A DNA stretch of 64,000 bases from Octopus sinensis (GCF_006345805.1 NC_042997.1:143716001-143780000), one strand, 5' to 3'. Positions 1-64,000 are shown, counted from the stretch's first letter. Made by a program: numbers and translations. Notes: generated by a model from the sequence alone, not told the origin.

Positions 1-7
1 TCCCTGA

Positions 8-430
8 CCCTACCTCCCAACCCGGCTCGTTCCCCTGCTCCCGCCACGTTGCCGCACTTGCCCTTACCTCTCCAACACCACCCGCCTCACTAGCACCCAC
101 CATCGACCCTATCCCATCATCCACTCCTTCACCTGCACCTCCAGCAATATTATCTATTGCATCTCTTGCTCTCTCTGCAATTCCTTGTACATCGGACAAA
201 CGGGACGCCGCTTGGCTGACCGGTTCGCGGAACACCTTCGTGACATCCACCTTACGAACGACACACCGGTCTCACGCCATTTCCGCTCCACCGGTCACTC
301 CTTGCAACACCTATCTGTGTTCGGTTTGTCCTTACACAGAGGCCATCCGGATTCCCGTTTGCGCCGTGAACAGGAATTAATCTTCTCTCTTCGCTCTTAT
401 ACGCCATTTGGTCTCAACTCTCCCCCCCCT
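8..430 (+). mobile_element. Penelope-like element (PLE), C-terminal GIY-YIG endonuclease coding fragment
   Basis: Frame of ORF 185..808 extended upstream reads RCRTCPY...FTCTSSNIIYCISCSLCNSLYIGQTGRRLADRFAEH...HF...H...REQELIFSL...PFGLN, the PLE GIY-YIG pattern with Cys motifs. Sequence past ~430 is a CT-rich tract, not protein. Confidence 0.9.
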
Positions 431-760
431 CCTCATCTAACCCCCCTCTCCCCCCTCCTCACCTATCCTTTCTCCCCCCGACCCCTACTTCTTCAGTCCT
501 TCATCCTTTCACCCCTACTCCCCTTCCCTTCTTCCCTCTTTCTCCCTCCCTCTTCCCCTTCCCTCTGCTCCCTCACTCCCTCTCTCCCCCTCTCCCTCTT
601 TCCTCCTTCATCCCCCTCCTCCCCTTCCTTCTCCCCCATCCTCTCCTCTTCCCCCTTCTCCTCCCCCTCTTCTTCCCCTCCCCTTCCCCCCTCTTCTCCC
701 CCTCCCCCTCTTCTCCCCCTCTTCTTCCCCTCTTCTCCCCCTCCCCCTCTTCTCCTCACT
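430..760. repeat. Polypyrimidine (C/T) low-complexity tract
   Basis: Almost purely C/T on the + strand; source of the spurious P/S-rich and G/E/R-rich ORFs. Confidence 0.9.
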
Positions 761-800
761 ACACCACATGACTTTACACATCACATCACATATGATGTGC

Positions 801-1140
801 CATACTAATACACACACCAACTAATACATACTAATACGTACTAATACATACTAGTACATACTAATACTTACATCAAACCTATACATACACACGTCCAGAC
901 CCCGCATACGCACTTATACTCTCTCACACACACACACACATACCTATACATACCAATACGTACTAATACATACTAATACATACTAATACATACTAATACA
1001 TACACCAACCCCATACATACGCACGTCCAGACCAATCTTACGCACTAATACTCTCTCATACACACACACACACACACACACCCTTATACATACTAATACA
1101 TACACCAACCCTATACATACACACATCCAGACCCCTCCCA
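801..1140. repeat. (CATACTAATA)n 10-bp minisatellite within 2-3 imperfect ~120-130 bp local duplications
   Basis: Repeated tactaataca units; cacgtccagacc...atactctctca(ca)n blocks recur at ~890, ~1020 and ~1120. Confidence 0.75.
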
Positions 1141-1199
1141 CGCACTTTTAGCTGGTCCCTCAACCCGTTTATCAACCCTATTATCTCCCCTTATTTCGC

Positions 1200-1456
1200 T
1201 CTCGCGTCTCATGTTTGATCTTTGACCTCTGGCCGAAATCAGATCGCCATGTTGATTCGTTAGCTACTGCACGCATTTTTTTTCTCTCCTTCTTTCTGTG
1301 TTTTTCTCTCTCTGTGTATCTTTCTGTTGAAGAGCGTAGGCTCGAAACGTTAAAGACTTGTTTTATTTATATTTCCTGAGCGCCATACTAATACAATTGT
1401 TCGTTTGTTTTCCACCTGCCTTCGTCTTTTGTTTATTTTCATAAAGCTTCCCGTTA
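1200..1456 (+). mobile_element. PLE terminal repeat (pLTR)-like segment with hammerhead motif, ending in (TA)n
   Basis: Downstream of the GIY-YIG ORF; homologous to 2728-2945 and (minus strand) 13125-13320, sharing the hammerhead-like core and a downstream ttcctgagcg motif. Confidence 0.7.
1319..1356 (+). ncRNA. Minimal type I hammerhead ribozyme motif (core variant CUGUUGA)
   Basis: tcttt-CTGTTGA-A-GAGC(gtag)GCTC-GAA-ACGT-T-aaaga: stem I tcttt/aaaga, 4-bp stem II, palindromic ACGT stem III. Core A6 is replaced by U. Confidence 0.6.
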
Positions 1457-1479
1457 TATATATATATATATATATATAC

Positions 1480-1697
1480 ATGTGTGCATGTGTATGCTTG
1501 TGTGTCTGTGTTTGTACCCCCATCATCGCTTGACAACCGATTTTGGTGCGTTTACGTCCCCGTAACTTAGCAGCTCGGCACAAGAAAACGATAGAATAAG
1601 TACTAGGCTTACAAAGAATAAGTCCTAGGGTAGATTTGCTCAACTAAAGGCGGTGCCCCATCATGGCCGCAGTCAAATGACTGAAACAAATAAAATA
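1480..1697 (+). mobile_element. tRNA-derived SINE family B, 3' half
   Basis: Matches the 3' half of full copies at 15121-15527 and 16181-16599; ends ggcggtgcccc..catggccgcagtcaaatgactgaaac. Confidence 0.85.
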
Positions 1698-1760
1698 TTA
1701 TTAATGCGTTTTATCACAGTTATCTTGAGGAAGAATATGACCAAGTATTTATTTACACAG

Positions 1761-2067
1761 TGGAGGCGCAATGGCCCAGTGGTTAGGGCAGCGGACTCGC
1801 AGTCGGAGGATCGCGGTTTCGTTTCCCACACCGGGCGTTGTGTTTGTGTTTACTGAGCGAAAACACCTAAGACTCCACGAGGCTCCAGCAGGAGGTGGTG
1901 GCAACCCCTGTTGTATTCTTTCGCCCCAACTTTCTCTCACTCTTTCTCCCTGTTTCTTGAGTAACGCAACGATGGACTGGTGTCCCGTCCAGCTGGGGTG
2001 AACACATACGCCACAGAAACCGGGAAACCGGGCCCATGAGCCTGGTTAGGCTTGAAAAGGCACATAA
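1761..2067 (+). mobile_element. tRNA-derived SINE family C (tRNA-Arg-like head) with 11-bp TSD
   Basis: Head ggaggcgcaatggcccagtggttagggcagcggactcgc...ggtttcgtttcc with A/B-box-like motifs; TSD tatttacacag at 1750-1760 and 2068-2078; other copies at 23113 and 37056. Confidence 0.85.
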
Positions 2068-2727
2068 TATTTACACAGATTATATCAGTGATGTCTACCT
2101 ACTCATGATACTTATTTACAACTAGTTTGAGTTGAGCCAGCGAATGTTAAGTATTTTCTGGCCATTGACACAGCGCAATGCTAGTGACGGTGTAGGCCCT
2201 ACACTACCAGAACTGCAAAACTCCCGCAAGGATGTTTGACATCACAATAACTAGGCGGAATATATGCTTTCAGATTCAAATAAAATATTTAAACACATAC
2301 ACCCTTTACATAAATTAATATTTCTCTATCACATTCTCACATATCTGTGCGCGTATATAGATATGCATACATGTATACGTATAAACATACACACATATAA
2401 AAATACACATACATACATGCATACATGCATACATGCATACATGCATACATGCATACATGCATACATGCATGCATACATACAAATATTTATATTATATATA
2501 TATATATAAATATAATTAAGGGTTAAGCAACAAGCTGCTTCACCACATACCGAAAATTTAGAAATAGCAGCCAAATACAGCTTATTCCTTTTTACTACAG
2601 ATATTACTCCACAGATAACAATATTTGTAACTCACATAGGCAAAAGAAGAAAAATAACGAAATCAAACAGTCTTCGATTAATTGTGGACGCGTTTTTGGG
2701 TTAGAATTCTATATATATAAGTCGCCA

Positions 2728-2945
2728 TGATAGATCGGTAGCCACGACACACATTTTTTTTCTCTCCTTGTTTTTTTTTCTGTGTTCCTTTCTGTAGAAG
2801 AGCGTAGGCTCGAAACGTAAAAGACTTTTTCTATTCCTGAGCGTTATACTAATGCAGCTATTTGTTTTTTACACCACCTGTCTTCGACTTTTGTTTTTTA
2901 CACCACCTGTCTTCGACTTTTGTTTTTTTCGTGAACTCTCCTATA
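2728..2945 (+). mobile_element. Solo PLE pLTR-like element between (TA)n tracts
   Basis: Homologous to 1200-1456; carries a hammerhead motif and an internal 31-bp tandem duplication (ttgttttttacaccacctgtcttcgactt). Confidence 0.7.
2788..2823 (+). ncRNA. Minimal type I hammerhead ribozyme motif (core variant CUGUAGA)
   Basis: cttt-CTGTAGA-A-GAGC(gtag)GCTC-GAA-ACGT-A-aaag; GUA cleavage triplet; A6 is replaced by U. Confidence 0.6.
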
Positions 2946-2952
2946 TATATAT

Positions 2953-4308
2953 AGGGAGAAGCTGTTTAACTCAGCTCCTACAACACTATGACTGGGTGCT
3001 GAAACGGCTGCTCAACCACTCAAATGTGGAAGTGATATATCTCGACTTTGCAAAGGCCTTTGATAAAGTCGATCATGGAATGATATGTCACAAACTGCGT
3101 GATCTCAACATAGTTGGAAAACTGGGAGAATGGCTTCATGACTTTCTGAAGGATAGAAGTCAGGTGGTAGTAGCCAATGGGGCCACCTCCATTAACACAC
3201 AAATAGTGAGCGGTGTTCCGCAGGGCACTGTTCTGGGACCACTACTGTTCATAATGGCCCTCTCAGACATGCCCTCAGCCACGCAGAGAGCCACGATCAC
3301 AAGTTATGCAGATGATACAAAAGTTTCACAGGCAATACAGAACCCTGAGGACACTAAACACCTGCAATGTGAGCTGGACGAAATATACAAGTGGGCTGAA
3401 AAGAATAGCATGCAGTTCAATGCTGGAAAGTTTCAAGCTTTATACTATCAGCATGCAAAACTGAATGCAATACCCAATGAATGCACTGGACCCGGAGGGA
3501 TTGCAATCCCAGAGGCACAATCAGTGCGTGACCTGGGTATTCACATGAGTGATGACGCGACCTTTCATGTACATGTTGCTAAACTGACAATGAAATGTAG
3601 ACGGCTGGCTGGCTGGATTCTTAGAACCTTTAGAACAAGAGAACAAGAAACCATGATGGTCCTCTGGAAGACACTTGTCCTAAGCCACTTTGACTATTGC
3701 TCTCAGCTATGGTCACCATCCAGTTTCAAGTTGATCACAGAACTTGAGGCGATCCAACGAAGCTACACAAAGAAGATAGCCTCTATGCAGAATGTAAGCT
3801 ACTGGGAAAGACTCAAGAGATTAAAATTATATTCCCTGGAGCGTAGGCGGGAAAGATATGCCATAATATACATCTGGAAGATCCTGGAGGGAAGTGTCCT
3901 GAACTTTGGCATCGAGAGTTACGCAAATGCCAGAACTGGGCGCCACTGCGTGGTGCCTAGGACTCCAAACCTGCCATCAAGATGTAGGACAAGATTCTGT
4001 GATAGCCTGGGCTTCCGAGGCCCACAGCTCTTCAATATCCTCCCGAAGAACCTGAGAGACCTGCATGGGGTGGATACAGATGTCTTTAAAATGAAGCTGG
4101 ATCTCTTCCTGTCAGGTGTCCCAGATGAACCAACTTCACGGCAGGAGGGGCAGATGAGGGCAGCTGCATCGAACTCTCTCATGCACCAAATAGCAGTTGC
4201 TAGAAAGCCTCCATGAAGTGAAACCAAGTAGCAACACCAAATGGCGGTGCCCCAGCATGGCCACAGCTCATAAGCTGAAACTAGAATCAATCAATCAATC
4301 AATCAATC
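2953..4308 (+). mobile_element. 5'-truncated CR1/L2-group LINE: RT domain, C-terminus, 3'UTR and (ATCA)n tail
   Basis: Uninterrupted frame GRSCLTQLL..YLDFAKAFDKVDH..GVPQGTVLGPLLF..YADD..RDLG..LYSLERRRER to a stop at 4216; begins abruptly after (TA)n; tail atca x5-6. Confidence 0.95.
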
Positions 4309-4355
4309 ATATATATACACACATTTATACATGATATATATATACATTTATACGT

Positions 4356-4443
<88 letters not shown>

Positions 4444-4629
4444 TGTGCGTGTGAGTGTGTGTGTATATATAATGGGAAACTATCTATCATTATATATTTA
4501 TAGGTGTACACCTCCACCACAACACACAGCAGTGCAATGAAAACAAAAACAAAAACACAGCAAAAAACAATTATAATGTTATGGTAAAAAAAATCATTTT
4601 GGAACTTCGATTGATTTTCATGCACTTAC

Positions 4630-4717
4630 ATGTCAAGTGCTCAGTTATTTGTTGACGAAAAAATTTAACGGAAGCTAAAACTTCGGAAATCGTTAGTCCG
4701 GAGTTTTGTTCAATTTT
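4630..4717 (-). CDS. Candidate internal coding exon (88 nt, KIEQNSGLTISEVLASVKFFRQQITEHLT), product unknown
   Basis: Minus strand: ttttccataaacgacag acceptor, open frame, consensus gtaagt donor, non-repetitive sequence. No homology recognised. Confidence 0.4.
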
Positions 4718-5239
4718 CTGTCGTTTATGGAAAATGGAAGAAATTTTGGATTAAGCATATAAGTACAGAGTGTTGAATATCATAACATGCCCTGATTGGA
4801 TGAAATAGGACAAAAAGGATCTTAGTCATTGAGAAGGTAACACTTATCTAAAATATATAGGGAACAGGTTCCAAAAAGGGAAGGTGAAATTAAATAAAAC
4901 GATAGATATCGGCATATGAAAAATATGACAAACCATGAAAGACATGTTTATGTATGTATATAACTATACATGTATGTGTGTGTGTATGTAATTATGTATA
5001 TGTATGTGTATTTACATACATATATATGTGCATGCATATATATATATAACAAAATAGAAAGAAACAACTACAAAAGACTTGTATTATATGGTTAAAAAAT
5101 ATATTAAAATCGTTATGTTAGGGAAACGTTATAAAATTTTGTGAAAGAAATCTAGCTGTTTCTTGCAATAGATACATCTATAACAACCTTTTTTCATAGA
5201 CCCATAAAATAATAGTGGACTCTTTTGTTTATGTGGACC

Positions 5240-5293
5240 CTCCAAAACATATGGCCCCCCAATGGTCATATGGACCCCAGTTGAGAACCACTG
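5240..5293. mobile_element. hAT-like transposon terminus remnant
   Basis: Ends gaccccagttgagaaccactg (reverse complement cagtggttctcaac), a typical hAT/Charlie-like TIR; partner end not found. Confidence 0.4.
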
Positions 5294-5565
5294 ATTTTTT
5301 GATTGATCTCCATCGTACCATAAACGCAAAAGGGTTAAGAGCTATTGGCTCAGGGCTTTGTTACGATGTTTTACGTTTATTAATATCATATGTTAAAGAG
5401 CGTATAATCAACCGCCAGAATGTCTGCATCAGTGAATAGCTAATGATACATTATCATATAAATTAAAATTTCCTTGAAGGAATTAAATCTAAGTATTATA
5501 TTGATTCCAATTAATAAATGAATGACAAATGGACAGGAGTCGCATAATTGCTTTCATTAGCTTAC

Positions 5566-5606
5566 AGCTGTTTCTGCTAAAGCGAATAATAAACGTGCTT
5601 CCAGAA
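5566..5606 (-). CDS. Candidate coding exon (LEARLLFALAETA), phase-compatible with 4630-4717
   Basis: cag acceptor with weak pyrimidine tract (alternative tag acceptor gives start 5613), open frame ending in phase 0, gtaagc donor. Confidence 0.25.
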
Positions 5607-5790
5607 CTGAGTGCTAGTGAGGCATCCCTTTCGTATTATTACTCTCATAGCAAGGCAGCGAGCTGGCAGAGTTGTTAGCACGTTGGACGAAATGCTTAGC
5701 GGTATTTCGCCCGTCGCTACGTTGAGCCCCCACCCCAAATTTCAGGCCTCGTGCCTATAGTTGAAGGGATTTATTATTATTATTATTATT

Positions 5791-5826
<36 letters not shown>

Positions 5827-5850
5827 TTCATCATCATCATCATTATTATT

Positions 5851-6227
5851 GAGTGAGAGAGCAGTGCATGCCATCAAAGTGACACTGGGGTAAAATATAC
5901 GAAGCCCAATATACACATCATGACTACCCGTCTGATAAAGGTACACCAGGCACATGCATCACAACCATATGTGCGCGACATGGTGATCTAATATCAAGAT
6001 AAACAGCACATGACCTTGCAGGTGGGGCCCAGTTAGAATTTTCTTCATGTTGAGTAGCTCATCCCGCTCAAAAGGTCCCTGAATAAGGGTTGTTTAAGGA
6101 TGTTGAAAGAACCATCCATGTTTCCAGAGGTGAATTATTCAAACCCCAAAGAATCCCTCTCAACACATGGCTATGATGCTCCCCCACTACTTCTGCTCGT
6201 GATCAGAGATGCACATATCGTCAGCCA
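5851..6227 (-). mobile_element. Unclassified retroposon-like segment ending in (AAT)n(GAT)n
   Basis: Higher-GC block whose minus-strand 3' end abuts an AAT/GAT repeat and whose 5' end abuts the Dong 3' end; no ORF recognised. Confidence 0.4.
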
Positions 6228-6529
6228 TATTATTCAGTAGTTTTATTTTTATAGCGTGCTTTCACTTCACTACCGAGCGCATCTCTGTGTGCCTTGGGTA
6301 TGTGCTGTGATGTGTTGTGATGCTCTGATGGTTATTGTATGGAAAGTGTTCTGCGTAGGATGTGTGCAGTGCCTAGTAGTGCAATTTTCTGTATGTTATA
6401 TGTGTTTGTTAGTCCTGGAGTTTTTGTTATGTATTTGTCTGAATATTTTTTTATCATGCCTAATGCACCTACTATGATAGGGATTGTTTCGCTTTTTAGA
6501 TTCCGCATTCTGGTTACCTCTATTTCCAG

Positions 6530-6530
<1 letters not shown>
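6228..6530 (-). mobile_element. R4/Dong-clade LINE 3' fragment (RLE C-terminus plus 3'UTR)
   Basis: Minus frame 6529-6332 reads LEIEVTRMRNLKSETIPIIVGALGMIKK...QKIALLGTAHILRRTLSIQ*, typical of the R4 clade RLE end; 5' end abuts (ATT)n at 6531-6612. Confidence 0.8.
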
Positions 6531-6612
<82 letters not shown>

Positions 6613-6615
6613 TTT

Positions 6616-6835
6616 AAGGTGGTGAGCTGGTAGATATGTTAGCACGCAGGACGAAATGCTTAGCGGTATTTCGCCCGTCGCTACGTTCTGAGTTCAAATT
6701 CCACCGAGCTCGACTTTGTTTCTCATCCTTTCAGGGTCGATAAATTAAGGATCAGTTGCGTATTGGGGTCGATCTAATCAACTAGCCCCCACCCCAAATT
6801 TCAGGCCTCGTGCCTATAGTAGAAAGTAATTATTA

Positions 6836-6884
<49 letters not shown>

Positions 6885-7098
6885 GGCGGGGAGCTGGCAG
6901 AGTTGTTAGCACGCTGGGCGAAATGCATAGCAGTATTTCGCCCGTCACTACGTTCTGAGTTCAAATTCCGCCGAGGTCGACTTTGCTTTTCATCCTTTCA
7001 GGGTCGATAAATTAAATCCTAGTTGCGTACTGGTGTCGAGCTAATCGACTGCCCCCCCCACACCAAATTTCAGGTCATGTGCCTATTGTAGAAAGGAT
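6616..7098 (+). mobile_element. Two tandem SINE family A copies separated by (ATT)n
   Basis: Heads aaggcggcgagctggcag..gagttcaaattccgccgaggtcgac at 6616 and 6883, each ending gtgcct..gtagaaag followed by (att)n. Confidence 0.85.
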
Positions 7099-7185
7099 TA
7101 TTATTCGCATAGAAAATGGGTCTTCTTTAAGAATTCTGTTTAACGATATATTTGTTCTTGTTATTCGTTAAATCTTTGATTCATT

Positions 7186-7575
7186 TACTTATTTTAGTCA
7201 TTTGACTGTGGCCATGTTGGAGAATCGTTTTGAGAGGTTTTAGTCGAAAGAAACGACCCCTCATTCTATCGTTTTCTATTACCGAACTGCTAAGCTATGG
7301 GGACGTAAACGTACCAACACCAGTTGTCAAGCAGTGATGGGGGGGGGGGACAAACATAGACACAAAGTTATAACACAACACACACACATACACATACACG
7401 ATGGGCTTCTTTCAGTTTCCGTCTACCAAATCCACTGATGAGGCTTTAGTGTCCCGAGGTTATGGTAGAAGACAGGGGTCTTTTCTGTTTGGCTGTACTT
7501 GTAGAAATTTCGAAGTTTATTGAAAATCTTAAAATTTGCACGCTGTGGGACTGAACCTGGAACCATGTGGTTGGT
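7186..7575 (-). mobile_element. SINE family B, near full length
   Basis: Reverse complement of the 15121/16181 family with an internal (CA)n. Confidence 0.8.
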
Positions 7576-7896
7576 AGTATTTTTTTTTCATATATTTTAT
7601 GCCATTTCTGCTTTGGAAATATGCTTGGCATAAAGTTATACATATAGCATGCTACATAGAGAAGAATTGTCCTAGTGAGTCATTTCAGCGATGTCAATTT
7701 TGATTCCTCTTTTCGGCCACTTAGAGTTTACTAAAAATAACAGCCAGATCTCCCTCAAATTACGCCCTACTGTCTCGATAGAAGGTTGTGTTGAGTGATG
7801 TAATAATAAATATACAAAACGATAGGATGTTCACGACTGGAACGAATTTAATCATGTGTGATCTAGCAAACCTGGCCCGAAGAAGCAAGACAGCAA

Positions 7897-8540
7897 CGAC
7901 GACGACGACGAGGGCGATGGCGACGACGAGGGCGATGGCGACGACGACGAGGGCGATGGCGACGACGAGGGCGATAGCGACGACGAGGGCGATGGCGACG
8001 ACGAGGGCGATGGCGACGACGAGGGCGATGGCGACGACGAGGGCGATGGCGACGACGAGGGCGATGGCGACGACGAGGGCGATGGCGACGACGAGGGCGA
8101 TAGCGACGACGAGGACGATGGCGACGACGAGGGCGATGGCGACGACGAGGGCGATAGCGACGACGAGGGCGATGGCGACGACGAGGGCGATGGCGACGAC
8201 GAGGGCGATGGCGACGACGAGGGCGATAGCGACGACGAGGGCGATGGCGACGACGAGGGCGATGGCGACGACGAGGGCGATGGCGACGACGAGGGCGATG
8301 GCGACGACGAGGGCGATAGCGACGACGAGGGCGATGGTGACGACGACGAGGGCGATGGCGACGACGACGAGGGCGATGGTGACGACGACGAGGGCGATGG
8401 CGACGACGAGGGCGATGGCGACGACGACGAGGGCGATGGTGACGACGACGAGGGCGATGGCGTCGACGAGGGCGATGGCGACGACGAGGGCGATGGCGAC
8501 GACGAGGGCGATGGTGACGACGAGGGCGATGGCGACGACA
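7897..8540. repeat. GC-rich 18-bp minisatellite (GACGACGAGGGCGATGGC)n, about 35 units
   Basis: Direct reading; variant units (gatagc, gatggt, extra gac). Followed by a degenerate GAC/GAT tract to ~8745. Confidence 0.95.
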
Positions 8541-9197
8541 GCGGTGGAGGCAATTTAGCGATGACGACGACGGCGACGACGAAGATGACAATAACGAAAA
8601 TTACAACGACTACGATGAGAACGCCGCCGCCGACGACGACGACAGCGACTGCGATGACGATAATGACGACTGCAACGATGACGGCGACGCTAACGAGAAT
8701 TACAATGACGAGGTTTACAACGACGACGGCGACGACGACGATACAGCTACAATATAAGGCCCTTTATTCTTTGATTTCAATGAGATCAAACACCCATTCA
8801 AGGAAACTGCTGATTATGAATAGTTAAACGAAAAATTCAGATTTTTAGATGTTTGCTTCACTTCATATCTCTTGTGTTTTCTAATACATAAACAGTTTAT
8901 TGGTTTATCAGTGTACCGACATATTCATCTATCTGTGTGTATAGAATATTGATGATGCGGGAACATATCTGTTCAATTTTATAGATTTGTTTTCGTTAAC
9001 AAACGCCATTGCTAAAATTTTCCAATGTCAACACTATACGGCATTTATCGTTGTTTGGCTGTGTAACAATTTAAAATATCATAAATGATTAGTTATTTAT
9101 TTACTGCGGTCGCCTACAACAATTTGTGACGTAGGAAACAGATGCACGATTGTTTGTCAAGATTTAAAAATAATCACTTACAAGCTAGTTTGATTAC

Positions 9198-9229
<32 letters not shown>

Positions 9230-9544
9230 CTATTATCATTATTACTAGTAGTATTGTTATTAAGCGGCAAGCAGGCAGAATCAATCGTTGACACGATAGT
9301 CGGGTGTCGTTGTTAGAAATTACAATTTGAGTTGCAACTAAGGCGGCAAGCTGACAGAATCAGCAAAATGCTTAGTAGCGTTTCGTCCGTCTTCGTGTTC
9401 TGTGTTCAAATTCCACCGAGGTCGACTTTACCTTTCATCCTTTCGAGGTCGATAAAAAATGTAATCGACTCGCCCCTCTTCTAAAATGGCATGTCTTGTA
9501 TCAAAATTTGAATCCATCATCATCATCATTATTATTATTATTAT

Positions 9545-10145
9545 TTCTTTTTATCTCAGGTTTTACTGGAACTTCTGGAGCCTTGCATGCGTAGAGGGCT
9601 TGCTGCCTGCAGCCTACGGTACGATGCATGATATCTGTTCTTTTCATCTATCTAATACTTGTCTGATTATTCTGGCTGTGCCAAGGAGACAAACCTTTTG
9701 TTATAGATCTACTGGGCACTCTATTCCAGTTTCCTATATATTCCCCTTGATGCCTTCTGATACTGTTCCCAAAGACCCAGCAATAATTGGCACTATCTTC
9801 ACCTTCTTTTTCCATAGCCGGGCTATTTCGTACTTAAGAGGGTTGTATTTATTTATCTTTTCGCCTCCCTTATTGACTATTCGTGGGTCAAAGGAGCATG
9901 CAACATCAACAATATAGCATATGTGGTGCACCAGTAGGTCCGGTCTGTTATGTTCTAGCATCTGATTTGTTTGGATTAGGAAATCTCAGAGGATTTTACA
10001 AGTCTCTGGCTCTGCTACTCTCTGCATGGGAAACTGCCAGGTTTTCATATAGAAACCTTGTCCAGATCTTCACATACAGATGCGGATAAATGGTCAAGAA
10101 TGACTGACAGAGGCCCCTAAATGATCCACACCTGGAGTCCTGCTC
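9545..10145 (-). mobile_element. R4/Dong-clade LINE 3' fragment, decayed RLE domain
   Basis: Minus strand KIL*DFLIQTNQMLEHNRPDLL..IVDVACSFD..KINKY.PLKYEIARLW..KIVPIIAGSLG...QKVCLLGTARII; 3' end abuts (AAT)n. Confidence 0.85.
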
Positions 10146-10183
10146 ACATTTCTGAGATGGTGGTGGTGGTGGTGTTGCAACTA

Positions 10184-10214
<31 letters not shown>

Positions 10215-10484
10215 ACTACTACTACTACTACTGCTACTGCTGCTGCTGCTTTTGCTGCTGCTGAGGCTGCTATTGCTGCTTTTGCTGCTGTATACATGCA
10301 CATGCGAACTCACACACATCCAAAATAGCATCCAAATATGTAATTTATCTGATAACTGGCAAAAATTGACTTACCGATACTATATTAGAGTTTACAGATA
10401 TACAGTTTACACACACGCACACGCACGCACACACACACACAACACACACACACACACACACTCTCTCTCTCTCTGTCTTCTACC

Positions 10485-11060
10485 TTGACCGCAATAAAAA
10501 CTGCTCATCTGAACTTAAATATTCTCTCCAAGCCGTCAACGTCGTCATTGGCTTTATCTCATATCAGGAATTTATTTTCTTCAAAACTGAACGTTTCCTT
10601 TATGCCGATGGCGTTGATGACTCTGTAGACCAATTCCTGCATAGAAGAGTCGAGGACAATGGCTGCATGTCAATGTTGGTGGAGGACGAGGTTGATTTCT
10701 ATCAAGCCTTTTTCTCCTGTCTTCCATTTCTCTTTCGGTGGCTTTGAAGTTTTGGTCCCGATGGTACGGTCTCAGGCTTGTGTTACAGACGATTTGGGTT
10801 CAATTCTAGTGGATTTCAGAGTTACTTTGAGTTGGTCCTTGTATCTTTGTAGAGGACAACCCCGTGGTTTTCTTCCTGAAGTGAGCTCACTGAATAAAAC
10901 TTGGCATGGGAACCCTGACTCTTCCATTCCTGTTACATGTCTTGACCATCTAAGACGGTGTTTCAAGATCAGCGATTCGATACTTTGACTGTTGGCTTTT
11001 GCCAAGACTTTGTTGTTGGTAACATAGTGTTCCCATTAGATGTTCAAGATCGAACGAAAC
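10485..11060 (-). mobile_element. RTE-clade LINE 3' fragment, frameshifted
   Basis: ILNI*W..VTNNKVLAKAN..SIESLILKHRLRWSRHVTGMEE..PCQVLFSEL..GRKPRG.P..RYKDQLK, the RTE post-RT signature. Confidence 0.85.
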
Positions 11061-12138
11061 ACACTCACTCAAAACAACCGTCTTTCTTACTTTTGCCATC
11101 GTTCCACAGATCCCACGCAAAAACAACCTAATCCTTCCTTCCCCCAAATTATTTCCTTCGTTGCTCACGTTTTACTTCCGTTTAAACAGTACGTGATGGT
11201 TTTGCTATAAGTTTTCCCAGAGAAAAAAATCGTCGGCTCTGTGTTTCTGTGTTTCTTTCGTTGCAATTATTGTATATTGTATGGGAGTTACAGTTTTTGT
11301 GATCTTTTTATTATTATCAGCAAAAAGTGTATTTATAAACTTTAAATATAAATTCAGAATATGAAGGAATTATAAATTCCTTTACATTAAATCTCTTCCC
11401 TAAATCCTAGCTCCTCAACTATCAATTGCTCTCTGTTCAGATAAGAGAATTTTTTTGCAGTAAAGTCGTGAAACATACGGGCTCTAAGGTGTTTATCTAA
11501 ATACATTTAGCAATTTTTTCAGCTTTGATAACGAAGATGAAATAGTTTTCTCTATTGAAAAGAACATGAATCAGCTATTGCCTTTGAGAAGATTAAAACT
11601 AATACTACAGGCTGAAGCAATCGATGTATAGTTGTCATTATCATCATTCTTTTTGCATTTCGATTTCATCTTCGTTTCATCCTCAAATTCATTTTGAAAC
11701 GTTATTGTTTCTTAACGGCTTAAGATCATTGGAGGAGAATCTTTGATAAGGACTTTCTAAAGTTGTTGCAACTGGGAAAAGGGTCGTTTGTCGAAGCAAG
11801 TAGAATTATGAATGCGACACGAAACGCAGGATATTGATAGTAACAAAAAGCAATTCCACCTCATGATCTGAAAGAGGCTGACGCTATATCCAAAACTTCA
11901 TTGAGCCTTTGCATAAGCTATTTAGCTGATTTACATATTTGAAGAAATTCGTTGTCACCAGTTCAACCACCAAACTGTACGATATTGAGATTTCATGTCT
12001 ATATAAAATCTTTCCATAATTTTTTCAAATCTGTCTCAAACCACAACTGACTTGACTATCTAGGATTGTAATACGTAAGACTAGAACAAATTTTGAAACT
12101 TTGAAAATAGTGCTGACATCAAACGCATTTATATATAC

Positions 12139-12169
<31 letters not shown>

Positions 12170-12187
12170 TGTATGTATGTATGTATG

Positions 12188-12219
<32 letters not shown>

Positions 12220-12974
12220 CATAAAGATAGGTAGTTATGTATTTTAATATGCATGTATACATACATAATAATGCATATATACGTACAACCATACATATTT
12301 ACATAAAAGAATTAAAGTGACTATTCGCAATTTAAAAACTAAAAGGCACATGTACAAAAGTGACAAAGGGTGCAAATCAGCACCAGCATTGCTAGAAATA
12401 AGAGTCAAAGCAACTCTTAACCTCGGGCAAAGCACTTATCTATTGACTGACAAGGGAGAACAACCTCCCTACAGCAAGCGAAGAGTAACAGATCATGGAT
12501 TATTTCGAATTGAATTTATCCTCATTAGTAATACTTACGCCGTTGCCTAACGTTAAATTGAACTTGCATTGTCAGTTTTATATCTTTTACCGAGCCGCTA
12601 AGTTACAGGGATATAAACAAACCAATACCAGTTGTCAAGCGGGGTAGGGGTGACAAAGTCGGGCACAAAGTCAGACAAACTTCCACTGCTCTAGCGATCA
12701 ATTCTATAGGTTTTTACTCCACTCTAAACGCTTTGCAACGTTTGTTTTTGAAAGTAGTGGTTTCAAACGTTAGGTTGGGGGTCTCCATCATGGTAACGAG
12801 TACTGAAGAAGCTAAGTATTTGAACGTGAGTCCAATTACTTAAATGTACATTAGGAGATTTTATTAACCTGATCTGTCTTCGGTTGATTTCTATAGTTAT
12901 CACCGGCGATTTAAATAGGAGTTTTGACTGTTATTTTCAGCAGGTAGACATACTTAGTATGTCCTTTGATTAAT

Positions 12975-13098
<124 letters not shown>

Positions 13099-13124
13099 AT
13101 ATATATATATATATGTATATGAAA

Positions 13125-13320
13125 ACACAAAGAGAAAACACAACAACGCGAGGACGTGGATCAAGTATTGTGTTATTTGACGCTCAGGAAAGGAAAGAAA
13201 GAAGGAGGATTTAACGTTTCGAGCGGAGCTCTTCGTCAGAAACATAGGAAAAGGAAAGATCCAAGGAAGGAAAGACGGAGGAAAAAAAATCGCCAACGAT
13301 ACACACGCGGTCACATACAC
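13125..13320 (-). mobile_element. Solo PLE pLTR-like element
   Basis: Same layout as 1200-1456 (pyrimidine tract, hammerhead, ttcctgagcg motif, (TA)n end). Confidence 0.65.
13209..13243 (-). ncRNA. Minimal type I hammerhead ribozyme motif with canonical core
   Basis: Minus strand gttt-CTGACGA-A-GAGC(tcc)GCTC-GAA-ACGT-T-aaat: intact CUGANGA and GAAA, stem II 4 bp, palindromic stem III. Confidence 0.7.
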
Positions 13321-14172
13321 ACACATACACACCCACATATATACATACATATGTGTGTGTGTGTCTGTGTATTGGCTCGTTTGAAGTACGAATGGTGCTA
13401 TAAACGTTAGTTTCTGATATGAGGTAAAAATGTTACTCCATATATAAGAAACTGGGAATTAGGGTTCCATTTACATTGTAATAATAGCTTCAGATAAAAA
13501 GCAAACATACGTATATTCACACACACATACGTATGTGTGTGAACTACTATATATTTAAATATACAAAAGAATGACGCAATCTTTATATATAGATATTTAA
13601 CGAAATACCTATTAAAATTACGCCAAACATTAAGTTTAATGTTTCATGTGATATTATAATTTTCAGAGGAATGAAAAGAAATTTAAGTATGCTGCCGCAA
13701 TTCACAGTTGTTTTTATTTAGCCCGATCGCAGTATTGATTGGAAAGGCTTATGATCAAAGAAATTTCAACAGTGGCCATCTCATCATTCTAGGGATATCC
13801 AATATTACATTATTTAATGTGATATTTCGATATTTAAGATGGTTGGAGAAATATGATGGAAGTTTGGCTGCTATTTCTAGCAGGTACTGCGACCACATAA
13901 AAGCTCCTTCATAGATTCGTGCCGAAACGTCTTATTATTTCTCTATAAATCGAATAACTGAAACATGTCACTCTATTTCTTGGGAGAAGAGTCTGAGAAA
14001 CAAGCTTATTGCATTTAGGAAACTGCTTCTATCGTAGCAGAAACTGCTGCAGCTTTTCAGTATAAGACTCACATCACATACTGCTTAATACTGCAACAAT
14101 ATTGGAGACATTAGAACTGTTTAATGCGTGCTTTTACACATTCAAACATTTAAAATTACAAGGAGCAACAAT

Positions 14173-14822
14173 GCGGCGAGCTGGCAGAAACGTTAGCACT
14201 CCGGGCGAGATGCGTAGCCGTATTTCGTCTGCCGCTACGTTCTGAGTTCAAATTCTGCCGAGGTCGACTTTGCATTTCATCCTTTTGGGGTCGATAAATT
14301 AAGTACCAGTTACGCACTGGGGTCGATGTAATCGACTTAAACCTTATTTTCTGTCCTTGTTTTTGTCTCCTCTGTGTTTAGCCCCTTGTGGGTAGTAAAG
14401 AAATAGGTATTTGAAGGCGGCGAACTGGCAGAATCGTTAGTACGCCGGACGAGATGCTTAGCGGTATTTCGTCCGCCGCTACGTCTGAGTTCAAATTCCG
14501 CCGAGGTCGACTTTACCTTTCATCCTTTTAGGGTCGATAAATTAAGTACCAGTTACGCACTGGAGTCGATGTAACCGACTTGATCCGTTTGTCTGTCCTT
14601 GTTTGTCTCCTCCGTGTTTAGCCCCTTGTGGGTAGTAAAGAAATAGGTATTTCGTCTGCCGCTACGTTCTGAGTTTAAATTCCGCCGAGGTTGACTTTGC
14701 CTTTCATCCTTTCAAGGTCGACAAAATAAGTACTAGTCGAACATTGGGGACGATGTAATCGAATAACCCCATACTCCGAACATGCTGGCCTTGTGCGAAA
14801 ATTTGAAACCAAAATTACAAGG
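14173..14822 (+). mobile_element. Head-to-tail trimer of SINE family A
   Basis: Three successive units; the third starts internally at the junction aaagaaatagGTATTTcgtctgcc (14646-14652). Confidence 0.85.
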
Positions 14823-15120
14823 AATAACAAAGTCAGTATCCTTAGATAATTAAGCTTTTCCTGTCTTGTGTATGGCATGATTCACAGGACGTATTTTCCT
14901 GGTCTCCATGCATCATATGTGATACATATTCCAATTTGTTTTTCAACCACCATAATAACTAGCGACTTGTGAAAAGAAAGCTTTATATTATTCAGAACGT
15001 ATGGCACAAGGGCAAACTAAATATCTGAAAACACACATGGACGTTTAGCACAGAATTATGAATATGTGTTGGGCAAACAAAAGGCTAATGAAATATCTAT
15101 TATAATTCTGCCATAAAAAA

Positions 15121-15527
15121 GGCGGTGGAGTGGCTGCATGGTAAGTAGCTTGCTAACGAACCACATCGTTCCGGGTTCAGTCCCACTGCGTGACACCTTG
15201 GACAAGTGTCTTCTACTATAGCCTCGGGCCGACCAAAGCTTTGTGAATGGATTTGGTTGATGGAAACTGAAAGATGCCTGTCGTATATATGTATATATAT
15301 ATATATATATATATGTTTGTGTGTCTGTGTTTGCCTCCCCCCATCACTTGACAACCGATGCTGGTGTGTTTATGTCCCTGTAACTTAGTGGTTCGGCAAA
15401 AGAGACCGATAGAATAAGTACTAGGCTTAGAAAGAATAAGTCCTGGAGTCGATTTGCTCGACTAAAGGCGGTACTCCAGAATGGCTGCAGTCAAATGACT
15501 GAAACAAGTAAAAGAGTAAAAGAGTAA
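15121..15527 (+). mobile_element. SINE family B, full length
   Basis: tRNA-like head (tggctgcatgg A box, ggttcagtccc B box), internal (TA)/(TG) tract, CR1-like 3' stem-loop and (GTAAAAGA)n tail. Confidence 0.9.
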
Positions 15528-15885
15528 ATATGTGTTGGGCAACCAAAAGGCTAATCAAATATCTATTATAATCCTGCCATAAGAAAAGGCGGTGAGTTGG
15601 CAGAGTCGTTAGTACGCCGGGCGAAATGCTTAACTATTCCCTTCCTCCAAATTTCAGGTGTCGTGCTTATAGTAGAAAGGATAATTCTGCCATAAAATAC
15701 ATATTCGTTTGAAGTTGATGATGCACTTGATCACTACACAATGCGTCACGACTCGCGATCACTTAGGCAACGTAAGGAAACACAGTGCGATTACACATGT
15801 TTAAAGGAAAGTTAGTTTGAACTCTGATGGCAAACAAGGAATAATTACGGACAGTATCAGTATATTGGATCTCGTCAGCATAATA

Positions 15886-16112
15886 CCTATTTCTTTATTA
15901 CCCACAAGGGGCTAAACACAGAGGGGACAAACAAGGACAGACATAGGTATTAAGTCGATTACATCGATAACAGTGCGTAACTGGTACTTAATTTATCGAA
16001 CCCGAAAGGATGAAAGGCAAAGTCGACCTCGGCGGGATTTGAACTCAGAATGTAGCGACAGACGAAATACCGCTAAGCATTTCGCCCGGCGTGCTAACGT
16101 TTCTGCCAGCTA
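15886..16112 (-). mobile_element. SINE family A
   Basis: Reverse complement of the family A body ending gccccttgtgggtaataaagaaataggtatt. Confidence 0.85.
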
Positions 16113-16180
16113 ACCAAGCTGGAGATAAGTAACTGAATTTTAATTTATACAAAATAAATAAATAAATAAATAAATAAATA

Positions 16181-16599
16181 GGCGTAGGAGTTGCTGTGTG
16201 GTAAGCTATCTTGCTTACGAACCGCATGGTTCCGGGTTCAGTCCCACGGCGTGGCACCTTGGGCAAGTGTCTTTTACTATAGCCTCGGGCCGACCAAAGC
16301 CTTGTGAGTGGATTTTATAGACGGAAACTGAAAGAAGCCCGTCGTATATATGTATATATATATATATGTATTATGTATGTGTATAAGTTTGTGTCTGTGT
16401 TTGTCCTCCCACCATCGCTTAACAACCGATGGTGGTGTGTTTGCGTCCCCGTAACTTAGCGGTTCGGCAAAAGAGACCAACAGAATAAGTACCAGGCTTA
16501 CAAAGAGTAAGTCCTGGGGTTGATTTGCTCGACTAAAGGCGGTACTCCAGCATGGCCACAGTCAAATGACTGAAACAAGTAAAAGAGTAAATAAAGAGT
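16181..16599 (+). mobile_element. SINE family B, full length
   Basis: As for 15121-15527. Confidence 0.9.
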
Positions 16600-17147
16600 T
16601 ACGAATGTTTTTGATCAGAATAACTTGCAAATTTAAAAGCAAAAGTGTCAAGGGAAAAAACCCAAAAGGGACAATGCCACTGGCATGAAATTAAGTTACA
16701 TAATTACATTAAAGATAATGTACTGAATATCACATACGCTAAATTCTTGATTGGAATTTATTCATAAGTTGGAGGAAGAAATTAATTAGATTTTCAAAGA
16801 AAGGAGGGGATAATTTCAAAAAATTAATACAGGAAAAACAGATTTCGTTCCGATATTTCATGATGTCCTCCTAACTTACCCAAATAGCACGTCCAAGCAG
16901 TTTTAAAACATACATAATGATATAAGTATAAACAAACAGTTGTTTTATTTTTAAGCGCCGAAATGTGTATATAGATACAAATAAGAAATTAATTTATTTT
17001 CGAATGCAGGGACGCCGTTAGAACAGCAGAAACATTGGGTAAATTACCCTTACAAAGCGGAAAAATTTGTCAAAATCCAGTTATGTTATCCCGGATCAAT
17101 GACGACCGAATAACGAGGATAGGTTATTACAGCCAATAAGCTCTTAC

Positions 17148-17186
17148 GTTACTAAAACCACTGACAATCTCTGAAGACGACGCCAT
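17148..17186 (-). CDS. Candidate first coding exon (MASSSEIVSGFSN), product unknown
   Basis: aacATGGCG start context in a locally CpG-rich unique segment, 13 codons, then a gtaaga donor. Confidence 0.45.
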
Positions 17187-17724
17187 GTTATCAGCGTTAC
17201 GTTTCTACACGCTACACGTACAACTTCAATCACACTAGCCGTCACAAGCAGATAACTACCGCTGCAACTACATACGGAACGAGGGAGACTACATGGTCAT
17301 TTGAAATACTAGAAATAGATCCAAATTTCCCTTGATACATTACTGTCTTAAAAACGACGTCTACGACTACAACATTGAATAATATTATAGCTGATCCGTA
17401 ATTCTTTCTACTATAAGCACAAGGCCTGAAATTTTAGGTGGAGGGGCTAGTCGATTACATTGACCCAGTGTTCGACTGGTGCTTATTTTATCGAGCCCGA
17501 AAAGCAAAGTCGATCTCGGTAGGATTTGAACTCAGAACGTGCAGACGGACGAAATGCCATCACGCATTTTGTTCGGCGTGCTATCGATTCTGTCAGCTCG
17601 TCGTTTTAGAATTATATATAATTTCTATAAAAAATATATAAGATAGTCGTTGTTGAAATGCTCATAGATCTCTTCAACTAGGCTCGACCAGAGTTAAACA
17701 ACAATAGCAATAATAGCCTGGCTC

Positions 17725-17905
17725 CCGGTCAGTTGGGACGACGAGTGTTCCAGTCGATTCGATCAACCCAGCAGCCTGCTTGTGAAATTAATGTGCAAGT
17801 GGTTGAGCACTCTACAGACACGTACCCATAACATAGTTCTCAGGGAGATTCAGCATGACACAGTATGTGACAAGGTTGGCCCTTTGAAATACAGGTACTA
17901 CTCCT
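17725..17905 (-). mobile_element. SINE core/tail fragment shared with 23300-23410 and 47585-47760
   Basis: ccttgtcaca.tctgtgtca.gctgaatctccc.gagaacta.gtta...agccacttgcac.ttaatt core occurs three times in the window. Confidence 0.7.
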
Positions 17906-18861
17906 TTTCGCCAGCTGTGTGAATTCGATTGACGAGAAATAAAGTACGTTGTTCAAGGACACAACGTGCAACCGGGAAACGAACTCAAGACCTTACGATC
18001 GTGAGGCGAACGCTTTAACCACTAAGCCACGCACCTTCACAACAATAATCTTTTCTACTATAGCCATAAGGCCTGATATGTTGGGAAAGGGGGCTAGTCA
18101 ATTATGTCGACCCCAGTACTTAATTTATCGACCCCGAAAGCAGGAAAGGCAAAGTCGACCTCGACGGAATTCGAACTCGGAACATAAAGACGGAGGAAAC
18201 TCCGCTAAATATTTTGCCCGGCGTGCTAACGATTCTATCTTCACAACAACTACATACACAACACCTTAGCCAGCAACAGCAGCAGCAGCAGCAGCAGCAG
18301 CACCACCACCACCACCACCACCACGTTATTAAAACCGAAACGCAAAACGGTTCACTGCATCCATCATCACTGTAATTTCAAACACGCTTATGTAATCACA
18401 ATAGCTATGTGCCTTCCACTATGGCTACCATCGCACTTTTATTGCTGCTATTATTCCTCTATAGCTATACGGAGAAACCTCGCGCGCGTGCACGTGTGTG
18501 TGTGCGCGCGCGCGAGTGTTTGTATACGGTTTATATAAATCTAGCGCACGTTTTGTTGACATCAAAAGTAGTAAAACTATATGACACGCTAAATTAATAT
18601 TTTCAGTAGTAAGTTGCCGTTTCCTTTTTAAGCATACATACATATATACACACATATATGTATGCATGCATCCAGACGTACATACATGCATATATGCATA
18701 CATGCATATATACATACATACGTACATATTCATACCTACCTACATACTTACTTACCTACCTGCACACGCGTACAGCGACACATACATATACGTACAGGCA
18801 TATATACATTTATGCTTGCATACATAAATATATATATCTTGCGTTGTCAGAGCTAGGATGC

Positions 18862-20395
18862 GTGCTCTGAGGAACGAAGGAGTTGGAGCCGCCCGAGTGG
18901 TGGAGACGCAACGAGGCAACAGAGCCACCGACGGACCAGTTAAATTGCTCAGAGTCTGGTTTTGGTCGGGACCTCCAAATGGAGAAGAACTGGGGCGAAA
19001 TAACGACTAGGGTGGCCACTCTCACCGAGAGTAAGCTATCCCTAAAAGGTCGGGTGGAGGTGGCGAACGCGTATATCGCATCCGTCATCGAGTACCGTCT
19101 GACCGTCGTGCCTTGTACCGACCCTATCATCACCAAACTTGAACGCATACACTTCCGCTTCTTGTGGAAGGGAAGCGTTCCGATGGTTAGGCGATCCATT
19201 TGCTGTCAACACCCACTAAATGGAGGGCTAGGCATGCCGTAGTTGATGATGTACAGACATGCGCTGAGACTGCGACATCTCCGGCGCTTCATAGACGACG
19301 GTGAGCAGGTGTAGTCGCTTTCTCGCAGCTCATCTCCTTGGCCGAACTGCAGTCGTCGATCAAACAGAGACTGAGGCTAGACGAATAGCACCGCAAGTGT
19401 CGCGTTGTTCTCAAGCAGCTCTGCCGTACGGGACCAAACTTGTACAACTTCATTACAATGAAGGCGTTCTATAGAGGATTAGTGAAGGGGAGGTGCGACA
19501 ACATTCTCAGGCAGAATCTGGGCGTCGTCTAAGAACACCTGACCCGCCTGTTCAGTACATCTTTCCGGCCGGGACCTATGGACAATCACCAAAGATCCCT
19601 GGCTTGGCAGTGCTATCAAGAAGCATTACCTGTTTGGGATAAGCTCTACAGGGACGGTTCGAGACACACCGAACCGACTTAATTTGTTTGAAAAGCGGTA
19701 GGTCAGAGCGATGAAACCGTCTTGCACGAACTCGTGCAGTGTCCAACCATTTCGGACCTGTGGGCTTATGCCGAACGGCTGCTGTAACGTGTGGGACGAG
19801 TCCGCCTGTCGGCCGAGTCTATCGTGACAATTGCTCTGTCACCTTCCCTCAACCGGGAAGGCAAGGCAGTTTTCATCGTACTGGTGGCCATGTTGAAAGA
19901 ATGTGTGTGGTGGACTCGAGCGAAAGGATTAGAGACAAACACTTACCTCTCTGGCTAATCGCTAATCAACTTTTTCAAGTAACACTTGAAAAGGAAGGTG
20001 AGAATGGAGAGGCAGGTTTTGTCTGGTGAAAGTTTCAAAAAAAGGTGGGTGAATGTAGCAAAGATGGTGCGTGCAAGTGACGAAACCACTTTGAGCATGA
20101 TCCTGTAAATCGAAAAGAGAGAGAGAGCACTTTACTCTGATGAGTTTATTCCCTACCTGCTTGAGGTTACCGTGGTCTTTTCCGTAGGCTTTTCTTTCCA
20201 CGGATAAACCTAATCTTGCTTCTGTGATACACGATCCCTTTTAATCGCCTTTTTTTTCCCCCGACCCCTTCTGATCGGAATTTTACTTTTTTTTCTTTTT
20301 GTTTCCTTTTTTCTTTTTAATTTTCGAAAAGAAAAGCTCTACATTTGTATTTGTCCCCTCTGTGTTCAGCCTTGAGTGGCCAATAAAGAAAGTTA
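18862..20395 (+). pseudogene. L1/Tx1-clade LINE 3' part (post-RT region, CCHC finger, 3'UTR), multiply disrupted
   Basis: LSLKGRVEVANAYIAS..YRLTVVPC..LERIHFRFLWKG..V.RSIC.QHP..GGLGMP, then ETVLHELVQCP; several stops and frameshifts; T-rich UTR and aataaa at ~20383. Confidence 0.85.
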
Positions 20396-20458
20396 TCCAT
20401 CCATCCATCCGTCCGTCCGTCCGTCCGTCCGTCCGTCCGTCCGTCTGTCGTCTGTCTG

Positions 20459-20509
<51 letters not shown>

Positions 20510-21737
20510 CACATAGCAAACATAAGCTAGTCTAGCAACATCTCTATCAATGGCCTATTTCAACATTTTCTGACGAAGTCTGCTAAAGGTACTTAGAAAT
20601 GAAGCAAAGCATATCTTACGATAAAGCTTTTAATAAGGCTCCATCATAAGATATACTTTGTAGTAAGCTATTCAGCGCGAATTAGATTAATTCCTGACTA
20701 AGCTTAATACTCTATGCTATCGATTGGGAAATGAAGGACGGCTAAAAGATCGAGAAACAGTCCATCAGGAGATTTTTTCACGCTTTCTCCGTACCTCGAA
20801 AAGGCATGCGTTTACGTTCTTAGCACAGCTAAAATTTTCTTAAATCTATTTCGATTCTTCTGATTCATACTATGATAAACATAAAATATTTGCTGTTCAG
20901 TTTAAAAAACAAGATAACGAAAAAAACAAACAAAACAAAACAAAAAGAAGTAATTGTGATTAGGAAATACATTTTCTTTATGACTAATATATCAGAGACT
21001 AATTTTATTTATTTTGGTAAGAGAAATAACTCTAGACCTGTTTCTGTCGTTTATTCATTGAACTAATATATTTTCTTCATCATAGTAGCATTACTAACGC
21101 TCACTACATTTAAAATATGCACACAAGGCCAGCAATCTCGCGGCAGGGCGTAAGTCGATTACATAAACCTCAGTGTTCCACTGATATTTATTTTATCGAT
21201 CACGAAAGGATGAAAGATAAAGTCGACCTCGGCGGCATTTGAACTCAGGACGTAAAGATTGACGAAATGCCGATAAGCATTTTGCCGGGCGCGGTGTTAA
21301 CATTAATTTATGCTTTTCATGTGGATAGTATTTCCGAGTTAATTAATTAACCTCAGAGATTAATTTTATAATTAATGATTTCTTTTATGATAATGATTTC
21401 TTTTCTCAAGTCAATCTTTAGGGCAGAAGTTATTCTAATTACATTTTTGATGCTCATTACATGTAAACATGCTAAGACTAACTTAATTTTTGATTTTCAT
21501 GCGAATGGCGTCTCCAAGTAATTAATTAACCTCGGTGAAATATTTGTTTTTATAATTAATGTTTAAAATAAATAAAATTAAAAAAATGAGAATAACTGCG
21601 TGACTTGATTTGGATTGCTATATTTGGCAAATTTACCGGATGTCACTCATTGAAATGCTCACAAAAATCTGTTGAACCATCCTTACTCTTGTAAGTGGAA
21701 GTGTAGCATATGTTTCTAATATAAGTATATATATATA

Positions 21738-21946
21738 CAGAGTGTCCCAGAAGTCGCGCACCATTCTGGTTTTCCTTTAAAATAATTAAAGCATTTTATT
21801 TTATTATATTTTTTCTGCACGTTTTATTGTAAAGGGTGCTCAATTTGAGCATTTGTTACGATTAATTTCAATAAAGTCTTTTTGAAATCAATAAGGGTGT
21901 ATTCTTTTAAAACACCACGGGGGTGCGCACCTTCTGGGACACCCTG
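21738..21946. mobile_element. Tc1/mariner-type MITE (209 bp)
   Basis: TIRs cagagtgtcccagaagtcgcgcacc / ggtgcgcaccttctgggacaccctg flanked by TA. Confidence 0.85.
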
Positions 21947-22427
21947 TATATAAAAAAAATTGCAAAGAGCAATCAGTCTATGTTTGTTCAGTTTTGGGAT
22001 AAACCTTGTCATTTCTTTTATAAAGGTCAATTAATCCTTAGTTGTTTTTTTTTCTGTTTTTACAAACGTCAATCAGTTGTATACCAGGCCTGTACTAGCA
22101 TGACAGACCCTGCAATCCGTAATTTCTTGGTAAGTCTAAACATCTACCAGTGATAAACAACTGGATTTAATAAGAATATTGTCATCGGGTATAGAGTTGA
22201 TGTATTACCAAAAGAATTGTTCATACTTCATTGTTGAACGCGAGAAAGCTGTTTTCCCTATCTAATTTTGAGTAGTTTCATGTTTTTTTAAAAATCTATC
22301 TGCCCTGTTCAACACAATAAGTGTTTGCAAATAAGTAAAGGCTCTGTAAACTTAGATAAAGTAGTGAAAGAACATTTTACCAAACTTTTTTTAAAAATAG
22401 CAGTTCATATTTTCTCTTTGTAACAAG

Positions 22428-22572
22428 ACAGTACCCAGCAATGCATTTGCCGTACAAGATACCGACAGCAACATAAGCAGCCAAGAGCGAATTATTAAAA
22501 CAAGCAAAGCCGTAGCATCAGCTGGAAGATTATGTGCGTATAATCATATCGTCAGACAGAAGACAAAGGAAG
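22428..22572 (+). CDS. Candidate internal exon (TVPSNAFAVQDTDSNISSQERIIKTSKAVASAGRLCAYNHIVRQKTKE)
   Basis: Pyrimidine tract ttttctctttgtaacaag (alternative cag acceptor gives start 22432), open frame, AAG|gtattt donor; unique sequence; no homology recognised. Confidence 0.25.
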
Positions 22573-23112
22573 GTATTTATGACGTATCCAGACAGCGTTT
22601 CAGTGTTCATATCATATTACGTTGACCTGCAAAAGAAATTCATCGACCAAATACATATTTTAAGTGAAGCCAGCGTCATCAATATTACACATAAGGCGGC
22701 GGGCTGGCAAAATCGTTAGCTCGCTAGGCAAAATGCTTTGTGGCCTTTCTTCACATCCAGAGTTCAATTTCTGCAGAAGTCGACTTGACTTTTAATTTTT
22801 CTTTTTTTTTTCGCGGTCGATAAAATAAATACCACTTGAGCACTGGGATCGATTTAATCGACTTACATCCTTACCCGGAATTGCTGGTCTTGTGCCAAAG
22901 TTTGAAATCAATATTCATATCAGTAATAAGGTGGCTAGCTGGTAGAATCGTTAGCACGCCGGTTAAAATGTTTAGCAGCATTTCGCCGATCATTGTGTTC
23001 TGAGTTCAAATTTCGCAGTGGTCAGAATATAAGCATGCGCGTGCGCGTGTGTGCGTGTATATATATATATATATATGTATATATATAAATGTGTGTGTGT
23101 GTGTGTGTGTGT

Positions 23113-23610
23113 GGAGGCGCAATGGCCCATTGGTTTGGGCAGCGGACTCGCGGTTTCGATTCCCAGACCGGGCGTTGTGAGTGTTTATTGAGCAAAAACA
23201 TCTAAAGCTCCACGAGGGTCCGGCAGGCGGTGGTGATGAACCCTGCTGTACTCTTTCACCACAACTTTCTCTCGCTCTTTCTTCATGTTTCTGTTGTACC
23301 TGTATTTCAAAGGCCCAGACTTGTCACACTCTGTGTCACGCTGAATTTTCCCGAGAGCTACGTTAAGGGTACACGTGTCTGTGAAATGCTCGACTACTTG
23401 CACGTTAATAAGTGAGCTGCGACGTCACAGGTGTCCAGCTGTATCGGCCTTTGCCTTTCCCTTGGATAACATCGGTGGCGTGGAGAGGAGAGGCTGGTAT
23501 GCATGGGCGACTGCTGGTCTTCCATAAACAACCTTGCCCAGACTTGTGCTTCGGAGGGTAACTTTCTACGTGCAATCCCATGGACATTCATGACCGAAGG
23601 GGGTCACAAC

Positions 23611-23625
<15 letters not shown>
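23113..23625 (+). mobile_element. SINE family C composite copy with (CAA)n tail
   Basis: Same head as 1761, central core shared with 17725 and 47585, distinct 3' segment ending in caa repeats. Confidence 0.8.
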
Positions 23626-23704
<79 letters not shown>

Positions 23705-23877
23705 GGTCCCGGGTTGAGTCGGGGTTAACCACAGTAAATAAGGTACTCAATCCCTTTTTTGATTTTGAAGACGGTCAGATGCAATTCGGAGTCTAAGAAC
23801 TTCGTCTACTTTGTATGTTTGTATAATTGTACTGTGGAGGTGTGTGTGTGCGTCTCTGTGTGTACGTGTATGTTTGT

Positions 23878-23933
<56 letters not shown>

Positions 23934-24128
23934 TCTGTGTGTTTGGAGTAGGGGGAGAGACAAATAGAGAAAAGGGAAAATAAAAATAAAATAAGGGAGG
24001 AAGATGAGGAGAGAAGAATATATATATATGTGTGTGTGTATGTGTGGGTATATATATGTGTAGATTATATGTGCGTGTGTTTGCATGTTTGCATGTATGT
24101 GTATGTGTATTTGTATATATGTGTATGT

Positions 24129-24162
<34 letters not shown>

Positions 24163-24545
24163 GTGTGTGTCTGTATGTATATACATGGGCATATGTATAT
24201 GTATATGTATGGATGTTCGCATGTGTATGTATGTGGGTTTGTATGTATATTTATTTTATATGTTTTTTCATGTATATTTATCTACTTCTTCCTTCCACTT
24301 AATAACAACAACAACAAACTGACTAAAAGCAATAGTCTTCTAATTCACCTAAAACTCTATTCAATTATTCTATTTATTCATTTATTTACTTTATCACTGA
24401 TTCGTTTGACCACTCCCCTAAGAACGACAGTTTGTGCCCTGCTTACCCAAAAAACGTCCCCCACCACCACCCCATTAAATCTGCCTAAATGTATAAATAT
24501 CAGAACTTATTTTGACAGCAAGCTTCTGATGATTTCATTTGAATG

Positions 24546-24585
24546 AAACAGTTCTAGTCCTGTAGAAGCTCCTTCTATAAAATAT

Positions 24586-24662
<77 letters not shown>

Positions 24663-24664
24663 GC

Positions 24665-24701
<37 letters not shown>

Positions 24702-24708
24702 ATGTATA

Positions 24709-24749
<41 letters not shown>

Positions 24750-24877
24750 TATATATAATATATGTATGTATATGCATATATATATATATATGTAAATATA
24801 TATATATGTATATGCATATATATATATATATTATATATATATATATATGTATGTATATGCATATATATATATATATG

Positions 24878-24915
<38 letters not shown>

Positions 24916-24924
24916 CATATATAT

Positions 24925-24961
<37 letters not shown>

Positions 24962-25011
24962 TACATATATATATATATATATTTACATATATATATATAT
25001 ATATATATATT

Positions 25012-25048
<37 letters not shown>

Positions 25049-25049
25049 G

Positions 25050-25081
<32 letters not shown>

Positions 25082-25082
25082 C
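24546..25082. repeat. Long degenerate (TA)n microsatellite
   Basis: About 500 bp of near-pure alternating TA. Confidence 0.95.
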
Positions 25083-25371
25083 ACGGTACAGTAGAACGAA
25101 GAGTATATGCTGCATATATTTAAACCGTTGAACTTGATAAAGCTATAAGTAAATGTGGCTTTATTGAATAACATTAGAGAAAAGAAAGTTTATTTTTAAC
25201 CTCATAGCATTTTTTGATAAATAAAGTTACGTTATTATATATCTGTTTTTTTCTTTAATAAACATAAATCTGTCCTCAAATATCTTACGCACTCTATATG
25301 TGTGTGTGGTGCGTGTGTGTGTGGTGCGTGTGTGTGTGTGGTGTGTGTGTGTGTGTGTGTGTGTGTACGTG

Positions 25372-25410
<39 letters not shown>

Positions 25411-26027
25411 TGTGTGTGTGTGTCCTACTCTGGCTTAAAGATACTCAGGAATGCTGAAAGCCATTGCGTTCCTGATAGTTGCTGGAAACCTCTGATCAAC
25501 GACGGCATTGTTGTCATTTATTTGGCAATGTAATAAATAAATAAATAAATAAATAAATAAATGAATAAATAAATAAAGAGTGCAAAGCAAATAGATGCAT
25601 AACTAAATAAATAAAATGGATGTAAATAAATAAACAGGAAGTAGAAGATTTAAAGTATGAGACAGAAAGATATAGAGTAAGCGTAAGGATACATTATGAA
25701 TGTGTTCATGAGTACTAAAGGAGTGATCTTTTCAAAAGAGCAACGTAAGAAACAACGGGCTTCTAATATCACTATAAAACTTTAAAGGAATATTTTGATA
25801 TCATCAGTAATCAATGTCTAAATCATTTACATAAAACACGAAGATTAATTATGGCTTATTTTGAACGGATGAAGCATCGGATTAGTTTTCACATCTTTTC
25901 CAGAGTTGAGAAATCTGTTTTTTTTTTTTCCGTATTCATATATCTAAGCACATAAGCACATGTGTGCAGTGTGTGAATGTGTGCATTTGTGTGTGTATGT
26001 GTGCGTGCGTGCGTCAGTGTGTATTTC

Positions 26028-26072
<45 letters not shown>

Positions 26073-26080
26073 ATGTTTAT

Positions 26081-26117
<37 letters not shown>

Positions 26118-26197
26118 CACTATATATAGATTTGTATATATGTATATTTAATAATATGGCTATATATATATATATATATACATACATACACATACAT

Positions 26198-26240
<43 letters not shown>

Positions 26241-26273
26241 ATATATATTATATATACATATACATACATGCAT

Positions 26274-26308
<35 letters not shown>

Positions 26309-27329
26309 CATATATATATACACACGCATACACACATATACATATACATGTGCGATAAAACAGAATCCAAAGCGATTGGTGTTATTCTACGTCGATAAGA
26401 TTTGCGTTAATTAGTAAAATAGACAAAAAGAGTACAGTGAACTTGCCGTAAGATATTGGAATGTTTTGGGACTGCACGTGCTGGCAATCATTGGCAACTT
26501 GCCTACCGAACCAGACTACACATAAGCTTCATGTTTTGCTTACTCGAGTTCAATTAATTCACGAAGATTTGTAACGTTGCGTTAGAAGAGGAAGTGAAAC
26601 GTCCAAAGGTCTGTGGTTTTTAATGGGAAAGTGACCGAATGGAAAGTAAATTGAAGCGAACTCGGTCTTCATTTATGTGTGCTCCTTCTGGGTATAAACG
26701 CACAGACACACATCTAAGACGTTATGTTTGGTAAAGTGCAGCGTCCACAACTGAAAGTCAGAATATTACCATCTCAGCCTCTGAAGTCGGAAAGATTCAG
26801 AGAAGGCTTCTTGTAATGTATGTAAAATAAGTGGAATCTTTATAAAAATAAATAAAACATATATGCTTAATATGAGTTACAGATTTTCGCGTAAGGAATT
26901 TTATAGGAGTGGGATTAAGTCGATTAGATCGATCCCAGTGATCAATTGGTACTTAATTTATCGATCTCGAAAGGATGAAAGGAAGAGTCAACCTCGGAGG
27001 GATTTAAACTCAAAACATAAAAACGGACGAAATGCCGCTAAGCTTTTTTGTCCGGCGTGCTAACGATACTGCCGGCTCGCCGCCCTCTGTTAATGATAAT
27101 ATTGGTTTCAAATCTTCGTCAGTAATTTCTGAGGCGGGTTTAAGTCAATGACATCGACCCACGGTATTCAACTGGTACTTATTTAATGACTGTGAAAGGA
27201 GGAAAAGAAAAGTCGACCGGTGTAATTTGAACTCCGAACCGAAAGGCAGACAACGCGCCGCTAGGCATTTTGCCCGGTGTGCCTACGATTCTGACAACTC
27301 ACCACCTTGTGTATCCTTAATATTAATTA

Positions 27330-27870
27330 CAAGAGTTCTGAGTTCAAATTCCGCCGAGGCCGACTTTGCCTTTCATCTTTTCGGGGTCGATAAGTTAAGT
27401 AGCAATTGTGTACTGGGGTCGATGAAATCGACTGGCCCCACTCTCCAAAAATTTCGGGTCTTGTGCCTAAAGTGGAAAAGAATATTAATTACCAGATGTT
27501 CGTCTGTCTTTACGTTCTGGGTTCAAATTCCACCGAGGTCGACTTTGCCTTTCATCCTTTCGCGGTCGATAAATTAAGTACCAGTTGCGTACTGGGGTTC
27601 ATCTAATCGACTGGCCTCCTCCCCCAAAATTTCGGGCCTTGTGCCTAGAGTAGAAAAGAATATTAACCATAAGATAACGAAATGCTTAGTGCCATTTCTT
27701 CTGGCTTTACGTTCTGAGTTCAAATTTTGCTGACGTTGACTTTGCCTTTCAGTCTTTCGGGGCCAATAAAATAAGTATTAATCGAACCCTCGGATCGATG
27801 TATTCAACTCATCCCCCCACCCCATCAAAATGGCTAGCCGTACACCAAAGTCAAAGAATATTAATTAGAA
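27330..27870 (+). mobile_element. Three tandem 5'-truncated SINE family A units
   Basis: gttctgagttcaaattccgccgagg... body repeated at ~27335, ~27513 and ~27710. Confidence 0.8.
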
Positions 27871-28439
27871 GAGAACTTCTCTAGTCTTTCAACTTTTAGA
27901 CATCAACTACAGAGTCATTATTAAGATCGCATGGCAGATGTGACAGCATAGTTAAGGTCTCTTGATTAGAAAACCAGTCTTGATACATGGTCGACCTCAT
28001 AACATTCTTAATACAAGCTAAGACAGCGAAAGATCTTTGAACCACTGAAGTCATTACTGTTAAGCAGTAAACGACTGGAAGTGCTATAATTACATTTGGC
28101 CAGAGTAAGTCATGAAGCTGCTCATTAAGTTTGTTTAACAATTCAATTGATAGAACTTGTGTTGGAGAAATATATGATTTATTATTGATTTGAAAAGGAA
28201 TATTTCATCTTTCATGTCAATTGATATACCGATGATATTATAGAGATCACACATTAAATTACTTCTGTTTATTTTCTATTTCAGAGCAGTTCCAAATGCA
28301 TCTACATGAATGATTAAAAAATAGAAAAAAAAAAAGAAAAGAAAAAAAAAAGAGCCATGTTGAGTCGTCTTGAATGTCAGAAATGTCTTAATTCAGTATG
28401 GAGTAAAATACTTCTAAATTTATTCTTGGCGATAGTATA

Positions 28440-28442
28440 TAG

Positions 28443-28512
<70 letters not shown>

Positions 28513-28521
28513 GTAGGTAGG

Positions 28522-28559
<38 letters not shown>

Positions 28560-28630
28560 CATACATACATACATGCATACATACATACATAATACATACA
28601 TACATACATACATACATACATACATACATG
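28440..28630. repeat. Compound (GATA)n(CATA)n microsatellite
   Basis: Direct reading. Confidence 0.95.
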
Positions 28631-28949
28631 TATATTCCTATTCTTTACTCGTTTCAGTCATTTGACTGCGGCCATGCTGGAGCACTGTCTTGAAGGGCAT
28701 AGTTTTTTAAATCCTAGTTTTTTAAATCTTATTCTATCGGTCTCTTTTGCTGAACCACATAAACACACCAACATCGGTTGTCAAACGATGGTGGGGTTAC
28801 AAACACAGACACACAAATATATACATATATACGACAAGCTTCTTTCAGTTTCCGTCAACCAAATCCACTCACAAGGCTTTGGTCGGCCCGAGGCTATAGT
28901 AGAAGACACTTGCCCAAAGTGCCACGCAGTGAGGCTTTATACTTATATA

Positions 28950-29028
28950 TATGGATAAAAACAGTTTGATTCAAATTCCGTGTTACTTAAACTTTAAGTA
29001 ACACGGAATCAAACTGTTTTGATCCATA
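28950..29028. repeat. Near-perfect palindrome (~36-bp arms, 6-nt bulge)
   Basis: tatggataaaaacagtttga(ttcaaa)ttccgtgttacttaaa-c-tttaagtaacacggaatcaaactgttttgatccata. Confidence 0.9.
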
Positions 29029-29445
29029 CATAAAAGTGTTGAGTGCCCTTCTTTCATTTGTCCCCTCACTCGTATTTGCTTACCAACCACATGGTTCCGG
29101 TTTCAGTCTTACTGCGTGGCACTTTGGGTAAGTGTCTTCTACTATAGCCTCGGGCCGTCCAAAGCCTAGTGAGTGGATTTGCTTAACGGAAACTAAAAGA
29201 AACCTCTGAAATTAGACTGCAGATGCCTGACTAGCAACGGGAAGCGGCTGACCTCCCCTGTTTGAAGGTTATAATGGACACAGGTTCGTGTGTCACATAG
29301 CTAGCTAGAGGCAATGGCCTCTTGGAGCTAATCAACGGTGCATTCGTCCATATTTCTGGACTGCAATATTAGCTTGGCATTAACTATTAATATTAAACTA
29401 TGTGAAACGAAGACATTTCTCTTCCACTTTTCCACATACTTTCAA

Positions 29446-29492
<47 letters not shown>

Positions 29493-29731
29493 GTGTGTGT
29501 GTGTGGTGTGTGTGTGTGTGTGTGTAAGCTTGTGCGTCTGTGTTTGTCCACCAACATCGCTTGATAACCGATGCTGGTGCGTTTACGTCCCTGTAACTTA
29601 GTTATACCGATAGAATAAGTATTAGGCTTACGAAGAATATGTCCTGGGGTCGATTTGCTCGACTAAGGGGGTGCTCCAGCATGGCCGCAGTCAAATGACT
29701 GAAACAAGTAAAGAATAAAAGAATATATATA

Positions 29732-29783
<52 letters not shown>

Positions 29784-29819
29784 TAGGTGTATAGATGAAT
29801 GTATATTTTAGGTTCGCAT

Positions 29820-30160
29820 GTGTGTGTGTGTCTGTCTCTGTCTGTCTTTCTCTGTGTGTTTGTCTCTCTCTCAGTCTCTGTCTGTCTTCTCTCTGCCTCT
29901 TTCTCTCCCCTATCTCTCTCCCTCTCTCTGTCTCCCTCACTTTCTTTCTCTCTCTCCTCCTATCTCACTCTCTCCCTCTCTGTCTCCCTCTCCCTCTCGG
30001 TCTCTCTCTTTCTCTGTCTTTCTCTCTCCCTCTTTCTTTCTCTCTCCCTCTTTCTTTCTCTCTCCCTGTCTCCCCTCCCTCTGTCTTTCTCTCTGTCTGT
30101 CTGTCTGTCTCTGTCTTTGTCTCCCTGTTTCTGTCTGTTTGTCTGTCTGTCTCTCTCTAG
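29820..30160. repeat. (CT)n-rich polypyrimidine tract
   Basis: Direct reading; source of L/S-rich spurious ORFs. Confidence 0.9.
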
Positions 30161-31111
30161 ATTTATTTGCATCACTTCTTTTATCTTCATTATGGAACTT
30201 TTTCATTTTCTATCTCTTGGTAAATTCTGTCGGTTTCCAATATTTTCAGGAACAACTTTTAATTTCATTGAGAAAACCGTCTATTTTTTTCACACGTGTT
30301 TTGGGGTTCAGTGCCACCACCACGTGACATCTTTGGCAAGTATCTTTTACTATAGTCTTGGACTATATTTGGTAGCCAGTCATATATGTATGTATGTATG
30401 TATGTATGTCCGTGTTTGTCCCATCTCCATCACCTGACAACAGGTGTCGGTTTGTTTATGTCCCCGTAACTTAATTGATCAACAAAAGAGATCGATAGAA
30501 TAAGTATCAGACTTTGAAATATAAGTACTGGAGGTCGATCTGTTCGATTAAACCTTTCAAAGCGGTGCCCCAGCATGGCCGGAGTCCAATAACTTTCACT
30601 TTAATCATAGCATTCCTAAATCGAAGTCACAATTATGCTATAATATTTTACATGCAGCCTTTCCGTTTGAACAACTGGGTCGCAGGAGTTACGCGTGTAT
30701 GAAAAAATTACTGTAACGCAAAGAGACTATTCTCATTGATTTTCATGCTATAAACTGATAATGCATTCCGATGGATTTTTTCGTAAAAAAAAAATAACCC
30801 ATCATCCACACACAAAAAAAACCCTAAAAAAAAACAAGCAACCCGACCACATTTATGATTTTTTATGCATCCAAATATCAATTTCTAAATATAGAGTACA
30901 ATAAGTATAAATAAAAGCATTTGAAGTGAAATACATTACCGAATAAATACGAATTGTAATATTTTAGTAGGATACGTATACAAAAGCTGCTGAGTACGAT
31001 GTAAGGGATGGTGGTGATGGAATGACTGTTACTGGGTGGATGAATGGCACTATCTTCTATCTTGTAGTTCATCATCATCTGCTTCATAGGCGAAGAACTT
31101 ACCTAAAGTTG

Positions 31112-31359
31112 TGCATATATGCCATTTGAATATGGCTAACCCAAAAGGGTGGATGCTACTGTAGTTTGTAGCCCCAGGAAGACACCTCCTCCCGCTGGCT
31201 ATAGACATCCTCCCCCGGGGAGGATGACTCCCCTTCACAAATACTGACAGGACACATATAGTGTGTCTATAGCCAGCGGGAGGAGGTGTCTTCCTGGGGC
31301 TACAAACTACAGTAGCATCCATCCTTTTGGGTTAGCCATATTCAAATGGCATATATGCA
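31112..31359. mobile_element. Foldback/MITE with 96-bp inverted repeats (1 mismatch)
   Basis: Arms 31112-31207 and 31264-31359; 56-bp spacer with a hairpin catcctcccc-c-ggggaggatg overlapping the left arm end. Confidence 0.85.
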
Positions 31360-31850
31360 TCATGTTGTGTTACCGCTACTGTTTATAACTCGCTCTGAGA
31401 TTTATCATTACCTAAAGTTATTTGATGTTTAAGGTGCACGATCTCTTTATACAAAGACGTCTACTAACTGAAGTTTTTGAAACTCCTCTTAAAATGTTCG
31501 TTAGATATACATACGTCATACGTATCACTATTTTGGTTTGACTTCATTATTACAACCAACACGAGTCGTTGCCAGTACAAACTACCCGATATTGCATCCA
31601 TATATCCGTGTGTGCGCGTGTACGTATTTGCGTGCACGTGCAAGGTCTGGGTGTGTCGGGCGGGTGGGTTGTGCATATGTGAGCGTGGAGTTTTGTGCTT
31701 CTGTTTGTCTCTTACCACTGACGACCGGTGTTGGTTTGCGTACGTTCCTGCAACTTAGCAGTTTGGGGCTGGACGAACGCATTTTGAAACATGTATAAAA
31801 AACGAAATACACACACACACACACACACATGTGCACACATACATGCATGC

Positions 31851-31922
<72 letters not shown>

Positions 31923-32653
31923 ATCTATCTATCTTTATACTTCTTTTAGTCATTTGATTGTGGCCATTCTGGAGCACCGGTTTGAATGGTTTAGTCGAAC
32001 AAATCTCCTCCAGTTCTTAACTTTTAGGCTTGGTACTCATCCTACGGGTCTTTTTTATTGAATCGCTACTTACGGAAATGTAAACAAAACAAGCCGGTTG
32101 TCAAGCAGTGGTGGGAGACAAAGACAGCACAAATACGAAAAAACATCGACGCGCACACACATACACACACACACACACATACACGACGGGCTTCCTCACA
32201 GTTTTCTTCTACCAAATCCATTCACAAGGCATTGCTCTGCCCTTGTCTTTGTTGAAATAAACTTGGCCAAGGTGCCACGGTGTGAGGAGGAACACGAAAC
32301 CATTAGTTGCAAGCGAACATCTTAACGACACAGTCATGATGGCGCCCACACACACACGCGCGTGCGCGCTCACACACACACATGCACATACACACATGTA
32401 TATATGAATGCATGTATGTATATATATATATATATTATATATATATATATATACACATACGAGTACATACATACATGCATACGTACATACATACATACAT
32501 ATATACATACGCACACAGATATAGATACAGGTATATAAATATATCTTATATATACAGACATGCATAATAAATAATATATATGTATTTTATAGACGTACTT
32601 ATATATAAATATATATATATATATAATATATATATATGTACATTCTACCCCAC

Positions 32654-32693
<40 letters not shown>

Positions 32694-35561
32694 GAACAGG
32701 CCAGGCAAGTAAAGGTGAATGCACATATATTTGGTATATTTGTGCGCATAAAGCGAGCTATGCAAAAATGCAAGCAGGCATAAATAATTGCTTTCCTGAA
32801 TGCAATCCTAAGTTTGTTTTTGTTGAATGCCCATAATAATTTATAGCGGGGGAAACAAGACCAAGATAATAAGAAAGAATTGAAGAGAAACATTGCTGGT
32901 CGAATGTAACGATATGTTTGCTCATGTCGTGGATTCTGTTTAACGAGCCGTTAATGTATTATTACAGACATGAGCCAACGAGCGACGTTCTTACAGCTTG
33001 GGGGGTTATCATTCTCTAACTTATTCAGATATTTGAATGCAATATTTGTCGTCGAATCTCACTGTTTAATCGCAGCCATAGCACAATACTCGTAAAGCAA
33101 ATACACAACAACAGAGTAGACGGTGATATGATTCTAATGGGAAATAACTCAATGGTGAAGCAATGTGGATCGGTATTATATAATTGGACAACCGGAATAT
33201 TTCTATGAGCTGCGTCCTGGTTAATGTCGTTGCTATTATTTTATAGATACGTCCAGCTGTTGCAGTTTAGTATATTTCTCATTTATTATTTTCCCCAGAT
33301 CAATATAACAATCAGTGGTAATTATTTGTAATTTGGTATTGGAGGGGGGGGGGCTATTTACCAATTCTGCAATATTTTTCTATGGGGAAATTCTGTGTAT
33401 TCTTCCAATACAGCATGAGACTTTACTTGGTGAATCAGTGCTTGTCATACTGTCACCGATAACAACCATTCTCATTTCAAATAAAGCAAACGTCTTCTTA
33501 TCCGGCACTCAAAATACCGGAACTGCGAAGCAACTGGCACCGAGAACAAAATGTATTGTTAATTAGAGTCTAGAGAATTTGTGCTAATTTGTGTGAATTA
33601 ATTAATCGTCATTAAAAGAAAGAAAATTTGAACTGCATAGCTCGCTGCTTCTCAAAGTAATGTATAGTATTTTATTTTACTGCATTTACGGTACTTGTAT
33701 TCTTTTGAGGTTAATAAAACTTGTACTTTAATTATAATTTTAATTCTTCCAATTTCTCTCTCATTTCTACTACACTTAGAATATTAATGATAATCTTAGT
33801 ATCACATTTTGGTATAAGGCTGGCAGTTAAGTCGACTCCAGTGCTCAACTTGTACTTATTTTATCAACTCCGAAAGGTTGAAAGGTAAAGTCGACCTCAG
33901 CGGAATTCGAACTTAGAACATGCAGACAAACGAAATGTCGCTAAGCATTTTGCCCGGCGCAGTAACGATTCTGCCAGCACGCCGCCTTGTATTAATGATA
34001 AAATTGGTTTTCAAATTTTGGCACAAGGCCAGTAAGTTCGGGAAATGGGAAGTCGATTGCATTGACCCCAGTGCTCAACTGGTACGCATTTTATCGACCC
34101 CCAAAAAGACTAAAGGCTAAGTCGATCTTGGTGGAATTTGAACTCAGAACATGCAGACGGACGCAATGCATCTAGAGATTTTGCCCGGTGTGCCAACGAT
34201 TCTGCCAACATGCCGCCTTGTATTAATGATAATACTGATGTATCTTTTTATCTTTTATTTGTTTCAGCCATTAGACTGAGGCCATGCTGGGGCATCTTCT
34301 CGAAGAATGTTTTTTTTTAGTCGAGTGAATCGAACCCACTACTTATTTTTTAAAAGCCTAGTACTTGTTTTATCGGTCTCTTTTGCTGAATTGCTACCGT
34401 ACGGTGACGAAAACATACCAACACCGGTTGTCAACACACACACACATATGACGGCTTGTTTCAGCTTTTGTCCACCAAATCCATTCAGAAGGATTTAGTC
34501 GGCCCGAGGTTATAGTCGAAGACATACTTCAAGTGTCACGCAGTGGGACTGAACCCGGACCCATGTGGTTGGGAAGCAAACGTCTTACCACACAGCCGCG
34601 CCTATACAGAGTTTTAATGAATTTTGTAAAGATGCTTTAATGATTTAAAAAGTGATGATCAGATATCCGGAAAATTCAGTTATCCGGCAATATTCTGGAT
34701 CTAGAAGAGCTTACTGTAATGACAACATTAAATGTATAACATCTAGCTGTAGGAGCTTATTGTTCTTTCGTTAGGTTTTAGGGTTAATTTTGATTCTGCT
34801 CACAAAAGAGAACACAACGGCAATTCGGATCATCCATCCATTTAAAAGCAAGCTTCTTCCTATATTTCAGTGTCTCTTCTCTGGCCATTTAACACCGCTC
34901 CCGATCTCCTTCTATTATCCCTTCGCTTGTGATACCCTCAATTAAAAATGAGATGAGTGGATGTCCCTATCTGAGCAGGTGATAATTTTTCAGGTGGTGG
35001 TGAATGTGACATCAGAAAATTGAGGTATTTTACTGATACATCACCACCATCACTGCCGCCTCCGCCTCCGCCGACAACAACAACACCACTACCTTTACTA
35101 CCACCTCCACCTATACTATCACCACTACAACAAGATTACTACCACTTTTACCGCCATCACCAACCCCGCCAGCCTTACAGTTACCATGATTGCAGTCACT
35201 GCCACCACAGCCAACCCTAACATAATCCACCAACACTAGTACCACCAACATCAACAAGACCACCACCACCAATATTAACAACTCGAACAGCAACAACAAC
35301 AACAATGTATCAAGTAAAAGCTTTTGCGATCCTGATGTAAACTAAAATTGTGATTGTAATTAACTCACCATCCGGCATTAAATGTGTTTCCATTAATTGT
35401 ATGTTTATTTATATGTTTATTCTGATTATTGTCCACAGACTGTTTTCTTTTAAACGATTTGTTTAAAACACAAGCAAGACAAAAAAAAAAAGACTAGCAG
35501 ACAGTTACTAATTAGTACGGAACCGATATCGAAAATACTATGGAGATAAATGTTGACGTAT

Positions 35562-36372
35562 GATAATGGTTTCAAATTTTGGCACAAGGCCAGCAATTTC
35601 GGGAGTTGGGGTTAGTCGATTACATAGACTCCAGTGCTCAACTGGTACTTATTTTACCGACCCCGAAAGGATAAAAGATAAACGTCAACCACGGTGGAAT
35701 TTGAACTCAGAACGTAAAGACGGGCGAAATGTCGCTAAACATTTTGCCCGGCGTGCTTACGATTCTTTTCTACTCTAGGCACAAGGCCCGAAATTTTTGG
35801 AAAGGGGGCCAGTCGATTAGATCGACCCCAGTACACAACTGCTACTTAATTTATCGACCCCGAAAGTCATGAAAAGCAAAGTCGACCTCTGAAAAATTTG
35901 AACTCAGAACGTAAAGACAGACGAAATACCGATAAACATTTCACCCGATGTGCTAACGTTTCTTATTTCTTTATTGCCCACAAGGGGCTAAACATAGAGG
36001 AGACAAACAAGTACAGACAAAGGGATTAAGTTGATTACATCGACCCCAGTGCGTAACTGGTAATCGATCTCGAAAGGATGAAAGGCAAAGTCGACATCGG
36101 CGGAATTTGAACTCAGAACGTAGCGGCAGACGAAATACCTATTTCTTTACTACCCACAAGGGGCTAAACACAGAGAGGACAAACAAGGACAGACAAACGG
36201 ATTAAGTCTATTATATCGACCCCCAGTGCGTAACTGGCACTTATTTAATCGACCCCGAAAGGATGAAAGGCAAAGTCAACCTCGGCGGAATTTGAACTCA
36301 GAACGTAACGGCAGACGTAATGCCGCTAAGCATTTCCCCTGGCGTGCTAACATTTCTGCCAGCTTACCGCCT
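35562..36372 (-). mobile_element. Tandem array of about 4 SINE family A units
   Basis: Repeated minus-strand bodies; internal GGTATTT junction at 36133-36139. Confidence 0.85.
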
Positions 36373-37534
36373 TATGCTTAGCGATTCTGCCAGCTTAGCA
36401 TTCTAATGCTGACGTTTAATAATGCGTAAAATTTTTAACTGGGAATATCGTTGTCTTGGGGATCAATATTACTTGAAGATGATATAACCGCTGTATCACT
36501 GTGTTTGTGTTTCAAGTGGGGAAGAGAGTAGAAAAAAAATGAAGTGGAATCCAAAGCAAAAATTCTACATCAGTGTAAACAAACTCCATCACGTTCCAGC
36601 GAGTAAGTCTTGACGCGGTCACTCAATCTGTTAGAAATTGCAACCAAATCAAGCCTCGAATAAAACATTACTGTCATTTGAAGAGAAAGAGAGAAGGAGA
36701 AAGAGAAGAAAAGAGAAGAGAAGAGAAGTGAGAGAGAGAAAAGAATATATAGGATAATGAAGTCCTAGATACACGTTCTCAAATCTATTAAGAATAGCAA
36801 CCAAGTCAAGCCTCAGACAAAACTTTGCTGTCTTTTGAAGGGAAAAGAAGAAAGGGAGAGAGAGAAGTTGAGAGAGAGGGAGGGGGAGGGGGGAGGGGGA
36901 GGGAGGGAGAGAATGAGAGAGAACATATCAGGCAACGTTCTGAAAAAAAAAGAATGGGAAAGAATACAGCCGTAAGTGATGGTCTTGGCTGGAACGTCTT
37001 TAATCATTTGTCTAACCTATAAGCGCAGTAGCAATGGCGGCAACAACAGCTACGTGGAGGGGCAATGGCCCAGTAGTTAGGGCAGCGGACTCGCGGTCGT
37101 AAGAACGCGGTTTCTATTCCCAGACCGGGCATTGTGAGTGTTTATTGAGCAAAAACACCTAAGCTTCACGATGCTCCGGCAGGGGCGGGGGGTGTGAACC
37201 CCGCTGTACTCTTTCACCACAACTTTCTCTCACTCTTTCTTCCTACTTCTGCCACAAAGTAGAGGAACCATGGTGTAAACCACTATGGTGTGGTAAACTT
37301 TCAGACCCTAGTCGAGATTGCGAATCCTCTGTACCCCAGGATGGGTCAGCTCTCCACCCGTTAAAAGCCACCGTTTACGGAATGAGGATAACAACGTAGC
37401 TTTCGCGCCCGTGCAACCGCCAGTCTATCGCGTGTGGTGGGTGGATCTTCAAGTTGCCACAAGCACTCTTAGTAGCTCAGATTAGGCTCGAATGAGAGAT
37501 TATTCTTTGTGGCTAATGGCATGAGTCCTGATTG

Positions 37535-37613
37535 GAAGAAGAAGAAGAAGAAGAAGAAGAAGAAGAAGAAGAAGAAGAAGAAGAAGAAGAAGAAGAAGAA
37601 GAAGAAGAAGAAG
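37535..37613. repeat. (GAA)n microsatellite, possibly the tail of the unclassified element at ~37250-37534
   Basis: About 26 GAA units directly after a higher-GC block. Confidence 0.85.
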
Positions 37614-37863
37614 ACAACAGCTGTCCAATAAAAGCATTAAGACAACTACTTGGATTCGATTTATGAAATAAATAAGGAGACAGTTATTGAAACCTAACAC
37701 TTAAGACGCAGGTATGGCTGTGGTTAAGAAATTCGCTTCTGAATCATGTGGTTTTGAGTTCAGTCCCACTGCATGGCATCTTGGGCATGCTTGTGAGTGA
37801 AGAAGGTAAATGAAAATTGTGGAAGAGCCTGTCATGTGCATGTAAGTATGTGAGTGTGTGTGC

Positions 37864-37908
<45 letters not shown>

Positions 37909-40900
37909 TCTCCTCACCGCTTGACGACCAGTGTCAGTTTGTTTACGTACGGTTCGGCAAAAGAGACAGCTAGAATAAGATCCAGACTTAAAAAGTATGT
38001 GCTGGGGTCGATTTGATCGGCGAACTCTATACAGCGGTGCTCCAGCCTTTTCATGGGTCAAATACTACAACAAGTAAATGAATAGATACGTAATGTATTT
38101 CAATACATCATGTTCTGAAGTCTAAATGTTTGTGTACCTAATATACTTAAACCTAATGCTTATTTTCAATACTATCGCTCTCGTCCACTTAATTTATCGA
38201 CCCCGAAGTCATGAAAAGCTTAATAGAGGCCTCAGGTTCAAACTGAAATATCACCTGAAAACCGTTGGTCAGGATACGGAACAACGTTTTACATAAATAA
38301 CGTCTCGTGAATTTGAACATGAACATTCAAGAGCGGGACACACGCTTATAGTTACAAAAATAAACTTCGAACCGACAACGGTGACTCTACTAGTTTATAT
38401 AAAACACACCTTGTAATACTAAAAGATATTGTGGAAATAGTTCAGCGGAATCTATTGTCTGTACTCAAATGTATTTAGATCAAGATCAACAATAACCAAA
38501 GTTACGCTAATTCATGACGTCAGTGACGCGTCGTTCTCACACGTTGAATACTCTAGACTAAAAAAAACTTGTTTTGTTATTAAAACAATAACTTTTTACT
38601 GCAAAGCTGCGCCTAGTTTCACTTCAATATGATTATTATTACACTATGAAATTATTATTTAATACTTGAATGGAAATTGTTCATCAGAAAAGTGCAGTGT
38701 CATTGATAGTTAACAGAGAACAAGGCCAATTCAGACAACCCACTACCTTCACCTGGTTTATGCTATTTTTATTCTCTGATAAGAGAAAAACTGGAGCATT
38801 TCCTCTGTTATATCGTTCAGGGAAGGCGGTAAGCTGGCAAAATCGTTAGAGCGAAAGGGAAAAAATCACTGTAGTATTTCTTCCTGCTGTACGTTCTGAG
38901 TTCAAATTCTGCCAAGGTCGACTTTGCCTTTCATTCCTTCGAGTTACATAAAATAAATACCAACTGAATACTGGCACGATGTAATCGACTAGCTCACTCC
39001 CAGTAAAACTGCAGGACTTGTGCCAAAATTTGGAACCAGGAGGCGACGAGCTGGCAGATTCGTTAGCACGTCGGGGGTAGAAAAAGTTGCTTAGCGGTAT
39101 CTTATCACGGCTCTTTGTATTCTGAGGTCAAATGACGCCGAAGTTGATTTTGTTATCATCCTTTTGGAGTCGAGAAAATAAGTACCAGTTGGACACTGGT
39201 TTTGCTGTAATCGACACGACCTGACTAAACCCTTTCCTAAAATCGCTGGCCTTGCGTCAAGTTTTGAAATCATGATGTCATTGAGAATAAATCTATAATC
39301 GATCGGGGCGATTAACATCTCTCCCTCGTAAAACCTTTTCTACCATCGAAGTAGCGCCTGGAAAAGAATCAAGAGACGTTAGTGCAAAGAAAGTGGATCA
39401 AACACACCTAAGTGTTTAAGCAACCCTTTTGATACCAAAATAACTGATACCACCCCGGTACTATAATACAATTAAAGGCAACGAGTTAATAGAATCGTTA
39501 GCACGCCGGGGAAAATGCTTCTGCATTTCGTCCGTCTTTACGTTCTGAGTTCAAATTCCGTTGTGGTCGACTTTGCTTTTCATCCTTTCGGATTCGATAA
39601 AATATGTATCAGTGTTTACTGGGGTCGATGTAATCGACTTATTCTCTCCACCAAAATTGCTGGTCTTGTGCCAAAATTTGAAATCGATATCATAATACAA
39701 TTTTTATATCTTAAAGTGATCTAGATTAAAACTATTCATGAAAACTTTATGTTAATTTATGTTTATATACCAAACCCTAGCTTAAGAAGGTAAAGTGATT
39801 TTTCGAAATTCTTTGTTATTTTCAAAATTAATGGAAGTAGAAGTATCAGGACTAATATTTGAAGATCTTTATCTTTATTTTGTTCTTGTTTCGGTCATTG
39901 GATTGCGATCACGCAGGGCACCGCCTTGAAGCGTTTTAGTTGAACAAATCGACTCCAGTATTCATTTCTTTAAAAGCCTGGTACTTGTACTATCGGACCC
40001 TTTGCCGAACCAATTAGTTACGGGGACGTGAACAAACCAACACCGGTTGTCAAACGGTGGGTGTGAAGGGAGAGGGACAACACACACACACATATACACA
40101 TGTCCACACACTTGTACGATGTGCCACCTTATAGTTTCCGTCTACTAAATTCACACGTAAGGCATTGAACTGGCGCGACTGAACTCCAAATTTCGTGGCT
40201 GCAAAGCAAGCTTCTTAACCACACAACCATGCCTACGTCCACAGGAGGATATACTCACACAAACGGACTTCAGTACTTTATTGATACCCATTTAACCCAT
40301 GACGGAAAATGAAGCCTAAAAGCCACTGCCAGTGAGATGTGAGGTCAGGACGTAATGAGGCGTAACGAAAAACCCTTAAGCATTTGGTTTGATGCTCTGT
40401 CGCTTATATTAAACCCTTTAAACGGTTCTACTACGGTTGGTTTCAAGGTGCTGAGCTGATAGAATCGTTAGTGAATCCAACAAAATGCTTAACACCGTTT
40501 CTTTGAGTTTAAATTCCATCGACTTAGCATTTCATTCTTACGGGGTCGCAGAATAAGTACCATTTGGACATCGGGGTGAATGTAAAACAAACTAGTCCCA
40601 TCCCTTGTGCCAAAAGAAGTTTTTCACCGTTTCTTCTGTTAAAAGTCTAGAACTTAGTGTCCACTTAAATCATTTCTTTTAAAATTTCAGTCCTTGGGTG
40701 GTGGCCATGTTGGGTCCTGCATCCGTGATTATAATCAATTGCATCGAATCCAGTACTTAATATATTGACCACTGTAAGTCAGCGAGTTGGCAGAATCACT
40801 ACTACGTCTGGCAAAATGCTTAGCAGCATTTCGTCTGTCTTTACATCCTGAGTTCAAATTCCGTTGAGGTTGATTTACACTTTGTTGTGGCGAGAGTCAC

Positions 40901-41171
40901 GACACCCCCTGCGACAATAGACTTGACCGAACGACTATAAATCGTAGCGGTCTGAGGGAGAGAGAATAAAAATATAGATGTTAATAATAGGGTTAGCGGT
41001 CAGAGATATTTATATGAATTGGAGTTAATTTTGTTGAGTTTTTTGATTGCTGTTAGACGTAAGTCACCTTGTTAAATATTTGTTGAAGGTTTCCCCTCGT
41101 GGGTGTACCCAAGATTATTGATTGTTACTGTTGAAATTGCTGTTCCTGTTGTTTTTTTCCCATTGTGGGAA

Positions 41172-41860
41172 AGATGGAGAAAGTGCCAGTAGGAGACCAC
41201 AGTTTTGCGGCAGAAACTGGTAGAGGAATGGAGATTGAAGCTTTAGAGGTTCGCGCAGTAAAAGTTGAGCCGAAGAAGATGAAATAATGTGAGAAACTAC
41301 TGAAAAAGGAGGGAAACATGTTGAGACTAACGCCGCCTGAGGGACTCACAAGCAGTGTAAACAAAAGAACGGTCATTTTTAGGACTCTGAGGTTATCAAC
41401 AAGGAAGATAGAAATAGCACCTATTGAAGCTATTGAGGAATGCTTGAAGGAAATCAAGAAGCTGACCACGTTCATCACACGTGGAAGGAGATATGGCACA
41501 GTGGAAGTGCGTTTCGTGACGGAGGACGAAGCGATTAAGTACTCCACAGAAGCCATAAGAACGGAAGAATGGGTACTTTTGCCGACGTACTGTGGCAAAC
41601 GTATTGCCAGAGTGAGAGTTGGGAAAGTACCCCCAGAGGTAAAGGAAACATGGCTGATGGCAGCCATTATGTTTAACATGGAGTAGGAGGAGGCCAAGGT
41701 ACTCAAAGCAACGAGAATCAAAAGGTTGAATTATTGGGGGTATGGCACAGAGATGGTCATACAAGCGAGTTTAGAAGGCCTCAACAGAATTGCAGAAGAA
41801 ATAGTTCTGCCCGAGGACATAAGGCTGAGAGTGGTGGTGGAGGGTAGGCCTCCCATATTC
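41172..41860 (+). pseudogene. LINE (L1/Tx1-like) ORF1 remnant
   Basis: One frame with two stops: MEKVPV...TVEVRF...RIARVRVGKVPPEV...LRVVVEGRPP, resembling the ORF1 region before the zinc knuckle; no ORF2 follows. Confidence 0.55.
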
Positions 41861-42705
41861 TACTTATCACTTGTTGCACAAATTACCGTTTTTGATGGCA
41901 TATAAGACGCACCTTTTTCCATACAAATGTATCAAATACCTCACCCTGACTCCTATATGTGAAGTTGACGCCTATATGCTTTAATACGTTAAAAACATTT
42001 TTTCTACAAACTATGGAATAAGGGTATAATTTTGAAAGGATCAGGAAAACAAAATTCTTTGCATTTAGATATATAGAATAGCATTTTCCAAACTATAGGT
42101 TGCAGTAGTACTTTTGAAAGGATCGTGAAAAAAGTTTATATTTGAAATATTTGATAAAATATAAAATGTTCTTGAATGATATACAAGAAACCATAAGTAT
42201 CAGAGCTACTTTGTATATGGATAAGTATTCTTGGTTCATATCCCGTCAATGTCATCTTTGATTTTTATCTTTATGGTGGTCGGTATAATAAGAACCAGTC
42301 AAGTACCAAAGTCTATAAAGTAAACTATACCCTTTTCCTTATGTTATAAATCAATAATTCTTTGTTATCGTTTTAGTTATGTTTATGTTCTCAAAGATGT
42401 AGAAGTTGTCACTATATTTATCAAGTGCAAATGTCATAGCTTGTCTTCCTCGAATGAAATAATAATTGTGACTGTTTTGAGAAATGGAGGCTCCAGGCCT
42501 TATCTTTTGTGAAGATATCTTCATGACACATTAATTTCAACTCGATATGAATTTCCTTTCTTTGGAATTTTACGCCTGGAGGCTAAATGAAACCAATTAT
42601 AATGAATGGATCTAAGAGTGAAAACCGTACGTCTCGCACTTATCAAAATGTAAACGTAAAACGCTTCTAGTTCCGAGCATCTACTTATAACTTGTAGAGG
42701 AGAGC

Positions 42706-42770
<65 letters not shown>

Positions 42771-43152
42771 CACACACAGACACACATACACACACACATC
42801 AACGTTCACACATGCATACACACTCAATGATGATAATGCTTTCTTTAGTTTTTTTTTTTATATATATTTACATATATTTATATAATAATAATAAAATATA
42901 AGGATGAGGAAAAAATAAATGCGAAAAGAAATCTAGACGAATAAAGGTGTCGGCAGAACTGTATAGTTAAGAATTTTACTTGGCAACTATTTAATTCCGA
43001 GCTGGATCCCACCACGCAGCATCTTGGTGAAGGGTCGTCTATTTTAACCTCGAGTTAGCCACTACTTTGTGAGTAAAATTTAATAGACAGAAACTGTACT
43101 GAAACCAGTCGTATACACACAGAAACACACACACACACACTATATATATATA

Positions 43153-43194
<42 letters not shown>

Positions 43195-43535
43195 TTGTTT
43201 ACTAATCTAGTAACACGGTACGCTCAATTGTGAGCATTACGTTTATTAAGAATTGACCTTTGATAACGTGGATCGGCTATCTTTTAAAGATTCTACTTGG
43301 ACCGTTAAGGTGCGCGCTAGCGACAATCCACAAAACAACTTGGGGGTCTAGGTACGAAATATATTCCACCCCCACATGGGTGTGCGGTTACGAATATCGC
43401 TTCGCAACCACGTGATTTCGGGTTCAGTTCCACTGTGTGACAACTTAGGCGAGTGGGCCAAGCAATATCTTGTGAGTGAATTTGGTTGACAGAAACTGTG
43501 GAAACATATCGTGTATGTGTGCGTGTTTATGCATA

Positions 43536-43573
<38 letters not shown>

Positions 43574-44593
43574 GGCTTGTTTGCATTTCCGTATATTACG
43601 GTTCGACAAAATAAACCGATAGAATAAGTACCAGGCTTAAAAAAATAAGAATTGGCGTCAATGAATTCAACGTGCGTTGCCCCAGCATGGCCGCAATCTA
43701 ATGACTGAGAAAGCATATAAAATCAAAGAAGCTACGACAGTAGTTAATATATATTCTTCATTCCACCATATTACTGCCCCTCTCTCTGCCCCATCACTTA
43801 GATTCTATCACTACATAACTGACGCTCCTTTACCTTTTACACTATTATACCTCTCTTTTTCTATCACCCCCGTTCCCTCTATCTGACACTTATTTACTCT
43901 TTACTCTATCATCTTTTTACATTCTAATATCTTTCTCTCTCTATCACCCTCATCTCCCCATTCCTGCTTCTTTACTACCCACAAGGGGCTAACAAGGATA
44001 GACAAACAGATTAAGTTGATCATATCGACCCCAGTGCGTAACTGGTACTTAATTTATCGACCTCGAAAGGATGAAAGGCAAAGTCGACCTCGGCGGAATT
44101 TGAACTCAGAACGCAGCGGCAGACGAAATACCGCTAAGCATTTCGCCCGGCGTGCTAATGTGTCTGCCAGCTCGCCGCCTTCATTTCCCCATTCCTACTT
44201 TCAAGTAATCTTGACTGGTACACTTTCCCTGTCTTCATGTCTTTATTATTTCTCTTCTTGTATTTCTGTTTTCCTCTTTTCTCTTTTCTTTATTTCCCTC
44301 TTCCTGTTTTCGATTTGACCTTACAAATACATTCCCTACTTTTAGGTCACTTTAAATAAAACTCTTGATTCAATAACACTGTATACAAACTCTATACTTG
44401 GAATGACCAATTTTAAATACTATTGGAATTTACCCACGAGGTATTGGAATCTTATATGTATACCATTCTGCCTAAATAATGGATTTACAAATGCAATACC
44501 CTTGCATATCTCATATCTATTTTCATTCCTCCACTTCACTCTCTATTTCATATCTTATCTAAATTAACTATTGCTGAACCATTTTTTCGCACC

Positions 44594-44641
44594 GTCTCCG
44601 ATGAAGGGATATAATAAATATCCTGGAAACAGCTGTAAGAC
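44594..44641 (+). ncRNA. Type I hammerhead ribozyme motif (core variant CCGAUGA), second PLE-like family
   Basis: gtct-CCGATGA-ag-GGATAT(aataa)ATATCC-tg-GAA-ACAGCTGT-A-agac: stem I gtct/agac, 6-bp stem II, palindromic stem III, GUA site; U4 is replaced by C. Confidence 0.65.
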
Positions 44642-44908
44642 CTATTTATAAATGTTCTAAATTCTTCACAGCCTTGGGGTTTTTTTTTATCTAATTCTGA
44701 AATTTTTTTTTATATATACACTTTCTGATATATGACCCACGTTGGACTCCTTATTCGCATAATCACCGAACCTGGAGCTTAACAACGGTCTATCTATAGA
44801 ATTTACTCAGCATTACCTGACACCTTTGGGTCTTGATACCATTACCTCATAACCTCTCTCTTTCTCTCTTTCTCTCTCGCTCTGTATATATATATATATA
44901 TATTATAT

Positions 44909-44940
<32 letters not shown>

Positions 44941-46721
44941 CTTACATACATATCTGCATAAATGTTATGATAATTGTTCCTCATACAAGACATTATGTGT
45001 ACGACAATGGCTATAGTGACATATGCCTGTTCACGTATACTGGTCTCTAAACATCCATAGTTGAATAACCAGTGACGAGAAAGAGCAAGATGACCTGGCA
45101 ATATTTTCAACCACAAGTTTTATAGGAGGGGTTCTTTTTCTAAACTTTGCTATTAAAAATACCTACAAGTCAGTAGGGGATTGATTTTGTAGCTGTCCTT
45201 CTGCAAGTGGTTTTACTACGCATCCAGCTACAACGAAATCCAGGTATTTTCTACGCCTCCGCACGTGCATGCTTACGTACATATACATGCATACCCATAC
45301 ATGCACACAATGTGTACATGCATATGTATGCATGCATAAACAACACACCTGTATATGCATACATACGTAATGCATACATGCATACGTACATGTTTTCACG
45401 AACACAGTAAGCACACTCACTAATATATTTTATGTATGCGCAATAATAGAAACGCATACATACAAACACACACACACACACATGCACCGTGCGTGCACAC
45501 ACACACACACAAATACATACATGGAGACGTTTTCCAAAGCTTACAAACTAACATTCAAATACTGCTACTATTGTTCGCCATAAAATCGGATTTTCTCAAT
45601 AATAATTCTATCCGTCCTCCCTCTTTCTGCAACCATCCTACTATCGAATGTATATCGATATTTCTATAGCTGTCACAAACAACTTAACTCGGTTATTTCC
45701 AGCCAGTCATTTTCAGCCAGTCATTCCCACATAAAGCGACTGCATCCAACCTTGTCACTAAATAGCTATTCATTTCAACATAAAAAGCAGAAGCTCCTGC
45801 AAGTTGTAGCATTATCAAAGTTGTAACTTCCATGCGCTGTACTTCCCATAAGTGGTTTCCATACACTGAAGCTTTAATAAAAAATCCTGGGATTACACGA
45901 AATCGATAATTTATATTTACATAATATCCGAACCAACTACATCCATCCGTACTACTAACAAGCTATCAATTTCCATATAAAATTTGAAGTTTTCGCAAGC
46001 TGTAATTTTGCCGTTCTGAAGCTTCAAATAACAATCAGATAACGTATAACGGCCATCTATAATGTAAATATCTGTAGTTGTAATAAATACTACAGTAGCT
46101 GTTCTTGATGGTGCTGTTGAGACCACGTTAACCCTGGTCAGGCAGAAAACCTACGATCAAAGACATTCCAACCGTAGCTAAGCCGTTGTATTAACGATGT
46201 GCAGAAATAACATACGGGTTATTATCTAATGTAACTTTTCCCTTATTTAAAACGGTGGGGAATAATTTGAGTGAGATTTGGCTGCTATTTCTAAAAAATC
46301 GAGCGGTCTCGTAAAATCTGTCTCGTTAGTATTGTCGTTGTTTGTCGTCGAGCCGACAAAGTTGTCGAGATGTCACGAATTCTAAACCCGTTACTGATAC
46401 ACAAGGTTCAAGTTGAACGCTTTTGATTTTCGTTGGCCGAATCTGCCAACCTAAAATTAGGGTGATCTTGTTGTCATCGTCGTTGTTGTTGCAAGGTTGG
46501 GCCGAGTGAGCCCTAATTTAGCAAGTCTGTGGCACGTAGGTAGTTTTGATCGAACGGCTAGATACAACCAACGGTTTTATTGTCTTTCTTTTCTACCATA
46601 GGCACAAGTCCTGAAAGTTGGGGGGGGGGGGAGAAAGTCGATTTCATCGACCCCAGTGCGTAACTGGTACTTATTTCATCGACTCCTCAAGGATGAAAGG
46701 CAAAGTCGACCTCCGGAGAGG

Positions 46722-47245
46722 AACCGCTTTACGAGATCTCAGGTTTACGAGTTTATTTTTCAAGCACACGATCCAAATTTTGATCGAAGAGCAAAAATTT
46801 CTACTACCATAAATGGTTCTGCATGTTACCGAGAAATCTATAGAGCGCTTCTTCTTAGCAAACAACTCAAGACTTGTTTCTTTAAAAAGAGATCTACAGG
46901 TCCGTCTGCGAGAATCGGTGAATCAATGATCGCGGCTACAAGTGGTGATGTGTGCGAGTCTAGTACGAGGGAAAATGATTCAGAAAACTATTATGATAAT
47001 AATAGCTTTTATTATAAATGATCTTGACATTCATTTTATTTTACATAAAATATTCTTTACATTCGACTGTTATTTTATTGTCATTTATTTACGAGTATTA
47101 TAAATTTTATTGGTAAAATATTTTTCTGGGAACGAATTACGATTTATAATGTTGCTACTATGGGAAAATATTACTCTGTTTTACGACTTTTCGCTTTACG
47201 AGCGGTCTCCGCAATCAGATTAACTCGTATTACGAGGCGTTACTG
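46722..47245 (+). mobile_element. pogo/Tigger-like DNA transposon remnant
   Basis: C-terminal-like peptide DPNFDRRAKI...ACYREIY...Q.KTCFFKK and right end aactcgtattacgaggcgttactg-TA; left end cut by a SINE. Confidence 0.55.
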
Positions 47246-48294
47246 TATACTGTATTTAATCGTTTTGAGTATTGTGTATTCATTTTGGATATGTTATATT
47301 CTCGTCATTAACGCGTCACTCGTATGTGTGTGTATTTGTGTGTGTGTACGTGCGAGTGTATTAATATGTATGTGTGTACGTGCGTGTGTATTTGTGTGTG
47401 TATGTCTGACAGTTACGTCTAATCAAGTCAATGTGAAGGTCCCACCTTAATGGTTAGAGGCTTAATGACGTGGATCAAGATCGTAAAGTATTGGGTTCGA
47501 TGCTCGGCAGTCAATTGTGTCCTCGAGCAAGACACATTACTTCATATTGCCTCAGTCCACTCAGCCGGCAAAAATGAAATGGACCTGTACTTTAAAGGAC
47601 CAGCCTTGTCACATTCTGTGTCACACTGAATCTCCCTGAGAACTACGTTAAGGATACGCGTGTCCGTGGAGCGCTAAGCCACTTGCACGTTAATTACATT
47701 AGCAGGCTGTTCTGCCGATCGGATCAATTGGAATTCTCGTCGTCGTAACCGACGGGGTGGAAATCAAGTTAAAACAAAACGGGCGTTGTATGTGTTCATC
47801 GAATTAAAGATTAAAGATGGATCAATAAGTATTAGAATCGATATGGCTGATTAAAAATTCATTGGCTGCAGTTCAGTGATAAGAACCAATAAAAGAGGAG
47901 GCACAAGGTGACAAATTTTGAGGGAGAAGTTTAATCGATTAAGCAGTCACCATTGTTTACCTGCTTATTTATTTATCGATTACAACAGGTTAAAAGGCGA
48001 ATATGACTTCGATGAGAATTGAACTAAAAAGTTAATTGTCTGTTAATGAATTCCACAAGACATTAATTTCGACGTCCTAATGATTTTACTCGTTACAATT
48101 AAAAGACAGAATTAAGTACGAGGCAAATATAGAGCTTATGCATGGCGACACGGCATACTAAAATTACCAGCCAAATTGCTGTCAAATCATAACCTACTGT
48201 TTTAGAAAGGATACACCCTGGAGGCTGAACTACAAGCGGCTCTGAATAAAGCAAACATAGAAGAGCAGGGTTGATACATATTGATCTTTGGTTT

Positions 48295-48562
48295 GGCATT
48301 CTTTCGATATAACTCGACAAAATCTAAACATTTCACTTCGGGTATTTCTGTGGGTTGTGGAGTATAGATATAAGGAAATTATGCCAGCAATGTCTCATTT
48401 AAAAAAAAAAAATGCCTTGCATATTTGTTCTTACCTGTTTCATGTGTGTATGTAAAATCTGCAAATTTCCAAGCAGAAAACAGAATCGAACTGTCATTTG
48501 CTTCCATGGAAATACCCGAAGTGAAATGTTTTGATTTTGTCGAGTTATATCGAAAGAATGCC
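48295..48562. mobile_element. MITE with 54-bp TIRs, GG termini and 8-bp TSD (Merlin-like)
   Basis: TIRs 48295-48348 and 48509-48562 (1 mismatch); TSD tttggttt at 48287-48294 and 48563-48570. Confidence 0.85.
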
Positions 48563-48769
48563 TTTGGTTTCTTTGAAGGGAGCTAATTAGGGACCAAACA
48601 TAGCAACAACTATAATGATTTTGTTGGTAAGAGTAATTTTTCAGATTCTTGGCTGCTACTTTCAGCAAGACCAGTGGTCATGTAAATTTTCCTATATCGC
48701 TTCCTTATAATTGTCAATAGTGAAGATTGTATTGCTGACATCATAATAATTTAACCGTACAGCCGACAG

Positions 48770-48843
48770 GGCTCCATAGCTCAGTTGGTTAGAGCGCCAG
48801 TCTAGTAAACTGGAGGTCGAGTGTTCGAATCTCTCTGGAGCCT
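48770..48843 (+). tRNA. trnT: tRNA-Thr(AGT)
   Basis: 74-nt cloverleaf GGCTCCA/TGGAGCC, D stem GCTC/GAGC, CCAGT-CTAGTAA-ACTGG, TTCGAAT loop, U73; long T run just downstream; U52-U62 mismatch. Confidence 0.85.
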
Positions 48844-49523
48844 ACATAAAATAATTTTTTTTTTTTCCTAAAAATTGATTGGTACTGATATTCATTTCTG
48901 AAATGCACACAAGTCCCACCGGTTGTTTTGATAAATCCGGTAGAATGACAACACAAGCAATTTGATGCTGCTGTTGAAAGAGATAATTGGCTACAATTTC
49001 CTGCAAATCCAGTGGTCATGTAAAGCTTCGTTCATCATTTCGTTCCCTTTGTTAATGTTGAACAATATATTGTAATATCTAATACGTTCTGAGTTCAAAT
49101 TCTGCCGAGGTTGACTTTGACTTTCATCTTTTCGGGATCGATAAATTAAGTACCAGTTGCGTACTGGAGTAGATCTAATCGACTGGTTTCCCGCCTCCCA
49201 AAATTTCGGGCCTTGTGCCTTGAGTAGAAAAAATATCCAATACAACACACCATAAAGAAGACGACATTATATCTTATGTTAAACTAGGAGTTAGTTACAC
49301 CGATGTCTCTCCAGTAATTTTTACAGTAAATGAGAAAACGTTATAGTAAAAATGCTCTGTTAAACTGATGTTAATAAAAATACTTGTGTAAAAATAGAGT
49401 CAATAGCGTATCATCAGGCAACAATGAACATCATTATAATTTATAACTACAGATTGTTATTGTTCGTTACACACAGATGTTACGATTGTTACATCATAAC
49501 AATTCAAAGATGTTGACTTGTGT

Positions 49524-49597
49524 GGCTCCGTGGCTCAATTTGATAGAGCGCCAGTTTAATAGACTGTAGGTCATGGTCTCAAATCTCTCTGGATCCT
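49524..49597 (+). pseudogene. tRNA-Thr pseudogene (anticodon drifted to AAT, B box broken)
   Basis: 74 nt colinear with the intact copies; loop TTAATAG; gtctcaaatc in place of gttcgaatc. Confidence 0.8.
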
Positions 49598-50150
49598 TGT
49601 ATATTTTTCCTAAACATTCCTTTATTTTTTTGCTTCTTCTTTGCTGAAGATACAATGGTAGAAATATTGGTTTCGAATTTAGGCACAAGACCAGTAATTT
49701 CGAAGGAAGGGTAAGTCGATTACATCGCTCTCAGTGTTCATCCGAATGGATGAAAGGTAAAGTCAAGCTCGGCGGAATTTGAACTCCGGGTATGAAAATG
49801 GACGAAATACCGCGAAGTACTTCGCCCGGCGTGCTAACGAATCTGCCAGCTCACCGCCTTTGCAGATGGTAGTATTGACGATTGTACTCTAATGCCCATT
49901 ACAACTTACCATACAGGACCCGTTATATCTTATGTTGGACCGAGAGTTGTTACACTGATATGTCTGTTTTCTCTAATCTCCACTGTAGATAAGCACATAT
50001 TTTAGTGTGTTTGCTAAATTAATATCAATAAAGATACTGAACTAAATTTAGCAATGACCTACGATAACAATGAACGTCATTATAATTAGTTTCAGGATAG
50101 GTTTACGTTACAATTATCGACGTCATTATAATTTAAACGTACAATGCGGC

Positions 50151-50218
50151 GTGACTCAGTTGGTTAGTGCAACAGTCTAGTAAACTAGAAGTCGAGTTTT
50201 CGAATCTCTCTGTAGCCT
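50151..50218 (+). pseudogene. tRNA-Thr(AGT) pseudogene, 5' acceptor strand deleted
   Basis: gactcagttggttag..cagtctagtaaact..ttcgaatctctctgtagcct. Confidence 0.8.
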
Positions 50219-50806
50219 ACATAATGTGAACAATTGTTTTTTTTTTCTCAAGCTAGATTGAAACCGATATTAATTTCTGAAATGTAAACAAGGCAACAAA
50301 ATCTTACAGTTGAAAATAACCGATCATTTCGACCATATCATTTCACTGATTCTTTTAGTAAATCAGGAGTGAGGAAAACAATAAAAATTTTGATCTTGTT
50401 GAATGAGAAATTATTCATATACTTGACTGCTATTTCCAGTAGATCCAGTGGTTACATAAAAATTCTGCTGTCAGTGTTGAAGATTGTATCGTATGTAATG
50501 TCCAATATGATAACTCACAATAACGAAGACATTATATCTTATATTAAACCAAGAGTTATGCTGATATCTCTCTTTCTTGTAAACTTTACGGTAAATAAAA
50601 AGAAAGAGAAGCCCTAGTAAGCGTGTTCGTTAAACTAATATCATAAGTAAGAATACAAGTTTAAAAATAGAAGAGTTAATAATATATAACAAGGCACCAC
50701 CAAACAACAATGAACATCATTATACTTTGTATCTATAGATTCTATGTCATTGTTCATTATGTACAGACGTTATCATTGTCAACGTCACAATAATTTAAAA
50801 GTCGCA

Positions 50807-50863
50807 AGCTGCATAGCCAGTTCTATAAATCAGCGATCGTTTGTTCGAGTCTCTCTCAGGCCT
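50807..50863 (+). pseudogene. tRNA-Thr pseudogene, D arm deleted
   Basis: Paralogous position; gttcgagtctctctcaggcct 3' half recognisable. Confidence 0.6.
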
Positions 50864-51195
50864 CGTTCCCCCCCCCCCCGCCAAAGCATTCTTAATATTT
50901 CTTCGATATAGCTTCATTGGTACAAATATTGCTTAAAAGTGCACACAAACTTATAAACTTTTTTCGGTTGTATATCATCTATTATATGGATCTTAGTATT
51001 TTCGGCGTTTCATTTTAGTAAAACTGGAGCGGTGAAAAACCAATATAGATTTGAGCTGTATATGAACCCAGAACTTGAAGACCTTGATCTAACGATCTGA
51101 CGAAACCGGGGACTTGATAAGTTGATCAGTTAATTGAATTCCTACATAACTGATATTATTGAAAATTTTTATGTAATAATTGAAGACATAATAAT

Positions 51196-51583
51196 CCTTT
51201 CTACAACAAGTACAAAACCTGAAACAGTGGGAGAGGGAGCTAGTAGATTACATCGACCCCATTACTTGACTAGTACTTATTTCAGTTTCCCGAAAGGATG
51301 AAAGGCAAAGTTGATCGTAAACTTTCAGAACGTAAACAAGGACGAAATACCTATTTCTTTATTGCTCACAAGGGGCTAAACATAGAGGGGACAAACAAGG
51401 ACAGACAAACGGATTCGGTCGATTATATCGACCCCAGTGCGTAACTGGTACTTAATTTATCAACCCCGAAACGATGAAAGGCAAAGTCGACCTCGGCGGA
51501 ATTTGAACTCAGAACGTAACGGCAGACGAAATACGGCTACGCATTTCGCCCGGCGTGCTAACGTTTCTGCCAGCTCGCCACCT
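51196..51583 (-). mobile_element. SINE family A dimer with 19-bp TSD
   Basis: TSD taatt(g/a)aagacataataat at 51177-51195 and 51584-51602. Confidence 0.85.
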
Positions 51584-51628
51584 TAATTAAAGACATAATA
51601 ATAATATTATGAGCTGCATGTAATAACG

Positions 51629-51702
51629 GGCTCCATAGCTCAGTTGGTTAGAGCGCCAGTCTAGTAAACTGGAGGTCGAGTGTTCGAGTCCCTCTAGAGC
51701 CT
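51629..51702 (+). tRNA. trnT: tRNA-Thr(AGT), one acceptor-stem mismatch
   Basis: Full cloverleaf with a C6-A67 mismatch; TTTT downstream. Confidence 0.75.
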
Positions 51703-51762
51703 AGCCCCGGTCGAAATTTTACCTTTTGGTCTGCAAAGGAGTCTATATTGGTGCTAATATTT

Positions 51763-52350
51763 ATTTCTTTATTGCCCACAAGGGGCTAAACATAGAGGGG
51801 ACAGACAAAGGGAGTAAGTCGATTACATCGGCCCCAGTGCATAGCTGGTACTTATTTAATCGACCCCGAAAGGATGAAAGGCAAAGTCGACCTCGGTGGA
51901 ATTTGAACTCAGAACGCAACAGCAGACGAAATACCTATTTCTTTACTGCCCACATGGGGCTACACACAGAGCGGAGAATCACGGACAGACAAATGGATTG
52001 AGTTGATTATATCGACCCCAGTGCGTAACTGGTACTTATTTAATCGACCCCGAAAGGATGAAAAGCTAAGTCGACCTCGGCGGAATTTGAACTCAGAACG
52101 TAGCGGCAGACGAAATACCTATTTCTTTATTACCCACAAGAGGCTAAACACAGAGGAGACAAACAAGGACAGACATAGGTATTAAATCGATTACATCGAC
52201 CCCAGTGCGTAACTGGTACTTAATTTATCGACCCCGAAAGGATGAAAGGCAAAGTCGACCTCGGCGGAATTCGAACTCACAACGTAACGCAGACGAAATA
52301 CCACTAAGCATTTCGCCCGGTGTGCTAACGATTCTGCTAGCTCGTCGCCT
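51763..52350 (-). mobile_element. SINE family A trimer
   Basis: Units joined at GGTATTT junctions 51929-51935 and 52113-52119 (period 184 bp). Confidence 0.85.
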
Positions 52351-52395
52351 TAATTAAAGACATAGTGATAATATTATGAGAATTATGTAAGAACT

Positions 52396-52469
52396 GGCTC
52401 CGTAGCTCAGTTGGTCAGAGTGCCAGTCTAGTAAACTGGAGGTCGAGTGTTCGAGTCCCTCTGGAGCCT
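52396..52469 (+). tRNA. trnT: tRNA-Thr(AGT)
   Basis: Full cloverleaf with G7-U66 and G10-U25 wobbles; TTTT downstream. Confidence 0.8.
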
Positions 52470-53811
52470 AGTATTCTGTTCGTAATTTTACTTTTGCTCC
52501 GCAAAGGAGATTATGTTAGTGCTAATATTGATTCCTGAAATGCATACAAAACCACAAACGTCTGAGGTTGGTGCATTGACAGCTTCTCACGTCAGTTGTT
52601 GTAATGGAAGCCTACGCATGACGAAACGTTTCACTTTCCGTACAGGGATCAAGTGGAAAAAAAAATACTTGACAACTTGGAAGAATTCTCCTTCTTCTAT
52701 GGATGATTGCTGTAACTGAGATCACTTGTTTGGAGCGACAAAAAAAAAAAAATAACAAAAAAAAACAGAAGGTTCTCACGCTGACTCTTGTATCTTATAA
52801 CTCTCTTTTACTAGAACAAAGGAAAAGAATAGGTACCGAGAGCCACACTTTAGGATAGAAGAGTAATTGATTAAGTGGAACATATCTGAGGCCCGGTAGA
52901 TAAGAGGAAAACTTGAACTCTACAGAAATTGACCTCACTGTGTAAACTGCCTTAACTAAATGCCAGAAAACATTATTTTTGACATTCTACTGATTGTTCA
53001 ATCCATGTCTAAGGATCCATGACAACTATCGACTTTCTGCACGGTCGCTTGACGTGCTAGAAATATCATCCTGATCTTTTTAAACCATAACTTACTGTTT
53101 TAGAAAGGTGATACACATTGACAGTTGTATCACGAGAATAACGGGGTAAACTAAATATAGGATGATTAGTTTTGGAATGTCATCTTTCATGTGTGTGTTT
53201 GAACAGGGATAATTATGGGTTAAACAGCAGCAACAGCTATATTGCTTGTGATTTTATAAGAGAAATTAGTCAGATACTTGGCTGCTATTTCAAGCAAATC
53301 CATTGGTCATGCAAAGCTTCTATGTTGTTTCATTGCCGTTGTTAATATTGTACTAAGGCCATTTCGCCTAGGTCGGCTGCTTCCGCTGAGGACTAGTAAT
53401 TCTCCGAGGTCAACTTTACCTTTCATGGTTGATAAAATAATAGCATTTGATAACCGAGGTTGATGTAGTAGACTAACTCCTTCACGCTACTGTTGGCCTT
53501 GCACCAAAATTTGAAACCTTCAAAATTTGAAGATTGTATTGCGATGTCCAATACAACTTACCGCAGATAACTCATTGTATCTTATGTTGGTTCGGAAGTT
53601 GTTGTACGGATATTTCTTACGTAATCTCCACTTAAGCCGACGTTATAGTGAGATTGTTTGCTGAGTAAATATTGAAAATGATACTAGAATAAATGTAACA
53701 ACCTATCACCATAGCAACAATGAACGGCATTATAATTGGACACAACAGTTTCAGTATAGTTTAACCTTATAATTATCGACGTCACAATAATTTAAACATA
53801 CAAGCCGACGT

Positions 53812-53885
53812 GTTTTCATAGGTAGGTTGGTCAGCCTGTTAATCAAATAAACTGATGATCGGGTATTCGAATCCTGCTGGAGCCT
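53812..53885 (+). pseudogene. tRNA-Thr pseudogene, heavily substituted
   Basis: 74 nt colinear; ttcgaatcc and tggagcct retained; loop CAAATAA. Confidence 0.7.
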
Positions 53886-54245
53886 CCGTGTTATGGTCCC
53901 ACTCCCGCCTTTTTTTTCACAAGCTAGATTTGGCACTGATATTGGTTTCTAAAATGCACAAAAGTCCACAAAGGTTAACACTGATGTATAATCGATTATA
54001 CCGACCCCAGTATTTCACTGGGTCTTTCAGTAAATCTGCTGGGAAGAGAGCGGTAACAGTTATGATATCCTTGTTGAAAGAGTAATTTTTCGTATACTTT
54101 GCTGCTATTTCAAACGAATCCAGTGGTCACATAAAGCCTCGCTCGTCATTTCGTTACCATTAATAATTAACAATGTACTGCAATATCCAAACGATAACTT
54201 AGCATAAAGACGACTACATTATATCTTATATTAAAGTTACACTGG

Positions 54246-54303
<58 letters not shown>

Positions 54304-54528
54304 CTGATTTCTTCGCAAACATAAAGATGTTCTAGTAATAATGATTTGTTACATAAATGTCAATAAGGATAGTTGTGTAAAAATAGAGGAGTAAACAATG
54401 TAACGTGGTATCACAAAGCAACAATGAACATTATTATAATTGCTAACTACAGTTTCTATGGAATTATTCATTATACACAGATGTTACTATTGTTGACGTC
54501 ACAATACTTCAAAGAGGTCGATGTGAGT

Positions 54529-54599
54529 GGCTTTAAAGTTAAGGTTAGACCGTCAATTTATAAAAGAGGATCTCAAGTGTTTGAGTCCCTCTAGTAGCT
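54529..54599 (+). pseudogene. tRNA-Thr pseudogene, heavily decayed
   Basis: Paralogous position; aagtgtttgagtccctc T arm remnant. Confidence 0.6.
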
Positions 54600-55185
54600 T
54601 ATTTTTCTGGAACATTAGTTATTTCTTCTTTGTCTGAGATAGAATGATACGAATATTGATTTTAAAAATGTACACAAAGTTGCATACAAACTTCTTTAGG
54701 TGTCTATGATGGATTATTTCGACTTTAGTATTGTCGGCATTTTTAGCTTTTAGTGAAACCTGAAGGATGGAAACCAGAACAGACCTGAGCGGATAATGAA
54801 CTCAGAATTGTATGTAAACACCTTGAAGACTTTGTTGTAACGATTTGACGAAACCACAAACTTTAAGTTGGTGAGATAATTGAGTTCTTAAGTAATGATG
54901 CTATTGAAATTTTTACGCAATAATTGAAGACATAGTAATCCTTTCTACTATTGGCACAAGGCCTAAAATTGTGGCGACGGGGCTAGTTGATTACATCGAC
55001 TCCAGTACACGACTGGTACATGACTGAAAGCATGAAGGCAAAGTCGACCTCAGCAGAATTTGAACTCGGACCGTGAGGACTGACAAAATGCCGCTAAGCA
55101 TTTCGCTAGGCGCGTTAACGATTTTGCCAGCTCGTCACCTTAATTGAAGACATAAAAGTAATAATTTAATCAGGACGTGTAGACT

Positions 55186-55250
55186 GGCCCCATAGCACAG
55201 TTGGTTAGAGCATCAGTCTTGTAAGCTGGAGGCTGAGTGTTCGAGTCCAT
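55186..55250 (+). pseudogene. tRNA-Thr pseudogene with TGT anticodon, 3' acceptor strand lost
   Basis: GGCCCCATAGCACAGTTGGTTAGAGCATCAGT-CTTGTAA-GCTGG...GTTCGAGTCC. Confidence 0.75.
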
Positions 55251-55643
55251 GCTGTTTAATTATTCTCTTTTTGGCATATGATATTGGTTCCTGAGATGCA
55301 TACATAGCCACAAACGTTTGAGGTTGGTGTATTGGAATTACCCCTGCTGCCCAAAATTTTTGGCCATGTTCCAAAATTTGAAACTAATGTTGTATTAAGG
55401 GAACGAGCTGGCAGAGTCGTTACAAAATGCTCAGCATCATTTCACCTGACTTTGGATTCTCAGTTCAAATTCAACGGAAGTCGGCTCAGCCTTTCATTCT
55501 TGCTGGGTCGATAAAAGAAGTTCCAGTTGAACACTGGGGTCGATGTAATCGTCTTAATTCTTCCTGCAATTTCTGGCCTTGTGCCAAAATTTGAAACCAA
55601 CATGGACGATTGTATTTGAATGTCCAGTACAACTTACCGTATA

Positions 55644-56298
55644 GATCCCTGTACGGAAAGTGAAACGTTTCGTCATGCGTAGGCTTCCATTACAACAACT
55701 GACGTGAGAAGCTGTCAATGCACCAACCTCAAACGTTTGTGGTTTTGTATGCATTTCAGGAATCAATATTAGCACTAACATAATCTCCTTTGCGGAGCAA
55801 AAGTAAAATTACGAACAGAATACTAGGCTCCAGAGGGACTCGAACACTCGACCTCCAGTTTACTAGACTGGCGCTCTGACCAACTGAGCTACGGAGCCAG
55901 TTCTTACATAATGCTCATAATATTATTACTATGTCTTTAATTAAGGCGACGAGCTAGCAGAATCGTTAGCACACCGGGCGAAATGCTTAGTGGTATTTCG
56001 TCTGCGTTACGTTGTGAGTTCGAATTCCGCCGAGGTCGACTTTGCCTTTCATCCTTTCGGGGTCGATAAATTAAGTACCAGTTACGCACTGGGGTCGATG
56101 TAATCGATTTAATACCTATGTCTGTCCTTGTTTGTCTCCTCTGTGTTTAGCCTCTTGTGGGTAATAAAGAAATAGGTATTTCGTCTGCCGCTACGTTCTG
56201 AGTTCAAATTCCGCCGAGGTCGACTTAGCTTTTCATCCTTTCGGGGTCGATTAAATAAGTACCAGTTACGCACTGGGGTCGATATAATCAACTCAATC
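55644..56298 (-). repeat. 655-bp inverted duplicate of 51996-52650
   Basis: Reverse complement match with only 4 substitutions seen by eye. Confidence 0.95.
55825..55898 (-). tRNA. trnT: tRNA-Thr(AGT), inverted copy
   Basis: Full cloverleaf on the minus strand; differs from 52396-52469 at one position (C25). Confidence 0.85.
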
Positions 56299-56446
56299 GT
56301 ATGTAGTCCGAAAGCTGTTGCACTGATGTATGTCTCTCCTGTAGTCTCCACATAAAAGAACAGAAATTTTAGTGGCAGTGCAGTTTCATTATAAGTTTAC
56401 GTTATAATTGTAGACGTCATAATAGTTTAAACGCACAATCCCACGT

Positions 56447-56496
56447 GGTTACGTGCCACAGTTCGTTAGAGTTCCAGTCAAGTAAGTGAGAGGCCT
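56447..56496 (+). pseudogene. tRNA-Thr pseudogene, T arm deleted
   Basis: cagttcgttagagttccagtcaagtaa followed directly by aggcct. Confidence 0.6.
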
Positions 56497-56957
56497 ACTC
56501 AATGTGGTTTCTATTTTCCTTTTCTCAAGATAGATTGATACAGATATTGATATCTAAAATGCACACAAAGACACAAAAACTTGCAGTGGAATTTAACTAC
56601 GTTAGTATTTCATTGTTTCCTTTAGTAAATACGGTAGGACGTAAACCGTAACAATTTTGATGTTGTTGAAAGAGGAATTATTCAAAAATTTGGCTACTAT
56701 TTCCAGCGAAACCAGTGGTCTCATAAAGCTTCTTTCGTCGCTTTGTTGCTGTTGTCAATGGCGACCAAGGATCTTTACCTTTTGACCGACAGATTTAAAA
56801 AATAATTTTTTGTAACTAAATACTTTCAAACTTCGTACACTGGTAGAATGTGTCATATAAAACATCTTTTACTCCTAGCGTTTTTGAGAAAAGCTTATAT
56901 TTAGGAAGTTATTTCACGTTAAAGTTGTAGTATTTCGGTAATTTCAACCAATCAATG

Positions 56958-57262
56958 ACGTGTATTGAGCTGAATAAAATTACTGCAAGAACTTCCGGCG
57001 GCGTATATATCGTTTGTCACTGTTATTTAAGACAACCCTAACCGTAACACTAAAACCCCAACCCTAACACTAAAATCGTAACCCTAGCACACTAACCCTA
57101 AAACCCTAACCCTAACACCCAAACCTTAACCCAAAACCTTAAAGCTAAAACCAGTACAAACGCACGAAAGATGTCATAAATAACAGTAACAAACGAAAGA
57201 TACACCGCCGATAGTTATTGTTGACAAGCAACGGCAGTAATTTTATTCAGCTCAATACACGT
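56958..57262. mobile_element. Nested foldback element with degenerate telomeric (CCCTAA)n core
   Basis: Perfect 29-bp outer IR (56958-56986/57234-57262), 39-bp inner IR with about 5 mismatches (56996-57034/57172-57210), ccctaa-like repeats at 57035-57150. Confidence 0.8.
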
Positions 57263-57778
57263 AAAATTCACACACCTATTGTAGCAGCCCTTCGGTTTTT
57301 CCAAGCTTTGTAAAAAAAACTTGGAAGTTTGGGCCTCCATTCAGGCCTTCCGCGAAACCCTTAAAGCCAGGAAGTTTTTGTATATATTAGAAACGTCGTA
57401 GAAAGAGCGTTTGTTAAATTAAAATTAGTAATAATACTGGGGAAAAAAATAGAGGAGCAAATAATCCTTTCTACTAAAGGCACAATGCCTGAAACTTGGG
57501 CGGAGGGGACAAATAGATTACATCGACCAGTGTTTCAATAGTACTTAATTTATTAACAACAAAAGTATGAAAGGTAAAGTCCGCGGTGGAAATTGAAATC
57601 AGAACGTAGCGACGGGCGAAATACCTCGAAACATTTCGTCTCTGCTGACGATTCTGCCAGCTTGCCAAATAGCAAGGGTTGTGATTATAATTGCTAACTA
57701 CATTTCTATGTAATTATTTTTTATACACAGACATTAACATTGTTGACGTCACATTACTTTAAAGACGTAGGTGTGAGT

Positions 57779-57857
57779 GTCTCTAAAGTGAGTATCTCAG
57801 GTTAGACTCGCAATTTATAAAACTGGAAGTCAAGTGTTCGAGTCCCTCTAGAAGCTT
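57779..57857 (+). pseudogene. tRNA-Thr pseudogene (paralog of 54529)
   Basis: aactggaagtcaagtgttcgagtccctctagaagctt 3' half recognisable. Confidence 0.65.
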
Positions 57858-58059
57858 ATTGTTGTTTTGGAATATTTCTTTTTTTTTCTTTGTTTGAGAT
57901 AGAATGATAGGAATATCGATTTCTAAAGTGTACACCAACTTACAGATTTCTTCGGATGTCTACAATGGATTATTTCCACTTTAGTAATGGGGTTATTGAA
58001 ATGTCATTGCATAATAATTTAACACATAATAATAATGATTTAAGTATCTTGTACGCACT

Positions 58060-58133
58060 GGCTCCGTAGCTCAGATGGTTAGAGCGCCAGTCTAGTAAAC
58101 TGGAGGTCGAGTGTTCGAGTCCCTCCGGAGCCT
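58060..58133 (+). tRNA. trnT: tRNA-Thr(AGT)
   Basis: Perfect acceptor stem GGCTCCG/CGGAGCC; TTTT directly downstream. Confidence 0.85.
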
Positions 58134-59467
58134 AGTATTTTCGCTGAAGATTTTCAATTTTTTTTTCTGTAAGAGGGATGATATTGATATATGTATTGTT
58201 TCCTGAATGACTTAGAAAATCCACGAACAAGCGTTTGTGGTTGATGTATGGACAGGTTCTCACGTCAGTTGTTGTTATGGAAACCTAGTCACGATGAAGC
58301 AGTTCACGTTACTTACGTCGGTCGACTTGAACTAGATACTGAAACAACTTAGCAAAATTCTTCTTCTTTCCTGGATGATCGCTTGTTTGCAGCGACCGAA
58401 GGAACATGTAGAAGGTTCTCTCACTGATTCCTGTATCTTGTGAATCGCTTTTACTATAACAGAGTTGAAGAATACGTAACAAGTGCCACACTTTAGGAAA
58501 GAAGTGTAAATGATTTTATAGACACAATTACTTCGTTGGAAGATATTTATGAGGTCTTGAAGAATGAAAGGTAAACTTGAGCTCTGCAGGAATTGAATTC
58601 GATGTGTAAATGGCCTTAACTAAATGGTAAAAGGCATTAATTACAACATTCTCTTGATTGTTCATTCAATGTCTAAGGATATAAAATAAGCCTATCGAGT
58701 TTCTGTTCATTCGATGTCTAAGGATATAAAATAAGCCTATCGAGTTTCTACGTGGCTGCTTGAAGTACTAGAAATATCAGTCAAAACCATCTAAACCATA
58801 ACTTATTGTTTTAGAACGGAGATAAACTAAATATAGGATGGTCTGTTTTGGAACGCCATAGGTGTGTTTGAACAAGGTTAGTTCGGGGTTAAACAACAGC
58901 TATATTGCTTGTGATGATAAAAGAGAACTTATTCAGATAGTTGGCTTTTATGTTAAGCAGATCCATTGGTCACGCAAGCATCCTGTGTCGTTTCGTCACC
59001 GTTGGTAATATTGTATTAAGGTTGATTAATTTCGCCGAGGACGAGTAATTCGCCGAGGTCGACTTAACCTTTCATCCATTTGGGGCTGATAAAATAAGTA
59101 GCATTTGAGAACTGGGGTCGATGTAATCGACTAATTCCTATCCGCTATTTCTTGCCAAGTACCAAAATTTGAAACCCACATTGAAGATTGTATTACGAAG
59201 TCCAATACAGTTCACCGCAGATAACTCACTGTATCTTATGTTGGTGCGGGAGTTGTTGCACAGATATGTGTCTCTCTTTTGTAATCTCCACTTAAATAAG
59301 CCGACGTTATAGTGAGATTGTTTTCTGAACAAATATTAATAACGATACTAGAATAAATGAAGCACCATAGCAACAATGGGCGACATTATAATTGGTTACC
59401 ACAGTTTTAGTATAGGTTTAGGTTACAATTATCTACGTTACTATCATCTAGACATACAGCTCGACGT

Positions 59468-59486
59468 GTCATTATAGCTTAGTTGG
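59468..59486 (+). pseudogene. tRNA-Thr 5' stub truncated by a SINE
   Basis: tatagcttagttgg at the expected paralogous position, then a family A SINE at 59487-59700. Confidence 0.5.
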
Positions 59487-59731
59487 AAGTCGGCGAGTTG
59501 GCAGAATCGTTAGCACGCCGGGCAAAATGCCTAGTAGTATTTCGCCTGTCATTACGCTCTGAGTTCAAATTCCGCCGAGGTCGACTTTGCCTTTCATCCT
59601 TCGGGGTCGATAAATTAAGTACCAGTTACATATTGGAGTCGATCTAATCGAATGGCCCCATCCCCCAAAATTCAGGGCCTTGTGCCTAGAGTAGAAAAGA
59701 TTATATCTTATATCAAACTAGAAGCTACACT

Positions 59732-59765
<34 letters not shown>

Positions 59766-60002
59766 GTTTTCTTTACAGCAAATATAAAGACTTTATAGTA
59801 AGAGTGTTTTTGTTGAACTGATATGAAGAAGGATAGTTATGTAAAAATAGAGATAATAATAATATGACGTAGTATCACCAAACAACAATGAACATCGTTA
59901 TAAGTTCTAACTACAGTTTCTATGGAATTATTATACACAGGCATTGTCATTGTTGACCTCAAAATATTTTAATATCATTGTTGACCTCAAAATAATTTAA
60001 AA

Positions 60003-60522
60003 CTTCTGAAAGTTATCCAGTGTCTTTGGCACGAATATACATTTGAACAGACTGGCTAGCTGATTATCATCGGGACCTAGGGCTTCCCCCAAGGTATCGT
60101 CACATTTCGCCTCTACCACCCCTCTATAGAAGAATGTGGTAGAACTACTAACGCAGGCGTTGCCCGAGAGATGGAATATCCGGGGAGCCTTACGACACTC
60201 CGTAAACCATGTACCCAGCTTCGATCTACGATGGAACCAGGTTTCCCAGCGGAGACCACACCCGTTCACCAATCAGATGGACCCACCGGATTTCCTGTGC
60301 ATCATCAACCAAGGCATCCCTAGCCCACCCTCTAACGGTTGTTGGAAGCAAATAGAACATCTCACAAGCGGCTTCGAGCCCTTCCACAAGAAGCGGAAGA
60401 GCTGTCTTTCCAGCTTGCTCAACCACGAATCAGGGCAGGAAACGACGGTTAGGCGGTAGGTGATGACCGATGCGATGAACACATTGGCCCCCTCCGCCCC
60501 TTTTCAGGGATATCTACCGCCA
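60003..60522 (-). mobile_element. Internal L1/Tx1 ORF2 fragment, related to the 18.9-19.6 kb element
   Basis: FIASVITYRLTVVSC..LERQLFRFLWKG..LVRCSIC.QQP..GGLGMP; both ends truncated, no tail. Confidence 0.85.
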
Positions 60523-61257
60523 AGACCATGGCTATGTGGGCCACCCTTCCGCCCAAAGTTGCTGGCTTACCCCTTCCACCCAAAGTTGCTGGCTTTGTTT
60601 TAAAGTTTGAAACAAATGTTGTATTAAGGCAGCGAGCTGGCAGAATCGTTAGCGTGCCGGACAAAATGCTTAGCAGCATTTCATACGACTTTAGATTCTG
60701 AGTTCAAATTCAATTGAGATCGACCTCGCTTTTATCCTTCATGGGTCGATAAAAGAAATACCAGTTACCGATTATATCTGCGTTAGTATTTAATTGTTTC
60801 CTTAAGTAAATACGATAGGACGAAACGGTAACAATTTGGATCTTGCTGAAAGAGGAACTATTGAAAAAGTTGGCTGCTATTTCCAGTGAATCCAGTGGTC
60901 ATATAAAGCATCGTTTGTCTTTTCGTTACCGTTTTTAATGAACAAGTATTGTAATGTCCAACACGATAACTTAGCATAAAGAAGACAACATTATATCTTA
61001 TATTAAATCAGGAGTTACACTGATCTCTCCCTCTATCCGGTTTTCTTAACAGCAAATATAAATACATTCCAGTAGGGCGATTCGTTAAACTAATGTCAAT
61101 AAAAATAATTGTGTAGAAGTAGAGGAGTAACTAATATAACGTGGTTCACGAAACAACAATGAACATAATTATAACTGTTAACTACAGTTTCTATGGAATT
61201 ATATACACAGACATTACCATTGTCGACCTCACAATAATTATAGACGTCGAAGTGAGT

Positions 61258-61329
61258 GGCTCAATAGTTCAGGTTAGCCCGCCAATTCTTAAAACTGGGT
61301 GTCAAGTGCTCGAGTTCCTACCGAAGCTT
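61258..61329 (+). pseudogene. tRNA-Thr pseudogene (paralog of 54529/57779)
   Basis: ggctcaatagttcaggttag...aaactgggtgtcaagtgctcgagttcc. Confidence 0.65.
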
Positions 61330-61972
61330 GTTTCTTTTTCTGGAATATTTCTGTTTTTTTTTTTTCGTTTGAGATAGACTGATACAAACATTGCTTTTAA
61401 AAATATACACAAAGTTACAGATTTCTTGGATGTCTAAAATGGATTATTTTGACCTTAGAATTGTCGATGATTTTTGATTTTAGTGAAACCTGAAGGATAG
61501 AAATCAGAAAAGAGCTGGGTGGTTTATAAATCCAGACCTGTATGTAAATATGTTGAAGACCTTGTTTATGAACACAGAACTGTATATCAATATTTTGAAG
61601 ACCTTGCTTTAACGATTTGACGAAACCACAGACTTTGTATGTTGGTGAGTTAGCTGAGTTCTCATGTAATGATATTGAAATATTTTTACGCAATAATTGA
61701 AAGCATAATAATGCTTTCTGCTATTGACACAAGGCCTGAAATTGTGGGGTAGGGGGACAGTCGATTACATCGACTCCGGTACATAACCGGTACTTATTTC
61801 ATCCACCCCAAAATGATGGATGGCAAAGTTGACCTCGGCGGAATCTGAAGTTAGAACGTAGGGACTGATGAATGACGCTAAGCATTTCGCCCGGCGTGTT
61901 AAAGATTCTTCCATCTCGCCACCTTAATTGAAGACAAAATAAAAATTATTATTGAAACGCCGTTTGCAACGA

Positions 61973-62046
61973 GGCTCTGTAGCTCAGTTGGTTAGAGCGC
62001 CAGTCTAGTAAACTGGAGGTCGAGTGTTCGAATCCCTCCGGAGCCT
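61973..62046 (+). tRNA. trnT: tRNA-Thr(AGT)
   Basis: Full cloverleaf with U6-G67 wobble and G7-C66; T5 downstream. Confidence 0.85.
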
Positions 62047-62669
62047 GAGTAAGCTACTTACATTTTTATTTTGTTTCATAAAGCATATGATATTGGTGTA
62101 TATATTGGTTCCTGAAATTCATACAGAGCCACAAACGTTTGGGGTTGGTGTATTCGGCTTACCCCTCCCGACCAAAATTGCCGACCTTGTTCCAAAATTC
62201 GGGACCAATGTTGTATTAAGGCAGCAAGCTGCCAGAATCGTTACTGCGCCGCACAAAATGCTTAGCTACATTTCGCCAGACATTAGGTTCCAGGTTCAAA
62301 TTCCGGCTATGTCGATTTTACCTTTCATCCTTACTGGGTTCATAAAATAAGTAGCATTTGATAACTTAGATCGATGCAATTTTGAAATCAATATTGTAGA
62401 TTGTACAACTTATCAAATAGAAGTCATTATATCTTATGTTGGCCCAGGAGTTGTTGCACTGACATATTTCTCTCCTGTAGTCTCCACATAAATTAACACA
62501 CTTTATAGTGAAACTGTTAGCTAAACAAATATTAATAAGAATACTGGAATAAATGTAACAGAGGACCACCATAACAACAATGAACGTCATTATAATTTCT
62601 GTGTAGTTTCAATATAGGTTTAAGTTATAACCATCGAAGTCATAATAATTTAAAGGTGCGAACCGGCGT

Positions 62670-62743
62670 GGCTCTGTAGCTGAGATGTTCGGAGTACTAA
62701 TCTAGTAAGCCGGAGTTCGAGTTTTCGATTCCTCCTGAAGCTT
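62670..62743 (+). pseudogene. tRNA-Thr(AGT) pseudogene
   Basis: 74 nt colinear; CTAGTAA loop kept, stems mispaired. Confidence 0.75.
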
Positions 62744-63064
62744 AAATAGTGTGGTTTCTCTTTTACTCAAGCGAGATTGATACGTATATTGATTTCTAAA
62801 ATGAACACAATGCCATAAAGATTTGTAGTGGAATATAATCAATTATAACCATCTTAGTATATCACTGATTCTGTTAGTAAATCCAGAGGGATAAAAGCAG
62901 TAAGAATTTTGTTGGAAGAGGAATTAATGAGATAATGGCTGCTATTTCCAGCAAATCCAGCGTCACGTAAAGTTTCGCTTGTCATTTCGTTGCTGTTAAT
63001 GTTGAACAATGTATTGTAACGTTTAGTATGATACTCATTATAAAGAAGACGACATTGTATCTTA

Positions 63065-63280
63065 CGAGGGAGTGCAGAAACGTTCCCGGCTTGGGTACAA
63101 GAAAACAGAGGAGGATCAGTTAATTATGATCTTATTCAACAATTTTCTGTCTCAGATTCACACATTCATTGCAGCAGTCCTTCTGGTTTTCTAACCCTTG
63201 AAAAGAACTTGGAAGTTTGGGCCTCCAACAAGGCCTTCCACGAAACCTTTAAATCCCAGGAGGATTTCAGCACTCCGTCG
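63065..63280. mobile_element. mariner-type MITE (216 bp)
   Basis: TA-cgagggagtgcagaaa ... tttcagcactccgtcg-TA; a homologous remnant lies at ~57270-57385. Confidence 0.8.
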
Positions 63281-64000
63281 TATATGAAATCGACGTCTTT
63301 CTCTCTTCTGTAATCTTCACTGTAAATAATATGACGCCGTAGAATGAGCGTTTGTTAAGCTAATAACAGTAATAATACTGGGGCAAAATCAGAGGAGCAA
63401 ATAATCCTTTCTACTAAAGACACAACACTTGAAATTTGGTGGGAGGGGACTCGTCGATTACATAGATCACAGTGTTTCACTGGGACTTAATTTATCGACT
63501 CCAAAAGGATGAAAGGCGTAGTCGACCTCTGTGGAATTTGAACTGAGAACGTAGCCACGGGCGAAATACCACTAAACATTTCGGTCAGCGTGCTGTTCAT
63601 TAATTTCATTTTTCTCTGCAAGGGAGATGATATTGGTGCACATAATGGTTCCTGAAATGCATACAAAACCACAAATAATTGAGGTTGATATCGTCAGGTT
63701 CTGACGTCAGTTGTAATGGAAACCTGCTCTTGAAGGATTTCACATTACATATATAGGTCAACTTGAACAAAAAAATGAGACAAGATGGCAAAATTCTCCT
63801 TTTACGGACGATCGCATTTTACTGAAGATCACTTGTTTGGAACGAATGAAGAAACAGATACAAGGTTCTCTCACTGATTCCTGTCTCTTACGAATCTCTT
63901 TTACGGCGTAAGAGTAAAAGAATATTACCAAGCGTCACACTTCAGGAAAGAATTGTAATTGATTATATAGGCACAATTTCTTCGTCAGAATATATTTGTG

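What the first reader, a model, noticed from the sequence alone, without database searches (positions are those of the whole stretch)
48100..64000. Tandem tRNA-Thr(AGT) array: 6 conserved genes among 11 decayed paralogs
Seen: 17 tRNA-like units in homologous but clearly diverged spacers. The six intact copies (48770, 51629, 52396, 55825 minus, 58060, 61973) differ by only 1-5 nt and share an invariant anticodon-to-T-loop core. Each has a nearby oligo(T) terminator. Base pair 7:66 covaries (A-U at 48770/51629, G.U at 52396/55825, G-C at 58060/61973). Inference: purifying selection on tRNA structure in a birth-and-death array dedicated to one isoacceptor. Whether this locus or family is already described is not known to me.
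Basis: partly seen in the sequence, partly recalled or inferred. Interest (0 to 1): 0.85.

Follow-up and report, generated by a model that had tools for sequence, protein, structure and literature searches.

The report
Clustered threonine tRNA genes with decayed copies
A 15-kb stretch of what looks like an octopus-type genome holds 16 tandem copies of one threonine tRNA gene; six have been kept intact by selection while ten have decayed, which is an ordinary, well-known kind of animal tRNA gene cluster.

Summary
ARAGORN and Rfam both call six tRNA-Thr(AGT) genes at exactly the stated coordinates (59-68 bits). A profile built from them finds ten further decayed copies, so 16 units, not 17. All lie in 48.77-62.74 kb and none in the other 48 kb.

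Flanking homology sorts the units into three types (a, b, c) that recur in the order a-b-c. The array is therefore a rearranged three-unit higher-order repeat of about 2.1 kb, and it runs off the window's right end.

Intact bodies are 93-96% identical. Their best-aligned flanks are only 79-86% identical, and the ±40 nt next to the gene only 56-60%. Decayed bodies (72-77%) are no better conserved than their flanks. Differences from the consensus are bimodal (1-3 versus 14-32).

This supports purifying selection on the mature tRNA, with four caveats:
- Two intact copies are a 99.4% recent inverted duplicate.
- The 7:66 covariation is a single pair and not statistically distinctive.
- Every unit carries a 52:62 T-stem mismatch.
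- All type-b pseudogenes were probably copied when already dead.

Expression is untested. This is a new member of a known kind (a homogeneous tDNA cluster).

The parts
48572..64000 (+). The whole tRNA-Thr(AGT) array. Units are about 0.65-0.8 kb and are arranged as a rearranged a-b-c higher-order repeat. The left edge lies just after a foldback element. The right edge is cut by the end of the window.
   Evidence: Self-BLAST blocks: 49875-51276~53527-55019, 52351-53830~58015-59486 and 53993-55549~60769-62380. The leftmost non-SINE paralogy is 48572-48722~53198-53350. Segment 63593-64000 matches the sequence downstream of T3/T5, so the array continues past the window.
48770..48843 (+). T1, intact tRNA-Thr(AGT), flank type a. 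Pair 7:66 is A-U. It carries A59 and a U52.U62 mismatch.
   Evidence: (68.1 bits). A run of 12 T starts at +12.
49524..49597 (+). P1, decayed copy, flank type b. It has 16 differences from the consensus and its anticodon loop is disrupted.
   Evidence: nhmmer E=6e-12. Rfam 26.7 bits, below the gathering score..
50145..50218 (+). P2, decayed copy, type a. It has 14 differences; AGT is retained but G53 has become T and the acceptor 5' half is lost.
50790..50863 (+). P3, strongly decayed copy, type b, with 32 differences.
   Evidence: E=0.011; E=1.8e-9 with the 16-unit profile
51629..51702 (+). T2, tRNA-Thr(AGT), type c. It is intact by the covariance-model score but has a C6.A67 mismatch. Pair 7:66 is A-U.
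   Evidence: (60.3 bits)
52396..52469 (+). T3, intact tRNA-Thr(AGT), type c. It has a G10.U25 wobble pair, and 7:66 is G.U.
   Evidence: (59 bits)
53812..53885 (+). P4, decayed copy, type a, with 24 differences.
54526..54599 (+). P5, decayed copy, type b, with 27 differences. It shares a 3-nt D-loop deletion and anticodon-loop lesions with P8 and P9.
55186..55259 (+). P6, decayed copy, type c, and the positional homologue of T6 and T2. It has 17 differences, its anticodon is now TGT, and the 3' acceptor half is lost.
   Evidence: (25.8 bits)
55825..55898 (-). T4, intact tRNA-Thr(AGT), type c, inverted. It is one nucleotide different from T3.
   Evidence: (61.5 bits)
56447..56520 (+). P7, decayed copy, type a, with 29 differences. 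Only the 5' two-thirds is recognisable.
57783..57856 (+). P8, decayed copy, type b, with 24 differences.
58060..58133 (+). T5, intact tRNA-Thr(AGT), type c. Pair 7:66 is G-C, and it carries A16. It lacks the upstream SINE.
   Evidence: (63.1 bits)
61258..61328 (+). P9, decayed copy, type b, with 22 differences.
61973..62046 (+). T6, intact tRNA-Thr(AGT), type c. Pair 7:66 is G-C, 6:67 is a U.G wobble, and it carries A59.
   Evidence: (64.7 bits)
62670..62743 (+). P10, decayed copy, type a, with 19 differences. AGT is retained.
51996..52650 (+). One arm of a recent 655-bp inverted segmental duplication. It carries T3. The other arm is 55644-56298 and carries T4.
   Evidence: Self-BLAST gives 99.4% identity over 655 bp.
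55644..56298 (-). The second arm of the inverted duplication. It carries T4.
51388..51590 (-). A full-length copy of an abundant ~200-bp SINE-like repeat with a B-box-like segment. Its 5' end lies about 40 bp upstream of T2 and it points away from the gene. Copies sit at the same position before T3 (52158-52356), T4 (55938-56136, +), P6 (54984-55146) and T6 (61758-61930). The insertion therefore predates the amplification of the type-c unit.
   Evidence: A profile of the repeat finds 55 copies across the whole window. The shared junction 'CCTTAATTRAAGACA' is visible.

Best explanation
This is a homogeneous nuclear tRNA gene cluster in an animal genome, probably an octopod cephalopod.

Origin (inferred). 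One ancestral unit of about 0.7 kb carried an AT-rich upstream motif, a 74-nt tRNA-Thr(AGT) gene and an oligo-T terminator. It was triplicated into units a, b and c. The resulting ~2.1-kb triplet was then multiplied several times by unequal crossing-over or segmental duplication, possibly helped by the many SINE copies in the spacers. Deletions, a local c duplication (T2 to T3) and a recent 655-bp inverted duplication (T3 to T4) followed.

How the genes work (inferred from sequence).
- The six intact genes are RNA polymerase III type-2 units with an internal A box (TAGCTCAGTTGG) and B box (GTTCGAGTCC).
- They have no encoded CCA, and a run of 4-12 T begins 5-17 nt downstream.
- Their product would be a cytoplasmic tRNA-Thr. 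Its A34 would be deaminated to inosine to read ACU and ACC, and its A37 would carry t6A.

Selection. Purifying selection on the mature tRNA has held these six copies within 1-3 changes of the consensus. Their spacers diverged by about 20% over the same period, which is very roughly 30 million years on a published octopus repeat clock. The redundant copies have drifted at the neutral rate: all b units, most a units and one c unit.

Shown versus inferred. Shown: the gene calls, the unit types and their order, and the contrast between body and flank divergence. Inferred: the duplication mechanism, transcription, the modifications and the dating.
For: - Gene calls.
- Ten decayed paralogues confined to the array.
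- Flank typing and the recurring a-b-c order.
- Intact bodies are 93-96% identical, against flanks of 79-86% (best local alignments) or flanks that no longer align.
- Identity is 56-60% in the adjacent 40 nt, compared with 47% for random 40-mers.
- In the T3-unit against T5-unit alignment the tRNA body is the most conserved island. In the blocks that hold only decayed copies, the tRNA-like positions are among the least conserved.
- Distance from the consensus is bimodal, and relative-rate tests give p from 0.013 to 3e-6.
- All but one of the changes in intact copies keep pairing or fall at variable loop positions 16, 20a and 59. The exception is A67 in T2.
- Terminators are present.
- Near-identical Thr(AGT) genes occur in other eukaryotic contigs and score 66-74 bits. 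One of those contigs is also a tandem Thr(AGT) array.
- tDNA clusters with pseudogenes, and a triplet-unit tRNA array built by unequal crossing-over, are documented (PMC2888827, PMC2886086).
- Dating: JC 0.2 corresponds to about 56 My in Octopus vulgaris (PMC13282606), applied.
Against: - No expression data exist for this locus. Clustered tRNA genes in Arabidopsis are intact yet transcriptionally silent (PMC7544208).
- Every copy has a 52:62 T-stem mismatch, and T2 has a second mismatch.
- Minimum-free-energy folds do not return the cloverleaf.
- Covariance scores (59-68 bits) sit at or slightly below those of relatives (66-74 bits).
- Covariation is limited to one pair and is not significant.
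- Pairwise tests are not phylogenetically independent.
- The species is not identified. The only pointer is a LINE reverse transcriptase with 62-63% identity to Argonauta hians proteins, so the time estimate is rough.
Confidence: 0.8

Rival explanations
1. Concerted evolution without selection. Gene conversion among array members keeps some bodies alike, and the similarity says nothing about function.
For: Tandem tRNA arrays elsewhere do evolve concertedly. Examples are the Arabidopsis triplet array (PMC2886086) and metagenome contig L009, whose 1544-bp units are 99% identical. Variants such as A7, A59 and C66 are shared between copies of different flank type.
Against: The similarity stops exactly at the ends of the 74-nt mature tRNA in every comparison. 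Spacers are not homogenised (70-86%). Ten neighbouring copies were not rescued. T1 keeps 93-96% identity to type-c genes although its flanks barely align with theirs.
Confidence: 0.07
2. The bodies are under selection, but not for translation. The conserved copies would be kept as TFIIIC/Pol III binding sites (chromatin boundary elements) or as sources of tRNA-derived small RNAs. The shared T-arm mismatch would mark a non-canonical isodecoder.
For: All units carry the U52.C62 mismatch, which has been kept for the whole life of the array. The bare sequences prefer an alternative hairpin to the T arm. The locus is unusually dense in A/B-box-bearing units.
Against: Boundary function would constrain only the A and B boxes. 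Here the whole anticodon arm, the variable loop and the acceptor pairing are conserved. U33, A37, G18G19, T54-C56 and the G53-C61 pair are all canonical. Scores overlap those of ordinary Thr(AGT) genes.
Confidence: 0.06
3. The intact copies are merely young duplicates in a neutral, possibly silent array, and have not yet had time to decay.
For: T3 and T4 are exactly that, at 99.4% over 655 bp. Clustered tDNAs can be silent.
Against: The other intact pairs have flanks 14-21% diverged or no longer alignable. P6 and T6 share flanks at about 76-82% identity, yet P6 has 17 changes and T6 has 3.
Confidence: 0.04
4. The unit is the head of a tRNA-Thr-derived SINE or a tRNA-derived satellite, not a set of genes.
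For: The genome is saturated with a SINE-like repeat (55 copies in the window). Cephalopod genomes hold thousands of tRNA-derived loci (PMC6962438).
Against: No Thr-like unit occurs in the other 48 kb, although 35 of the SINE copies do. Homology between units extends upstream of the tRNA 5' end. No A-rich or LINE-like tail or constant downstream body is seen. The copies are head-to-tail. The abundant SINE's head shows no significant match to the Thr profile.
Confidence: 0.03

Closest known systems
Homogeneous tDNA clusters of animal genomes, as surveyed by Bermudez-Santana et al. 2010 (PMC2888827), for example in zebrafish, stickleback and Nematostella
   Same: Adjacent tRNA genes and pseudogenes of one isoacceptor family lie less than 1 kb apart, mostly in parallel orientation, with rapid turnover and many pseudogenes.
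   Different: This one has a three-unit higher-order periodicity and old, diverged spacers. I found no description of this particular locus, and no paper on cephalopod tRNA arrays, in the library searches. That is an absence of evidence only.
Arabidopsis thaliana chromosome 1 Ser-Tyr-Tyr tRNA array of 27 triplet units (Kane, Freeling & Lyons 2010, PMC2886086)
   Same: A triplet of tRNA genes is the basal unit that was multiplied in tandem. Unequal crossing-over is the proposed mechanism.
   Different: The Arabidopsis triplet mixes two isoacceptors, evolves concertedly and holds mostly intact genes that are epigenetically silenced (PMC7544208). Here all three units descend from one Thr(AGT) gene, the spacers are not homogenised, and ten of 16 copies are dead.
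Metagenome contig L009 (Ga0256844_10025380), a tandem tRNA-Thr(AGT) array from an unidentified eukaryote
   Same: It has the same isoacceptor, and positions 1-48 and the acceptor 3' half are identical to T1/T2. The repeat is tandem, with two genes per 1544-bp unit.
   Different: Its units are 99% identical and all three genes are identical. Its T stem is perfectly paired (ACGAG/CTCGT) and scores 74 bits. It shares no flank homology with the window and no SINE.
Entamoeba tRNA gene arrays (PMC2652664)
   Same: tRNA genes are organised as long tandem arrays.
   Different: The Entamoeba units hold several different tRNAs, are highly homogeneous, make up more than 10% of the genome and have short-tandem-repeat spacers.

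Membership tests
Eukaryotic nuclear tRNA-Thr(AGU) gene | Covariance-model score above the tRNA family threshold, and an independent tRNA-finder call with anticodon AGT | tested here: met
   Rfam RF00005 gives 59-68 bits against a gathering score of 29. ARAGORN calls Thr(agt) for all six. The ten decayed units fail both tests; the best reach 26.7 and 25.8 bits.
Eukaryotic nuclear tRNA-Thr(AGU) gene | Cloverleaf with 7/4/5/5-bp stems | tested here: inconclusive
   Standard pairs form in 94.4% of pair cells, and sliding the partners by one column drops this to 45-48%. However, pair 52:62 is never formed in any copy, T2 also has C6.A67, and thermodynamic folding alone does not recover the cloverleaf.
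Eukaryotic nuclear tRNA-Thr(AGU) gene | Conserved tertiary and identity nucleotides (U8, A14, G18G19, U33, A37, T54-Psi55-C56, A58, G53-C61), and no encoded CCA | tested here: met
   Read directly from the six sequences. The list of expected nucleotides comes from general knowledge of tRNA, not from a tool.
Eukaryotic nuclear tRNA-Thr(AGU) gene | Pol III type-2 signals: internal A and B boxes and a downstream run of at least four T | tested here: met
   The A box TAGCTCAGTTGG and B box GTTCGAGTCC are present in all six (the consensus is from general knowledge). Runs of 4-12 T start at +5 to +17, against a 14% background.
Eukaryotic nuclear tRNA-Thr(AGU) gene | Transcribed, processed, aminoacylated with threonine | not testable with these tools
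   No expression or biochemical data are available here.
Homogeneous tDNA cluster (criterion of PMC2888827: neighbouring tDNAs of one isoacceptor less than 1000 nt apart) | Neighbour spacing under 1 kb and a single isoacceptor family | tested here: met
   Twelve of 15 start-to-start neighbour distances are 277-839 nt. Three are longer (1336-3198 nt), where units were lost or insertions occurred. All units derive from Thr(AGT).
Concertedly evolving tandem tRNA array (Arabidopsis t-unit type) | Spacers and genes homogenised within the array | tested here: not met
   Same-type flanks are only 77-86% identical even in the best local alignments. Whole-block identity is 63-70%.
Concertedly evolving tandem tRNA array (Arabidopsis t-unit type) | A multi-gene unit as the basal repeat | tested here: met
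   The types occur in the order a b | a b c c' | a b c (c inverted) | a b c | b c | a. Every a with a successor is followed by b, and four of five b units are followed by c.
tRNA-derived SINE | A tRNA-related head at the extreme 5' end followed by a constant body and tail, with dispersed copies and target-site duplications | tested here: not met
   Homology between units extends upstream of the tRNA. No constant tail is seen. There are zero copies in the other 48 kb of the window. A genome-wide count could not be made.

The most novel reading that the evidence does not exclude
The array encodes a structurally non-canonical tRNA-Thr(AGU) isodecoder family. Its weakened T arm (U52.C62, kept in every copy for tens of millions of years) would itself be under selection for a specialised role, for example tissue-specific (neural) supply or regulated production of tRNA fragments. 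In that case the three-unit repeat with one live gene per triplet would be a functional architecture and not debris.
Probability: 0.07. Interest if true: 0.5.

Novelty: new member of a known kind. Interest (0 to 1): 0.22.

Why it matters
The locus is a clean natural experiment. Inside one 15-kb array, copies of the same gene with the same neighbourhood and similar age either stay within 1-3 changes of the consensus or drift at the spacer rate. The boundary of constraint falls exactly at the ends of the mature tRNA. That makes it a convenient locus for three purposes:
- calibrating tRNA-gene versus pseudogene calls in cephalopod genomes, where tRNA-derived loci number in the thousands;
- studying how higher-order tandem repeats of Pol III genes grow;
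- asking whether clustered tRNA genes in animals are silenced as they are in plants.

It does not change what is known about tRNA gene evolution.

Tried and rejected
- A 17th unit. I searched with a 6-copy profile, a 16-copy profile and Smith-Waterman scans of every inter-unit gap against a null from the rest of the window. Nothing credible turned up. The only hit above the 95% null lies inside a SINE.
- CpG hypermutability as the cause of the 7:66 'covariation'. Nine of the 15 changes relative to a G7-C66 ancestor are CpG transitions, so the idea was attractive. But CpG observed/expected is 0.95 in the window, so there is no sign of methylation-driven decay. I dropped it.
- A forced multiple alignment of 240/250-nt flanks. 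It aligned non-homologous sequence and exaggerated flank divergence. I replaced it with best local alignments, which bias against my conclusion.
- A literature search for the SINE sequence found only an unrelated primer match.
- A metagenome scan for the exact 32-nt core found nothing. A shorter anticodon-arm pattern gave nine loci. None shares flanks or the SINE with the window.
- A contig fetched through a reverse-transcriptase homologue (L010) has no SINE and no nucleotide similarity to the window. It could not serve as a sample of a related genome.
- Pfam gave no support for my impression that ORF 185-808 is a GIY-YIG (Penelope-like) domain.

Full report
**Observation.** ARAGORN finds exactly six tRNA genes in the 64-kb window. 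All are tRNA-Thr(AGT), at 48769-48845, 51628-51703, 52396-52469, 55825-55898(-), 58060-58133 and 61972-62047. Rfam's tRNA model calls the same six at 59-68 bits against a gathering score of 29, and nothing else in the window reaches any family's threshold.

The six 74-nt bodies differ pairwise by 1-5 nt. Linear positions 27-59, from the anticodon stem to the T loop, are invariant. Pair 7:66 is A-U in T1/T2, G.U in T3/T4 and G-C in T5/T6. Each gene is followed by a run of at least four T starting 5-17 nt downstream. A random site in this window has such a run within 25 nt 14% of the time.

A profile built from the six finds ten further, decayed copies: 49524, 50145, 50790, 53812, 54526, 55186, 56447, 57783, 61258 and 62670. 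Nothing at E<0.2 lies in the first 48.7 kb. A second profile from all 16 units and a gap-by-gap Smith-Waterman scan add no 17th copy.

**Context.** The window is animal DNA rich in microsatellites. A LINE reverse-transcriptase ORF (2852-4216; Pfam RVT_1) has its best named relatives in the octopod Argonauta hians at 62-63% identity. I therefore take the source to be a cephalopod of the octopus lineage. The species is not established.

A ~200-bp SINE-like repeat with a B-box-like segment occurs 55 times over the whole window, on both strands and often in short tandem runs. It is unrelated to the Thr units, whose profile does not match it significantly.

**Anatomy of the array.** Self-comparison shows multi-unit paralogous blocks:
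- 49875-51276 with 53527-55019, 66% identical;
- 52351-53830 with 58015-59486, 71%;
- 53993-55549 with 60769-62380, 71%;
- one inverted 655-bp duplicate, 99.4% identical, that carries T3 and T4.

Local alignment of 400-nt flanks sorts the 16 units into three types:
- a: T1, P2, P4, P7, P10;
- b: P1, P3, P5, P8, P9;
- c: T2, T3, T4, T5, T6, P6.

Along the DNA the order is a b | a b c c' | a b c (c inverted) | a b c | b c | a. This is a rearranged three-unit higher-order repeat of about 2.1 kb. The last 400 bases match the sequence downstream of T3/T5, so the array continues beyond the window.

All three types share a degenerate upstream motif, (G)TCAYAATAATTTAAA at about -35 to -18, and a downstream GATATTGA-like motif. 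They therefore descend from one ancestral unit.

A copy of the SINE lies with its 5' end about 40 bp upstream of T2, T3, T4, T6 and P6, at the same junction. That insertion predates the multiplication of the c unit.

Five of six c units are intact, one of five a units, and none of the five b units. P5, P8 and P9 (and probably P3) share a 3-nt D-loop deletion and the same anticodon-loop lesions. The b unit was therefore most likely already dead when the triplet was multiplied. I estimate 4-6 independent inactivations, not 10-11.

**Test of selection.** I used the best local flank alignments, counting mismatches only. This biases flank identity upward and so works against the conclusion.
- Intact pairs are 93-95% identical in the body and 79-86% in the flanks (T2-T3 p=0.039, T2-T6 p=0.031, T3-T5 p=7e-4, T3-T6 p=0.008).
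- For the other six pairs the bodies are 93-96% identical, but the flanks no longer give an alignment of score 60 or more.
- The 40 nt immediately upstream and downstream of intact genes are 60% and 56% identical on average. Random 40-mers give 47% and the bodies 94%. The constraint therefore ends at the ends of the mature tRNA.
- In the T3-unit against T5-unit alignment the tRNA is the most conserved island. In the blocks that contain only decayed copies, the tRNA-like positions are among the least conserved.
- Decayed copies are 72-77% identical in the body against 80-82% in the flanks.
- Distance from the six-copy consensus is bimodal, 1-3 against 14-32 changes. Positional homologues differ significantly: T6 3 against P6 17, p=0.003; T1 3 against P4 24, p=5e-5.

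These pairwise tests are not phylogenetically independent. The pattern is nonetheless consistent in every comparison.

**Nature of the changes in intact copies.** The changes fall in three groups:
- at variable loop positions (16, 20a, 59);
- at position 62, which is already unpaired;
- in stems, where they keep a standard pair: 7:66 G-C/G.U/A-U, 6:67 U.G in T6, and 10:25 G.U in T3.

The one exception is A67 in T2, which gives C6.A67.

Formally the covariation is thin. Only one pair changes on both sides, and 193 of 500 column shuffles do as well. Many of these changes are CpG transitions. However, the window shows no CpG depletion (observed/expected 0.95), so I do not invoke hypermutability.

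**Caveats on function.**
- All 16 units have T at position 52, so the T stem has a U52.C62 mismatch (U.U in T1) that goes back to the founder of the array.
- Relatives recovered from metagenomes have the same first 48 nt. L009 has a fully paired T stem (ACGAG/CTCGT, 74 bits). L004/L006 have a GAGGG/CCCCC stem with its own A50.C64 mismatch (68 bits). Together the relatives score 66-74 bits.
- The window's copies score 59-68 bits, and thermodynamic folding alone prefers an alternative hairpin to the T arm.
- The mismatch has been retained in all six constrained copies, so it is evidently tolerated. Whether canonical Thr(AGT) genes exist elsewhere in this genome could not be checked.
- Clustered tRNA genes can be intact yet silent, as in Arabidopsis (PMC7544208). 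Present-day expression is therefore an inference from long-term constraint, not a finding.

**Mechanism and dating (inferred).**
- The intact units have the sequence features of Pol III type-2 genes: A and B boxes, no encoded CCA, and an oligo-T terminator.
- Growth by unequal crossing-over at the level of the unit and then of the triplet is the standard model for such arrays (PMC2886086). The SINE copies that fill the spacers offer obvious substrates for misalignment. One end of the T3/T4 inverted duplicate and the T2-to-T3 duplication both lie in SINE copies.
- With about 20% pairwise flank mismatch, and the Octopus vulgaris repeat clock (JC 0.2 for about 56 My; PMC13282606), the triplet copies would be roughly 30 My old and the T3/T4 duplicate under 1 My. 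This is rough, because the species and its substitution rate are unknown.

**Comparison with what is known.** tDNA clusters of one isoacceptor family with many pseudogenes are common and fast-evolving in animal genomes (PMC2888827). Cephalopod genomes contain thousands of tRNA-derived loci (PMC6962438).

The closest structural analogue is the Arabidopsis array of 27 Ser-Tyr-Tyr triplets. The present array differs from it in three ways: it derives from a single isoacceptor, its spacers are not homogenised, and it is mostly dead.

A tandem Thr(AGT) array with 99%-identical 1544-bp units turned up in an unrelated metagenome contig (L009). It shows the concerted-evolution end of the same spectrum.

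The SINE-head alternative fails on the features I could test: homology extends upstream of the tRNA, there is no constant tail, and no copies lie in the other 48 kb. A genome-wide count was not possible.

**Verdict.** It is biologically ordinary: a new member of a known kind. Its modest interest lies in the three-unit higher-order structure, the sharp split between live and dead copies, and the fixed T-stem mismatch.

Noticed in passing
whole window; e.g. 14169-14770, 26911-27811, 35612-36374, 51798-52356: A ~200-bp SINE-like repeat with a B-box-like segment (GAGTTCAAATTCC) occurs 55 times in 64 kb on both strands. It often forms short head-to-tail runs with a period of about 184-197 bp, which is unusual for a retroposed element.
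   Followed up: partly
window 48295-48562: A foldback (MITE-like) element with 59-nt terminal inverted repeats, 95% complementary and 150 nt apart, lies directly at the left edge of the tRNA array. It gives sub-threshold hits to plant miRNA-precursor models on both strands (MIR821, 55-57 bits against a gathering score of 249).
   Followed up: partly
window 56958-57262: An element bounded by inverted repeats of about 77-91 nt has a core (57034-57138) of degenerate telomere-like CCCTAA repeats. It is inserted inside the array between P7 and P8.
   Followed up: no
window -35 to -18 upstream of all 16 units (e.g. 48738-48752, 62638-62652): An AT-rich motif, (G)TCAYAATAATTTAAA, is recognisable upstream of all three unit types. 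In types a and b it is preceded by a (T)GACGTCA (CRE-like) core. It could be a TATA-like upstream Pol III element or merely shared ancestry. It is not clearly better kept in the intact copies.
   Followed up: partly
L009 1-2063 and L003 1-140 (metagenome contigs): An unrelated eukaryotic contig carries a tandem array of identical tRNA-Thr(AGT) genes, two per 1544-bp unit, with units 99% identical. A second contig has the same gene truncated at position 22 and preceded by an A run, with an identical downstream flank.
   Followed up: partly
window 7903-8539: A GC-rich 18-bp minisatellite (CGACGACGAGGGCGATGG, about 34 copies, 94% matches) produces long spurious ORFs in several frames.
   Followed up: no
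window 185-808 and 2852-4216: These are retroelement remains. The 454-aa ORF has a Pfam RVT_1 domain, and its closest named relatives are in Argonauta hians. The upstream ORF begins with a YIGQTGRRLADRFAEH motif that reminded me of GIY-YIG (Penelope-like) nucleases, but Pfam gave no hit.
   Followed up: partly
window 55186-55259 (P6): The decayed type-c copy has the anticodon TGT instead of AGT. This is an anticodon shift within the Thr box, in a copy that has lost its 3' acceptor strand.
   Followed up: no
window 1-2000: This is a strongly C-rich, strand-asymmetric stretch (GC skew -0.46) made of CT-rich low-complexity repeats.
   Followed up: no
whole window: CpG observed/expected is about 0.95, so there is no CpG depletion despite the animal origin. 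This suggests little germline methylation of this region.
   Followed up: partly
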